From: an uncultured Actinomycetota bacterium
GTDB lineage: Bacteria; Actinomycetota; Actinomycetes; Actinomycetales; CAWJMD01
Direction of reading: 5' to 3'
Length of the DNA: 64,000 nt
Assembly (NCBI GenBank): GCA_963825505.1
Contig: CAWGTL010000001.1
Coordinates: 8,869-72,868, forward strand
In this document: in pieces, positions 1-64,000 of the stretch
Position numbering within the stretch: position 1 is the stretch's first letter
Layout: every line of letters begins with the position of its first letter
Program-made: the position numbers and the translations under genes
The notes under the pieces: model-generated
What the model was told of the DNA's origin: nothing
The model's database searches: none
Seen by the model: the letters and a program-made list of their open reading frames with translations, nothing else

Positions 1-783
1 AGGCCGGCGGGCTGACCGTGGCGACCGTGCTGGACCACTTCGTGGAGAAGGACCGCGCCGCCGCGACCGACACCGACCAGCGCCGCGGTCACCCGGGCGC
101 CGCTGATCCTGCGGCGGACGTGCGGACCCGGGGTCAGCGCCGAGCCGACGCCCTGGTCCAGATGGCCCGCGCCGCGGCCGAGCACGACGGCATCGGCTCT
201 GCCGCCCGGGCGGTGCCGCGGGTCGTGGTCGTCACCACCCCGGCCCAGCTCGCCGGCGCCGAAGGCGCGGGCGCCGCCACGACCACCGACGGCGACCTGG
301 TCGGCCGCGGCTCACTGGCGCGGATCGCCTGCGACGCCGTCATCGACCGCGTCGTCCTGGACACGGCCGGGCGGGTGCTGGCGATGGACACCATCGGCCG
401 CCTCGCGACCGCCGCGCAGCAGACCGCGCTGGCCGCCCGTGACGGTGGCTGCGTCTGGCCGGGCTGCACCACCCCGCCCTCGCTCTGCGAGGCCCACCAC
501 GTGATCTGGTGGTCCCGCGGCGGCCCCACCACCCTCGACAACCTCGCGCTGCTCTGCCACCGCCACCACACCCAGGTCCACGCCCAACCCGAGCACGACC
601 AGGACGCCTGGGTGATGGTGATGCGCGACGGCATCCCGTGGTTCCGACCACCCGACCGGCTCGACCCCGACCGCCGGTTGCGGCGCAACACCTTCCACCA
701 GACCGTCCAGGCCACCCGCGCCACCGGCCTGCGCTGGCGCACGCCCCGGACGCGAGGGCGATCCCGACCCGCCGGTTCCGTGA
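1..783 (+). CDS. DUF222 (13E12-type) + HNH endonuclease protein, 5'-truncated by window; probable +1 frameshift near 745
   Basis: Motifs QRRADAL, RIACDA, ALAARDGGCVWPGC, CEAHHVIWWSRGGPTTLDNLALLCHRHH. After TP the frame degrades into Arg/Pro-rich sequence; the shifted frame reads GREGDPDPPVP* ending at TGA 781-783. Confidence 0.8.
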
Positions 784-784
784 G

Positions 785-1323
785 CTACGAGAGCGCCTCG
801 CGCAGCGCTGCCCAGGTCCGTCCGGATCGCCCTCGACGCTCCGGACCACCCGGAGGTCGGCTCTGGCAGACCGCACCTCGGCCAGCCCGGCCAGGTACCG
901 CTCGAGCACGTCGTCGCCACCCTCGCGCTCGACCACCGCGCGCACCTCGTCGTGCCACGGGTCGGCGCCCTCGCGCCGGTGGAAGCGCGCCACCGGGTCG
1001 TCTGCCGCGTCGACGAGCAGCACGTGCACGAACGTGGCGCCCACCGTGCGGGCGACGTCCTCGAAGCGCTCGAGCTCGCTGACCCGCGCGACCAGCTGCG
1101 GGACGACGACGTCGTCACCGTCGCCCAGGTGCGCCGCGATGGTGGCCAGGGCCTGCCCGCGGGCGTGGCCAGCGGCCTGTCCGGGGGCGCCGATCATGTC
1201 GCGGCGCAAGGCGTCCGGGTCGATCACCACCCGTCCCTCGGCCTCGGCGGCCCACCGCCTGGCCAGCGTCGACTTCCCGATGCCGGGCGCGCCGTTGAGC
1301 AGGACGAGCAGGGGGGCGACCAC
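785..1323 (-). CDS. AAA_33-type P-loop kinase; probable frameshift near 818
   Basis: GTG 2 nt after the TerD-vWA stop; LVLLNGAPGIGKSTLAR Walker A; the shifted frame ends TWAALREALS* (TAG 787-785). Confidence 0.75.
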
Positions 1324-1325
1324 GC

Positions 1326-2688
1326 TCAGCCCAGGAGACCCTGCGCCCGGGCGCGCTGCAGCCAGTCCGGGTACTCCGTCATCATCCGCTCGAACAGGGC
1401 GTCGTCCGGGATCGGCGCGTTGCCCATCAGCTCGTCCGGCGTCACGGCGAAGAAGTCGGCGTTGTCGGTGTAGCGGCCCTCGAGGTCGTCCAGCTTCTCC
1501 AGGAACGCGAACGACGACGACCTGCCGATGCCCATGAACTGCCAGAACACCGGCTCGTACGACGCGGCGGTCACCTGCTGCTCGGCACCCACCCGGTCGC
1601 CGGGCGCACCGTCGGTGACGAACATCGCGTACACCGGCACGCGGTCGCGGTGCGGCTGGTTCCGCGGACCCGCCGAACCGAAGTAGTGCTGGCGCACGGC
1701 GGACATCGCGGCGCCGTACTGCGTCCCGTACTCGAGCGGGTACTCCCGCAGGACGCGGTCGATGAACTCCCGATACCCCTTCTGCCGCAGTCCCTCCGAC
1801 ATGTGGTGCGCCTTGGCACCGAAGAGGAAGACGTCGACCTCGCCGTCGTCGTCGAAGCGCAGGCCGAGCGAGAGCACCCGCTCGGCGAGCCGCTGCACCG
1901 CGCCCTTGTCGTAGAGCCGGCGCATCGAGGCGGAGATGTCGAGCACCAGCGCCACCCGCGCCGTGTGCTCGCCGAGGCCGCGCTTCTCCAGGCTCACGCC
2001 CGCGGTCTTCACCAGCGAGAGCAGCTGCGGGTCCTGCGCGAGGTCCTTCTCCAGCCGCACGAGCCGCTGCTTCTCCAGGCTCATCGGCGCGGAGGGGGCG
2101 GCAGGCGCAGGAGCGGCAGGCGCAGCAGGAGCGGCCGCGGCCGGCTCCTCGTCGACCGAGACGCCCACGTCGCGCGCCATGCCGGCCAGGCCGGTGTCGT
2201 AGCCCTGGCCGACCGCGCGCACCTTCCAGTCGCCGGCCGCGCCGGTACACCTCGACGAACACCATCGCCGTCTCGACCGTCGCGTCGAGCCCGCAGCGCA
2301 CCGCAGGGGGAGCACCCGGGGCACCGACCTCCACCGCGAGCCCGGAGAGCGAGCCGAACGTCCCGCCGCCGTCGAGCGAGGCACCGATGACGACGCGCTC
2401 GACGTCCGCCGGGAGGGCCGCGACGTCGACCTGGGCGCGGTCGACGGTGCGCCCGCCGTCCTGCTGCTTGCCGAGGTGCCGCACCGCGCCGTCGGCACCC
2501 TCGGGCTGGTTGTAGAAGACGAAGTCGGCGTCCGAGCGCACCTTGCCGTCGGCGCCCACCAGGAACGCGGACAGGTCGGCGTCCACGCCCGCGACCGGCA
2601 CCCAGGTGAGGGTCACGACCACCGGTCCACCGGCCAGCCCGGCCTGCGCCAGCCCGATGTTGCCGCCCCTGCTGAGCTCGTGCGTCAC
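1326..2688 (-). CDS. TerD-domain / vWA (TerF-like) fusion protein; frameshift near 2240
   Basis: N-terminal TerD (LSRGGNI, DADLSAFL, DFVFYNQP, EVYRR..WKVRAVGQGY), Ala/Pro linker, then vWA with DISASM MIDAS, FVTDG, FWQFMGIG, DNADFF. Two ORFs are joined by one extra G. Confidence 0.85.
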
Positions 2689-2755
2689 TGCGAGTTCCCC
2701 CTGCGCGTGTCGGTGGTGGGTCACGGACCCTCGTGCCCCGGACCATACTGCGGTG

Positions 2756-3784
2756 ATGAGCGAGCGGTACGGCGCGATGTTCGGGCCCGACGTCACCTTC
2801 CTCGGCGTGCCTCGCTGCACCCTGGACGACCCCTCGACCTTCGCGGACGCCGACGTCGTGGTGATCGGCGCTCCCTTCGACGGCGGCACCTCGCACCGTC
2901 CGGGCACGCGGTTCGGGCCGCAGGCGATCCGCTCCACCGACTACCTCGGCCACGACGGCTCGCGTCCCAGCCTGGCCCTGCGCGTCGACGCCCTGCGCGA
3001 CCTGGTGGTGGTCGACGCGGGCGACGTCGAGATGCCGCCCGGCCACATCGAGCGCAGCCTCGGGGCGCTGGAGGCGGCCGTCACGAAGGTCGCGCGCTCC
3101 GGCGCCGTCCCGGTGGTGCTCGGCGGCGACCACTCGATCGCGTTCGCGGACGCCACCGGTGTCGCGAACCACCACGGCCACGGCCGGGTCTCGATGATCC
3201 ACTTCGACGCGCACGCCGACACCGGCGACCTGGAGTTCGGCTCGCTGTGGGGGCACGGGCAGCCGATGCGCCGGCTGATCGAGTCCGGTGCGCTGCGCGG
3301 AGACCGGTTCCTGCAGATCGGGTTGCGCGGGTACTGGCCGGGTCCGGCGGTGCTGGACTGGATGGCGGAGCAGCGGATGCGGTCGTACGAGATGACCGAG
3401 GTGGTCGCGCGCGGCCTCGACACCGTGCTCGACGAGGCGTCTGTGACCGCCGTCGACGACTGCGACGCGGTGTTCCTGTCGGTCGACATCGACGTCTGCG
3501 ACCCCGGCCACGCCCCCGGGACGGGGACGCCCGAGCCGGGCGGCCTGACCGCGCGCCAGCTGCTCGACGCCGTCCGCCGGCTCTGCATGCGGCTGCCGAT
3601 CGCCGGGGTCGACGTCGTCGAGGTCTCGCCGCCGTACGACCACGCCGACATCACCGCCTCGCTGGCCAACCGCGTGGTGCTCGAGGCCCTGAGCGGGCTC
3701 GCCTGGCAGCGCCGGCACGGCCCCGACGGCGAGCACGACCCGTCCCGCCCCCTGCTCGAGGGACGCCCGCCCGAGGGGGGCTGA
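2756..3784 (+). CDS. speB: agmatinase / ureohydrolase family
   Basis: GAPFDGG..RPGTRFGP, GGDHS, HFDAHADT, SVDIDVCDP..APGTG Mn-binding motifs. Exact substrate (agmatine vs guanidinobutyrate) not resolvable. Confidence 0.85.
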   Translation: MSERYGAMFGPDVTFLGVPRCTLDDPSTFADADVVVIGAPFDGGTSHRPGTRFGPQAIRSTDYLGHDGSRPSLALRVDALRDLVVVDAGDVEMPPGHIERSLGALEAAVTKVARSGAVPVVLGGDHSIAFADATGVANHHGHGRVSMIHFDAHADTGDLEFGSLWGHGQPMRRLIESGALRGDRFLQIGLRGYWPGPAVLDWMAEQRMRSYEMTEVVARGLDTVLDEASVTAVDDCDAVFLSVDIDVCDPGHAPGTGTPEPGGLTARQLLDAVRRLCMRLPIAGVDVVEVSPPYDHADITASLANRVVLEALSGLAWQRRHGPDGEHDPSRPLLEGRPPEGG

Positions 3785-3824
3785 CGGCGGGTCCGGTTGG
3801 CCCCTTGGAGCGCACCACGGGAGG

Positions 3825-5585
3825 ATGCTCGGCGTGGACCTGCAGAAGGAGAGCGCAGCGCCGGCGTCGACCGCGCCGCTGCTCGCTGCGCTCGAGCAGC
3901 TCCGCGACCAGGTGCACGGGCTCCCGCTGCCGCTCGAGACCGCCGGCGCCGGCACCGCACGGGCCGAGCGCACGAGCATGCTCGACCAGCTCGACGACTA
4001 CCTGCTGCCGAGGCTCCGCCGCATCGACGCGCCCCTGCTGGCCGTCGTCGGCGGGTCCACCGGGGCCGGCAAGTCCACCCTCGTGAACTCGCTCCTGCGC
4101 GAACGCGTCTCCCGCTCCGGCGTGCTGCGCCCGACCACGCGGTCGCCCGTGCTCGTGCACCACCCGGACGACGCCGAGTGGTTCGGGTCCGACCACGTGC
4201 TGCCGAACCTCGCACGCCTCACCGGCGACGACCCGGAGCCCACCCGCGAGGACACCGACCGCAAGATCACCAGCGTCCGGCTGGGGGCGTCGGCGTCGTT
4301 GCCGCCCGGCCTGGCCCTGCTCGACGCACCCGACATCGACTCGGTGGTCGACACCAACCGCGAGCTCGCCACCCAGCTGCTCGCCGCCGGCGACCTGTGG
4401 CTGTTCGTCACCACCGCCGCCCGGTACGCCGACGCCGTCCCGTGGGACCTGCTCCGCACCGCCGTCGAGCGGGGGACCTCGGTCGCCGTCGTGCTCGACC
4501 GCGTCCCGCCGGACGCGATGGCGGAGGTGCGCACGCACCTCGCGCAGATGCTGCGCGACAACGGCCTCGGCACCGCACCGCTGTTCACGGTCGCCGAGTC
4601 GACCCGGGTCACCGACGACGGCCTGCTGCCCCCGCAGGAGGTCGAGCAGCTGCGGTCGTGGCTCACCGGTCTGGCCTCGAGCGCGCGCGCCCGGGCGCTC
4701 GTGGTCCGTCGCACGCTCGCCGGCGCGCTCACCTCGCTCGACAAGCGCGTCCCGGTGCTCGCCGACGGGGCCGACCAGCAGGCCGAGGCCGCCGTCCGGT
4801 TGCGCACGGAGGTGCTGTCCGCGTACGGGGAGGCGGACCGGCGGCTCGAGCAGGGCCTCACCGACGGCTCGCTCCTGCGCGGCGAGGTGCTCGCCCGGTG
4901 GCAGGAGTTCGTCGGCACGGGCGAGTTCTTCCGCGGGCTGGAGTCGGCCGTCGGACGGCTGCGCGACCGCATCGTCTCGGCCGTGACCGGACGCCCCGCA
5001 CCCGCCGAGCCGCTCGGGGAGGCCCTCCAGACGGGGGTGGCCGCCCTCGTGCGGGCGCAGGCCGAGGACGCCGCCGAACGGGCCGCGCGCAGCTGGCGGT
5101 CGGACCGGGCCGGGGCGGCCCTGCTGCAGGCGGCGCGGTCCGACGTCACGCGGCTGCCGGCCGACTTCGACGAGCGGCTGCAGCGTCTCGTCCGCGACTG
5201 GCAGGGATTCGTCCTCTCCCTCGTCCGCGAGCAGGGGGCGTCCAAGCGCAGCCAGGCCCGGGTCCTGTCGTTCGGCGTCAACGCGCTCGGTGTCGTGCTG
5301 ATGGTGATCGTGTTCGCCAGCACCGCGTTCATCCCCACCGGCGCCGAGGTCGGCGTGGGGGCCGGCACGGCGGTGGTGGGTCAGAAGCTGCTCGAGGCGA
5401 TCTTCGGCGACCAGGCCGTGAGAGCGCTCGCGGCCCGGGCACGCGACGAGCTGCTCACCCGCGTCGACGCCCTGCTCGAGGTCGAGCGCGAGCGGCTGCT
5501 CGGCCTGCTCGCGGACGCCGGCGTCGACCCGCAGGCAGGGGCCGCGCTGCGGACGGTGGCGGCGCAGGTGAAGGACGCCCGATGA
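3825..5585 (+). CDS. dynamin-like GTPase (DynA-like)
   Basis: GSTGAGKST, LRPTT, LLDAPDIDS, long helical region and C-terminal hydrophobic hairpin; ATGA overlap with the next gene. Confidence 0.85.
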   Translation: MLGVDLQKESAAPASTAPLLAALEQLRDQVHGLPLPLETAGAGTARAERTSMLDQLDDYLLPRLRRIDAPLLAVVGGSTGAGKSTLVNSLLRERVSRSGVLRPTTRSPVLVHHPDDAEWFGSDHVLPNLARLTGDDPEPTREDTDRKITSVRLGASASLPPGLALLDAPDIDSVVDTNRELATQLLAAGDLWLFVTTAARYADAVPWDLLRTAVERGTSVAVVLDRVPPDAMAEVRTHLAQMLRDNGLGTAPLFTVAESTRVTDDGLLPPQEVEQLRSWLTGLASSARARALVVRRTLAGALTSLDKRVPVLADGADQQAEAAVRLRTEVLSAYGEADRRLEQGLTDGSLLRGEVLARWQEFVGTGEFFRGLESAVGRLRDRIVSAVTGRPAPAEPLGEALQTGVAALVRAQAEDAAERAARSWRSDRAGAALLQAARSDVTRLPADFDERLQRLVRDWQGFVLSLVREQGASKRSQARVLSFGVNALGVVLMVIVFASTAFIPTGAEVGVGAGTAVVGQKLLEAIFGDQAVRALAARARDELLTRVDALLEVERERLLGLLADAGVDPQAGAALRTVAAQVKDAR

Positions 5586-7234
5586 CTCCCGGCACCCGGG
5601 TCCGGCGGCGCAAGCCCGTCGACCTCGATGCCCGCACGGGCGCCCTGCGCGAGGCGATCGACCGCGGCGGCGACCGGCTCGACCCCGTCGTCGTGCAGGG
5701 CGCGCGCGCCGTCCTGTCGCGTACCGACGAGCGGCTCGCGCTCGGCGTCGAGTACACGATCGTGGCGCTCGCCGGTGCCACCGGCAGCGGCAAGTCGTCC
5801 CTGTTCAACGCGCTGGCGGGCATCGAGGTGGCGACCGTGGGGGCGAGGCGACCCACGACGTCCAAGCCCACCGCCGTGGTCTGGGGCGAGGGCGGGGACG
5901 CCCTGCTGGAGTGGCTCGACGTCCCACGCAGGCACCGCACCACCCGCGAGTCCGAGCTGGACGGACGCGACCAGAGCGACCTGCGCGGCCTGGTGCTGCT
6001 CGACCTGCCCGACCACGACTCCACCCAGGTCTCCCACCGGCTCGAGGTCGACCGGCTCGTCGACCTGGTCGACCTGCTCGTGTGGGTGGTCGACCCGCAG
6101 AAGTACGCCGACGACCTGCTGCACACGCGCTACCTGCAGCGGCTCTCGGAGCACCAGGACGTCATGGTGATGGTGCTCAACCAGGTCGACCGGCTGCCGG
6201 ACGACCAGGTGCACGAGTGCGTCACCGACCTGCAGCGGCTGCTGCGCGCCGACGGCCTGCCGAAGGTGCCGGTGCTCGCGATGTCGGCCCGCACCGGTGA
6301 GGGCGTGGGCGACCTGCGCGACGCCATGGGCGAGGCGGTCCGGCACCACGAGGTGGTCGCCCAGCGCGTGGTCGCCGACGTGGAGACCGCGGCCGACGCG
6401 CTGCGCGCCGGGGTGGGGGAGTCCGAGCGCGACCCCGAGAAGGTGCCCGGACGCGAGCTGCTGGTCGACGCGCTGGTGCGGGCGGCCGGCGTGCCCGCCG
6501 TGCTCGACGCGGTCGATGCCGACTACCGCCGCCGCGCGCGTGCCCGCACGGGCTGGCCGTTCTCCCGTTGGGTGGCCCGGTTCAAGCCGGACCCGTTGCG
6601 GCGGCTGCGGATCGGCCCGCCGACCTCGAAGCAGACGCCGCCCGACCCGGAGCTCTCGGCGCTCGGACGCTCGTCGCTACCGGCCCCGACCCAGGCGCAG
6701 CGGGCGCAGGTCGAGCTGGCCACCCGCCAGGTCGCCACGCGCTGCAGCGAGGACCTGCCGCAGCGGTGGGCCGACGCCGTGTCCGACGCCGCCGCGCCGC
6801 CCGGGCCCGACCTCGCCGACGCGCTCGACCAGGCGGTGACGTCGGTCGACCTGTCGCACCGGACGCCGGTCTGGTGGCGGCTGGCCGGGTTCGTCCAGGT
6901 GCTGCTGGCGGTCGCCGCCGTCGTGGGGCTGCTCTGGCTGGTCGCCCTCGGCGTGGTGGGCTGGCTGCGCCTGCCCGAGATCGAGACGCCGATGGTGGGC
7001 CCGGTCCCGCTGCCGACGCTGCTGCTGGTCGGCGGGCTGCTGGTGGGGCTGGTGCTGGCCGCGGTGCTCCTCCCGGTCGCGCGCACCGGCGCCCGTCGGC
7101 GTACCCGCCGGGTCGGCAAGGACCTGCGGGACGCCGTCAGCCGGGTCGCGGCCACCGAGGTGCTCGAGCCGGTGGGACGCGTGCTCGCCGACCACCGCGC
7201 CGTCCGGCTCGCGCTGGGCACCCGCGCAGGCTGA
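5582..7234 (+). CDS. dynamin-like GTPase with two TM helices (DynB-like)
   Basis: GATGSGKSS, RRPTT, LLDLPDHDS, DPQKYAD, LNQVD; two C-terminal TM segments; ATG overlaps the upstream TGA. Confidence 0.85.
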   Translation: MTPGTRVRRRKPVDLDARTGALREAIDRGGDRLDPVVVQGARAVLSRTDERLALGVEYTIVALAGATGSGKSSLFNALAGIEVATVGARRPTTSKPTAVVWGEGGDALLEWLDVPRRHRTTRESELDGRDQSDLRGLVLLDLPDHDSTQVSHRLEVDRLVDLVDLLVWVVDPQKYADDLLHTRYLQRLSEHQDVMVMVLNQVDRLPDDQVHECVTDLQRLLRADGLPKVPVLAMSARTGEGVGDLRDAMGEAVRHHEVVAQRVVADVETAADALRAGVGESERDPEKVPGRELLVDALVRAAGVPAVLDAVDADYRRRARARTGWPFSRWVARFKPDPLRRLRIGPPTSKQTPPDPELSALGRSSLPAPTQAQRAQVELATRQVATRCSEDLPQRWADAVSDAAAPPGPDLADALDQAVTSVDLSHRTPVWWRLAGFVQVLLAVAAVVGLLWLVALGVVGWLRLPEIETPMVGPVPLPTLLLVGGLLVGLVLAAVLLPVARTGARRRTRRVGKDLRDAVSRVAATEVLEPVGRVLADHRAVRLALGTRAG

Positions 7235-7370
7235 CACCTCCCGCCGTCCACAGGGGCGCTCTGCGGGGCGTGATCCACAGGACGGTGCCGCGGCAGGCGC
7301 GACCGTCGGCAGGCGAGGGCACGGTCGGTTCTGCCCGCACGGTGCGGGCCCTGCTCCCACGGAGGTGCTC

Positions 7371-7916
7371 GTGAACGAGACCCATGTCACCGTCGTCGGC
7401 AACCTGGTCGCCGACCCCGTCCTGCGCGTCACGCCCGGAGAGCGCGAGGTCGCGGGCTTCCGCCTCGCCAGCACCGTGCGCCGCTACGACGCCGAGCTCG
7501 GTCGCTCGGTCGACGTCCGCACGTCGTTCTACTCGGTGAGCTGCTGGGGCTACCTCGCCCGCAACGTCGCCGAGTCGCTGCGCAAGGGCGAGCGGGTGGT
7601 CGTCACCGGACGGCTCGACGTCCGCGAGTACGCCGGGGACGACAAGGTGCTGCGCACCAGCGTCGACGTCGTGGCCGACGCGGTGGGGCACGACCTCGCC
7701 TACGGCACGAGCCGGTTCACCAAGGTGCGTCGTGGGGTCGCCGAGGCCGCGTCCCCGGCAGAGGGGGCCGCGGAGGCCGAGCCGGACGGCCCCGACAACG
7801 TGCTGGACGAGGAGGAGCCGGTGTTCGGGCCGGCCGAGTCCGACCCGTTCGTGGAGGCCGACGGGATGCGGATCGGCCGCGACGGCGTGCCCGAGGCGGT
7901 GCCGTCGGCGGTCTGA
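7371..7916 (+). CDS. ssb: single-stranded DNA-binding protein, second paralogue (SsbB-like)
   Basis: VTVVGNLVADP, FRLAST.RR, ARNVAESLRKGERVVVTGRL, ADAVGHDL; GGAGG RBS; acidic tail. Confidence 0.9.
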   Translation: MNETHVTVVGNLVADPVLRVTPGEREVAGFRLASTVRRYDAELGRSVDVRTSFYSVSCWGYLARNVAESLRKGERVVVTGRLDVREYAGDDKVLRTSVDVVADAVGHDLAYGTSRFTKVRRGVAEAASPAEGAAEAEPDGPDNVLDEEEPVFGPAESDPFVEADGMRIGRDGVPEAVPSAV

Positions 7917-7997
7917 GGCTTCGCGCGGTGCGCAGGAGGGTGCCGGGCGCGTCCAGCCGATTCGGAGCGCGCCCGGTGCCGCCCCTAGTGTGGAGTC

Positions 7998-9680
<1,683 letters not shown>

Positions 9681-9890
9681 CCGCCGCGCTCAGCCGTCCG
9701 CTGGCACGGCGGCGCAGCATCTGGTCGCCGACCCAGGCGGCGTACTGTGCGGGCGTCCAGCCGCGCAGGTCGACCACCGAACTCAGGTTGCTCGGCCGGC
9801 GTCGCCTGGCAGGCCCAGCTGGTCTCGTACCCGCTGTTCCGCGCTGTGGGCGCGGTGGAGTTCGCGGCTGCCCGCACCCGTGCCCGTCGC

Positions 9891-10847
9891 CTACCTCGCC
9901 CGCGGCGGGCGGACCATGCCCTCCTGGGCGACGGTGGCGACCAGGACGCCGTCCTGGGTGAAGATCCGGCCGGCACCGAGGCCGCGGCCGCCCTGCGCGG
10001 ACGGGCTGGACTGGGTGTAGAGCACCCACTCGTCGGCGCGGGCGGGGCGGTGCCACCACATCGCGTGGTCGAGGCTCGCCGTGGGCCCGACGGTCGCCCA
10101 GGACCGGCCGTGGCGGCGCAGCACCGACTCCAGCAGCGTGTAGTCGCTGGCGTAGCCGAGGACGGCGCGGTGCAGCACCGGGTCGTCGGGCATCGGGGCG
10201 ACGGTGCGCATCCAGACCGCCTGCGAGGCGCGCCGCTCGGAGTCGGGCTGGACGTAGATCGGCGACTGGACGTGCCGCACGTCGATCGGCCGCGCGAAGG
10301 ACCAGTACTGCGCGGCGGGGTGGTCGATGTGGCCGAGCAGCTCGGCGGTGGTCGGCAGGTCGTCCGGGCCGGGGACGTCGGGCATGGCGTCCTGGTGGTC
10401 GTAGCCCTCGTCGGCGTCCTGGAACGAGGCGATCATCGACAGGATCGGCCGCCCGTCCTGCAGGGCGTGCACCCGACGGGCGGTGAACGAGCGGCCGTCG
10501 CGCAGCCGCTCGACCGCGAACTGGATCGGCTCGGTGGCGTCGCCCGGACGCAGGAAGTACCCGTGCATCGAGTGCACCGGACGTCCGGCGTCGACGGTCA
10601 GCGAGGCCGCCATCAGCGTCTGACCGAGCACCTGGCCGCCGTAGACCCGGCCGTGCGGCTGCCACTGGCTGTCGCCCTCGAACATGTCCTGGCCGGCGGC
10701 GTCGGGCTCGATCGCGCGCAGGTCCATCACCGCCAGCAGGCCGGCGAGGATGTCGGCCGGCTCGCGCCGCTCCAGCTCGGGAGGGAGCCCGGTGACGTCC
10801 ATCGGGCCTGCGGGGGTGCGTCCGGCAGGGCGCTCCTCGGTGGTCAC
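9891..10847 (-). CDS. tesB: acyl-CoA thioesterase II
   Basis: RVYGGQVLGQ, HSMHGYFLRPG, RDGRSF, ASLDHAMWWHRP, VAQEG. Confidence 0.93.
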   Translation of the reverse strand: MTTEERPAGRTPAGPMDVTGLPPELERREPADILAGLLAVMDLRAIEPDAAGQDMFEGDSQWQPHGRVYGGQVLGQTLMAASLTVDAGRPVHSMHGYFLRPGDATEPIQFAVERLRDGRSFTARRVHALQDGRPILSMIASFQDADEGYDHQDAMPDVPGPDDLPTTAELLGHIDHPAAQYWSFARPIDVRHVQSPIYVQPDSERRASQAVWMRTVAPMPDDPVLHRAVLGYASDYTLLESVLRRHGRSWATVGPTASLDHAMWWHRPARADEWVLYTQSSPSAQGGRGLGAGRIFTQDGVLVATVAQEGMVRPPRAR

Positions 10848-11518
10848 CGGGTGCTCCTCTCGTGGGGGCGGGCGGACGGGGGAACGGCGCCGAGCATGCG
10901 CACCGCGAGGTCCGCGTAGATCCTGCCCACCTCGGCCGCGGTCTCGCGCCCCCGGGGGTCGAACCAGCGGGCGACGTCGACCGCGAGCGACAGCACGGCC
11001 CGGGTCGCGGTGCGCGGCTGGTCGACCACCATCGACCCGTCGCCGACGCCCTCGCGCACCGCGGCCTCGACGACGTCCTCCAGCCGGCGCCGCACCGCGT
11101 TGACCTCGACCCGGGTGGCGTCGTCGAGCGATCGCAGCTCGTACTGCACCACCCGCGCGACGACGTGGTGCTCGGCGTGCCAGGTGACGAACGCCTCGAC
11201 CATCCGGTGCACGCGCTCCGCCGGGGTGCCGGGCCCGGACAGCGCCGTGGTCACCAGCTCGAGCGCCGCCCGGTGCCCGGTGAGCGAGAGGTGCGCCAGC
11301 AGCGCCTGCTTGGACGGGTAGTGCACGTACAGACCCGCGGGGGAGAGCCCGGCGCGGGTGGCGATGTCGCGGGTGGTGGTGGCGTGGAAGCCCCGCTCGG
11401 CGAACGCCTGCGCCCCGGCGGTGAGCAGCCGGTCGGCGGTGGGGTCGCCCGGGGAGGGCGACTGCTTGACACCGGGTGACGCGCCCGCGAGGCTGTCACT
11501 AAGCAAGCGCTTAGTCAT
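10844..11518 (-). CDS. TetR-family regulator (start uncertain)
   Basis: FAERGFHATTTRDIA..AGLSPAGLYVHYPSKQ HTH; stop overlaps the tesB start. Confidence 0.9.
   Translation of the reverse strand: MTKRLLSDSLAGASPGVKQSPSPGDPTADRLLTAGAQAFAERGFHATTTRDIATRAGLSPAGLYVHYPSKQALLAHLSLTGHRAALELVTTALSGPGTPAERVHRMVEAFVTWHAEHHVVARVVQYELRSLDDATRVEVNAVRRRLEDVVEAAVREGVGDGSMVVDQPRTATRAVLSLAVDVARWFDPRGRETAAEVGRIYADLAVRMLGAVPPSARPHERSTR
11466..11515 (+). promoter_or_regulatory. promoter (TTGACA-17-GAGGCT) and palindromic operator ACTAAGC-N4-GCTTAGT for the acyl-CoA dehydrogenase operon
   Basis: Perfect 7-bp inverted repeat at 11498-11515, AT-rich against the background, between the divergent TetR and ACAD genes. 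Confidence 0.65.
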
Positions 11519-11556
11519 GACGGGACCGTACACCCCGTCCGCCCCCTGGAGGAACA

Positions 11557-12702
11557 GTGCGCCGATCGATCTTCGAGCCCGAGCACGAGGCGCTGCGCGC
11601 CACCGCGAAGGAGTTCCTCGACCGCCACGTCCGTCCCCGGATGGACGAGTTCATCGAGGCCAAGGGCCTGCCGCGCGACGTCTGGATCGAGGCCGGCAAG
11701 CAGGGCCTGCTCGGCCTGCACGTGCCCGAGCAGTACGGCGGCGGCGAGGCGGGCGACTACCGGTTCATCGCGGTCGTGGCCGAGGAGCAGTCGAAGGTCT
11801 CGGCCGCGATCTCCTCCTGCCTCGGCATCCACGCCGACATCGTGGCGCCGTACCTGATCGAGCTCACCACCGAGGAGCAGCGCGAGCGGTGGCTGCCCGG
11901 CTTCTGCACCGGCGAGATCGTCACCGCGATCGCGATGACCGAGCCGAGCGGCGGCTCCGATCTCGCCAACCTGAGGACGACGGCGGTCAAGGACGGCGAC
12001 GACTACATCCTGAACGGCTCGAAGACGTTCATCACCAACGGGTACAGCGCCGACCTCGTCGTCGTGGCCGCCCGCACCAGCCCCGAGAAGGGCGCCAAGG
12101 GCATCACGCTGTTCGGCGTCGAGGCCGACATGGAGGGCTTCAGCCGCGGCCGCAAGCTCGACAAGGTGGGCCAGACCGAGTCCGACACCGCCGAGCTCTT
12201 CTTCAGCAACGTGCGGGTGCCGGCCGCCAACGTCATCGGCGAGCTCGACCGCGGCTTCATCCACATGATGGAGCGGCTCGTCCAGGAGCGGGTCGGCGCG
12301 GCGGTGAGCAACATCGCCCAGGCTGCGCAGATCCTCGAGGAGACGATCCAGTACACCAAGGAGCGCAAGGCCTTCGGCCAGTCCGTCGGCTCGTTCCAGC
12401 ACAACAAGTTCAAGATCGCCGAGCTCGTCACGCAGGTGGAGGTCACGCAGGCGTTCGTCGACAACTGCGTCATGGAGCACACCGAGGGCAAGCTGTCCGC
12501 GGTCGACGCCGCGAAGGCCAAGTGGTGGTCGGCGCAGGTGCAGAACGACGTCCTCGACGAGTGCGTGCAGCTGCACGGCGGCTACGGCTTCATGAACGAG
12601 TACCGGGTCGCGCGGGCGTGGCGCGACGCGCGGGTCACCAAGATCTGGGCCGGCTCCAACGAGATCATGAAGGAGCTCATCGGCCGGGACCTCGGCCTGT
12701 GA
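11557..12702 (+). CDS. acyl-CoA dehydrogenase (long-chain type)
   Basis: AIAMTEPSGGSDL, NGSKTFITNG, QLHGGYGFMNEY, IWAGSNEIMKELI. Confidence 0.95.
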   Translation: MRRSIFEPEHEALRATAKEFLDRHVRPRMDEFIEAKGLPRDVWIEAGKQGLLGLHVPEQYGGGEAGDYRFIAVVAEEQSKVSAAISSCLGIHADIVAPYLIELTTEEQRERWLPGFCTGEIVTAIAMTEPSGGSDLANLRTTAVKDGDDYILNGSKTFITNGYSADLVVVAARTSPEKGAKGITLFGVEADMEGFSRGRKLDKVGQTESDTAELFFSNVRVPAANVIGELDRGFIHMMERLVQERVGAAVSNIAQAAQILEETIQYTKERKAFGQSVGSFQHNKFKIAELVTQVEVTQAFVDNCVMEHTEGKLSAVDAAKAKWWSAQVQNDVLDECVQLHGGYGFMNEYRVARAWRDARVTKIWAGSNEIMKELIGRDLGL

Positions 12703-13493
12703 CCACCTCTGACCTCGGTACCGAGAACGCCTCCGCCACAGGACGTCTGGACGGCAAGGTCGCCGTCGTCACCGGCGCCAGCCGGGGCATCGGCCTCGCC
12801 GTCGCGCACCGGCTCGTCGCCGAGGGTGCGCGCGTCGTCATCACCGCCCGCAAGGTCGAGGCGCTCGAGGAGGCCGTCGCGGGGCTGGGTGGACCGGAGA
12901 CGGCGCTCGCGGTCGCCGGCAACGCGGGCGACCCCGAGCACCAGGACCACGCGATCGCGCTGGCGGTCGAGCGGTTCGGCTCGCTCGACCTGCTGGTGAA
13001 CAACACCGGCATCAACCCCGCCTACGGGCCGCTGGTCGAGCTCGACCTCGACGCAGCGCGCAAGATCATGGAGGTCAACGTCGTCGCGGCGCTGTCCTGG
13101 GTGCAGAAGGCCTGGAGCGCCTGGATGGCCGAGCACGGCGGGGCGGTCGTCAACGTCGCCTCGATCGCCGGGCAGCAGCCGGCTCCGGGCATCGCGTTCT
13201 ACGGCGTCAGCAAGGCAGCGCTCATCCACCTCACCGCCTCGCTCGCCGTCGAGCTCGGGCCCTCCGTCCGCGTCAACGCGGTGGCACCCGCGATCGTCCG
13301 GACCAAGTTCGCGACCGCGCTGTACGAGGGCCGCGAGGAGCAGGTCAGCGCCGCCTACCCGCTGAAGCGGCTGGGCGAGCCGGAGGACGTCGCCGCGGCC
13401 GTCGCCTACCTGCTGAGCGACGACGCCGCGTGGACCACCGGCCAGACCCTCACCCTCGACGGCGGCATCAGCCAGGCCGGCGGACTCGGGTGA
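12699..13493 (+). CDS. SDR oxidoreductase
   Basis: TGASRGIG, VNNTGINP, YGVSK, VRVNAVAP; GTGA coupling. Confidence 0.93.
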   Translation: MTTSDLGTENASATGRLDGKVAVVTGASRGIGLAVAHRLVAEGARVVITARKVEALEEAVAGLGGPETALAVAGNAGDPEHQDHAIALAVERFGSLDLLVNNTGINPAYGPLVELDLDAARKIMEVNVVAALSWVQKAWSAWMAEHGGAVVNVASIAGQQPAPGIAFYGVSKAALIHLTASLAVELGPSVRVNAVAPAIVRTKFATALYEGREEQVSAAYPLKRLGEPEDVAAAVAYLLSDDAAWTTGQTLTLDGGISQAGGLG

Positions 13494-14512
13494 GCCTGCC
13501 GTCCTCGATGCGGGCGTGGCAGGTGGTCGAGCACGGCAGACCCTCTGACGCCCTGCGTCTCGCCGACGTCGACGTACCCACCCCGGGTGCGGGCCAGGTG
13601 CTCCTGCGCGTGCACGCCACCGCGCTCAACTTCCCGGACGTGCTGCTGGCCGCCGGGCAGTACCAGGTGCGTCCGCCGCTGCCGTTCACCCCCGGGGTCG
13701 AGGCCTGCGGCGAGGTGGTGGCGGTCGGGCCGGACGTCGACGACTCCCGGGTCGGCACCCGCGTGCTCGGGATGCTCGCCCTCCCGCACGGGGGTCTCGC
13801 CCCCTACGCGCTGGCGCCGGCGCACTGCGTCCATCCCGCGCCGTCCGTCCTCGACGACGACGCCGCTGCCTCGCTCTACATCGGCTACCAGACCGCGTGG
13901 TTCGCCCTGCACCGCAGGGCCGGTCTGCGCGCAGGGGAGACGGTCCTCGTGCACGCCGCCGCCGGTGGCGTCGGTTCGGCCACGGTGCAGCTCGCGAAGG
14001 CAGCGGGCGCACGCGTGGTCGGGGTCGTCGGAGGCGGTGAGAAAGTCGGTGTGGCAAGGGATCTCGGCTGCGACGACGTCGTCGACCGTACCGCCGGCGA
14101 CCTCGTCGAGGCGTTGCGGGGCGTCCTCGGCCGCACGGGCGCCGACGTCGTGGTCGACCCGGTGGGCGGCGAGGCGTACGCGGCCTCCACCAAGGTCGTG
14201 GCGTTCGAGGGCAGGATCGTGGTGGTCGGGTTCACCTCGGGCACCATCGCGCAGGCGGCCACCAACCACGTGCTGGTGAAGAACTACTCGGTGCTCGGGC
14301 TGCACTGGGGGCTGTACCAGGAGCACGACCCGGCAGCGGTTCGCGCGTGCCACGACGAGCTCTGCGCACTGGCGGAGCAGGGCGTCGTCCGCCCGCTGGT
14401 CTCGGCCCGGGTCGGGCTCGACGGCGTGCCGCAGGCGCTGGACCAGGTCGCGGCCGGGCGCACCACCGGCCGGGTGGTCGTTCACCCCTCCGAGTCCCGG
14501 GTGCCGGCGTGA
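13490..14512 (+). CDS. NADPH:quinone oxidoreductase family (MDR)
   Basis: LNFPDVL..GQYQVRPPLPFTPGVE, HAAAGGVG, GRVVV; GTGA coupling. Confidence 0.92.
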   Translation: MSLPSSMRAWQVVEHGRPSDALRLADVDVPTPGAGQVLLRVHATALNFPDVLLAAGQYQVRPPLPFTPGVEACGEVVAVGPDVDDSRVGTRVLGMLALPHGGLAPYALAPAHCVHPAPSVLDDDAAASLYIGYQTAWFALHRRAGLRAGETVLVHAAAGGVGSATVQLAKAAGARVVGVVGGGEKVGVARDLGCDDVVDRTAGDLVEALRGVLGRTGADVVVDPVGGEAYAASTKVVAFEGRIVVVGFTSGTIAQAATNHVLVKNYSVLGLHWGLYQEHDPAAVRACHDELCALAEQGVVRPLVSARVGLDGVPQALDQVAAGRTTGRVVVHPSESRVPA

Positions 14513-15315
14513 GCGGCCTCGCCCTGGAGGGCGCCGGGGTCGTCGTCACCGGCGCGGCGTCCGGGATCGGGCTCGGCCTGGCCGCCCGGTTCGCGGCCGA
14601 GGGGGCGCGCGTCGTGGCGGTCGACCGCGACGCCGTGCGGCTGGGGGCGGTCTCGCCGTCGGGGGTCGAGACGCTGGTCGCCGACGTCGGCAGCCGCGAG
14701 GCCGTCCACGCCCTGGTGGCCGACGCGACCGATCGGCTGGGCGCGATCGACCTGTTCTGCGCCAACGCCGGCGTCCCGACGCAGGGCGGGATCGAGGCGC
14801 ACGACCTCGCCGACGACGCCGCGTGGCAGACCACCTGGGACGTCAACGTGATGTCGCACGTCTGGACGGCGCAGGCGCTCGTCCCCGCGTGGCTGGAGCG
14901 CGGGTCGGGTCGCCTGCTCGTCACCGCCTCGGCCGCCGGACTGCTGACCATGATCGGCAGCGCCCCCTACGCGGTCACCAAGCACGCGGCCGTCGCCTTC
15001 GCCGAGTGGTTGCGGGCCACGTACGCGCACCGGGGCGTGGTGGTCCAGGCGCTGTGCCCCCAGGGCGTGCGGACGCCGCTGCTCGACGGCTCCGGCCCCG
15101 TGGGCAGGGCGCTGCTCGCACCGGCTGCGATCGACGTCGACGACGTGGTCCGGACGGTGCTCGAGTCGTTGCAGGACGAGCGCTTCCTCGTGCTCCCGCA
15201 CCCGGAGGTGGCCGGGTACGTGCGCCACAAGGCTGACGACGTGGACGGCTGGCTGGACGCGATGAACCGTTTGCAGCAACGCGTTCAAGAGCAGGGCGGC
15301 GATACCGACACCTAG
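14509..15315 (+). CDS. SDR oxidoreductase
   Basis: TGAASGIG, FCANAG, VNVMSHV, YAVTKHAAV, LCPQGVRT. Confidence 0.92.
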   Translation: MSGLALEGAGVVVTGAASGIGLGLAARFAAEGARVVAVDRDAVRLGAVSPSGVETLVADVGSREAVHALVADATDRLGAIDLFCANAGVPTQGGIEAHDLADDAAWQTTWDVNVMSHVWTAQALVPAWLERGSGRLLVTASAAGLLTMIGSAPYAVTKHAAVAFAEWLRATYAHRGVVVQALCPQGVRTPLLDGSGPVGRALLAPAAIDVDDVVRTVLESLQDERFLVLPHPEVAGYVRHKADDVDGWLDAMNRLQQRVQEQGGDTDT

Positions 15316-15318
15316 AGG

Positions 15319-16089
15319 ATGACCTCCGAACGTGGCGCCGAGCTCGCGACGGCCTCCCGGCTGCGCGACGGCACCACCCGGACGGGCGTGGTCCTGGCGA
15401 CCCTGCTGGTCACCCTGCTGCTCGTCCCGCAGGCGGCGGCCGCCCTGTCGGGCGACCCGTCGGGCGGCTGGCGGCTGCTGACGGGCGAGGACTTCCGCGA
15501 CGACGCCGAGGCGGCTCGTGGCCAGGCACGTGCCGCCGACCAGCTGGCCGCCGAGCAGCGCGCGGCCGCGGAGAAGGCAGCGGCGGACGAGGCAGCCGCC
15601 GAGAAGGCGGCGGCGGACCGCGTGGCGGCTGAGAGGGCCGCCGCCGAGGCTGCTGCGAAGGCGGCCGCGGAGGCGGCTGAGAAGGCGGCCGCGGAGGCTG
15701 CTGAGAAGGCGGCCGCGGCGAGGACGTCGTCGCGCCCGTCGACCGGTTCGAAGCCCGCCCGCACCACGACCCCGGCCAGGCCCCCGGCCCCGAAGCCGAC
15801 GACCAGGTCGGCGCCGAAGCCCACCACCGCACCCAAGCCCGCCGTGGCCCCCAAGCCCCCCGCGGCCCCGAAGCCGACCACGGCGCCGAAGCCCACGGTG
15901 ACGACGACCACCGCGCCGCCGGTGAAGACCCCGACGACGCCGCCGAAGGCGACCACCCCGTCGCTCGATCCGCGGTTCAGCAAGTGCCGCGACGCCAAGC
16001 GGAAGGGCTACGGCCCGTACCGGAAGGGCGTCGACCCCGAGTACTGGTGGTACGAGGACAAGGACCGCGACGGCGTCGTCTGCGACTGA
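15319..16089 (+). CDS. secreted or membrane-anchored Excalibur Ca-binding domain protein
   Basis: N-terminal hydrophobic segment, EAAEKAAA repeats, Pro/Thr/Lys linker, C-terminal FSKC.DAK..GYGPY..G.DPEY..Y.DKDRDGVVCD. Confidence 0.85.
   Translation: MTSERGAELATASRLRDGTTRTGVVLATLLVTLLLVPQAAAALSGDPSGGWRLLTGEDFRDDAEAARGQARAADQLAAEQRAAAEKAAADEAAAEKAAADRVAAERAAAEAAAKAAAEAAEKAAAEAAEKAAAARTSSRPSTGSKPARTTTPARPPAPKPTTRSAPKPTTAPKPAVAPKPPAAPKPTTAPKPTVTTTTAPPVKTPTTPPKATTPSLDPRFSKCRDAKRKGYGPYRKGVDPEYWWYEDKDRDGVVCD
15646..15717 (+). repeat. 3 x 24-bp coding tandem repeat (EAAAKAAA/EAAEKAAA)
   Basis: gaggc(t/g)gctg(c/a)gaaggcggccgcg repeated three times. Confidence 0.85.
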
Positions 16090-16174
16090 TCGCCGCGTCC
16101 GATCGACCCTGATCGGGCCGACTGGTCGACCGTGCTCGCTCCAGACCCGACGGCAGGCTGCCGACACCACTGAG

Positions 16175-16768
16175 GTGCACCTCGCTCCCGTCCGCCCCAG
16201 CGGTCCGCGCCCCGGGCACGGCGGGGTGGTCGCGGCCGGGGTCGCCCTGCTGGTGGCCGTGGGCGGGACGGTGGCCCTGGTGACCACCGTGGGCGAAGCG
16301 CCCGGAGCCGTCCCCGAGCAGGGAGACGGCACCACCCGGTCCGAGACCCGTGCTGCGGGGGAGCACGGGTCCGGACCGGGGCCCTCGTCCGCCGCCACGA
16401 CGGCACCCGTGGGGACGGCCGTCGGGTCCCGGGCGGGTGCACCGGCCGCCACGACGGGCCGCAGCGGGGCGCCGGCCGGCGGGGCGATCGGCGTCGGCGA
16501 CGCGGCGGCCCGCGCGGCAGACGACGGGACCGGCCGCAGCGCCGCCGAAGAGGCGGCTGCCGCTGCTGCGGCGGCCAAGGCAGCCGCCGAGGCGGCGGCG
16601 AGGGAGGAGTCCGAGCGCCTCGCGGCGCAGGAGGCCGCGCTCGACCCCCGGTTCGTCGGCTGCGCCGAGGCGAACGCCCAGGGGTACGGGCACTACGTCT
16701 CCGGCGTGGACCCGGAGTACGGCTGGTACAGCGACGCCGACGCTGACGGGGTCGTCTGCGAGGCCTGA
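16175..16768 (+). CDS. second Excalibur-domain protein
   Basis: TM segment, Ala/Gly linker, C-terminal LDPRFVGCAEANAQGYGHYVSGVDPEYGWYSDADADGVVCEA. Confidence 0.82.
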   Translation: MHLAPVRPSGPRPGHGGVVAAGVALLVAVGGTVALVTTVGEAPGAVPEQGDGTTRSETRAAGEHGSGPGPSSAATTAPVGTAVGSRAGAPAATTGRSGAPAGGAIGVGDAAARAADDGTGRSAAEEAAAAAAAAKAAAEAAAREESERLAAQEAALDPRFVGCAEANAQGYGHYVSGVDPEYGWYSDADADGVVCEA

Positions 16769-16835
16769 GCCCGCGCGCGCGCCGACCGGAACGCGGGCGA
16801 CCACCGGACGGCGGCCGACCTAGACTGGTCCGGTC

Positions 16836-19800
16836 ATGAGCGTGGAACCGGACGTCGACGCCGTCGAGATCCGGTACCCCCCGGAGCTGCCGGTCTCCCA
16901 GCGCAGGGACGAGATCGCCGCGGCCATCCGCGATCACCAGGTCGTGATCGTCGCCGGCGAGACCGGGTCGGGCAAGACCACGCAGATCCCGAAGATCTGC
17001 CTCGAGCTCGGCCGCGGACGGTCCGGCCTCATCGGCCACACCCAGCCACGGCGGATCGCGGCCAGGTCGGTGGCCGAGCGGATCGCCTCCGAGCTCGGCA
17101 CCGAGCTCGGCCAGCGGGTCGGCTACACGGTGCGCTTCACCGACCAGGTCAGCCGAGGCACCCAGGTGCGGCTGATGACCGACGGCATCCTGCTCGCCGA
17201 GATCCAGCGCGACCCCACCCTGCGCCGTTACGACACGATCATCGTCGACGAGGCCCACGAGCGGTCGCTCAACATCGACTTCATCCTCGGGTACCTGCAC
17301 CAGCTGCTGCCGCGGCGTCCTGACCTCAAGGTCGTCATCACGTCGGCCACGATCGACTCGGCCCGGTTCAGCGAGCACTTCGGCGGCGCGCCGGTGGTCG
17401 AGGTCTCGGGACGCACCTTCCCGGTCGAGGTGCGGTACCGGCCGGTGCACGACCCCGACGCGGCACCCGGCACCCCCGCGGCGGACCCCGACCGCGACCA
17501 GATCAGCGCGATCGTCGACGGCGTCGCCGAGCTGCAGCGCGAGGGCGACGGCGACGTCCTGGTCTTCCTGTCCGGTGAGCGGGAGATCCGCGACACTGCC
17601 GACGGGCTCCGCGACGCGGTGGGCCGCAAGCAGATCCGCGACGTCGACGTGCTGCCGCTGTACGCGCGGTTGTCGGCGGCCGAGCAGCACCGGGTGTTCG
17701 CCTCGCACTCCGGGCAGCGGGTCGTGCTGGCCACCAACGTGGCGGAGACCTCGCTCACCGTCCCGGGCATCCGCTACGTCATCGACCCCGGTACGGCCAG
17801 GATCTCGCGGTACTCGTTGCGCACCAAGGTGCAGCGGCTCCCGATCGAGCCCGTCTCGCAGGCCTCGGCGCGGCAGCGGGCCGGGCGCTGCGGTCGGGTC
17901 GCCGACGGGATCTGCCTGCGGCTGTACAGCGAGGAGGACTTCGACAGCCGGCCCGAGTACACCGACCCGGAGATCCTGCGCACGAACCTCGCGTCGGTGA
18001 TCCTCCAGATGACGGCGATCGGCCTGGGCGACGTCGCCGCGTTCCCGTTCGTCGAGCCGCCGGACGTGCGGGCGGTCCGCGACGGCGTCGCGCTGCTCGA
18101 GGAGCTGCACGCCATCGAGGTCGGCGGCGGGCCGTCCCCGCGCCTCACCCGGACAGGGCGCCGCCTCGTCCGGCTCCCGGTCGACCCGCGGATGGCGCGC
18201 ATGGTTCTCGAGGCCGACCGGCTGGGCTGCGTGCACGAGGTGCTCGTCATCGCCGCCGCGCTGTCGATCCAGGACCCCCGCGAACGTCCTGCCGACGCGC
18301 AGCAGGCGGCCGACGAGCAGCACCGCCGGTTCGCGGACGAGCGGTCCGACTTCCTCGCCTACCTGAATCTCTGGGAGTACCTGCGCGAGCAGCAGGAGGA
18401 GCTGTCCTCCAGCGCGTTCCGCCGGATGTGCAAGCGCGAGCACCTGCACTTCCTCCGGGTCCGCGAGTGGCAGGACCTGCACTCCCAGCTCCGGCGGGTG
18501 TGCAAGGACCTGAAGATCGAGCTGTCGCGGACGGCCGCCACGGGGTCCGAGCGCGACGCCGTCGACGCCGACCGCGTGCACCAGGCGCTGCTGGCCGGCC
18601 TGCTGTCGCACGTGGGCGTCAAGGACGAGCGCGCCGCGGCGCGTGTCGCCGGGAAGCCCCAGCGGGGACGCCGCCCGCTCACCGAGTACCAGGGCGCCCG
18701 CGGCATCTCGTTCGCCGTGTTCCCGGGGTCGGCCCTGGCCCGCACGCCTCCCGACTGCGTGGTGGCGGCCGAGCTGGTCGAGACGTCCCGGATGTGGGCA
18801 CGCACCGTCGCCCGGGTCGAGCCGGAGTGGGTGGAGCAGCTGGCCGCCCACCTGGTGAAGCGCACGTACGCCGAGCCGCACTGGTCGGCCCGGCGGGGGA
18901 GCGTGGTGGCGCGCGAGCGGGTCACTCTCTACGGCATGCCGCTGGTGGCCGACCGCGCGGTGCAGTACGGCCGGATCGACCCCGAGACCAGCCGCGAGCT
19001 GTTCATCCGGCACGCGCTGGTCGAGGGCGACTGGCGTACCCGGCACGACTTCTTCCACGCCAACCGGCAGCTGCTGGAGGACGTCGGCGAGCTGGAGCAC
19101 CGCACCCGACGACGCGACATCGTCGTCGATGACGAGACGCTGTTCTCGTTCTACGACAAGCGGATCCCGCCGACGGTGGTGTCCGGGGCGCACTTCGACC
19201 GGTGGTGGAAGGGCGCTCGTCGGGAGACCCCCGATCTGCTGACCTTCACCGAGGCCGACGTCGTCGACGAGGCCGCCGAGCAGGTCAGCCAGGACGACTT
19301 CCCCGATCGCTGGCACGTCGGGGGGCTCGACCTCGCCGTCGGCTACCGGTTCGAGCCCGGGTCGCCGGAGGACGGCGTCACCGTGACCGTCCCCGCCGCC
19401 GTCCTGAACCAGGTGCCCGAGGGGGCCTTCGAGTGGCAGGTGCCCGGCCTGCGCCACGAGCTCGTCACCGAGCTGATCCGGTCGCTGCCCAAGCCCGTCC
19501 GGAGGCACCTGGCACCCGCACCGGACAACGCCCGCCGCGCGCTGGAGCAGCTGCAGCCGCACGAGGAACCGCTCCTCCCGGCGCTGAGCCGCGAGCTCGG
19601 GCGCCTGGCGGGCGTGCCCGTCCCGGTGGGCGACTTCGACTGGGAGAAGGTGCCGCCGCACCTGCGGGTGCGGGTCCGGGTCACCGGCCGCCGCGGCAAG
19701 CAGGTGGCTGCCGGCAAGACCGTGCAGGAGGTCGGCCGCGAGGCGGCGGGGACGGTGCAGGAAGCGATCTCGGCCTCGGCCCGCCGGGCCGGGCTCGAGG

Positions 19801-20675
19801 TCGAGGGTCTCACCGCGTGGACGATCGGCGACCTGCCGCGGGAGTTCTCCACCGCGGGCCCCGGCGGGCCGGTGACGGGCTACCCGGCGCTGGTCGACAC
19901 CCGCGGCCGGGTCGACGTGCGGGTGCTGCCGTCCCGGGTGGAGCAGGAACGGGCGATGCGCCGGGGCACCCGGCGGCTGCTGCTGGCCGGGGCGTCGGTC
20001 CCGTCGGCCGGCACGCTCACCGACGACTGGGACAGCGTCGACCGGCTCGCCCTGACCCGCGCGCCGCACGGCTCCCTGGCCGCGCTGGTGCTCGACGTCG
20101 CCGCCGCCGTGGTCGACGACGTCGCCGTCCGGCACGGCGGACCGGCCTGGGAGGCAGCGGGTTTCGAGCGCCTGCAGGATGCCGTCGCCCGCGAGCTGCC
20201 CGGCGGCGCCGCGCAGCAGCTGCGGGTGGTCGCCCGGATCCTGGCGAGCACGCGGCAGGTCGAGCGGGCCGTCACCGAGGTGACCTCGCTGCAGGTGCTG
20301 TCCTCGCTCACCGACGTGAAGGACCACCTGGCCCGCCTGGTGCGTCCGGGATTCGTGGCCGACACCGGCGTCGCCCGGCTGCCCGACGTCCAGCGCTACC
20401 TGCGGGCGCTGCTGCGCCGCGTGGAGGTGCTGGGCACCGACCCGCACCGCGACGGCCAGCACCTGTGGCAGGTGCAGGAGCTGCAGGCCGAGCTCGAGCA
20501 CGCGGTGGCGTCCGTCCCCGCCGACAGCCCCGGGCGCGACGCGCTGGCCGAGGTGCGCTGGATGCTGGAGGAGCTGCGGGTGTCGCTGTTCGCCCAGTCG
20601 ATCGGCACGCCGAAGCCGGTGTCGCCGCAGCGCATCCGCAAGGCGCTCGCCGCCGCCCTCGCCCCGCCCGCCTGA
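16836..20675 (+). CDS. hrpA: ATP-dependent RNA helicase HrpA
   Basis: GETGSGKTTQIPK, TQPRR, DEAH, SAT, QRAGRCGR, C-terminal WMLEELRVSLFAQ. Confidence 0.97.
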   Translation: MSVEPDVDAVEIRYPPELPVSQRRDEIAAAIRDHQVVIVAGETGSGKTTQIPKICLELGRGRSGLIGHTQPRRIAARSVAERIASELGTELGQRVGYTVRFTDQVSRGTQVRLMTDGILLAEIQRDPTLRRYDTIIVDEAHERSLNIDFILGYLHQLLPRRPDLKVVITSATIDSARFSEHFGGAPVVEVSGRTFPVEVRYRPVHDPDAAPGTPAADPDRDQISAIVDGVAELQREGDGDVLVFLSGEREIRDTADGLRDAVGRKQIRDVDVLPLYARLSAAEQHRVFASHSGQRVVLATNVAETSLTVPGIRYVIDPGTARISRYSLRTKVQRLPIEPVSQASARQRAGRCGRVADGICLRLYSEEDFDSRPEYTDPEILRTNLASVILQMTAIGLGDVAAFPFVEPPDVRAVRDGVALLEELHAIEVGGGPSPRLTRTGRRLVRLPVDPRMARMVLEADRLGCVHEVLVIAAALSIQDPRERPADAQQAADEQHRRFADERSDFLAYLNLWEYLREQQEELSSSAFRRMCKREHLHFLRVREWQDLHSQLRRVCKDLKIELSRTAATGSERDAVDADRVHQALLAGLLSHVGVKDERAAARVAGKPQRGRRPLTEYQGARGISFAVFPGSALARTPPDCVVAAELVETSRMWARTVARVEPEWVEQLAAHLVKRTYAEPHWSARRGSVVARERVTLYGMPLVADRAVQYGRIDPETSRELFIRHALVEGDWRTRHDFFHANRQLLEDVGELEHRTRRRDIVVDDETLFSFYDKRIPPTVVSGAHFDRWWKGARRETPDLLTFTEADVVDEAAEQVSQDDFPDRWHVGGLDLAVGYRFEPGSPEDGVTVTVPAAVLNQVPEGAFEWQVPGLRHELVTELIRSLPKPVRRHLAPAPDNARRALEQLQPHEEPLLPALSRELGRLAGVPVPVGDFDWEKVPPHLRVRVRVTGRRGKQVAAGKTVQEVGREAAGTVQEAISASARRAGLEVEGLTAWTIGDLPREFSTAGPGGPVTGYPALVDTRGRVDVRVLPSRVEQERAMRRGTRRLLLAGASVPSAGTLTDDWDSVDRLALTRAPHGSLAALVLDVAAAVVDDVAVRHGGPAWEAAGFERLQDAVARELPGGAAQQLRVVARILASTRQVERAVTEVTSLQVLSSLTDVKDHLARLVRPGFVADTGVARLPDVQRYLRALLRRVEVLGTDPHRDGQHLWQVQELQAELEHAVASVPADSPGRDALAEVRWMLEELRVSLFAQSIGTPKPVSPQRIRKALAAALAPPA

Positions 20676-20695
20676 CCCCCGCCTTCCGAGTCGGA

Positions 20696-21928
20696 TCAGG
20701 TGGCGTACTTCGCCAGCTCGCGACGGGCCAGCGACATCCGGTGGACCTCGTCGGGGCCGTCGGCCAGGCGCAGCGTGCGGGCGGCGGTCCAGAGCTGGGG
20801 CAGGATCGTGTCGGACGAGACGCCGGCGCCGCCGTGCACCTGGATGGCGTCGTCGACGATGCGCTGCACCGTCAGGGGCACCGCGATCTTGATCGCCTGG
20901 ATCTCGGTGTGCGCGCCCTTGTTGCCCACGGCGTCCATCAGCCAGGCGGTCTTGAGCACCAGCAGGCGCGCCTGCTCCAGCGCCACCCGGGCGTTCGCGA
21001 CCTGCTCGCGCACCACGCCCTGCTTGGCGAGCTGCTGCCCGAACGCCACCCGGTCGAGGGCGCGGCGGCACATCAGCTCGAGCGCGCGCTCGCCCATCCC
21101 GATCAGGCGCATGCAGTGGTGGATGCGTCCGGGGCCGAGCCGGGCCTGCGCGATGGCGAAGCCCTTGCCCTCACCGAGCAGGATGTTCGACCCCGGCACC
21201 CGCACGTCGTCGAACGCGACCTCGGCGTGCCCCCCGTGCGCGGCGTCGTCGTAGCCGAACGCGGTCAGACCCCGCACCACGGTGACGCCCGGTGTGTCGC
21301 GCGGGACCAGCACCATCGACTGTTGCTCGTGCCGTGGGACGGACTCGTCGTCGGGGTCGGCGGAACGCCCCATCACCACGAAGATCTCGGCGCGCGGGTC
21401 CATCGCGCCGGTGGACCACCACTTGCGGCCGCTGACGACGTACTCGTCGCCGTCGCGCCGGATCCGCGTGGCGATGTTCGTCGCGTCGGACGAGGCGACG
21501 TCCGGCTCGGTCATGCAGAACGCCGACCGGATGGTGCCGTCGAGCAGCGGTGCCAGCCAGCGCTCCTGCTGCTCGGCGGTGCCGAACTCGGCCAGGACCT
21601 CCATGTTGCCGGTGTCGGGGGCGGCGCAGTTCAGCGCCTCGGGGGCGAGATGCGGTGAGCGGCCGGTGATCTCAGCCAGCGGCGCGTACTGGAGGTTCGT
21701 CAGCCCGGCGCCGTGCTCGCCGGGCAGGAACAGGTTCCACAGCCCGCGGCGCCGGGCCTCGGCCTTGAGCTCCTCGACCACAGGCGGCCGGTGCCACGGG
21801 TCGCCGGCCCGGCGGGCGGCCTCGACCTGCTCCTCGATGACGGGCTCGGCCGGGTACACCCGCTCGGCCATGAACTCCTCGAGCCGTGCGGCGTGCTCCA
21901 GCGTGGTGGCGTCGGGGGTGAAGTCCAC
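20696..21928 (-). CDS. acyl-CoA dehydrogenase (ACAD10/11, FadE2-like)
   Basis: [59 protein letters not shown]. Confidence 0.93.
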
Positions 21929-21930
21929 GG

Positions 21931-23025
21931 TCAGTCCTCCTCGGACGCGGTGGTGAGCTCGAGCAACCCGTTGCTGCACAACGGTTCGACCAGGGCACCG
22001 ATCCGGTCGAACCCCTCGCCGACCGTCTGCCCCTGGGTGAAGCGGTAGTGGATGCCCTCGCAGATCACGGCGAGCTTGAAGTGCCCGAGCGCGGTGCACC
22101 AGCGCAGCGCGGCGCGGTCCTCGGCGTCGAGGGGGACGATCTCGGCGTACATCTCGACCAGTGCAGCGCGATCGGGCCACCCGAGGTGCGCCGACATCGC
22201 CTCCGCGATCGGGTTGTCGACGTCGGCCAGGGCGCCGGCGTAGGTGAGCAGCAGCCCGAGGTCCGCGAGCGGGTCGCCGAGAGTGGCCATCTCCCAGTCG
22301 AGGACGGCGGCGACGTGCGGCCCGGCGGGATCGACGACCACGTTGTCGAGCCGGTAGTCGCCGTGGACCACGCCCCGCCGGTGCGGCAGGTCGCGCTCGG
22401 CGGGCACGTCGGCGGCGAGCCTGTCGCGCAGCTCGTCGATGCCGGCCACCTCGCGGCTGCGGCTGGCGTCGAGCTGGGTCGACCAGCGCCGCACCTGGCG
22501 GGCGAGGAAGCCGTCGGGACGCCCGAAGTCCTCGAGCCCGACCGCTGCCGGGTCGACCCGGTGCAGCGCCCCGAGGGTCTGCACCAGCGCTCGCGACGCG
22601 TCGGCGAGGCCGTCCGGGCCGAGCCGCTCGGCGTCGGCGCGGGAGCGCACGACGACGCCGTCGACGTGCTCCATCAGGTAGAACGGCGCCCCGAGCACGT
22701 CGGGGTCCTCGCACAGGGCCACCATCGCCGGCACCGGGACCACGCCGTGCAGCGCCGCCTGCACCCGGTGCTCGCGGGCCATGTCGTGGGCCGTGGCGAG
22801 CACGTGGCCGAGCGGCGGGCGGCGCAGCACGAGCGCGCGACCGTCCAGGCTCAGCCGGTAGGTGAGGTTCGAGCGGCCGCCGGCGACGACCTCCACGTCG
22901 GCGACGACCTCACCCAGCCCGCTGCCGCGCACCCAGGCGAGCAGCGGCCCCAGCGAGAGGCCGGGCAGGTCGGGCAGGTCGGAGAGGTCGTCGTCGTCGG
23001 GGGGCGGCACCGCGCTGTCGACCAC
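21931..23025 (-). CDS. APH-family phosphotransferase (ACAD10/11 kinase-like)
   Basis: [52 protein letters not shown]. Confidence 0.92.
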
Positions 23026-23028
23026 GCG

Positions 23029-23065
23029 GACGAACCTACCTCCCGCCCCCGCGCGTAGGTTCGTC
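23029..23065. promoter_or_regulatory. inverted repeat containing back-to-back TAGGTT -10 boxes for two divergent leaderless genes
   Basis: GACGAACCTAC (23029-39) and GTAGGTTCGTC (23055-65); each TAGGTT lies 6-7 nt before a GTG. Confidence 0.6.
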
Positions 23066-23067
23066 GC

Positions 23068-24090
23068 GTGACCGAGCCCGAGACGCCCGTGCCCGGACGG
23101 CAGCCCGTCGTGCTGCCGGCCAACCAGCCGCCCGACCGCTTCTACCGCGGGGGACGGCAGATCGCGGCCTTCCGCGGCGACGCCCCGGTCGACGGCAACG
23201 TGCCCGAGGACTGGGTGGGCTCGACCACCACCATGTTCGGCGACACCGACCTCGGTCTCACCCGGCTCCCCGGCGGCGACCTGCTGCGCGACGCCGTCCG
23301 CCGCGACCCCGGCGCCTGGCTCGGGGCCGACCACGTCGCGGCCTTCGCCGACGACACCTGCCTGCTGGTGAAGCTGCTCGACGCCGGCCAGCGGCTCCCG
23401 GTGCACGCCCATCCCGACGTCCCCTTCGCGGGGGAGCACCTCTCGCTCGCGCACGGCAAGACCGAGGCCTGGGTCTTCCTGCAGCCCGCCACCGTGCACC
23501 TCGCCTTCGAGCGCGAGGTGGGGGAGGCCGAGCTCGCTCGCTGGGTGGCCGAGCAGGACACCGACGCGATGCTCGGCGCGATGCACGCGCTGCCCGTGCG
23601 GGCGGGCGACGCCGTGCTGGTGCCGGCGGGGGTGCCGCACGCCATCGGCGAGGGTGCCCTCCTCGTGGAGCTGCAGGAGCCGACGGACCTGTCGATCCTG
23701 ATGGAGTGGAAGGGCTTCGAGCTCGACGGCGCCCTGGCAGGGCACCTCGGGCTCGGCTTCGACGTCGCCCTGCGCGCGGTCGACCGCCGCGGCTGGCCGG
23801 CCGCCGACGTCGCATCGCTGCGTGGTGCACGCGCCGGCGACCTCGGCGACCTGCTGCCCGACGCCGCAGACTTCTTCCGGGTCGAGCGCACGCGGGGCCC
23901 CGTGGGCGTGGAGGCCGGCTTCGCGGTCCTCGTGGTCGTGAGCGGCTCGGGACGGCTGAGCACAGGCGGCGGCGCCCTCGACGTGCGGGCGGGCCAGACG
24001 GTCCTGCTCCCGCACGCCGCCGGCGCCGTGCGGCTCGACGGCGACGCGGAGGCGCTCTGGTGCCGTCCGCCGGCGCCGCCGCTGACCTGA
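23068..24090 (+). CDS. class I mannose-6-phosphate isomerase-like cupin
   Basis: LLVKLLDAGQRLPVHAHP, KTEAW, VPAGVPHAIG, ELQEPTD. Confidence 0.82.
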   Translation: MTEPETPVPGRQPVVLPANQPPDRFYRGGRQIAAFRGDAPVDGNVPEDWVGSTTTMFGDTDLGLTRLPGGDLLRDAVRRDPGAWLGADHVAAFADDTCLLVKLLDAGQRLPVHAHPDVPFAGEHLSLAHGKTEAWVFLQPATVHLAFEREVGEAELARWVAEQDTDAMLGAMHALPVRAGDAVLVPAGVPHAIGEGALLVELQEPTDLSILMEWKGFELDGALAGHLGLGFDVALRAVDRRGWPAADVASLRGARAGDLGDLLPDAADFFRVERTRGPVGVEAGFAVLVVVSGSGRLSTGGGALDVRAGQTVLLPHAAGAVRLDGDAEALWCRPPAPPLT

Positions 24091-24118
24091 CGGTCGGCAG
24101 AGGGGGCAGGATGGGTCC

Positions 24119-24604
24119 ATGGGACGACGTCGCATCCTGACCCCGCTGCGCTGGTCCGACATGGACGCGTACGGCCACGTGAACAACGTGCAGTTCCTCC
24201 GCCTGCTCGAGGACGCCCGCGTCCTCGCCTTCCACGGGCACGGCAGCGACGACGGCGGCGACATGGTGGCCACCGGGCTGCTGGTGGCGCGGCACGAGAT
24301 CGACTACGTCACGCCGCTGCACTACCGCCCGGCGCCGGTGGCGATCGACCTGTGGGTGAGCTCGTTGTCGGGCGCCACGTTCGACATGGGCTACGAGGTG
24401 GTCGACGACCAGGACGAGCACGCCGACCGCCCGGTGGTGTACGCGCGGGCCGAGTCGACGATGGTCGCCTTCGACCTCGAGGCAGGGCGCCCACGACGCT
24501 TCACCGAGACCGAGAAGGAGCGGCTGGGCGAGCTGCACGACGAGCCGGTGGCGCTGCGCCGGCGGGTCCGCGAGCAGCGTCGCGCCCAGAAGTCAGAGCG
24601 CTGA
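24119..24604 (+). CDS. hotdog-fold (4HBT-like) acyl-CoA thioesterase
   Basis: LRWSDMDAYGHVNNVQFLRLLEDAR. Confidence 0.92.
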   Translation: MGRRRILTPLRWSDMDAYGHVNNVQFLRLLEDARVLAFHGHGSDDGGDMVATGLLVARHEIDYVTPLHYRPAPVAIDLWVSSLSGATFDMGYEVVDDQDEHADRPVVYARAESTMVAFDLEAGRPRRFTETEKERLGELHDEPVALRRRVREQRRAQKSER

Positions 24605-24612
24605 GACCCGCT

Positions 24613-25254
24613 GTGCCGCAACCTGTCCTGAGGCTCGACGACCTCGCCAGCCTCGCCGACCTGTCCACCTACGTGCTGCGGGCGCAGCGTGCCGACCCCG
24701 GCGGCGCGGCGCGGCTGCGCGCGCACGGCGACGTGCTCGCCACCTACGTCTGCCCGCTCAGCGGGGGCGGCGGGCCCACCGTGCTCGGGCTGCGGACGAC
24801 CGCGCTGGCCGGTGCGGTGGAGCTGGACTCCGTCGTGCCCCTGGCCGCCCTGGCCGACCGGCTGGCCCGTCCGGAGAACGGCAGCGAGGTGCCGGTGCCG
24901 CCGTCCGAGGTGGTGGCGGCGTGGGCGGGCATCTCGCCGCCGCGCACGGGGTGGGAGCAGGTCGCAGAGGTCGCCGCCCTCACGCTGGTGGCCGCTGCCG
25001 AGCAGGGCATCGCCGAGGTCGCGGCCGGCACGCCGTCGACCTCGGGTGCGCCGGCCGTCGCGGCCCTGCGCGGCCGGGTCTGGGGCCGGCCGGTGCCCGG
25101 GACGCCGCTGCCCTCCGGAGCCGCCTTCGTCGCGCACGCGCTCGCCTTCGTCCGCGAGACCGACGCGCCCGTCGGGGTGTTCGCGTCCGGGCCGTGGACC
25201 CGGCTGACGAGCCCGCGCGGTCACGTGCTGGCGCGGTCGCCGCTGGGCGGCTGA
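24613..25254 (+). CDS. conserved actinobacterial hypothetical protein (Rv2474c-like position)
   Basis: DL.TY..RA...D, WAGISPPRTGW, GPWTRL.SPRGHV; directly follows the thioesterase as in the conserved locus. Confidence 0.75.
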   Translation: MPQPVLRLDDLASLADLSTYVLRAQRADPGGAARLRAHGDVLATYVCPLSGGGGPTVLGLRTTALAGAVELDSVVPLAALADRLARPENGSEVPVPPSEVVAAWAGISPPRTGWEQVAEVAALTLVAAAEQGIAEVAAGTPSTSGAPAVAALRGRVWGRPVPGTPLPSGAAFVAHALAFVRETDAPVGVFASGPWTRLTSPRGHVLARSPLGG

Positions 25255-25268
25255 GGGCTCCTGTCGGA

Positions 25269-25309
25269 GCAACGGCCGGTCACCCTGGCGAGAGGGTGCC
25301 GGCCGTTGC
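25269..25309. terminator. hairpin between convergent genes
   Basis: gcaacggccgg(t)caccct ... agggtgccggccgttgc. Confidence 0.6.
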
Positions 25310-25325
25310 GATCGGGGGACGCGGG

Positions 25326-27029
<1,704 letters not shown>

Positions 27030-27036
27030 GCCCTCG

Positions 27037-27075
27037 ATGCTAGGGGGACCGCCGCCGCGCTGTCGAATCGATTCG
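27037..27075 (-). promoter_or_regulatory. aglA promoter (TCGACA-18-TAGCAT, leaderless) with LacI-type palindrome CGAATCGATTCG
   Basis: Perfect 12-bp palindrome at 27064-27075 overlapping the -35; -10 lies 7 nt before the GTG. Confidence 0.55.
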
Positions 27076-27081
27076 CTGGGT

Positions 27082-27501
27082 TCAGGACGACCGCTGGGAG
27101 GGGTCGTCCATGGCGTTCACCATCGAGTGCGCGGCGCGCTCGAGGTAGTCCCACAGCACCGACGCGTGCAGGGGCGGCAGGGCCAGCTCGTCGACCGCCT
27201 CGCGCATGTGGTGCAGCCAGCGGTCGCGCATGTGGGGCGTGACGGCGTAGGGGTGGTGGCGCATCCGCAGCCGGGGGTGGCCCCGCTGCTCGCTGTACGT
27301 CGTGGGCCCGCCCCAGTACTGCTCGAGGAACATCCGCAGCCGGTCCTCGGCGGGGCCGAGGTCCTCCTCGGGGTACATCGCCGTGAGCTCGGGGTCGCCG
27401 GCGACGCCGAGGTAGAACCGGTGCACCAGCCGGTGGAACGTCTCGTGCCCGCCCACCTGCTCGTAGAAGGACGGCTGGGCGCCGGGCTGCTGCTCTGTCA
27501 C
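27082..27501 (-). CDS. glbO: group II truncated hemoglobin
   Basis: [39 protein letters not shown]. Confidence 0.95.
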
Positions 27502-27674
27502 GGCTCCAGTCTCCCAGCCCGGCCGGCGCCGGCCCGGATCGCCCCTGCCACCGGACCTCGCACCACCCGTCCAGGACACGGTCCGGTCACGGACGTTGAC
27601 ACCCGGCGGTGGCGGGAGCATCATCCTGGGCAGGATCTGGTCAATCGATTTAGCAGATCATCCGGGAGGACGCG

Positions 27675-28736
27675 ATGAAGCGGGTCGGCATCAAGGACGT
27701 CGCACGCGAGGCGGGGGTCTCGACGTCGACGGTGTCCCTGGTGCTGAGCGGCAAGACCGAGGCCCGCATCCCCGCCGGGACCCGCGAGCGCGTGCACCGG
27801 GTCGCCGCCGAGATCGGGTACGCGCCGAACTCCATCGCCCGCGGGCTGCGCACCCGCCGCACCCACACGATCGGTCTGGTGTCGGACCAGATCGCCACCA
27901 CGCCGCACGCGGTGCGGATGATCGAGGCCGTCCAGGACGTCGCCCGCGAGCAGGGTCGCCTGCTGTTCCTGGTGAACACCGGGTCCGACACCGAGGTCGC
28001 GCAGACCGCGGTCGAGACGCTCCTGGCCCACCAGGTCGACGGCCTGGTGTACGCCTGCATGTGGCACCAGGTGGTCGACCCACCGGCCGGCCTCCCCGAG
28101 GGCTCGGTCTTCCTCGACGCGCGCCCCGCCTCGGGCGGGTTCCCGGCCGTCGTCCCGGACGACCGCGGCGGTGCCGTCGCGGCCGTCCGCGAGCTCGTGG
28201 CGCAGGGGCACCGTCGGATCGCCTACCTCGCCGCGGACGAGCACCCGATGCCCATCGCCTCCGGCCTGCGCTGGGAGGGCTACGAGGAGGTGCTGCGCGA
28301 CGCCGGCATCGAGCCCGACCCGCGCCTGTGCGTCCCGGTGACCAGCACGACCGCGGCCGGTGGCGTCGAGGCGGCCGGGGCCCTGCTCGACCTGCCCCCG
28401 GACGTGCGCCCGACGGCGCTGTTCTGCTTCAACGACCGGGTGGCCATGGGGGCCTACCGCGCGGCGCGCCGGCGGGGGCTGGAGATCCCCCGGGACCTGT
28501 CGGTGATCGGCTTCGACGACCAGGAGCTCATCGCCGCGGCGCTCGACCCGCCCCTCACGACGGTCGCCCTGCCTCACTACGCGATGGGGCGCTGGGCGAT
28601 GGAGGTCCTGCTGGACCTCCGCGAGGCCCCGGCCGAGGACGACGGGGTGGCGCTCATGCCGTGCCCGCTCGTCCACCGGGAATCGGTTGCCCCGCCGCCG
28701 GCCGACCCGATCGGGTCGACCGGCGGCGGGGACTGA
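27675..28736 (+). CDS. LacI-family regulator
   Basis: IKDVAREAGVSTSTVSLVL, YAPNSIARGL, PRDLSVIGFDD; AATCGATT half-palindrome upstream near 27644. Confidence 0.95.
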   Translation: MKRVGIKDVAREAGVSTSTVSLVLSGKTEARIPAGTRERVHRVAAEIGYAPNSIARGLRTRRTHTIGLVSDQIATTPHAVRMIEAVQDVAREQGRLLFLVNTGSDTEVAQTAVETLLAHQVDGLVYACMWHQVVDPPAGLPEGSVFLDARPASGGFPAVVPDDRGGAVAAVRELVAQGHRRIAYLAADEHPMPIASGLRWEGYEEVLRDAGIEPDPRLCVPVTSTTAAGGVEAAGALLDLPPDVRPTALFCFNDRVAMGAYRAARRRGLEIPRDLSVIGFDDQELIAAALDPPLTTVALPHYAMGRWAMEVLLDLREAPAEDDGVALMPCPLVHRESVAPPPADPIGSTGGGD

Positions 28737-28817
28737 ACACACCACACACGGACGTCGCGAGACGCCCACAACCGGAAGGCCCGACCTGCCAGTCGGGTCT
28801 CCAGGAGAGGAAGCACG

Positions 28818-30110
28818 ATGAAGCGCACGTCCTCACTCACCATGCTAGCGACGGTCGCCGCCTCGGCGACCCTGCTCGCAAGCTGCGGTCAGGCCGGTCA
28901 GTCCGACGGTGGCGGCGGTGACGGCGGCACCACCGAGCTGACCATGTGGACGCACTCGGCCGGCAACGAGGCCGAGCTCGAGGTCTACGAGCAGATCATC
29001 AGCGACTTCAACGGGTCGCAGGACCGGTACGAGGTCGTGATGGAGTCCTTCCCGCAGGGCGCCTACAACGACGCGATCGTCGCCGGCGCCGCGGCGGGTG
29101 ACCTGCCGTGCCTGCTCGACATGGACGGTCCGATCGTCCCCAACTGGGCGTGGGCGGGGTACATCCAGCCGCTCGGCATCTCCGAGGAGATCGTCGACAG
29201 CCTCCTGCCGACCGCCGTGGGTCGCTACCAGGACGAGGTGTACTCGGCCGGGTACTGGGACGCCGCGCTGTCGGTCTTCGCCCGCAAGTCGGTTCTGGAC
29301 GCGAACGGCATCAGGATCCCCACCGTGGCCGAGCCGTGGACGATCGAGGAGTTCGACGCGGCCCTGGTCACCCTGCAGGGAGCCGGCTACGCCACGCCGC
29401 TCGACATCGGTGCCGAGGACGCCGGCGAGTGGTGGCCGTACGCCTACTCGCCGATGCTGCAGAGCGCCGGGGGCGACCTGGTCGACCGCGACTCGTTCCT
29501 GACGGCCGACGGCGCCCTGAACGGGCCCGAGGCGGTGGAGTTCTTCGACTGGTTCCAGAGCGTGTTCGAGCGGGGCCTGGCGAGCGACGCCGGGACGATC
29601 GGCAACGCGGAGTTCAACAGCGACGAGGCCGCCCTGAGCTACACCGGGGTGTGGAACGCCATGGAGTCCCTCGACACGGTCGGCGACGACCTGCTGATCC
29701 TGCCGCCGCCGGACTTCGGCGAGGGCCCGAAGATCGGTGGCGCGTCGTGGCAGTGGGGCATCTCCGAGTCCTGCGCGGCCGCCGACGGCGCCCGTGAGTA
29801 CCTCGAGTTCAGCTTCCAGCCCGAGTACATCGCGCAGTTCGCCGACAAGCAGGTCGTCATCCCGGCGACCGCGGAGGCCGAGGAGCTGTCGGAGATGTTC
29901 GGCGAGGGAGACCCGCTGCGCCCCTTCGTCGAGCTGTCCCAGGAGCTCGCGGTCGAGCGTCCGCCCACGCCCGCCTACCCCGTCATCTCGAGCGTCTTCG
30001 AGCGGGCGGCCAAGGACATCATGAGCGGCGCCGAGGTCCAGTCGACGCTGGACGACGCCGTCCAGGAGATCGACGCCAACATCGATTCCAACGACGGGTA
30101 CGGCTTCTAG
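28818..30110 (+). CDS. sugar ABC transporter substrate-binding lipoprotein
   Basis: Lipobox LASC; SBP_bac_1-like; RPPTPAYPVIS. Confidence 0.93.
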   Translation: MKRTSSLTMLATVAASATLLASCGQAGQSDGGGGDGGTTELTMWTHSAGNEAELEVYEQIISDFNGSQDRYEVVMESFPQGAYNDAIVAGAAAGDLPCLLDMDGPIVPNWAWAGYIQPLGISEEIVDSLLPTAVGRYQDEVYSAGYWDAALSVFARKSVLDANGIRIPTVAEPWTIEEFDAALVTLQGAGYATPLDIGAEDAGEWWPYAYSPMLQSAGGDLVDRDSFLTADGALNGPEAVEFFDWFQSVFERGLASDAGTIGNAEFNSDEAALSYTGVWNAMESLDTVGDDLLILPPPDFGEGPKIGGASWQWGISESCAAADGAREYLEFSFQPEYIAQFADKQVVIPATAEAEELSEMFGEGDPLRPFVELSQELAVERPPTPAYPVISSVFERAAKDIMSGAEVQSTLDDAVQEIDANIDSNDGYGF

Positions 30111-30157
30111 CCGACGTCTCGAGCGGCGGCCGGCACCCAGGTCCCCGGACGACCGGT

Positions 30158-30187
30158 CCGGCAGCGCGCGCCCGCGCGCGCTGCCGG
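30158..30187 (+). other. intercistronic stem-loop after the SBP gene
   Basis: ccggcagcgcgcg-cccg-cgcgcgctgccgg, a perfect 13-bp stem. Confidence 0.6.
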
Positions 30188-30232
30188 CCGGCCCGGGCGC
30201 TGCGTCCCAGGTCGCCGGAACGGATGTGCACG

Positions 30233-31195
30233 ATGACCACCCCCACCCAGCAGGTCGCCCCCCACGCGGCGCCCGGCGCCGACCCCACCGGCTCGCGCCG
30301 TCGCAGACGCCGCGCCCGCCAGACCCGCGGCGGCGCCAGGTCCGCCTACGCGATGGTCGCCCCGGCGACCGTCCTGCTCGTCCTGTTCCTCATCATCCCG
30401 GTGCTCCTGGCGTTCGGGCTGTCCTTCACCAACGCCCGTCTCATCTCGCCCAACCCGCCGCGCTTCGTCGGGCTGGACAACTTCGTCCGGGCCTTCACCA
30501 GCGACCCGACCTTCCTGCGCTCGCTGCTGAACACCTTCATCTTCGCCGCCGTCGTCGTGCCGGTACAGGCGGCGCTGGCGCTGTTCATGGCGATCCTGGT
30601 CAACCAGAAGCTGCGTGGCGTGACGTGGTTCCGCGTCATCTTCTTCGTCCCCGTGGTCACCTCCATCGTCGTCATCTCGATCCTCTGGGACTTCATGTAC
30701 CAGGGGAACGGGCTCATCAACTCGATGATCGACACGATCACGTTCGGGGCGTTCCAGGGCACCGACTGGCTGAGCAACACCGACACGGCGCTCGGCGCGA
30801 TCATCGTGCTCTCGATCTGGCAGGCCGTCGGGTTCCACATGATCATCTGGCTGTCCGGGCTGCAGACGATCCCCGAGGAGCTCTACGAGGCGGCGCGCAT
30901 GGACGGCGCCAACGCCTGGCAGCAGTTCGTCAACGTGACCTGGCCGGGCCTGCGCTCGACGATGGTCTTCATCCTGGTGACCATCACGATCGCGGCCCTC
31001 GGGCTGTTCGTGCAGGTCGACATCATGACCCAGGGCGGCCCCCAGGACGCCACCACGACGCTCGTCTACCACGCGGTGCGCAAGGGCTACCGCGAGCAGG
31101 AGACGGGGTACGGCGCAGCGATCTCGCTCATCTTCTTCGTGATCGTGCTCGTCGTCGCCCTCATCCAGCGGTACCTGACCCGAGAGAAGGACTGA
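30233..31195 (+). CDS. sugar ABC permease
   Basis: FVGLDNF, ELYEAARMDGA EAA loop, multiple TMs. Confidence 0.95.
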   Translation: MTTPTQQVAPHAAPGADPTGSRRRRRRARQTRGGARSAYAMVAPATVLLVLFLIIPVLLAFGLSFTNARLISPNPPRFVGLDNFVRAFTSDPTFLRSLLNTFIFAAVVVPVQAALALFMAILVNQKLRGVTWFRVIFFVPVVTSIVVISILWDFMYQGNGLINSMIDTITFGAFQGTDWLSNTDTALGAIIVLSIWQAVGFHMIIWLSGLQTIPEELYEAARMDGANAWQQFVNVTWPGLRSTMVFILVTITIAALGLFVQVDIMTQGGPQDATTTLVYHAVRKGYREQETGYGAAISLIFFVIVLVVALIQRYLTREKD

Positions 31196-31196
31196 C

Positions 31197-32144
31197 ATGT
31201 CCACACCGGTGACAGCTGACCCTCGCGCCGCGGAGACGGCCGGCCAGCGCCGCGACAGGCACGACGCCGACTCGCGCAAGCGGCGGCGGGTGCTCGTGGG
31301 GTACATCCCGATGGTGCTGCTGGCGGCCTTCTTCCTCTTCCCGCTCGTCTTCATGTTCGTCTCGAGCCTGAAGCCGGACGCCCAGATCCTCGGCGACATC
31401 GGCTCGCCGCAGGCGTTCCTGCCGGTCGGCGACATCAGCACCCAGAACTACGTCGACGTCTTCGACCGGGTGCCGGTGGCGCGGTTCATCGCCAACTCGG
31501 TGTTCGTCACGGTGATGGTCGTGGGGCTGGGCCTGCTCATCAACAGCATGGCGGGGTTCGCCCTGTCGCGGCTGGAGTGGACCGGGCGCAAGGTGCTCCT
31601 GACGGTCGTCATCGCGACCCTCATCGTCCCCTTCGAGACGATCGCGATCCCGATGGTCTACTGGGTGTCGAAGCTGCCGACCCTCGTCCTCGAGAACGGC
31701 GTCGTGAAGTACGACTTCGGGTGGCTCAACACCTACGAGGTCCAGATCGTCCCGTTCATCGCGAACGCGTTCTCGATCTTCCTGTTCACGCAGTACTTCT
31801 CGACGATCCCGAAGTCGCTCGACGAGGCCGCGAGGATCGACGGCGCCGGCTGGTTCACCATCTACCGGCGCATCATCGTCCCGCTGTCGGGGCCGGCGTT
31901 CGCGACGGTCGCGATCCTGACCTTCCTGCCGGCGTGGAACCAGTACCTGTGGCCGCTCATGGTCGTCCAGCAGGAGGAGCTGCGCCCGGTCATGGTCGGC
32001 ATGCAGTACTTCTTCCAGATCAACCCGGCCTGGGGCGAGATCATGGCCTACACCTCGCTCATCACGCTGCCGGTGCTGGTGATGTTCCTGGCCTTCCAGC
32101 GGGCCTTCGTCAGCAGCATCGCCTCCAGCGGCGTGAAGGGATAG
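31197..32144 (+). CDS. sugar ABC permease
   Basis: SLDEAARIDGA, WNQYLWPL, SSGVKG terminus. Confidence 0.95.
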   Translation: MSTPVTADPRAAETAGQRRDRHDADSRKRRRVLVGYIPMVLLAAFFLFPLVFMFVSSLKPDAQILGDIGSPQAFLPVGDISTQNYVDVFDRVPVARFIANSVFVTVMVVGLGLLINSMAGFALSRLEWTGRKVLLTVVIATLIVPFETIAIPMVYWVSKLPTLVLENGVVKYDFGWLNTYEVQIVPFIANAFSIFLFTQYFSTIPKSLDEAARIDGAGWFTIYRRIIVPLSGPAFATVAILTFLPAWNQYLWPLMVVQQEELRPVMVGMQYFFQINPAWGEIMAYTSLITLPVLVMFLAFQRAFVSSIASSGVKG

Positions 32145-32151
32145 GACGTCG

Positions 32152-33120
32152 ATGCTGAGGCTCGCGGACCACTGGGTCTGGGACAGCTGGGGCGCCCACG
32201 ACGGCGACCACCACCACCTGTTCTTCCTGCGCGCGTCGCGCGCGCTCCACGATCCCCACCGGCGTCACCTGCGGGCGTCGGTGGGGCACGCGCGCTCCAC
32301 CGACCTGTCGCGCTGGGAGCTGCTGCCGGACGCGCTGGTCACGGCCGACGGCCCGTCCTGGGACGACCAGGCCACCTGGACCGGTTCGGTCGTGCGCGCG
32401 CCGGACGGCAGCTGGCGGATGTTCTACACCGGGGTCTCGCGCGCCGAGCGCGGGCTCGTCCAGCGGGTGGGCGTCGCTGCCTCGTCGGACCTCGTCAGCT
32501 GGCACCGGGTCGGTGACGGCCTGCTGCTCGAGGCCGACCCACGCTGGTACGAGAAGCTCGACCTGACCGCGTGGATCGACGAGGCGTGGCGCGACCCGTT
32601 CGTCTTCGCCGACCCCGACGGTGACGGCTGGCACATGCTGCTGACCGCCAGGGTCCCCGAGGGCGACCCGGCCGGACGGGGGGTGATCGGTCACGCGTGG
32701 AGCCCGGACCTGGAGCGCTGGCAGGTGCGCCCGCCGCTGACCGCACCAGCGGGTTTCGGCCAGCTCGAGGTGCCGCAGGTGGTCGTCGTCGACGGCCTTC
32801 CCGTCCTGGTGTTCTCCTGCTGGCCCGACCGCGCGGCCGCGGCTCGTCACGAGGGGTGGGAGAGCGGCGGCGTCTGGGTGGTCGCGGGGGAGTCCCTGAC
32901 CGGCCCCTGGGACCTCGAGGCCGCGACCACCTTCGACCACCCGAGCCTGTACGCGGCGCGTCTGGTCGAGCGCCGACCCGGTGACTGGGTCCTGCTCGGG
33001 TTCCGCGACACCGAGGACGGGGCGTTCGTCGGCGAGATCCCCGACCCGCTGCCCGTCGTGCGCGACGGCGACCGGCTCCGGCTCGCGACCCCGCAGGACG
33101 TGCGGACCCCGACGGGCTGA
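32152..33120 (+). CDS. clan GH-J (GH32/GH68-like) beta-fructofuranosidase, propeller only
   Basis: WVWDSW, WTGS, WRDPFV, GQLEVP catalytic motifs; no signal peptide. Confidence 0.8.
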   Translation: MLRLADHWVWDSWGAHDGDHHHLFFLRASRALHDPHRRHLRASVGHARSTDLSRWELLPDALVTADGPSWDDQATWTGSVVRAPDGSWRMFYTGVSRAERGLVQRVGVAASSDLVSWHRVGDGLLLEADPRWYEKLDLTAWIDEAWRDPFVFADPDGDGWHMLLTARVPEGDPAGRGVIGHAWSPDLERWQVRPPLTAPAGFGQLEVPQVVVVDGLPVLVFSCWPDRAAAARHEGWESGGVWVVAGESLTGPWDLEAATTFDHPSLYAARLVERRPGDWVLLGFRDTEDGAFVGEIPDPLPVVRDGDRLRLATPQDVRTPTG

Positions 33121-33160
33121 CCGCCCGCCGCCGCCGGCCGATCTCTGGTGGGATGTCGTC

Positions 33161-35092
33161 GTGGACGACCCCCTGGACGCCGCGCTGCCCGGGCTCGACG
33201 GGTTGGCGCCGCACCGGCAGGAGCTCTTCGCGCTGCGCACCCGCCGCTGGTGGCCCGACCTGGTCGACGGCCTGCGGGGGGTCTACGCCGACCCCGAGGC
33301 GGTCGGGCGGCGGCTGCTGGCGCTCGCGGCGCGCGCCTACGCCGCCCGGCCGGACGACCTGCACGTGCTCGACCTGCAGCGCTCGCTCGAGCCGGACTGG
33401 TTCCAGCGTCCTGACGTGGTGGGGTACGCGGCGTACACCGAGCGGTTCTCGCCGGACGGCACCCTGGCGGGGGTCGCGAGCAGGGTGCCGCACCTGCGCA
33501 GCCTCCAGGTGCGGTACCTGCACCTCATGCCGCTGCTGGAGCCGCGCCCGGCGCCGAACGACGGCGGCTACGCGGTGGCCGACTACCGCGCGGTGCGCTC
33601 CGACCTCGGCACCGTCGACGACCTGGTCGCACTGACCGGCAGGCTGCGCGAGTCCGGCATCAGCCTGTGCCTCGACCTCGTCCTCAACCACGTCGCCCGC
33701 GAGCACGAGTGGGCCGTGGCGGCGCGCGACGGCGACGAGCGGTACCGCGCGTACTTCCACGTCTTCGGCGACCGCGAGCTTCCGGACGCGTACGAGCAGA
33801 CCCTCCCGGAGGTGTTCCCCGACTTCGCCCCGGGCAGCTTCACCCACGACGACGACCTGGGCGGCTGGGTCTGGACGACGTTCAACTCCTGGCAGTGGGA
33901 CCTCGACTGGTCGAACCCCGACGTGCTCGCCGAGATGGCCGACGTCGTGCTGTTCCTCGCCAACCTCGGGGTCGAGGTGCTGCGGCTCGACGCGATCGCG
34001 TTCATCTGGAAGCGCTTGGGCACCAACAGCCAGAACCAGCCGGAGGTGCACGGGATCACCCAGGCGCTCAAGGCCGTCACCCGGATCGCCACCCCCGCCC
34101 TGCTGCTCAAGGCGGAGGCGATCGTCAGCCCGGGCGACCTGGTGCACTACCTCGGCCAGGGCCGCCACGCCGGCCGCGTGAGCGACCTGGCGTACCACAA
34201 CAGCCTCATGGTCCAGAGCTGGTCGATGCTGGCCGCGCGCGACGCCGGCCTGGCGGCCGAGGCGCTCGGCGCGGTGCCACCGGTACCGAGCACCACGGCG
34301 TGGATCACCTACGTGCGCTGCCACGACGACATCGGCTGGGCGATCGACGACGCCGACGCCGCGGCGGTGGGTGTGAACGGCTTCGACCACCGCTCGTTCC
34401 TGTCCGACTTCTACTCGGGCACGCACGAGGGGTCCTTCGCCGACGGGCTGGTGTTCCAGGCCAACCCGCAGACCGGGGACCGCCGGATCAGCGGGACGAC
34501 CGCCAGCCTCGCCGGTCTGGGGCGTGCGCTGCTGCACGACGACGGCCCCGCCACCGACGACGCGGTCGCCCGCATCCTGCTGTCCCACGCCCTGGTGATG
34601 GGCTGGGGCGGCGTCCCGGTGCTGTGGTCCGGCGACGAGGTGGCCGCCCTCAACGACGAGGGCTGGCGCGACCAGCCCGGCCACGACGAGGACAACCGGT
34701 GGGCGCACCGACCCCGGCTCGACGACGCCGCACTCGCCGTCGCCGCCGCCGACCCGACCTCGCCGCAGGGACGGGTGCTGGCGGGCCTGCGCCGGCTCGC
34801 GGGCGTCCGCGCCGTCCTGCCGCACGTGCACGCGGCGGTGGCGTCCGAAGCCGTGCCCACACCGGACCGCGGCGTCCTCGGCGTCCTGCGCCGCCACCCG
34901 CTCGGACTGATGATCGGGCTCTACAACGTCACCGAGACCTGGGGCGGCGTCCCGGACTGGTGGCTCTCGGAGCAGGGCCTGGAGATCGACGACCTGCACG
35001 ACCACCTCGCCGGCGGGCCGCCGGAACGCGACGACCACGCCGTGCTGCTGCCGCCCTACCGGGCGGTCTGGCTCACTGCACGGCCGACGTGA
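33161..35092 (+). CDS. amylosucrase / sucrose hydrolase (GH13_4)
   Basis: DGGYAV, EVFPDFAPG, RLDAIAFIWK, KAEAIV, YVRCHDDIGW, RISGT.ASL.G, DNRWAHRP. Confidence 0.88.
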   Translation: MDDPLDAALPGLDGLAPHRQELFALRTRRWWPDLVDGLRGVYADPEAVGRRLLALAARAYAARPDDLHVLDLQRSLEPDWFQRPDVVGYAAYTERFSPDGTLAGVASRVPHLRSLQVRYLHLMPLLEPRPAPNDGGYAVADYRAVRSDLGTVDDLVALTGRLRESGISLCLDLVLNHVAREHEWAVAARDGDERYRAYFHVFGDRELPDAYEQTLPEVFPDFAPGSFTHDDDLGGWVWTTFNSWQWDLDWSNPDVLAEMADVVLFLANLGVEVLRLDAIAFIWKRLGTNSQNQPEVHGITQALKAVTRIATPALLLKAEAIVSPGDLVHYLGQGRHAGRVSDLAYHNSLMVQSWSMLAARDAGLAAEALGAVPPVPSTTAWITYVRCHDDIGWAIDDADAAAVGVNGFDHRSFLSDFYSGTHEGSFADGLVFQANPQTGDRRISGTTASLAGLGRALLHDDGPATDDAVARILLSHALVMGWGGVPVLWSGDEVAALNDEGWRDQPGHDEDNRWAHRPRLDDAALAVAAADPTSPQGRVLAGLRRLAGVRAVLPHVHAAVASEAVPTPDRGVLGVLRRHPLGLMIGLYNVTETWGGVPDWWLSEQGLEIDDLHDHLAGGPPERDDHAVLLPPYRAVWLTARPT

Positions 35093-36518
35093 GCCGCATG
35101 ACGTTGTCGACGTAGCGCGACCAGAGCGGACGTCCGCGCCACTGCTCGGCGGTGAGCTCGGAGGACACCGACCGGTAGGCGTCCTCGACGTCGCGCACGC
35201 GGCGTACGACGTCGCCGCCCGTGCACAGCAGCGACACCTCGAAGTTGAGCGTGAACGAGCGCACGTCGAGGTTGGACGAGCCGACCACCGCCACCGTGTC
35301 GTCGACGGACAGGAGCTTGGCGTGCAGCACGGCGGGCGACGGGTAGCGGTAGATCCGCACGCCCGCCTCGAGCAGCGCGTCGTAGTAGGAGTTCTGCGCG
35401 CGCTGCACGACGAGCTGGTCGCCACGCTCGCTGACGAACAGCTCGACCGCCACGCCGCGCTGCGCGGCGGTCGTGATCGCGTAGAGCAGGGACTCGTCCG
35501 GGACGAAGTAGGGGCTGGTGATCGACAACCGCTGCCGCGCGCCGTAGATCAACGTGTTGAAGAGCCGGAGGTTGTTCTCGTGGGGGAACCCCGGGCCGCT
35601 CGGCACGACCTGGCAGATCAGGTCGCCCGGGTCGTCCTGGCCGGTGGGCTGCGCCGCCTCCCGCGCGGCGAACTGGTGGTCGAGCCGCTCGTGGGTCTCG
35701 ACGAACCAGTCGGTGGCGAACACCGCGTTCAGCGACGGCACCACCGGGCCGCGCACCCGCACCATCAGCTCGGTCCACCGGCGGTCGCCGCGGCGGTGGT
35801 ACCCGGCGTCGATCAGGTTCTGCGAGCCGGTGAACGCCAGGTCGCCGTCCACGACCAGGATCTTGCGGTGGTTGCGCAGGTCGGGCCGGCGCCAGCGTCC
35901 GCGCAGGGGGTGGATCGGCAGCATCTCGTGCCACTCGGCGCCGGTGGCGTCCAGCCGGCGACGCACGTCCCGGTAGCCGCCGACCCGACGGGTGCCGATG
36001 TGGTCGAACAGCAGCCGCACCGTCACACCGCGCGCGGTCGCGCGGGTGACCGCCGCCCAGAACGGCTCGGTCGTCGAGTCGAACGCGAGGATGTAGAACT
36101 CCACGTTGACGTGCTCGCGGGCCCCGTCGACCGCCTCGGACATCTGCCGGATCGCGTCGTCGTACCCGGTGACGAGCCGCACCTCGTTGCCCGCCACCGC
36201 GGGCAGCGACCCCAGGGCGCGGGCCAGCGAGAGCGCCGGCCGCAACCACGCCCGCACCTCACCCTCCGGAACGGCGTCGGGCAGGTCGCGCGAGCGCTCT
36301 CGGATCACCAGGTCGACCTCGGCCTGCTCGCGGCGCCGCCGGCTGTCGACGAAGGGGCTGCCGATCAGCAGGAACGCCACGATCCCCACGAACGGGAGGA
36401 AGAAGATCAGCAGCAGCCAGCCCCACGCCGACGACGGCCGGCGTCGCTCGGGCACCAGGCCGAGCGCGACCACCTTCACCAGGAAGTCGAGGACGAGCAG
36501 GACCGTGCCGGTCCACAC
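35073..36518 (-). CDS. cls: cardiolipin synthase
   Basis: Two N-terminal TMs, RNHRKILVVD and LHAKLLSVD HKD motifs. Confidence 0.93.
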   Translation of the reverse strand: MWTGTVLLVLDFLVKVVALGLVPERRRPSSAWGWLLLIFFLPFVGIVAFLLIGSPFVDSRRRREQAEVDLVIRERSRDLPDAVPEGEVRAWLRPALSLARALGSLPAVAGNEVRLVTGYDDAIRQMSEAVDGAREHVNVEFYILAFDSTTEPFWAAVTRATARGVTVRLLFDHIGTRRVGGYRDVRRRLDATGAEWHEMLPIHPLRGRWRRPDLRNHRKILVVDGDLAFTGSQNLIDAGYHRRGDRRWTELMVRVRGPVVPSLNAVFATDWFVETHERLDHQFAAREAAQPTGQDDPGDLICQVVPSGPGFPHENNLRLFNTLIYGARQRLSITSPYFVPDESLLYAITTAAQRGVAVELFVSERGDQLVVQRAQNSYYDALLEAGVRIYRYPSPAVLHAKLLSVDDTVAVVGSSNLDVRSFTLNFEVSLLCTGGDVVRRVRDVEDAYRSVSSELTAEQWRGRPLWSRYVDNVMRLTSAVQ

Positions 36519-36542
36519 CGGCCAGCCCGACGCCTCCGTGGC

Positions 36543-37607
36543 TCAGCCCTCGTCGGTGCCGGTGCGGCTGCGCTCGTCGCGCATCCACACGGTGCGCTGC
36601 GGGAACGGGATCTCGACGCCCTCGGCGTCGAACACGGCCTTGATCCGCCGGCGCAGCTCGCGGGCCACCCGCCACTGCTCGAGCGGGACGGTCTTCACCA
36701 CGAGCCGGACCACGACCGAGTCGGCCGACAGCGCCTCGACACCCCAGACCTCGGGCTCCTCCATCACCAGCGGGGCCCACTCCGGGTCGGCGTGCAGGTC
36801 GTGGCCGACCTGCGCGAGCAGTCCCTGCACCCGGGTGACGTCCTCGCCGTACCCGACGCCGATGTCGAGCACCGCGCGCGCCCAGCCCTGGGACTGGTTG
36901 CCGACGCGCTGGATCTGCCCGTTCGGCACGTACCAGACCGTGCCGTCGACCGAGCGCAGGCGCGTGACCCGAAGACCGACCGCCTCGATCGTCCCGACCG
37001 CCTCACCGAGGTCGACGACGTCACCGACGCCGTACTGGTCCTCGACGATCATGAACAGGCCGGAGAGGAAGTCCTTGACGAGCGACTGGGCACCGAAACC
37101 CAGTGCGACACCGAGGATCCCGGCGCTCGCGAGCAGCGGCCCGATGTTCAGCCCGAGCTCGGCGAGGATCATCAGCACGACCACCGTGGCGATCACGCCC
37201 GTGGCGACGCTGCGCAGCACCGTGCCCATCGTGCGGGCCCGCTGCACGCGCCGCTCGGACGCCAGCGGGCTGTGCTGCTCCAGCACGTTCTGGTAGCTCC
37301 ACCACCGGCGGCCGCGGCCGTCGTGCGCGGGCCGGTCTGCCGCGATCCGGTCGACCACCCGCGCGATCACCTTCTGCACGAGCATCCGGACCACGAAGCC
37401 GATCGCCAGGATCAGCAGGATCCGCAGCGGCGTGCCGACCAGCAGCTCGGCCCACTCGCCGAGGCGGCGCTCGCCGGTGACGTCGGTGACGAGACGGCAG
37501 ATCCGGGCACCCTCGTCGCAGGCGTTCACGGCGGTGTCGAGCACGTCCTGCGGCAGGACCGACCCGCTCGGCGAGGGGGACGGGGTGCTGGCGAGCAGCA
37601 ACCTCAA
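36543..37607 (-). CDS. MscS-family mechanosensitive channel
   Basis: ALGFGAQSLVKDFLSG, EDQYGVGD, YVPNGQI, IPFPQ; TTG overlaps the upstream stop, with GGAGG RBS. Confidence 0.92.
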   Translation of the reverse strand: MRLLLASTPSPSPSGSVLPQDVLDTAVNACDEGARICRLVTDVTGERRLGEWAELLVGTPLRILLILAIGFVVRMLVQKVIARVVDRIAADRPAHDGRGRRWWSYQNVLEQHSPLASERRVQRARTMGTVLRSVATGVIATVVVLMILAELGLNIGPLLASAGILGVALGFGAQSLVKDFLSGLFMIVEDQYGVGDVVDLGEAVGTIEAVGLRVTRLRSVDGTVWYVPNGQIQRVGNQSQGWARAVLDIGVGYGEDVTRVQGLLAQVGHDLHADPEWAPLVMEEPEVWGVEALSADSVVVRLVVKTVPLEQWRVARELRRRIKAVFDAEGVEIPFPQRTVWMRDERSRTGTDEG

Positions 37608-39790
37608 GAGGTGACCTCCAGGTGGGTGTGACGGGCCATGAAGGCCAGGGTGTCGGCCGACAGCTCGACCGACCGCGACAGGGCGCGCGCACCGTGGCCG
37701 ACGTCGGACTCGCGGCGCAGCAGCACCGGACTCCTCGACGGGTCGGCCGAGGTGGCGTGCTGCAGCGCGGCGCAGAGCTTGCGCGCGTGCAGCGGGTCGA
37801 CCCGGGAGTCGCTGTCGAAGACGGTGAACAGCGTCGCGGGGTAGACGGTCTGCTCGGTGACGCGGTGGTAGGGCGAGTACGACAGGAGCCACGCGAGCTG
37901 TTCCGCGTCGGTCGCGTCCCCGTACTCGCCGGTCCACGACACCCCGAGCCCGTGCAGCTGGTACCGCACCATGTCGAGCAGCGGGGCGGAGCAGACGACC
38001 GCCGCGTACAGGTCGGGCCGCTGGGTCAGGGCCGCACCGACGAGCAGGCCGCCGTTGGAGCCGCCGGAGACCCCCAGCCGGTCGGAGGTCGTCCAGCCGT
38101 CGGCGACCAGACGCTCTGCGGCGGCGTGGAAGTCGTCGAACACGTTCTGCTTGTGGCCGAGCATCCCCGCCCGGTGCCACTCCTCGCCCTCCTCGCCACC
38201 GCCGCGCAGACCCGCGATGGCGTAGACGCCGCCGGCCTCGACCCACGCGAGCAGGCCGGCCGAGTAGCCCGGCGTCATCGAGATGCCGAAGCCGCCGTAG
38301 CCGTAGAGCACGGCGGACGACGGCGCGAGGGGTCGACCCTCGGCGTCGAGCGCGTCGGCGCGGGCGGAGACGAACATCCGCACGACGGTGCCGTCGGCGC
38401 TGGCGTAGTCGATCTGCTGGGTGCGTACGTCTGGCACCTCGACGACCCCGGGCGGGGACGCGAACAGCGAGACCTCACCCGTCGGACCGTCGTACCGGTA
38501 CACGTGCGGGACCGACGTGTGGTCGGTGTAGCTGAACCACGCCTCGTGGCCGCCCTCCGGCCGCGAGAGCAGGCCGCCGACGCTGCCGAGCCCCGGCAGC
38601 TGCACGGCGGACCGCTCGGCGCCGTCCCCGAGGTCGTGCACCGTGACGCGGGAGACCGCGTGCTGGGTCCACGAGACGAGCAGCCGGTCGTCGCCGCCGA
38701 GCGCCTCGCCGTCGAGGACGCAGTAGTCCTCGAGGACGGCGTCGTCGCGCTGCGGCACCAGGTCGGTCCAGTGCTCGGGGGTGGGGGTCGCCGGATCGGC
38801 GACGCACAGCCGTCCGCGCGGCGCGTCGAGGTCGGTGCCCACGTACAGGCGCCCGTCGCGTCCGACGTGCGCCCCGGTGCGGGCGTCGCGACCCACCACG
38901 ACGTCGACCAGCACCGGCGCCGAGGGCTCGGTGAGCGACAGGTCTGCGAGCCAGACGTCGTTGCGGGGGTCGGTGCCCTCGGCGGCGGACACCACGAGCC
39001 AGCGGCCGTCCCACGACACCGAGGCGCCGTAGTAGGAGGTGATCGCGCGGCCGGCGCCGAACACCTCGACGTCCTCGGCCGGGTCGGTGCCGAGCCGGTG
39101 GAACCAGACCCGGCGGTGGTACTGCGCCTCGTCGGCCGGGACGAGCTCGGAGGCCAGCCGGCGGACGTAGTAGTAGGCCTCGCCGCCGACGAGCCAGGCG
39201 ACGGGGGAGTACCGGGCACGGTCGATCGGGCCGTCGACCACCTCGCCGGTCGCGACGTCGACCACCCGCAGCACCGACTCCTCGTTGCCGCCTTCGCTCA
39301 GCTGGTAGGCCAGCAGGTGACCCTCCTTGGACGGCTGCCAGGTGTCGAGCGTGGTGGTTCCGCTCGGGTCGACCGCCATCGGGTCGATCAGCACCCGCTC
39401 GACCGGCGAGCCGTCGGGGCCGGGCTCGGCGACGAGCAGCACGGCGTGCTCCTGCTCGGCGGTGCGTCGGGTGAAGAACATCCGCTCTCCGCGCCACACC
39501 GGCGGCCCGACCGACCCGGCGCCGAGCAGCTCGGCCACGCGCGCCGCGAAGTGGTCGCGCGTCGTCCAGCCCGCCCGGTGCTGCGCGAGCAGGTCGTCCT
39601 GCGCCGCCGACCACTGCGCCGTCCGCGGGTCGGCGGGGTCCTCGAGCCAGCGGTAGGGGTCGCGCACGGGGGTGCCGGGGCTCGTGGGGAGCTCCTCGAC
39701 CAGGTCGAGGCGCTCGGCGCGGGGGTACGGCTCGTCCCTCGCCGTGACCGGGTCCGGTGTCTTCTGGTTCGCTCGCTGCGCGTCGCTCAC
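37604..39790 (-). CDS. prolyl oligopeptidase (S9A)
   Basis: DPYRWLED, YGYGGF, GGSNGGLL, DSRVDP, VGHG catalytic triad. Confidence 0.95.
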   Translation of the reverse strand: MSDAQRANQKTPDPVTARDEPYPRAERLDLVEELPTSPGTPVRDPYRWLEDPADPRTAQWSAAQDDLLAQHRAGWTTRDHFAARVAELLGAGSVGPPVWRGERMFFTRRTAEQEHAVLLVAEPGPDGSPVERVLIDPMAVDPSGTTTLDTWQPSKEGHLLAYQLSEGGNEESVLRVVDVATGEVVDGPIDRARYSPVAWLVGGEAYYYVRRLASELVPADEAQYHRRVWFHRLGTDPAEDVEVFGAGRAITSYYGASVSWDGRWLVVSAAEGTDPRNDVWLADLSLTEPSAPVLVDVVVGRDARTGAHVGRDGRLYVGTDLDAPRGRLCVADPATPTPEHWTDLVPQRDDAVLEDYCVLDGEALGGDDRLLVSWTQHAVSRVTVHDLGDGAERSAVQLPGLGSVGGLLSRPEGGHEAWFSYTDHTSVPHVYRYDGPTGEVSLFASPPGVVEVPDVRTQQIDYASADGTVVRMFVSARADALDAEGRPLAPSSAVLYGYGGFGISMTPGYSAGLLAWVEAGGVYAIAGLRGGGEEGEEWHRAGMLGHKQNVFDDFHAAAERLVADGWTTSDRLGVSGGSNGGLLVGAALTQRPDLYAAVVCSAPLLDMVRYQLHGLGVSWTGEYGDATDAEQLAWLLSYSPYHRVTEQTVYPATLFTVFDSDSRVDPLHARKLCAALQHATSADPSRSPVLLRRESDVGHGARALSRSVELSADTLAFMARHTHLEVTS

Positions 39791-39900
39791 GGCACGCCAC
39801 CCTACGTGCGACGGCCCCGCCGGCACGGCCCCCGGTCACCCGTCTGGCAGGATCGGGGCGCCCTGCCCGACCTCCACCCACCACCGGGAGCCACGCGCAC

Positions 39901-42042
39901 GTGAGCGAGAACGACGACGGTCACGCACCGCGGACGCCACGGCTCGACGAGCTCGCGGCCCGCTACGGCGTCGCCACCGAGTACTGGGACTGGCAGGGCC
40001 GCCACGTCCTGGTCAGCGAGGCCACCGTCGTCGCCGTCCTCGACGCGCTCGGGGTCGCCGCCGGGTCGGCCGAGCAGGTCGAGGAGTCGCTGCTCGCCGC
40101 GGTCGAGGCGCCGTGGCGCCGGACCCTGCCGCCGGTCGTGGTGGTGCGCGCCGGCGACGACGTGCACGTGCCGGTCCACGTGCGCGACGGCGAGCCGGTG
40201 CAGCTGCAGGTGCTGCTCGAGGACGGCGGGCTCGCCCGCGGCGAGCAGGTGGACCGCTGGGTCGAGCCCCGAGTGGTCGACGGCGCGAAGGTCGGCGAGG
40301 CCACGTTCTCGCTGCCGTCGGACCTGCCGCTCGGCTGGCACCGGCTGGTGGCCAGCACGCCGTCGCAGGAGAGCGCCTGCTCGCTGGTGGTGACACCGCG
40401 CCGGATGGAGCTGCCCGAGCAGGTCTGGGACCGGCAGCGGTGGGGCTTCATGACCCAGCTGTACTCGGTGCGCTCGTCCCAGTCCTGGGGGCTGGGCGAC
40501 CTCGCCGACCTGTCCGAGCTGCTGGCCTGGAGCGGGCGCGACCTCGGGGCCGACTTCCTGCTGGTCAACCCGTTGCACGCGGCCGAGCCGGTCGGCCGGA
40601 TGGAGCCGTCGCCGTACCTGCCCACCACCAGGCGGTTCGTCAACCCGGTCTACATCCGGGTCGAGGACGTCCGCGAGACCGCGTACCTGCACAGCACCGA
40701 CCGGGCGCTGGTCGAGTGGCAGGCCGAGGACCTGAGGGTGGCCAGCACCTCGGGCGACCTGCTCGACCGCGACGCCACCTGGGCGGCCAAGCGGGAGGCG
40801 CTGCACACCGTGTTCTCCGCCCCGCGCTCGCCTGCGCGCGAGGCGGCGTTCCGCGCGTTCTGCGCCCAGGAGGGCGACGGGCTGGTCGGTTTCGCCACCT
40901 GGTGCGCCTTCGCCGAGCACCTCGGACTGCCGGCGGCGCAGTGGCCCGCCGCGTTGCGCGACCCGTCGTCGGAGGAGGTCGAGCGGTTGAGCCGCCGCCT
41001 GGCCGAGCGGATCACCTTCTACCAGTGGCTCCAGTGGGTCGCCGACGAGCAGCTCGCGGCGGCGCAGCGCACCGCGCACGAGGCCGGGATGGCCTTCGGC
41101 GTCGTGCACGACCTCGCCGTCGGCGTCCACCCCGACGGCGCCGACACCTGGGCACTCGGTCCGGCGCTGGCGCGGGGAGTCAGCGTCGGAGCGCCGCCGG
41201 ACGCGTTCAACCAGGTGGGCCAGGACTGGAGCCAGCCGCCGTGGCGGCCGGACACCCTGGCGGCCAGCGGTTACGCGCCGTTCCGCGACATGCTCCGCAC
41301 CGTGCTCCGGCACGCGGGCGGGCTGCGGGTCGACCACGTGATGGGTCTGTTCCGGCTGTGGTGGATCCCGGACGGCGCAGGCCCGGCCGAGGGCACCTAC
41401 GTGCGGTACGACCACGAGGCGCTGCTCGGCATCCTCTGCCTCGAGGCGCACCGCGCCGGCGCCTTCGTCGTGGGAGAGGACCTCGGCGTCGTCGAGCCCT
41501 GGGTGCGCGAGGTGCTCGCCGACAGAGGCGTTCTCGGCACCTCGATCCTGTGGTTCGAGAAGGACGAGGACGGTGAGCCGCTCGAGCCCGAGCAGTACCG
41601 CGAGCTGTGCCTGGCCACCGTGACGACCCACGACCTGCCGCCGACCGCCGGGTACCTCGCGGGCGAGCACGTCGACCTGCGCTCGCGCCTGGGGCTGCTC
41701 ACCCGGCCGGTGGAGGAGGAGCGCGAGCTCGACGCCGCCGAGCGCGAGCAGGTGATGTCGCTGCTGCGCCGCCGCTCGCTGCTGCCGGAGGACGCCACCG
41801 AGCGCCAGGTCGTGGAGGCGCTGCACCGCCTGCTCACCTGGGCGCCGTCGCGGCTGCTGGGCGTGCAGCTCGCCGACGCGGTGGGTGACCGCCGTCCGCA
41901 GAACCAGCCCGGTACCGACCGGGAGTACCCGAACTGGCGGATGCCGTTGGCCGACGGCGTGGGCCTGCCCGTCCTGCTCGAGGACCTCATCACCCGCCCC
42001 CGTGCGATCTCGCTCGCCCAGGCGGTCGCCCGTCGCGGCTGA
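39901..42042 (+). CDS. malQ: 4-alpha-glucanotransferase (GH77)
   Basis: QLYSVRS, NPLHA, HDLAVGV, RVDHVMGLFRLWWIP, GEDLG, THD, NQPGT..YPNWR. Confidence 0.96.
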   Translation: MSENDDGHAPRTPRLDELAARYGVATEYWDWQGRHVLVSEATVVAVLDALGVAAGSAEQVEESLLAAVEAPWRRTLPPVVVVRAGDDVHVPVHVRDGEPVQLQVLLEDGGLARGEQVDRWVEPRVVDGAKVGEATFSLPSDLPLGWHRLVASTPSQESACSLVVTPRRMELPEQVWDRQRWGFMTQLYSVRSSQSWGLGDLADLSELLAWSGRDLGADFLLVNPLHAAEPVGRMEPSPYLPTTRRFVNPVYIRVEDVRETAYLHSTDRALVEWQAEDLRVASTSGDLLDRDATWAAKREALHTVFSAPRSPAREAAFRAFCAQEGDGLVGFATWCAFAEHLGLPAAQWPAALRDPSSEEVERLSRRLAERITFYQWLQWVADEQLAAAQRTAHEAGMAFGVVHDLAVGVHPDGADTWALGPALARGVSVGAPPDAFNQVGQDWSQPPWRPDTLAASGYAPFRDMLRTVLRHAGGLRVDHVMGLFRLWWIPDGAGPAEGTYVRYDHEALLGILCLEAHRAGAFVVGEDLGVVEPWVREVLADRGVLGTSILWFEKDEDGEPLEPEQYRELCLATVTTHDLPPTAGYLAGEHVDLRSRLGLLTRPVEEERELDAAEREQVMSLLRRRSLLPEDATERQVVEALHRLLTWAPSRLLGVQLADAVGDRRPQNQPGTDREYPNWRMPLADGVGLPVLLEDLITRPRAISLAQAVARRG

Positions 42043-42067
42043 CCTGCCGCACCCAGCCGAGCACGCG

Positions 42068-42100
42068 GAACGGCCCGTGAGCGGGGCTCACGGGCCGTTC
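42068..42100. terminator. bidirectional terminator-like hairpin
   Basis: gaacggcccgtgagc-ggg-gctcacgggccgttc, a perfect 15-bp stem between convergent genes. Confidence 0.7.
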
Positions 42101-42120
42101 GCGCGCACTGGCCGAGCGGG

Positions 42121-42318
42121 TCAGGAGGGGGGCGTTCCTGACCGCCGACGCCGCCGCCAGGCGAGGCGGACGCCGGTGAGCACGAGGTAGGCGGCCACGA
42201 ACCAGACCACCCACGACAGCGGGGGGACGCCGCCGCCGAACACGGTGAAGGTGACGAGGTAGACGGCGAGGCAGACGACGAAACCCGCCACCTCGGCGCC
42301 GATCCGGCTGGGGGACAA
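42121..42318 (-). CDS. 65-aa two-TM membrane protein (putative immunity protein)
   Basis: AAGGAG RBS + TTG 20 nt after the upstream stop; two hydrophobic helices followed by RRRRR. Confidence 0.65.
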   Translation of the reverse strand: MSPSRIGAEVAGFVVCLAVYLVTFTVFGGGVPPLSWVVWFVAAYLVLTGVRLAWRRRRRSGTPPS

Positions 42319-42338
42319 CGGCTCTGCTCCTTCCGTGG

Positions 42339-43172
42339 TCAGCACGGCACGTGGTACGAGTCGTAGGTCATCCAGATGGTGGCGGCCACCGGGTAGAGCG
42401 GCACCCGCATCTTGAAGCACCGGCCGGGGGTGCGGGCCGCGGCCTGGGCGGTGGCCACCATGTCGGCCGCGTAGGGACCGACCATCGCCGAGCACGCGGC
42501 CCTGACCCGCCAGTCGACCTGCAGCGTCCCGCAGATCGCCGTGGCGACGGCACCCACCGGGCCGGCGATCTTGGCGAGCTTGACCGTGTCGGTGCGGTTC
42601 CACTTCATGTACGCGACCGCGATGCCACGGTGGAACCCGAACGAGATCGTCGGGTCGGCCGCGACCGGGAAGACGGCGCCGCCGGTGTCGACGTGCTGGC
42701 GCAGCCGGCCGTCGGGCAGGAGCGTGTACCGCGTCGGCAGGAGCGTGCCCGTCGCGTCGACCGCCCAGGGCGCCTCGACGGCGCCGACGGTGCGCTCGCT
42801 GGCGAGGTCGACGACCCAGAACGCGCCGTCGCCGGCGGCCCGCAGCTCGGTGCCGTCCGGCAGGTCGAGGTCGAAGTCGGCCTGCGACCGTCCGTCGTCG
42901 AGGACCGCCACCAGCGAGTACCCGCCGGTGCCGCGGTCGTGCAGGAGCGTGGGCAGGTCGGCGCCGTCGGTGCCGGTGGCGGGCGCCACGGTGCCGGCAG
43001 CGAGCCGTACCCGGCCCGCGAGCAGGTCGGTGCCGAGGCCGGTGGTGGCGGCGACGGCGCGCTGGGCCGTCGCGGTCGGGCGATCAGGTGGTGCGACGGC
43101 CTGGGCGGCCGAGGTCGGCGCGAGCAGCATCACGGCTGCTGCGGCCGAGGTGAGCACGGTGCGGATGCGCAT
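42339..43172 (-). CDS. secreted protein: signal peptide, pro-domain ending FPVAADP, cationic 4-Cys C-terminal domain
   Basis: GGGGA RBS + ATG; MRIRTVL...AQA signal peptide; APWAVDATG..LPTRY...FPVAADP motif. Confidence 0.8.
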   Translation of the reverse strand: MRIRTVLTSAAAAVMLLAPTSAAQAVAPPDRPTATAQRAVAATTGLGTDLLAGRVRLAAGTVAPATGTDGADLPTLLHDRGTGGYSLVAVLDDGRSQADFDLDLPDGTELRAAGDGAFWVVDLASERTVGAVEAPWAVDATGTLLPTRYTLLPDGRLRQHVDTGGAVFPVAADPTISFGFHRGIAVAYMKWNRTDTVKLAKIAGPVGAVATAICGTLQVDWRVRAACSAMVGPYAADMVATAQAAARTPGRCFKMRVPLYPVAATIWMTYDSYHVPC

Positions 43173-43255
43173 GTCGTTCCCCGAGGTGTCGGACGGTCCG
43201 GCGGTGCCGGCTGCTGCCCGAGCGTCGCAACGACGAGGGGTTCCGCGGCACCTGC

Positions 43256-43813
43256 TCAGGGCGTGACGCGTTCCGCCCCAGGGCGTGACGCGGCCCCACC
43301 GGGGGAGGTCCGGACCAGGAACCGCAGCGTCTGCGGCTCGAGGGACGCCGTCCGGACGCCGTCGTTCGCCTCGATCACCGTGCGCGAGGCGACGTTCGAC
43401 ACGTGGCACGTCACGAGCGCGGGGTCGATGCCGTGCGCCGCCGCGAGCGGCAGCACCGCACGCAGCATCGCGGTGGCGTGACCTCGGCTGCGCTCGGACG
43501 GCCGCACCTCGTAGCCGATGTGGCCGCCCACCACCTCGAGCGCCGGGGTCAGCCTGTGCCGCAACGAGATCCGACCCAGGTACTCGTCACCTTCGCACCA
43601 CCACCAGGTGGTCTGAGGCACCGAGCCGGCCGGTCGACCGGGATCGTCGTCGCGCGCCTCCTGCTCGAGCATCGCGACGAGCGCGTGGAACCCGACGGGA
43701 CGCGCGAGCACGTCCGGGGCGAGCGGGACGGCCTCGCCGGCGCCGGCGTGCTCCCGCACCGCCTGGACGAACGACGCGTGGACGTCGTCGCCAGGAGGCA
43801 CGAGGCGGGGCAC
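43256..43813 (-). CDS. GNAT acetyltransferase
   Basis: GRISLRHRL, GGHIGYEVRPSERSRGHAT, NVASRTVIEAN. Confidence 0.9.
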   Translation of the reverse strand: MPRLVPPGDDVHASFVQAVREHAGAGEAVPLAPDVLARPVGFHALVAMLEQEARDDDPGRPAGSVPQTTWWWCEGDEYLGRISLRHRLTPALEVVGGHIGYEVRPSERSRGHATAMLRAVLPLAAAHGIDPALVTCHVSNVASRTVIEANDGVRTASLEPQTLRFLVRTSPGGAASRPGAERVTP

Positions 43814-43828
43814 GGGTGGAGCCGCCCG

Positions 43829-46381
<2,553 letters not shown>

Positions 46382-46496
46382 TGCTGTCCTCTCGCGCGCC
46401 GGGTGGGCGCTGGTCCGGTTCGGGTCACCCCGTGTCGGGGTCTCGGCATCGCCCCAGGCCCCCCGGGGGGCACGCCGTGGGTCGCACGTTCGTCAG

Positions 46497-46522
46497 GGAA
46501 TAGTGGCACGACGCCCGGGATT
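46497..46522 (+). promoter_or_regulatory. possible SigH/SigR-type promoter GGAAT-N18-ATT
   Basis: One mismatch to GGAAT-N18-GTT, upstream of an Rv2466c-like gene, a known SigH target family. Confidence 0.35.
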
Positions 46523-46629
46523 GGACCCAGCAGGCCACGGCCCCCCGCGGCGGCGCATCCCCGACCGCGATGACGCACGAAGCCCCCGCCGACCGAGCCG
46601 ACCACGACCCCTGACGGAGGACCCCACCC

Positions 46630-47245
46630 GTGACCGAGACCCAGACCCAGACCGTCGACTTCTGGTTCGACCCCGTCTGCCCGTGGGCGTGGATGACGTC
46701 CCGGTGGATGCTCGAGGTCGAGAAGGTCCGCGACGTCCGCGTCTCGTGGCACGTGATGTCCCTGGCCGTCCTCAACGAGGGCCGCGACCTGCCCGAGGAC
46801 TACCGCGACCTCATGGACCAGGGCGTGGTTCCCGGTTCGGGTGGTGCTGGCCGCCCAGGAGCAGCACGGCGACGACGTCGTCGGGAGGCTGTACACCGCG
46901 ATCGGCACCCGCGTGCACCCCGGCGGCGAGAGGGACTACCGCACGGCGGTCGCCGAGGCGCTCGACGAGCTCGGCCTGCCCGCCTCGCTGCTCGACGCCG
47001 GCGACACCGACGCCGACGACGACGCCCTGCGCAAGAGCCACCAGGCCGGCATCGACCAGGTGGGTCAGGACGTCGGCACGCCCGTCATCGCCGTCGAGGG
47101 CACCGCGTTCTTCGGTCCCGTGGTCACCCCCTCGCCGAAGGGCGAGGCCGCCGCGCGGCTGTGGGACGGCGTCGTCGCCGTCGCGTCGACCCCCGGGTTC
47201 TACGAGCTCAAGCGCACCCGCGACGACGGCCCGATCTTCGACTGA
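46630..47245 (+). CDS. DsbA-like mycothiol-dependent reductase (Rv2466c-like); frameshift near 46822
   Basis: [32 protein letters not shown]; two ORFs joined by one extra G. Confidence 0.9.
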
Positions 47246-47334
47246 CTGTGTCTGTCGGGGGGCCGTCGGGGGCGTGCCCGACTGTTCGACTGACCTGTGT
47301 TGTCGGGGGGCCGTCGGGGGCGTGCCCCCGACTG
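47237..47334. repeat. imperfect tandem duplication (48 + 50 bp) containing a hairpin
   Basis: ttcgactga..tgtgt..tgtcggggggccgtcgggggcgtgccc(cc)gactg occurs twice. Confidence 0.85.
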
Positions 47335-47351
47335 TTGGCACACTGACCGCC

Positions 47352-47795
47352 ATGCGCGTCCACCTCGGCTACGACCACGCCGGTTTCGAGCTCGCCCAGG
47401 TGCTCAAGCAGCACCTCGCCGACCAGGGTCACGAGCCCGTCGACCACGGCCCGCAGGAGCTCGATCCGCAGGACGACTACCCGGCGCCCTGCTACGCGGC
47501 CGCCCAGGCCGTGGTGGCCGAGCCCGGCAGCCTGGGCGTGGTGATCGGCGGGTCCGGCAACGGCGAGCAGATCGCGGCGAACAAGGCCCGCGGCGCCCGG
47601 GCGGCGCTCGCCTGGAACCTCGACACCGCGCGACTGGCCCGCCAGCACAACGACGCCAACCTCGTCGGCGTCGGCGCGCGGCAGCACTCCGAGGCCGAGG
47701 CGCTCGCCATCGTCGACGCCTTCCTCGCCGAGCCGTTCTCCGGCGAGGCCCGGCACCAGCGGCGGGTCGACGAGGTCGACGCGCTGGGGCTCTGA
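47352..47795 (+). CDS. rpiB: ribose-5-phosphate isomerase B
   Basis: DHAGFEL, DDYP, GGSGNGEQIAANK, ARQHNDAN, RHQRR. Confidence 0.95.
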   Translation: MRVHLGYDHAGFELAQVLKQHLADQGHEPVDHGPQELDPQDDYPAPCYAAAQAVVAEPGSLGVVIGGSGNGEQIAANKARGARAALAWNLDTARLARQHNDANLVGVGARQHSEAEALAIVDAFLAEPFSGEARHQRRVDEVDALGL

Positions 47796-47819
47796 GCGCG
47801 GAGGGACCGTGCCGAGCGG

Positions 47820-49103
47820 TCAGAACATCGCGCCGTTGAAGGCGGCGACGTGCCAGCCGAACGCGCGCGCCGTCGGGACGACCGCCTCGGCGTCCAGGAC
47901 CTCGACGAGACCGGCGGCCACCAGCTGGGACAGGTTCTGCCCGCCCAGGTACAGCGCGCCGAGGTCGCGGACGTCGAGCCGCAGCGCCGGCTCGGCGTCG
48001 GTGCGCTCGCAGGTGGCGCCGCTGCCGTCGTCGGCGCTGCGCAGGTGCCAGCGCCCGGCGTTGGTCGCCAGCATCGGGTCGGACACCTCGAGCACGACGT
48101 CGACCGGGCCGGCGTAGGCGCGGGCCGTCAGCGCCGCCGGCAGGTCGAGCACGCGCAGCCAGAGGGCGTCGGACAGGGTGACCTTGGCCTTGCGCAGGTC
48201 GACCAGCAGATGCAGCAGCGGGTCGTCGACCGGACGCACGTCGGTCGAGACCTTCGCCATCAGGTCCAGGTCGGCGAGGGTCGACCACAGCACGCGCGCC
48301 GACGCGGCGTCGAGCGCGGCGGCCTGGATGACCCGCACGGTGCCGTCAGGGCCGGTGTCCTCCCAGCCCTCCTTGCGGCGGAACAGCGCGGTGGCGCGGA
48401 CCCGTCCCTCGCCGTCCTCGACGAGCATGACCTTCTTGCGCTCGTGCCCCTGCCGCCACTCCTTCGGGTCGGCGAGCAGCTGCTCGACCCGCGTCGGCAG
48501 ACCGCGCGAGACCGCGCCCGGGTGCTCGGCGCGGAACGCCTCGTACACCGCGTCGACGACGCCCGCGTGCCGGTCGATGTCGGCGTTCTCGATCCGCACC
48601 CTCAGGTCGTCGCCGCCCGCGACGGGTCGCATGGCGGCGGAGCGGGGGATGGTGAAGCGCAGACCGTTGGCGGCCAGCCCGTAGCCGAACCGGCCGTAGA
48701 TCGCCGGCTCGGCGGCCCACAGCACCGACACCGGCTCGGTGCCGCGAGCGGCGATCTCGGCGAAGTGGTGGTCGATCATCGCCCGCAGGACGCCGCGGCG
48801 GCGGTGCTGCGGGTGGACACCGACGTAGGTGAGGCCCGACGCGGGGACCCGGCCGCCCGGCACGGACATCGACAACGAGTAGGCCGAGTAGAGCCCGGCG
48901 TCCTGGCCGTCGACGGTGGCGACCGCCGTGCGGTCCCACTCGAAGCCGCGGTAGTCGTCGTCGACCGGGTCGTCGGTGCTCGACCACACCCACTGGAGGA
49001 GGTCGTCGACGTCGGCCCGCCGGTCGGCGCCGACGAAGCCCACCTCGACGCCCACCTCGACGCCGGGCCGTGCCGACGCACCGCTGCTGCTCTGCTCGTC
49101 CAT
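47820..49103 (-). CDS. Eis-like GNAT acetyltransferase with SCP2 domain
   Basis: VGVHPQHRRRG, LWAAEPAIYGRFGYG, LWLRVLDLPAAL.AR.Y, LGALYLGG. Confidence 0.9.
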   Translation of the reverse strand: MDEQSSSGASARPGVEVGVEVGFVGADRRADVDDLLQWVWSSTDDPVDDDYRGFEWDRTAVATVDGQDAGLYSAYSLSMSVPGGRVPASGLTYVGVHPQHRRRGVLRAMIDHHFAEIAARGTEPVSVLWAAEPAIYGRFGYGLAANGLRFTIPRSAAMRPVAGGDDLRVRIENADIDRHAGVVDAVYEAFRAEHPGAVSRGLPTRVEQLLADPKEWRQGHERKKVMLVEDGEGRVRATALFRRKEGWEDTGPDGTVRVIQAAALDAASARVLWSTLADLDLMAKVSTDVRPVDDPLLHLLVDLRKAKVTLSDALWLRVLDLPAALTARAYAGPVDVVLEVSDPMLATNAGRWHLRSADDGSGATCERTDAEPALRLDVRDLGALYLGGQNLSQLVAAGLVEVLDAEAVVPTARAFGWHVAAFNGAMF

Positions 49104-49262
49104 GCCGCACAGGCTGGCACCGTGGAGCCCCGCGGAGCACGCGAGATTCGCGCCCGCGACCGGCGCAGGCCCCGGCCGGCGTCGACGTCACCCGCCGTCC
49201 ACGACCGGCCCGACGGGCGGACCGCCCGACGCCGGTCGGGGCGGGCCGCTAGATTCGCGCCC

Positions 49263-50387
49263 GTGGAGCAGTCACTGGCGACGCGGGCGCGCCCGCGCGC
49301 CCGCCGCCGTCGGCGGGTGCCGCAGGGCATCACGATGGTCCGCCGCCAGCTGATGACGTCCCAGCCGTTCCAGCTGATCGTGCTCACCGGGCTGATCGTG
49401 CTCACCTGCTTCGCGAACCTGATCAGCCCCTCGGTGGTGCCGCTGTCGGCGCTCACCGTCGTGCTGCTGCTCGGCGGCTTCTACCTGCGCGTGCGCGCGC
49501 TGCTGCTGCTGTACCTGGTGGCCGGGTCCGCGCTGGTGTTCGTCCTGACCACCAGCGACCTGGTCGAGGCACCGATCGACTGGGGCACGATCGGGGTCAT
49601 CCTCGGCACCGCGCTGCTGGTCTTCCTGTTCGCCCGCAGCCGTGAGCGGCTCGGTGTCCAGGGGATGGCGGGCGAGTCGATGCTGGTCGACCTGCGCGAC
49701 CGGCTGCGCCAGCAGGGCCAGGTGCCGCGGCTGCCGCCGCAGTGGTCGGTCGAGACCACGCTGCGCTCGGCGTACGGCGACTCGTTCTCCGGCGACTTCC
49801 TGGTGTCGTCCCGCTCGTCCGACGACTCCCAGCTCGAGATGGCGATGGTCGACGTCTCCGGCAAGGGCCAGGCGGCCGGCACCCGCGCGCTGCTGCTGTC
49901 CGGGGCGTTCGGCGGGCTGCTCGGTGCGATGCCGCCGGAGGACTTCCTGCCGGCCGCCAACGCCTACCTGCTGCGGCAGCGCTGGCACGAGGGCTTCGCC
50001 ACCGCGATGCACCTGTGCCTCGACCTCACCACCGGCCGGTTCCAGATCGCCAGCGCCGGCCACCCGCCCGCCGCGCACTACCACGCCGGGTCCGGCGTCT
50101 GGGAGGTGCTGCGCGGGGTGCACGGCCCCGTGCTCGGCATCGTCGACGGCGTCCGGTTCCCGGCCCACGAGGGCCGGATCGAGCGCGGTGACGCCCTGCT
50201 CTTCTACACCGACGGCCTGGTCGAGACCCCCGGGCGCGACCTCGACCTCGGCATCGACCGGCTGATGGGCGCCGCGCAGGACCTCGTCCGCCGCGGCGGG
50301 TTCAAGGGCGGCGCCGACCGCATCGTCGACGGCACCCACACCGACGAGAGCGACGACCGCGCGCTCGTGCTGGTCTGGCGCCAGTAG
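49263..50387 (+). CDS. membrane PP2C/SpoIIE-type phosphatase
   Basis: N-terminal TMs, FSGDF, VDVSGKG, SAGHPP, YTDGLVE, DDRA. Confidence 0.9.
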   Translation: MEQSLATRARPRARRRRRVPQGITMVRRQLMTSQPFQLIVLTGLIVLTCFANLISPSVVPLSALTVVLLLGGFYLRVRALLLLYLVAGSALVFVLTTSDLVEAPIDWGTIGVILGTALLVFLFARSRERLGVQGMAGESMLVDLRDRLRQQGQVPRLPPQWSVETTLRSAYGDSFSGDFLVSSRSSDDSQLEMAMVDVSGKGQAAGTRALLLSGAFGGLLGAMPPEDFLPAANAYLLRQRWHEGFATAMHLCLDLTTGRFQIASAGHPPAAHYHAGSGVWEVLRGVHGPVLGIVDGVRFPAHEGRIERGDALLFYTDGLVETPGRDLDLGIDRLMGAAQDLVRRGGFKGGADRIVDGTHTDESDDRALVLVWRQ

Positions 50388-50399
50388 GTCCTTCCGGGC

Positions 50400-51905
50400 T
50401 CAGGGGGCGGTGACGCGGGTGCGCCCCGCGAGCCAGGCCTGCTGGTCCTCGAGCCGGCGACGGCGGCTGCCGGCGATCCGCACCCAGGTGCCGCCGTCGG
50501 CGTCGCGGTGGGCCACGACGGTCTCACCGGGGGAGGCGTAGCCGCCGGCGTCGGTGAACCGGGCCGTGGTGGCGTCGACCACCTCGAGGGTGGCGATGCC
50601 CGCGGTGGGGTCGGCCTGGTCGGGGGCGATCGCCCGCAGCCGTCCGCCGAGGTCGACCAGGTCGGTGACGCCCCACAGGCTCGCCCAGCGGCCCTCGAAC
50701 ACCGACAGCTCGTGCGCGGCCTGCTGCGTGCGCTCGCGGTGCGCGGCGAGGGCGGCGTCGACGATCTTCACCACGCCGGTGGCGAGCTCCTGCGCGGGCC
50801 CGTCGATCGCGTTCGTGAGCACGACGACGGTCAGGCCGTCGGACGGGTCGACCACCGTGCGGGTGATGTGGCCGGGGAAGCCACCACCGTGCCCGACCAG
50901 CGAGCGCTCGCCGACCTGCTGGCGGCCGAACCCGAGGCCGTAGTGCTCGTCGCCGCCCGGGACCGCCCACTGCGCGCGGTGCAGCCGCCGCTTCGAGGCG
51001 TCGGTGAGCAGCGTGCCCTCGCCCAGCACGTGCGCCGCGGCGTAGCGGACCAGGTCGCCCGCGGTGGACCAGAACCCCGTGGCCGAGGCGAGGGCGGCGG
51101 TGTCGACGGTGTCGATCGGCACCCGGTCGCCGAGGACGTGGCCGCTGTAACCCGTGGCGTACTCGCCGAGCCGGGTCGGGTCGAGCTCGGGGCCGGTGCG
51201 GTCCAGGCCGATCGGGGCCAGGACGGCCTCGCGCAGGTGCTCGGCGTACGGGCGGCCCGTCACCGCCTCGATCACCAGGCCGACCAGCCCGTAGCCGATG
51301 TTGGAGTACTTGAACTGCTCGTTCGCCGGCAGGACGTCCGCGGCGTCGTGCGCAGCCGCCACCAGGGCGGCACGGTCGGGGAACGGCCGGTCGAGCGTCC
51401 AGAAGTCGCTGTCGTGGGTGTCGCGGACGACGCCGCCGCCGTGCGCGAGCAGCTCGGCCACCGTCCGGTCGCCGACGGCGGCGTCCCGGACGTCGGGGAC
51501 GTGCTGCGCGACCGTGTCGTCGAGCCGCAGCCGACCCTGCTCCACCAGCTGCATCACCGCGGTGGCGGTGAACGTCTTGGAGTGCGACGCGATGCGGAAC
51601 AGGTGATCGGTGCGCAGCGGCTCGCCCTCGTCGTCCGGGCCGTCGGTGCCGGGCAGCCGGGCCGACCCGTGCGCGGTCTCGACCAGCACCTCGCCCGCCA
51701 CCGCCACCGCGAGCTGGACACCCGGCACCCGCAGCGTCCGGCGGCGCAGCGCCACCCAGGTGTCGGCGTACCGGGCGGCCTGCCGGACGACCTCCACCTC
51801 GGCGGCGTCGAGGCGACCGGCGCGGTCGTCCGCGGTCGGGTCGGCGGTCACCGGCACGGCGTCGGGGCGGCTGCGGTCGGACGGTTCGGGGGTCTGCTCG
51901 GCCAT
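50400..51905 (-). CDS. serine hydrolase, beta-lactamase/class C fold
   Basis: FRIASHSKTF (SxxK), YSN, GHGGGFPG. Confidence 0.9.
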   Translation of the reverse strand: MAEQTPEPSDRSRPDAVPVTADPTADDRAGRLDAAEVEVVRQAARYADTWVALRRRTLRVPGVQLAVAVAGEVLVETAHGSARLPGTDGPDDEGEPLRTDHLFRIASHSKTFTATAVMQLVEQGRLRLDDTVAQHVPDVRDAAVGDRTVAELLAHGGGVVRDTHDSDFWTLDRPFPDRAALVAAAHDAADVLPANEQFKYSNIGYGLVGLVIEAVTGRPYAEHLREAVLAPIGLDRTGPELDPTRLGEYATGYSGHVLGDRVPIDTVDTAALASATGFWSTAGDLVRYAAAHVLGEGTLLTDASKRRLHRAQWAVPGGDEHYGLGFGRQQVGERSLVGHGGGFPGHITRTVVDPSDGLTVVVLTNAIDGPAQELATGVVKIVDAALAAHRERTQQAAHELSVFEGRWASLWGVTDLVDLGGRLRAIAPDQADPTAGIATLEVVDATTARFTDAGGYASPGETVVAHRDADGGTWVRIAGSRRRRLEDQQAWLAGRTRVTAP

Positions 51906-51979
51906 GGTGGCGGACCCTAGCCCGGACGCCCGGCCCGCTCGCGTCGTCCCCGACCCCCGCAGTCCGTTAGGCTGAAAGG

Positions 51980-52735
51980 GTGAGTACTCCTGGCACCCGA
52001 CGCCCGACCGGCCGAGCGCTGGTCTCCGGCCTGGCCGGTGCCGTCGCCGCCGTGGGTGTCGTCGTGCTCGGTGGCCAGCTCCTGGGCGGACCCCCCGAGG
52101 CCGCCACCGCGTCGCGGTCGATCGTCGCCATCGAGGCCGCCGGCACCGCTGCCGAGCGGGAGCCGGTCAGCGCCGCGGCCGCCGACGCGGCCGACGTCGC
52201 GGTCCAGGCCCCGCTGCTCACGCTCGTCACCCCGCCGCCCCCGCCGCCTCCCGCGGCCGACCGCACGCAGGACCGCGCGTCCCGGTCGGACCCGCGTCCC
52301 GGCTCGGGCTCCGGGTCCGGGTCCGGCACCCGCCCGCCGAGCTCCGGCGGCGGCGGCTCGACCGCCTCCCAGGTGATCTCGCTGGTCAACGCCGCCCGGG
52401 CCGACGCGGGCTGCGGACCCGTCTCGGCGAACGGCGCGCTCGCCTCCGCCGCCCAGGCGCACAGCGCCGACATGGCCGCCAACGACTACTTCTCGCACAC
52501 CAGCCAGGACGGCCGCTCGTTCGCCGACCGGATCCGTGCCGCCGGCTACAGCGGGGGCGCGATGGCGGAGAACATCGCCGCCGGCCAGTCGAGCGCGTCG
52601 TCGGTGATGGCCGGCTGGATGGACAGCCCCGGCCACCGCGCCAACATCCTCAACTGCACCTACCGGCACATCGGCGTCGGCGTCGCCACGGGCGGCTCCT
52701 ACGGCACCTACTGGACGCAGGACTTCGGCGGCTGA
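51980..52735 (+). CDS. CAP/SCP-domain membrane or secreted protein
   Basis: LVNAARA, HSADMA..YFSH, AENIAAG, WMDSPGHRANIL, YWTQDFG. Confidence 0.92.
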   Translation: MSTPGTRRPTGRALVSGLAGAVAAVGVVVLGGQLLGGPPEAATASRSIVAIEAAGTAAEREPVSAAAADAADVAVQAPLLTLVTPPPPPPPAADRTQDRASRSDPRPGSGSGSGSGTRPPSSGGGGSTASQVISLVNAARADAGCGPVSANGALASAAQAHSADMAANDYFSHTSQDGRSFADRIRAAGYSGGAMAENIAAGQSSASSVMAGWMDSPGHRANILNCTYRHIGVGVATGGSYGTYWTQDFGG

Positions 52736-52755
52736 CCTCTCGTCCCCGTCCGTTC

Positions 52756-52791
52756 GCCCAGTGAACGTGGTGACCGCCTCGTTCACTGGGC
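52756..52791 (+). terminator. hairpin after the CAP gene
   Basis: gcccagtgaacg ... cgttcactgggc. Confidence 0.5.
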
Positions 52792-52877
52792 TTGCGAGCC
52801 TCGCGAGGTAGCAGCTCGCCCCGCCAGGACGGCGACCCGGGAACCGAGCCGCCCACCCAGCCCACGAGGATGGCGGC

Positions 52878-53384
52878 GTGACGACTGCCGACGACCTGGT
52901 CCTGCGCGAAGCGACCGACGACGACCAGCCGGCGATCTGGGCGCTGCTCGAACCGGTGATGCGGGCGGGGGAGACCTACTGCTGGCCGCGTGACGTCACG
53001 GCCGAGGCCGGGCTCGCCCGCTGGATCGAGCCGCCGCCGGCGCGCACCTACGTCGCGGCCCTGCCGGACGGCACCGTCGTCGGCACCGCCCAGCTGCACC
53101 CCAACCAGACCGGCGCCGGGTCGCACGTCGCCAACGCCGGGTTCGTCACCTCCGCGGCCTCGGGCGTGCGCGGGGTCGGGCGCCGCCTCGCCCGGCACGT
53201 GGTCGACGAGGCGAGGCGGCAGGGCTACCGCGCGATGCAGTTCAACGCCGTCGTCGAGACGAACACCCGCGCGGTCGAGCTGTGGCGCTCCCTCGGCTTC
53301 GAGGTCGTCGGCACCGTCCCCGAGGCGTTCGACCACCCGGTGCACGGACTGATCGGCCTGCACGTCATGCACCGCGCGCTCTGA
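52878..53384 (+). CDS. GNAT acetyltransferase
   Basis: GSHVANAGF, RGVGR, MQFNAVVETN.RAV.LW..LGF. Confidence 0.92.
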   Translation: MTTADDLVLREATDDDQPAIWALLEPVMRAGETYCWPRDVTAEAGLARWIEPPPARTYVAALPDGTVVGTAQLHPNQTGAGSHVANAGFVTSAASGVRGVGRRLARHVVDEARRQGYRAMQFNAVVETNTRAVELWRSLGFEVVGTVPEAFDHPVHGLIGLHVMHRAL

Positions 53385-53490
53385 CAGGGGAGCCGAGCGG
53401 CGACCTGGGCTCCGGAACGTGCTGGCGCCCGCCGGCGCACTGGGTCTTCACTGGTGTCGCGGGGACCTCTGGCGGACAGGAGAGCCGGCG

Positions 53491-53985
53491 ATGCCGAGAT
53501 TCACCGGGGTGGACCACGTGGCGTTCAGCGTGACGGACGTGGAGGCGAGCGAACGGTTCTGGACCGAGGTGATGGGCCTGCTGACCGTCATCGACATCGG
53601 GCACGGGCGGGTCTGCATGGACACCCGCACCGGGTTCACGGTGGCGGTGCTGCAGCACCCCGACGGCGCGGGCGGACCGTTCAGCGAGCTGACGACCGGC
53701 CTCGACCACATCGGCTTCGAGGTGGGCAGCCGCGAGGAGCTGGTCGAGTGGCAGGAGCGGCTCGACGCGGCCGGGGTCGAGTACACCCCCATCCGCGAGA
53801 TGCCCCTCGCGTACCACCTGAACTTCCGGGGACCGGACGGCCTCGCGCTGGAGCTGTCGGCCTCGACCGAGGTCTACGCCGCCGCGCTCGCCGACCTGCG
53901 GTCGCGGGAGGTGGGGGACGCCGAGGTGCTCGCCATCGCCGAGCAGATGCTGGGCGCCGAGGTGGTGCCTCGAGCCCGTTCGTGA
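53491..53985 (+). CDS. VOC/glyoxalase family protein
   Basis: DHVAFSVTD, GLDHIGFEV, FRGPDGLALE. Confidence 0.9.
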   Translation: MPRFTGVDHVAFSVTDVEASERFWTEVMGLLTVIDIGHGRVCMDTRTGFTVAVLQHPDGAGGPFSELTTGLDHIGFEVGSREELVEWQERLDAAGVEYTPIREMPLAYHLNFRGPDGLALELSASTEVYAAALADLRSREVGDAEVLAIAEQMLGAEVVPRARS

Positions 53986-53991
53986 CCGCCG

Positions 53992-54066
<75 letters not shown>

Positions 54067-54109
54067 GACGCCTGCCGGAGCAGGCGCGCGTGCCCAAGGG
54101 TAGTGGGGC

Positions 54110-55330
54110 TCAGCCGGTGCGGACGACCCGGTAACCGTCATCCGCCAGCCAGACCACCCAGGGCCCCGCGGCCCAGACCTCGCCGTCCACCGCGGCGGTG
54201 CGGCCGGTGGCCACCTCGAGCAGCAGGCCCTGCGAGGTCGACGGGTCGCCGTCCACGGGTGCGGTCGACCACGCGACGAAGCGGTCTCCGACCGTCACGC
54301 GGACGACCGAGCCGTTGCTTCCCGAGACCACGGGCAGGTCGGCGGCCGCGACCGCACCCCGGCCCGACTCCGCGTCCATCACGACGAGGTGGCCGTCGAC
54401 CGTCCAGGCGACGACCGACCCGGCGGCGCCGACGTCGACGGGCTCCTTCTCGCCGATGGCACCTGGGAGGTCGTTCTCCGAGAGGCCCTCCGGGAGCGCG
54501 TAGTCGGTGCGTTCGCCGGTGGTGGCGTCGACGCGCACGAGCCACGGCTGGCCAGGCGTCGAGAGGTAGACGTCGGGCCACGACACCGCACGGACGAGGC
54601 CGGAGACCTCCAGCTGCCGCGGCTCGCCGGCGCAGCCCTCGGCCGTCCAGACCCGGTACGGCTCGTCGCCGTCGGGGTAGGTCGACCACACGACGTGGCC
54701 GTCGTCGATCCGCACCGACGACTCGGCCACGCTCGCGTCGCTGAGCTGGGTCCGGGTCCCGCCGACCCGCGGGGTGCAGAACAGGTCGAACTTGTGCTGC
54801 GGGTCCTCGTGCTCCAGCGTCAGGCGGGTCTGTCCGTCGCCACCGACCATCGGAGCGACGTCCCCGACGTCGTAGGACTCGATGCGACCGGTCTGCACGT
54901 CAGCCGTCTGCGCGTCGCCCCAGGTGTCGAACCAGGTGCGGTCGTAGTGCTGCTCGGCGCCGAACAGGGTGCCGTCGGGCGCCAGGGCGTAGGCGCGGAA
55001 GTCGTACCAGCCGCGCTCGCGGGGGACCACCTCCGCGGTGGTGCTGCCGAGCAGCACGGCGAGCTCGGTCCGCAGCGTCGAGTCCTGCAGGGGCACCGGG
55101 GCGGGCAGGTCCACCGGACCCTCCCGGCTCCCCACGCCGCTGCCGACGACGACGGCAGCGAGCACCAGTGCGACGGTCCCCGTCCCGGACGCGATCGCGC
55201 CCAGCACCCGGCGCCGGCGACGTCGCCGCTCGCCGGCACGCAGCGCGCGTTCCAGCACCTCCGGCACCGTGCGTCGGTCGGCGTCCAGCGACTCCAGCCG
55301 CCGCGCCACCACCTGCTCAAGGGTGTCCAC
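54110..55330 (-). CDS. single-TM protein with extracytoplasmic beta-rich domain; putative anti-sigma factor
   Basis: GGAGG + GTG overlapping the sigma gene end; short cytoplasmic N-terminus, RRRRRRR, TM, then repeats ending VVW/VAW/FVAW. Confidence 0.75.
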   Translation of the reverse strand: MDTLEQVVARRLESLDADRRTVPEVLERALRAGERRRRRRRVLGAIASGTGTVALVLAAVVVGSGVGSREGPVDLPAPVPLQDSTLRTELAVLLGSTTAEVVPRERGWYDFRAYALAPDGTLFGAEQHYDRTWFDTWGDAQTADVQTGRIESYDVGDVAPMVGGDGQTRLTLEHEDPQHKFDLFCTPRVGGTRTQLSDASVAESSVRIDDGHVVWSTYPDGDEPYRVWTAEGCAGEPRQLEVSGLVRAVSWPDVYLSTPGQPWLVRVDATTGERTDYALPEGLSENDLPGAIGEKEPVDVGAAGSVVAWTVDGHLVVMDAESGRGAVAAADLPVVSGSNGSVVRVTVGDRFVAWSTAPVDGDPSTSQGLLLEVATGRTAAVDGEVWAAGPWVVWLADDGYRVVRTG

Positions 55331-55868
55331 GACCCACCTCCGTCGTCGCGCCTGTCGTCGTTCCCGTCGTCGCCACCGCGGGGCCGCGCGGCACGAGCCC
55401 TGCCCGGACGTGCGCGAGCGCCCGGTGCGCCTGGCTGCGCACGGTCCCGGTCGCGATGCCGAGCCGTTCCGCGATGACCTCGTCGGACAACCCGTCCACG
55501 TACCGCAGCACCAGGACGACCCGCATCCGCGGCGGCAGCGAGCGCAGCAGCTCGTCGACGGCGAGGTCGGACTCCACGAGCCCCATCCCGGGATCCTCGA
55601 CGCCCCGCTCCGGGGGCTCGCCGACACTGACCTCGCGACGGGGGCGACGCCACCGGTTGATCGCGAGCCGGAGCATCGTCCGACGCACGTAGCCCTCCGG
55701 GTCGTCGTGCCGCCGGACCCGCCACCACGCCGCGCCGGTGCGGGCCAGCGCCTCCTGGACGAGGTCCTCGGCGTCGCGCCCGCCACCGGACCCGGCGGTC
55801 AGCGCCCGGGCGTAGCCGAGCAGCGCGGGCAGCCTCGCCGCCGCGAACTCCTCGAAGGCCCGGTCCAT
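55317..55868 (-). CDS. ECF sigma factor (actinobacterial SigE family)
   Basis: FEEF, DAEDLVQEAL, W.RV, YVRR, LPPRMR.VLVLRY, GTVRSQAHRAL. Confidence 0.92.
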   Translation of the reverse strand: MDRAFEEFAAARLPALLGYARALTAGSGGGRDAEDLVQEALARTGAAWWRVRRHDDPEGYVRRTMLRLAINRWRRPRREVSVGEPPERGVEDPGMGLVESDLAVDELLRSLPPRMRVVLVLRYVDGLSDEVIAERLGIATGTVRSQAHRALAHVRAGLVPRGPAVATTGTTTGATTEVGRGHP

Positions 55869-56008
55869 CGCACCTCCCGCCGCTCCGTCGCGGTCCCAGC
55901 GTTCTCCTCCCCAGGACACCTGACCAGGGGCTGGCGTTGCACGCCGCGGCGACTGGGCCGAACGCGCAGGAGAGCCCCGACGGCCCGGCAGTACCCTGGC
56001 GGGCGTCA

Positions 56009-56085
56009 CGGGGTGTGGCGCAGCTTGGTAGCGCGTCCGCTTTGGGAGCGGAAGGCCCCCGGTTCGAATCCGGGTACCCCGACCA
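56009..56085 (+). tRNA. tRNA-Pro(TGG)
   Basis: CGGGGTGTGGCGCAGCTTGGTAGCGCG-TCCGC-TTTGGGA-GCGGA...GGTTCGAATCC...CCCCGACCA. Confidence 0.97.
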
Positions 56086-56091
56086 GGAGGG

Positions 56092-56240
56092 ATGACGCCG
56101 CGCTCCCTGTCGGTCGTGACGATCCTCATCACGGTCGTCCTCGTCCACGCCGGGAAGCGGCAGCGCAGACTGGCCGACGCCCTGCGGCAGGCCGCGATCG
56201 ATCCGCTGACGGGGCTCCAGCGCGACCGGACCGTCGCGCT
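56092..56240 (+). pseudogene. remnant of a membrane-bound GGDEF protein
   Basis: TM helix + S-helix-like RQRRLADALRQAAIDPLTGL, but no GGDEF core follows. Confidence 0.5.
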
Positions 56241-56383
56241 CCGACCGGGGCCCGGTCACGGATTCGGGGGATGGACCCCCGCCCGGTACAGTGGGCCGCT
56301 GAATCCGGCCGTCCCGACGCGCTGAGCGCTGCTCGGACCGCACCTGCCGGCCGGCCCCCGAACACCACTCCTGGAGCCCCTGC

Positions 56384-57857
56384 GTGAAGAGCGACGTCGA
56401 GACCCTCAACCCGACCCGGGTCAAGCTGACCGTCGAGGTCCCGTTCGAGGAGCTCAAGCCGAGCGTCGACGCGGCCTACAAGTCGATCGGTGCCCAGATC
56501 ACCGTCCCCGGCTTCCGCAAGGGCAAGGTCCCCGCGCGCATCATCGACCAGCGGGTCGGTCGCGGCGCGGTGCTGCAGGAGGCCATCAACGAGGCGCTGC
56601 CCGGCCTGTTCAGCAAGGCCGCCGACGAGCAGAAGATCCGTCCGCTCGGCCAGCCCGACGTCGACATCACCGACGTCCCCGACCCGGCGCAGGGCGGCGA
56701 CCTGAAGTTCACCGTCGAGGTCGACGTGCGGCCCGAGGTCACCCTGCCCGACTACTCCTCCCTCGCGGTCCAGCTCGACGACTACGAGGTCACCGACGAG
56801 GACGTCCAGGAGCGTCTCGACGCCCTGCGCGAGCGCTTCGGCACCCTGGTGGGCGTCGACCGCGCGGCCGGCGAGGGCGACTTCGTGTCCCTCGACCTGG
56901 TGGCGAAGATCGGCGACGAGGAGATCGACTCCGCCAAGGGCATCAGCTACCAGGTCGGCGCCGGCAACATGATCGACGGCCTCGACGAGGCCCTCACCGG
57001 CCTGTCCGCCGGCGAGGAGACCACCTTCGAGGCGCCGCTGGCCGGTGGCGAGCACGCCGGCGAGACCGCGCAGATCACCGTCACGGCGGTCTCGGTGAAG
57101 GAGCGCGAGCTGCCCGAGGCCGACGACGAGTTCGCCGAGCTGGCCTCGCGAGTTCGAGACCATCGCCGAGCTCAGGGACGACCTGCGGGGCCAGGCCGCG
57201 CAGGCCAAGAAGTTCCAGGCCGGTCTCGGCGCCCGCGACAAGGTCCTCGAGGCCCTGCTCGCCGCCGTCGACGTCCCCGTGCCGGAGAAGCTGGTCGAGG
57301 CCGAGGTGCACGCGCACCTGGAGGGCGAGAACCGCCTCGAGGACGACGAGCACCGCGCGGAGGTGACCGAGGAGGTCACCAACGCCCTGCGCACCCAGTT
57401 CGTGCTCGACACCATCGTCGACAAGGAGGAGGTCTCGGTCACCCAGGGCGAGCTGATCGAGTACCTCGTCGCGCAGGCGCCCCGCTACGGCATGGACGCC
57501 AACGCGTTCGCCCAGGCCGTCGACCAGGCCGGCCAGGTGCCCGCGATGGTCGGCGAGGTCGCCCGCCGCAAGGGCCTGGCGGTCGTGCTCGAGAGCGCCA
57601 CGATCACCGACGTCGACGGCCAGCCGGTCGACCTGGACGACCTGGTCCCGCCGCGCCCCGCCGCCGAGGGTGCCGAGGACCACGACCACGAGGGCCACGA
57701 CCACGAGGGCCACGACCACGAGGGCCACGACCACGAGGGCCACGACCACGACCACGAGGGACACGGTCACGGCCCCGGCCACGAGGTCGCCGAGCCCGGC
57801 GACGCCGCCATCGCCATCCCCCTGGGCCAGGTCGAGCTCGACGACGACCAGAAGTAG
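56384..57857 (+). CDS. tig: trigger factor with His-rich C-terminal tail; frameshift near 57149
   Basis: MKSDVETLNPTRVKL, PGFRKGKVP, DDEFA.LAS/EF; second half in another frame. Confidence 0.95.
57681..57770 (+). repeat. 15-bp coding tandem repeat (HDHEG) x4 plus degenerate copies
   Basis: cacgaccacgagggc perfect four times, 57681-57740. Confidence 0.95.
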
Positions 57858-57870
57858 GCCGACAGCGAAC
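57855..57870. promoter_or_regulatory. possible ClgR site upstream of clpP1
   Basis: Reverse complement GTTCGC-TGTCG-GCC resembles GTTCGC-N5-GCG; TAGGGT -10 near 57910. Confidence 0.4.
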
Positions 57871-58011
57871 ACCCGCCGGGTCGGGGAGTTCGGCGTCGGG
57901 GTGCCGCGTTAGGGTCGGTGACGGCCGACGGCAGCCGGTCCAGCACCTGGTGAGCACTCACCGGCGGACCCGGCCGCCGTCACACTGACGAGGACGGACG
58001 GAGCGACAAGC

Positions 58012-58644
58012 GTGGGCGACTTCCAGCAGACGGGTGCCGACATCACGGCGCGCGGCAGCGGCCAGCCCTTCGGGCTCGACGACCACATCTTCCAGCGTCT
58101 CCTGCGCGAGCGGATCATCTGGCTCGGGTCGGAGGTCCGCGACGACAACGCCAACGCCATCTGCGCGCAGATGCTGCTGCTGGCGGCGGAGGACCCGGAC
58201 AAGGACATCTGGCTGTACATCAACAGCCCCGGCGGCTCGGTCACCGCCGGCATGGCGATCTACGACACGATGCAGTACGTCAAGCCCGACGTCGCCACGG
58301 TGGCGATGGGCCTGGCGGCCTCGATGGGGCAGTTCCTGCTCTCGTCGGGCGCCAAGGGCAAGCGGTACGCCACCCCGCACGCGCGGGTGATGATGCACCA
58401 GCCGTCGGGCGGTTTCGGCGGCACGGTCACCGACATCCGGATCCAGGCCGAGCTGATCAACAACATGAAGAAGACGCTCACCGAGCTGACGGCCGAGCAG
58501 ACCGGCCAGACGGTGGAGCAGATCTCCCTGGACAACGACCGCGACCGCTGGTTCACCGCCGCGGAGGCCAAGGAGTACGGCTTCATCGACCACGTCGAGG
58601 CCCACTCCGGCGACGTCGTCGCCGGCGGCGGCACCAGCGCGTGA
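58012..58644 (+). CDS. clpP1: Clp protease proteolytic subunit 1
   Basis: [32 protein letters not shown]. Confidence 0.96.
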
Positions 58645-58696
58645 CGCGTCCACACCAGACCCCGCAGGCCCGCCCGCAGGCACCCGAGGAGCCCTC

Positions 58697-59356
58697 GTGA
58701 TCGACCCCCGCACCCCCCAGATCGGTGGCCTGGCCGGCCACCAGCCGTCCAGCCGCTACATCCTCCCGCAGTTCGAGGAGCGCACGGCGTACGGCTTCAA
58801 GCGCCAGGACCCGTACACCAAGCTGTTCGAGGACCGGATCATCTTCCTCGGCGTGCAGGTCGACGACGCCTCGGCCGACGACATCATGGCCCAGCTGCTC
58901 GTGCTGGAGTCGCAGGACCCGGACCGCGACATCACGATGTACATCAACAGCCCCGGCGGCTCCTTCACGGCGCTGACGGCGATCTACGACACGATGATGT
59001 ACGTCAAGCCGGACATCGTCACCGCCGTGCTCGGGCAGGCCGCCTCGGCGGCCGCCGTGCTGCTGGCGGCCGGCGCGCAGGGCAAGCGCCTGGCGCTGCC
59101 GAACGCGCGGATCCTGATCCACCAGCCGGCGCTGTCCAGCGGCGACTACGCGCAGGCCTCCGACATCCAGATCCATGCCGACGAGGCGCTGCGGATGCGC
59201 AACTGGCTGGAGGAGACCATCTCCTTCCACTCCAACCGCGACGTCGAGCAGGTCCGGCGCGACATCGAGCGCGACAAGATCCTCACCGCCGCGCAGGCGC
59301 TGGAGTACGGTCTCGTGGACCAGGTGCTGGAGTACCGCAAGGGCCGCACCGAGTAG
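58697..59356 (+). CDS. clpP2: Clp protease proteolytic subunit 2
   Basis: [41 protein letters not shown]. Confidence 0.96.
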
Positions 59357-59499
59357 TCGTCCGGGCGCCCTTCCGCCTCACGGACCGCAAGGTCTGCCGG
59401 ACACGCGGTGGAAGGGCGCTGACACCGGTACCCCCGGTGGTGTCCAATGAAGGTGGAGGTCGGCGTCCTCGTCGGCCCAGATGGAAGGAAACCGGATCC

Positions 59500-60780
<1,281 letters not shown>

Positions 60781-60818
60781 CCGACGACGCCGGCCCGGCT
60801 GACGTTCGCGGACGACCC

Positions 60819-61556
60819 GTGGCCCCCGTCCCCGCACCGCTCGAGGCGCCGCTCGGCGCCCTGACCCGTGCCGTCTGGCGGTTGCGCCGGCGACGCACCA
60901 CCTCCACCGCCTCGCCCACGGCCCCGGTGGCCAACGGCGTCACGGCCGGCCTGGCGCGCCGCCTCGATGACGTCCTGCGCGGCCGCGCCGACGCCTTCCG
61001 TCAGCAGTCGTCGACCACCTGCGGTAGCAGCACGATCGCGATGTTCCGGGTGCTCACCGACCAGGCGTTCGCCGACGACCTGCTCGACGGCGACGTCGAC
61101 GAGGTGTCGCAGCGGTGGGCCGTGCTCGAGCGGTCGGTCCAGGCGTCCACGAACCGGGCGCTGAGCACCACGGCCGGCGCCCGGCTCCGGCTGCCGTGGC
61201 CCCTCGCGCTCGGCACCCCGCCGTGGGGACTGCGCGACGCGCTCGACGACCTCGGCCGCGCCCGCGGCGTGCGGTTCCAGGTGCTGCGGGTCGACGGCGC
61301 GGAGCCCGACGACGTGGGGACGGCACTCGGTCGCGTGCGGGCCACCGTCGCCCGGGGCATCCCGGTGCCGCTGTACGTCGGCAACCGGCTGCTCCCGCGG
61401 CACGTGGTGCTCGCCGTGGCCGCCGGCCCGTCCTGGGTCGACCTCTACGACCCCGGCTCCGGCCGCCGGCACCGGGTCGAGCGCGCCGCGCTGTGCGAGC
61501 GCCGCGCCCGGATCAGCGGCTGGGACCAGCTCTGGGCGGCCGTCGTCCCGCGCTGA
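60819..61556 (+). CDS. hypothetical protein with C39/papain-like catalytic motifs
   Basis: [19 protein letters not shown]. Confidence 0.6.
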
Positions 61557-61574
61557 GGACGGGCTGCGCCCGGT

Positions 61575-62097
61575 TCAGCCCGCCCGGTCCACGAGCGCGC
61601 TGATCCGCGGGTACCGCCGGCGCATCTCGGCGTCGTCGTCGAAGTCCCAGCCCTCCCCGAGCTCCGGACGCGGCGCGCGGGCGGACCCGGCGGGCAGGTT
61701 CCGACCGGTGAGCTGCTGGTGCGCCTCCCAGGCCGCCCCGAGCACGTCCTCGCACGCCACCTCGTACAGCTCGTCGGTGGTCACGACGTCGGCGAGCGAG
61801 TCGGGGTCGGCCAGCGCGGCCTCGAACACCGCGCGGCCGCGCGTCACCAGCCAGCCGCGGAAGTCGTCGAACCCGTCGTCCCCGCAACCGCCGTTCAGCA
61901 GGTACGCCGCCCCCCACAGCGGCCAGCCGTAGCCCTGCTCGCTGATCCGGTGGAAGGCGTCGTCGGCCTGCACCACCTGCGCCGGGCGACAGCTCCACCA
62001 GCAGCGACACGAGCGTCTCGGCCACCGTCTCGGGCGAGTCGTCACCGCCCTCGGCGCGGGATCGCTCGACCAGGGTCCAGTACGCGTCGTCGTCCAC
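61575..62097 (-). CDS. DUF4240-like protein; frameshift near 61985
   Basis: MDDDAYW.LVE, W.LWGAAYLLNGGC.DDGFDDFRGWL, DPDSLAD, RRYPR. Confidence 0.8.
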
Positions 62098-62124
62098 GGG
62101 CGCATCGTCGCACGCCCGTGCGCG

Positions 62125-64000
62125 TCAGCCCTGGGGTTCGGCCAGCTCCACCTCGGACACCACGAGCCCCTCGCCGCCCTCGACCAGCTCGAGGGCGCCG
62201 ATCCGTCCCGCCGCCCGCAGGTCGGCCTCGCCGGCGCGCACCCGGGCCACCTGCTCGGCCGGACCCGTCACGACGGCGCGGGTGGCGTCGGTGCGCTGGG
62301 AGACCTTGGCCTGCGACTTCGCGCCGCGCACGCCGGCCAGCGCCTCGGCCACGGCCGTCAGGACCTCGGCGTCACCGCCCTCGCCGCACTCCTCGGCGGT
62401 CGGGCCAGGTCGAGGTGTGCACCGAGCCGTCCTGCCACCACGACCAGGCCTCCTCGGTCGCGTACGGCAGGAACGGCGCGAGGAGCCGCAGCTGCACCGA
62501 GAGGGCGAGCGCCAGGGCCGATCTCGCGGAGGCAGCTCGGTCGTCCTCGCTGTACGCGCGCTCCTTGACGAGCTCGACGTAGTCGTCGCAGAAGGTCCAG
62601 AAGAAGTGCTCCGCGGCCTCCAGCGCGCGGGAGTACTCGAGCTCCTCGAACGCCGCGGTGGCCTCGCGGACGGTGGCGGCCAGGCCGGCGAGCATCGAGG
62701 CGTCGAGCGGCTCGGTGACCCGGGCGAGGTCGCCGGTCTCGCCGCTGATGCCGAGCACGAACTTGCTCGCGTTCAGGACCTTGATCGCCAGCCGGCGCCC
62801 GACCTTCATCTGGGTCTCGTCGAACGGGGAGTCCATCCCGGGACGGGCCATCGCCGCGCGCCAGCGGACGGCGTCGGCGCCGAACCGCTCCAGGATCTCG
62901 GTGGGGACGATCGCGTTGCCCTTGGACTTGCTCATCTTCTTGCGGTCGGGGTCGACCACGAAGCCCGGAGATCATCGAGCGTCGCCAGGGCAGGCAGCCG
63001 TTCTCGAAGTGCGACCGCACGATGCGGGAGAACAGCCAGGTGCGGATGATCTCGTGCGCGTGGGTGTTGAGGTCCATCGGGAAGGTGCGGACGAACAGGT
63101 CGTCGTCGCGCTCCCAGCCGCAGACGATGTGCGGGCTCATCGACGAGGTCGCCCAGGTGTCCATCACGTCCGGGTCCCCGGTGAAACCGCCTGGCACGCC
63201 TCGCTGGTCCTCGGTGAAGCCCGGAGCCGGCTCGGAGGACGGGTCCACCGGCAGCGACGCCTCGTCGGCGACGATCGGGTCGTCGTGCACCGGGTTGCCG
63301 TCCTCGTCGAGGCGGTACCAGACCGGGAACGGGACGCCGAAGTAGCGCTGCCGGCTGATCAGCCAGTCGCCGTTGAGGCCGCCCACCCAGTTCTCGTAGC
63401 GGTGGCGCATGAAGTCGGGCACCCAGGCGAGCTCGCGGCCGCGCTCGAGCATCGTCTCGCGCAGGTCGGCGTCGCGGCCGCCGTTGCGGATGTACCACTG
63501 CCGGGAGGTGACGATCTCGAGCGGCTTGTCGCCCTTCTCGTAGAAGTTGGTCATCCGCTGCGTGGCGGTCGGCTCGCCCTCGAGGTCGCCGGACTCCCGC
63601 AGCGCCGCCACCACGGCCTCGCGCGCCGAGAACGTGGTCTTCCCCGCCAGCTCGGCGTACAGCGCCTCGCCGGTCCCGTCCGCGATCCACTCGGGCACCT
63701 CGCGCAGGATCCGCCCGTCGCGGCCGACCACCGCGCGGGTCGCCAGCTGCAGCTCGCGCCACCACGTCACGTCGGTGAGGTCACCGAAGGTGCAGCACAT
63801 GGCGATACCGGCGCCCTTGTCCATCTCGGCGGCCGGGTGCGCCAGCACCGGGCACCTCCACGCCGAACAGGGGCGAGGTGACGGTCGTGCCGAACAGCGG
63901 CTGGTAGCGCTCGTCGTCCGGGTGCGCGATCAGCGCGACCACGGCCGGGATCAGCTCGGGCCGGGTGGTCTCGATGTGCAGCGCGGTGCCGTCGGGTCGG
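62125..64000 (-). CDS. valS: valyl-tRNA synthetase, 3' part; frameshifts near 63855, 62965 and 62400
   Basis: [52 protein letters not shown] across four consecutive frames. Confidence 0.95.

Follow-up and report, generated by a model that had tools for sequence, protein, structure and literature searches.

A probable Sec-dependent polymorphic toxin and its candidate immunity gene in a soil actinobacterium, built on a constant domain that ends at an invariant Asp-Pro pair

Pore-forming colicins are secreted toxins that act on membranes, and a gene beside theirs encodes a small integral-membrane immunity protein. The combination of a secreted toxin with an adjacent small integral-membrane immunity protein is also described for the T7SS pair TspA/TsaI in excerpts of PMC9484751. 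Among Sec-dependent systems, the S8-PTS toxins carrying the BetaH domain are presented in excerpts of PMC9424270 and PMC13556192 as proteins with a Sec signal, an acidic constant N-domain and a polymorphic C-terminal toxin, followed by an immunity gene downstream; they occur in Gram-positive hosts including actinobacteria, and a cationic helix is reportedly uncaged when they are processed. According to the excerpts of PMC9424270, the sheet of BetaH has seven strands that surround a C-terminal helix, none of its residues is conserved universally, its cleavage motif is dibasic, and an S8 peptidase gene lies next to it. Lineage-specific constant N-domains of Sec-dependent polymorphic toxins are also represented by MAFB-N/DUF1020, MicroscillaN and APD1/APD2 (PMC3482391, Zhang et al. 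2012, in part). Two further precedents concern the release of a protein fragment. In the 'clip and link' reaction of FrpC, an RTX protein of a Gram-negative bacterium, an Asp-Pro bond is the highly specific scission point of a secreted protein, and the Ca-dependent self-processing module is called an internal domain in excerpts of PMC7078468 and PMC7846742. In Propionibacterium jensenii, PAMP (protease-activated antimicrobial peptide) is a Sec-exported pro-protein of ~200 aa whose cationic C-terminal fragment (6383 Da) is antimicrobial only once cleaved extracellularly; reportedly, external proteases cut it at a basic site, and excerpts of the review PMC5756557 mention no immunity gene.

The cassette analysed here lies in a window of 64,000 nucleotides, the whole stretch of DNA under analysis, and consists of two genes on the minus strand. 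Gene 1 (42339..43172, stop included), delimited by its ORF and translation, starts with ATG at 43172, stops with TGA at 42341-42339 and encodes P0001, a 277-aa secreted precursor. Its N-terminus, MRIRTVLTSAAAAVMLLAPTSAAQA followed by V, resembles a signal peptide on reading of the sequence, and residues 1-26 (43095..43172, minus strand), with MRIR, a hydrophobic core and AQA just before that V, are predicted to form it; by a simple heuristic, not a dedicated predictor, such an N-terminus is present in 92 of 116 assessable family members. Residues 27-174 have a net charge of -9 and are beta-rich in an AlphaFold2 model of the full-length protein (pLDDT 88.4). Within them, alignment A3 and its profile place the conserved core of the constant, pre-toxin domain at residues 80-174 (42651..42935, minus strand), ending in FPVAADP. 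The codons of Asp173-Pro174 (42651..42656, minus strand) mark the junction between constant domain and variable tail, as judged from homologue alignments and profile ends. The putative C-terminal effector domain, residues 175-277 (42342..42650, minus strand; AlphaFold2 model and alignment), comprises 103 aa with a net charge of +7 and four cysteines at 214, 227, 252 and 277, C277 being the terminal residue. The layout proposed for this gene in a sequence-only reading (signal peptide, acidic beta-rich part running to ADP with the DP codons at 42656-42651, and a 103-aa cationic tail with four Cys) thus agrees with the translation, the charge counts and the model. The same reading had called the tail helical, which holds for two long helices and not for the fold as a whole, since the model is alpha/beta.

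Gene 2 (42121..42318, stop included, minus strand; from the translation) starts with TTG at 42318, 20 nt past the stop of gene 1, and a Shine-Dalgarno-like GGAAGGAG (42327..42334, minus strand; sequence reading) stands 8 nt 5' of that codon. It encodes P0002, a 65-aa candidate immunity protein with two TM helices and an RRRRR tail, so that the earlier account of this gene (gap, own RBS, length, two TM helices and poly-Arg tail) is upheld by sequence and hydropathy. The cassette is flanked by a GNAT gene (43256-43813; Acetyltransf_3, E 5.1e-8) and by malQ (39757-42042; GH77, E 4e-114), which is convergent with gene 2. Between gene 2 and malQ, a long GC-rich stem-loop (42046..42122) was predicted with a fold energy of -65 kcal/mol (z -8.1), equalled by 0 of 200 shuffles, and is likely a bidirectional terminator. 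A promoter and terminator consensus scan found nothing; it missed the stem-loop because this lacks a T run. In a search of sequencing runs, five soil-metagenome DNA runs shared at least a fifth of the sequence words of the stretch, and no matching RNA run was listed.

When 1.84 billion representatives were searched by phmmer with P0001, 1489 relatives came out at E<=1e-3 (word-indexed protein searches with P0001 alone were shallow, at 11 and 9 matches). The motif PWAxDAxG...Q...FPVVADP of the constant domain recurs in hundreds of proteins, and the domain is found in many proteins of Actinomycetota. In alignment A3 of the domain core the residues P, W, A, D, T, Q, A, D and P are invariant, and D173 and P174 are conserved in 90/90 aligned homologues. 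Of 158 proteins, 156 have the Asp-Pro pair at the end of the N-domain profile and the other two are frameshifted predictions; in a second set the count is 115 of 116. Similarity stops at this point when proteins with different tails are compared: BLAST alignments of P0001 with 32 proteins of other tail types ended 0-2 residues past the Asp-Pro in 18 and at most 10 residues past it in 23, and over all pairs the median alignment end lay 4 residues past it for different tail clusters (n=11473) as against 75 for the same cluster (n=21207). The claim that PWAxDAxG...PVxADP is a constant N-terminal domain placed on variable C-termini, with the break at ADP, is thereby supported by both BLAST ends and tail clusters. 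Conservation over the full length, which the sequence-only reading had named as evidence against such a break, was found within the commonest subfamily; across tail types it gave way at ADP.

No Pfam or NCBIfam model matched the constant domain when the query, 90 members and 15 varied members were scanned, and a PDB sequence search with the query and the N-domain profile gave chance-level matches only. In the AlphaFold2 model the domain is a beta-sandwich whose strands extend as far as residue 172, with no helix ahead of the Asp-Pro. Fold searches with the whole P0001 model gave nothing clear: Foldseek returned no match at E<=0.001, and the best Z was 6.8, for the C-terminal domain of a dextranase (99 residues aligned, rmsd 3.1). 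We found no description of the domain in the literature on polymorphic toxins, Asp-Pro self-processing, DUF2599 and PAMP that was searched, which is weak evidence that it is unpublished. Going by its sequence, we read the constant domain as what appears to be a new pre-toxin domain family within polymorphic toxin systems.

The tails that follow the Asp-Pro are diverse. BLAST clustering sorted 286 of them into at least 29 unrelated C-terminal clusters, and a sample drawn by the N-domain alone gave 18 clusters among 112 tails. Known toxin domains are present among these C-termini, although several of the Pfam matches score slightly below the gathering cut-off: a Rhodococcus plasmid protein carries a TNT tail (69.9 bits against a cut-off of 27), loci L026 and L010 carry DUF4258 tails (25.3 bits against a cut-off of 25, and 23 bits) and L016 an EndoU_bacteria-like tail (22.6 bits, below the cut-off of 25.3). 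The expectation that the carrier family would have differing C-termini was thus borne out, with TNT, DUF4258 and, under its cut-off, EndoU-like domains among them. A DUF2599 tail was found after the Asp-Pro in L050 (62.9 bits). The EWHHIVEQ tails of L024 and P0012 we would guess to be HNH or WHH nucleases, a reading that was left without a Pfam match. The nuclease-type tails open with a common hydrophobic FW[VI]P stretch, and some tails of the family span only 37-62 aa.

The resemblance to S8-PTS/BetaH extends to the Sec signal, the acidic carrier with its cationic tail, the polymorphic C-terminus, the gene downstream and the actinobacterial hosts, and the shared FW[VI]P start of the nuclease-type tails may be counted with these. 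The differences, drawn by comparison with the description of BetaH only, are that P, W, A, D, T, Q and the D-P are invariant here, that no helix precedes the junction in the AlphaFold2 model, and that the junction is Asp-Pro and not dibasic. The S8 (subtilase) peptidase gene of the S8-PTS is missing from the locus: among the GNAT gene and 10 neighbouring genes (32981-52732), Pfam detected none, the sole peptidase being an M1 aminopeptidase. The strings VVADP, PVVADP, PWAVDA and PWAKDA had 0 occurrences in the searched part of the supplement of PMC9424270. With MAFB-N, MicroscillaN and APD1/APD2, as presented in excerpts of PMC3482391, the family has in common a signal peptide, a conserved N-domain and highly polymorphic C-termini within one lineage; it differs from them in sequence (no Pfam match to those families), in being actinobacterial with an invariant Asp-Pro end, and in that its tails are for the most part not enzymes but short, Cys-bearing peptides, each paired with a membrane protein.

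One could suppose that the toxin acts intact, with the constant domain serving in receptor binding or translocation, as has been proposed for the receptor-binding domain of colicin N and for BetaH, and with the Asp-Pro as only a structural cap at the border. In the model two strands flank the pair in a strand-turn-strand arrangement that is well ordered and confidently folded (pLDDT blocks of 98 and 91), unlike a floppy linker, a beta-sandwich resembles many binding modules, BetaH has been interpreted as receptor-binding (PMC9424270, in part), and a related domain also occurs far upstream in giant proteins, where its Asp-Pro does not adjoin the toxin. However, both residues are invariant exactly where homology ends and in all tail types, a constraint that a mere border does not need, while the residue after the Pro varies (S, K, R, T, W, F). 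It would also be strange for tails of 37-62 aa to stay attached permanently, and a pro-domain that masks its cargo would agree with the opposite signs of charge in the two halves: across the family the mean charge is -6.4 for the N-domain (162 of 184 proteins negative) and +5.8 for the tail (164 of 184 positive). We regard action of the intact toxin as rather unlikely.

The tail of P0001 belongs to cluster 0, the commonest class (39 of 112 tails in the sample drawn by the N-domain). Its conservation among the 90 aligned homologues, in which C214 and C227 never vary and C252 and C277 hardly do, marks it as a widespread conserved class and not a one-off. Modelled alone, the tail folds autonomously (pLDDT 90.1, pTM 0.77) into a beta-hairpin, two long helices and a strand-helix-strand unit, in that order, in which C214-C227, across the helical hairpin, and C252-C277, across the terminal strands, are probable disulfides. 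Pfam and fold searches revealed no known toxin domain in it, and fold searches matched no solved fold, the best hits (Z 5.2; Foldseek E 0.2) being generic helical hairpins; neither here nor for the whole protein did a fold match point to a mechanism. Its helices are only mildly hydrophobic, with a mean hydropathy of about 0.45 and 1-2% at TM level, so a simple membrane-inserting hairpin is unsupported and this reading was dropped. In this the tail departs from a colicin-type hairpin, and both TspA/TsaI and the pore-forming colicins use another secretion route and other folds.

The gene that follows changes with the tail. A TM ORF comes next in 17 of 18 loci of the tail class present in the window, which is not chance. 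Where the tail is short and Cys-bearing but of another class the figure is 12 of 17 loci, and for short Cys-bearing tails overall it is 29 of 35 (the exceptions are L031, L027, L014, L034, L052 and L009); large or enzymatic tails are followed by a soluble ORF in 8/8 loci and by a TM ORF in 0/8. These counts come from loci that are kin and not independent samples, and the TM calls from a simple hydropathy window and not a dedicated predictor. In two of the eight loci with large or enzymatic tails the soluble protein is DUF2283, which lies next to both DUF4258 tails (49 and 29.1 bits), and the gene next to the L024 tail is DUF1963-like (22.3 bits against a cut-off of 23). DUF2283 is the usual partner family of DUF4258. 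The proposal that the C-terminal type co-varies with the downstream ORF is consequently supported (TM in 29/35 short Cys tails, soluble in 8/8 large or enzymatic ones), and the tail-dependent partner suggests an immunity role. The family architecture is thus one constant domain, many unrelated tails right after the Asp-Pro, and cognate downstream genes.

In related loci the counterparts of gene 2 share the layout of a first TM helix, a Trp-bearing loop, a second TM helix and a basic tail. Being small, with two TM helices and a highly charged C-terminus, the gene 2 product could also pass for a holin-like release factor, or for a membrane protein that anchors the gene 1 product or acts as its receptor; its Pfam scan gave weak TM-type matches only, among them Phage_holin_3_6 (E 0.032), whose 14.7 bits stay below the cut-off of 28.4. 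Gene 1, however, has its own signal peptide, so a holin is unneeded, and the same position is occupied by DUF2283 in loci with DUF4258 tails and by a soluble partner in all eight loci with enzymatic tails. Faster divergence of the partner than of the toxin is common for immunity genes, and between the window and a near relative the partner is identical at 48 of 65 residues as against 98 of 103 for the toxin tail. A function of gene 2 other than immunity thus seems quite improbable. Prediction of a complex between the tail and gene 2 product (alignments A4 and A5) scored 0.00 in both runs and has no bearing either way.

The family is patchily distributed. The profile of alignment A3 matched 24 of 401 genomes of the class and 13 of 401 in a phylum sample; the N-domain family was found in 12 of 41 relatives, with up to 5 matches in some genomes, and the cassette is absent at the same position in a genome of the same genus. 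The single-protein locus scan yielded one near relative only, and named matches included Streptomyces, Cutibacterium, Corynebacterium, Bifidobacteriaceae, Microbacterium, Rhodococcus and others. In the N-domain tree well-supported clades contain mixed tail types, and the branches with strong support require that the two largest tail classes arose at least twice. The tree implies 27 tail changes against a minimum of 21, but frequent shuffling of tails is shown only weakly because the tree is poorly resolved (95 columns, with 51 of 89 forks open). In L032, a 17-aa tail-end remnant with a second immunity-like gene is a relic, the single case seen; the window itself has no orphan tail/immunity cassette.

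Part of the evidence could be accommodated by a family without any antagonistic role, made up of secreted envelope or cell-wall proteins with swapped C-terminal modules, of which P0001 would be a housekeeping member. The neighbours of the locus are indeed housekeeping genes (malQ, GNAT, aminopeptidase N), the GC content of the cassette matches that of its surroundings, it is present in a single copy in the genome, and no toxin fold can be recognised in the commonest class of tails. Against this stand the patchy occurrence just described, including the empty site in the same genus and the multiple matches in some genomes, the fusion of the same domain to TNT, DUF4258 and EndoU-like toxin domains, and the existence of cognate downstream genes, which together make such a role very unlikely. 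We consider it fairly probable that the cassette encodes a Sec-dependent, bacteriocin-like polymorphic toxin and its immunity protein.

For this polymorphic toxin the following course of events may be envisaged. As its signal peptide suggests, the precursor would be exported via Sec, and the acidic constant domain may carry or mask the cationic effector, in keeping with the charge pattern of the family. An outside protease, or else self-cleavage by way of an aspartic anhydride, would free the effector at or near the bond between D173 and P174, a step suggested only by the invariance and position of the pair. PAMP offers a partial parallel as an actinobacterial Sec-exported pro-protein, although its cut is placed at a basic site. 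The extracytoplasmic disulfides, positive charge and membrane-embedded partner point to the envelope or membrane of related actinobacteria as the possible target. Gene 2, by its position and its co-variation across loci, would protect the producer, its product being predicted to have two TM helices, both ends in the cytoplasm and an outer Trp loop.

A bolder version, which we hold to be doubtful, makes the constant domain a self-cleaving pre-toxin module: the upstream beta-sandwich would position the terminal Asp against the Asp-Pro bond, form the aspartic anhydride and free any cargo, whether peptide bacteriocin, RNase, TNT or DUF2599, and the leftover anhydride could link the carrier to a cell-wall amine. 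Asp-Pro chemistry requires no more than the Asp side chain, which forms the anhydride, and Pro as leaving group, in agreement with the variability seen here just after the Pro. The catalytic module of FrpC lies downstream of its Asp-Pro bond. Here the conserved domain is upstream of the bond and the variable part downstream, and the Pfam scan found no sequence similarity to the FrpC module. If self-cleavage is true, the constant domain would be a mirror image of the FrpC module and a possible compact module for protein release, and the invariant junction predicts a fragment beginning at Pro174. If the toxin reading is true, an unnamed toxin delivery family would be widespread in Actinomycetota, with dozens of new classes of short antibacterial effectors, each with a cognate membrane immunity protein, and it would offer a functional context for DUF2599 and for the commonest four-Cys tail.

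Gene 1 of the cassette, which encodes the candidate secreted toxin precursor P0001, runs on the minus strand from an ATG at 43172 to a stop codon at 42341-42339 (277 aa) and begins with a predicted signal-peptide-like segment (MRIRTVLTSAAAAVMLLAPTSAAQA/V). Residues 27-174, ending in the Asp-Pro pair D173-P174 (codons 42656-42651, minus strand), carry a net charge of -9, and residues 175-277 one of +7, with four cysteines at 214, 227, 252 and 277, the last being the terminal residue. Gene 2 (minus strand, 65 aa) starts at a TTG at 42318, 20 nt past the gene 1 stop, with a ribosome-binding-type GGAAGGAG 8 nt upstream of the TTG, and its product has an RRRRR tail behind two hydrophobic segments. 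The cassette occurs once in the genome, has the GC content of its surroundings and is flanked upstream by a GNAT gene and aminopeptidase N and downstream, past a stem-loop of -65 kcal/mol (z -8.1), by a convergent malQ. Everything that the sequence-only reading had observed was borne out, with one correction on the fold of the tail (below). At a locus of the same genus (L059, G002:C136), both aminopeptidase N and the GNAT gene are kept, the GNAT match containing one TGA, and neither the toxin cassette nor malQ was found next to the GNAT gene; the sequence there instead holds the last part of an ORF resembling a membrane permease and a regulator-like ORF.

Gene 1 gave no match to Pfam or NCBIfam at E<=1. 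A relevant Pfam family was found in 0/90 homologues (three unrelated families each matched one homologue) and a relevant NCBIfam family in 0/15 varied members; the constant domain is without a model in these two libraries. For gene 2, Pfam returned weak TM-type matches alone (best E 0.01), Phage_holin_3_6 scoring 14.7 bits, under its cut-off of 28.4. Exhaustive phmmer against 1.84 billion representatives detected 1489 relatives of gene 1 at E<=1e-3, of which 246 reached E<=1e-10. Public proteins with the N-domain, the constant front half, carry the name 'hypothetical' or that of their tail domain, and the ESM Atlas look-alikes of gene 1 are Actinomycetota clusters labelled 'hypothetical protein', one lower-ranked cluster (score 0.84) being 86% DUF4258. 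Two close relatives of gene 1 among public predicted proteins, P0007 and P0008, show wrong-frame readthrough after residues ~163 and ~144, respectively, from either assembly error or real frameshifts; the P0007 frame runs on across the gene 2 region.

Many of the best matches of gene 1 align over the full length, and others keep the front half alone. Across 90 full-length homologues, D139, Q159, D173, P174, C214 and C227 are invariant, and P135, W136, A137, G142, T147, Y149, C252 and C277 nearly so; the window's tail is therefore a conserved domain in its own right. A 93-position N-domain profile (A3), built from 13 loci and ending at ADP, was used for genome searches within the phylum Actinomycetota, and matched 24/401 genomes of a class sample and 13/401 of a phylum sample, 7 of the 13 outside the class. 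A full-length profile matched 12/41 relatives, one genome having up to five matches. Of 158 proteins with an N-domain match, counted with no motif filter, 156 had Asp-Pro at the last two A3 positions (both exceptions being frameshifted predictions), as did 115 of 116 proteins of a second set. The residue following the proline is variable. When P0001 was aligned by BLAST with 32 proteins bearing other tails, similarity ended 0-2 residues past Asp-Pro in 18 and within 10 residues of it in 23, running further in 9. Over all pairs, the median alignment end was +4 residues between different tail clusters (n=11473) and +75 within the same cluster (n=21207). These results support the constant domain with variable C-termini that the sequence-only reading had proposed, with similarity breaking at ADP, although homologues of the window's own tail class are conserved over the full length.

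Single-linkage BLAST clustering gave 22 clusters among 184 tails, and 29 among 286 once a sample drawn by N-domain alone was added. In the latter sample, the window's class made up 39/112 tails, followed by a Trp/Lys-rich class (17/112), DUF2599 tails (13/112), a helical 'WW...C...GxGSC' class (10/112) and nuclease-type tails (7/112), with small clusters forming the remainder. Domains detected past Asp-Pro were TNT (69.9 bits; an 894-aa protein encoded on a Rhodococcus plasmid), DUF2599 (62.9 bits), DUF4258 (25.3 and 23 bits; cut-off 25) and an EndoU_bacteria-like match (22.6 bits, below the cut-off of 25.3). Short tails have even numbers of cysteines, near both ends; of eight large/enzymatic tails, five have none and three have two. 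Trp in the first five residues after Asp-Pro amounts to 1.35 in tails outside the window's class versus 0.25 within it. Nuclease-type tails (DUF4258, EndoU-like and 'EWHHIVEQ'; loci L010/L023, L016, L024, L026 and protein P0012) share a hydrophobic start directly after ADP, [FWV]W[FIV]P and some 20 further residues; this start is enough to unite them in a single BLAST cluster and may act as a helix for membrane entry. DUF2599 (PF10783), a domain with no assigned function, begins 6 residues past ADP in locus L050 (G225:C1) and eight public proteins; the 107-aa two-TM ORF that comes after it in L050 suggests that it is an effector domain. The tail at L009 (G016:C57) is a 68-aa Cys-rich peptide of mostly Ser-Tyr repeats (SYSYSYSY...), with no obvious partner ORF within 300 nt. 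Loci from other families and other classes of the phylum (L012, L054-L057) carry a divergent N-domain, aPxAxDAxG...AYPxxVDP, close to the beginning of giant open frames of 1564-2549 aa. At L012, Disaggr_repeat, DUF6531 and RHS repeats come after it, and the first ~850 aa of L054-L057 had no Pfam match.

ORFs were read downstream in the family loci, TM segments being called with a simple hydropathy window and L053 and the giant proteins left out of the counts. A small TM ORF came next in 17/18 distinct loci of the window's class (exception L031) and a TM ORF in 12/17 loci with other short Cys-bearing tails (exceptions L027, L014, L034, L052 and L009), compared with 0/8 for large/enzymatic tails, where a soluble ORF of 72-302 aa, starting <=24 nt past the stop or overlapping it, was present in 8/8; as the loci are related, these counts describe a pattern and are not independent tests. 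Tail type thus co-varies with the downstream ORF across these loci. DUF2283 directly follows both DUF4258 tails (49 and 29.1 bits), and a DUF1963-like protein follows L024 (22.3 bits; cut-off 23). The small partners of the window's class share a layout in which two TM segments, joined by a loop that usually has a Trp, lie between a basic start and a basic tail; none of their residues is invariant. An exception to the TM-partner pattern is common to both genomes of L014/L058 and L034, where a 48-aa hydrophobic two-Cys tail precedes a conserved ORF whose soluble product, about 100 aa long, looks helical. Gene 2 and the partner in the closest relative (window 42121-42318 versus L002:3726-3920) are identical at 48/65 residues, compared with 98/103 for the toxin tail and 88/97 for the N-domain, so the putative immunity protein diverges fastest. 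In L032 (G046:C218, minus strand), just downstream of ABC transporter genes, a 17-aa tail-end remnant (...IRFTCAGTLAGWGRYYC) lies beyond the toxin gene and the gene for its TM partner of 61 aa, and is followed by a second, similar, immunity-like TM partner gene, an orphan-cassette-like duplication.

The charge difference extends to the family, N-domains averaging -6.4 (negative in 162/184) and tails +5.8 (positive in 164/184). On a poorly resolved N-domain tree, different tail types occur together within supported clades, with 27 tail-type changes against a minimum of 21 and a shuffled mean of 37.3. The AlphaFold2 model of full-length gene 1 product is confident (pLDDT 88.4, pTM 0.69) and has a beta-sandwich that extends to residue 172 and is followed by Asp-Pro, a beta-hairpin, two long helices and a strand-helix-strand unit. 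The tail modelled alone (pLDDT 90.1, pTM 0.77) is alpha/beta rather than purely helical, which corrects the sequence-only reading, and its helices are too low in hydrophobicity for TM segments. Solved structures offered no convincing relative of the full-length or tail model. The two halves would be separated at Asp-Pro. In favour of this are the invariance of both residues at the very point where similarity stops, the freedom of the next residue to vary and the opposite charges of the halves; against it, the model places the pair in an ordered stretch.

The catalytic module of FrpC is positioned after an Asp-Pro bond. FrpC shows that such a bond can serve as a self-cleavage site (PMC7078468, PMC7846742). 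Among described systems in the accessible literature, S8-PTS comes closest; its BetaH domain is described as lacking invariant residues and as having a terminal helix, a dibasic site and a linked S8 peptidase (PMC9424270). The gene 1 family has invariant residues, the model of its product shows no helix ahead of the junction, which is Asp-Pro and not dibasic, and a Pfam scan of 10 neighbouring genes (32981-52732) and the GNAT gene found no S8 peptidase; the N-domain motifs had no match in the available part of that paper's supplementary file. Other constant N-terminal domains of Sec-dependent toxins named in the consulted text of Zhang et al. 2012 (PMC3482391) are MAFB-N, MicroscillaN and APD1/2. 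As described, PAMP of Propionibacterium follows a similar pro-protein idea (PMC5756557).

The sequence-only interpretation is thus partly supported: it stands for the family architecture of constant domain, variable tails and partner genes, and stays conditional for effector role, immunity and separation at Asp-Pro. The gene 1 family can be classed as a polymorphic toxin system that uses the Sec route, in which the window's tail would be an envelope-acting antibacterial effector and gene 2 its candidate immunity protein.
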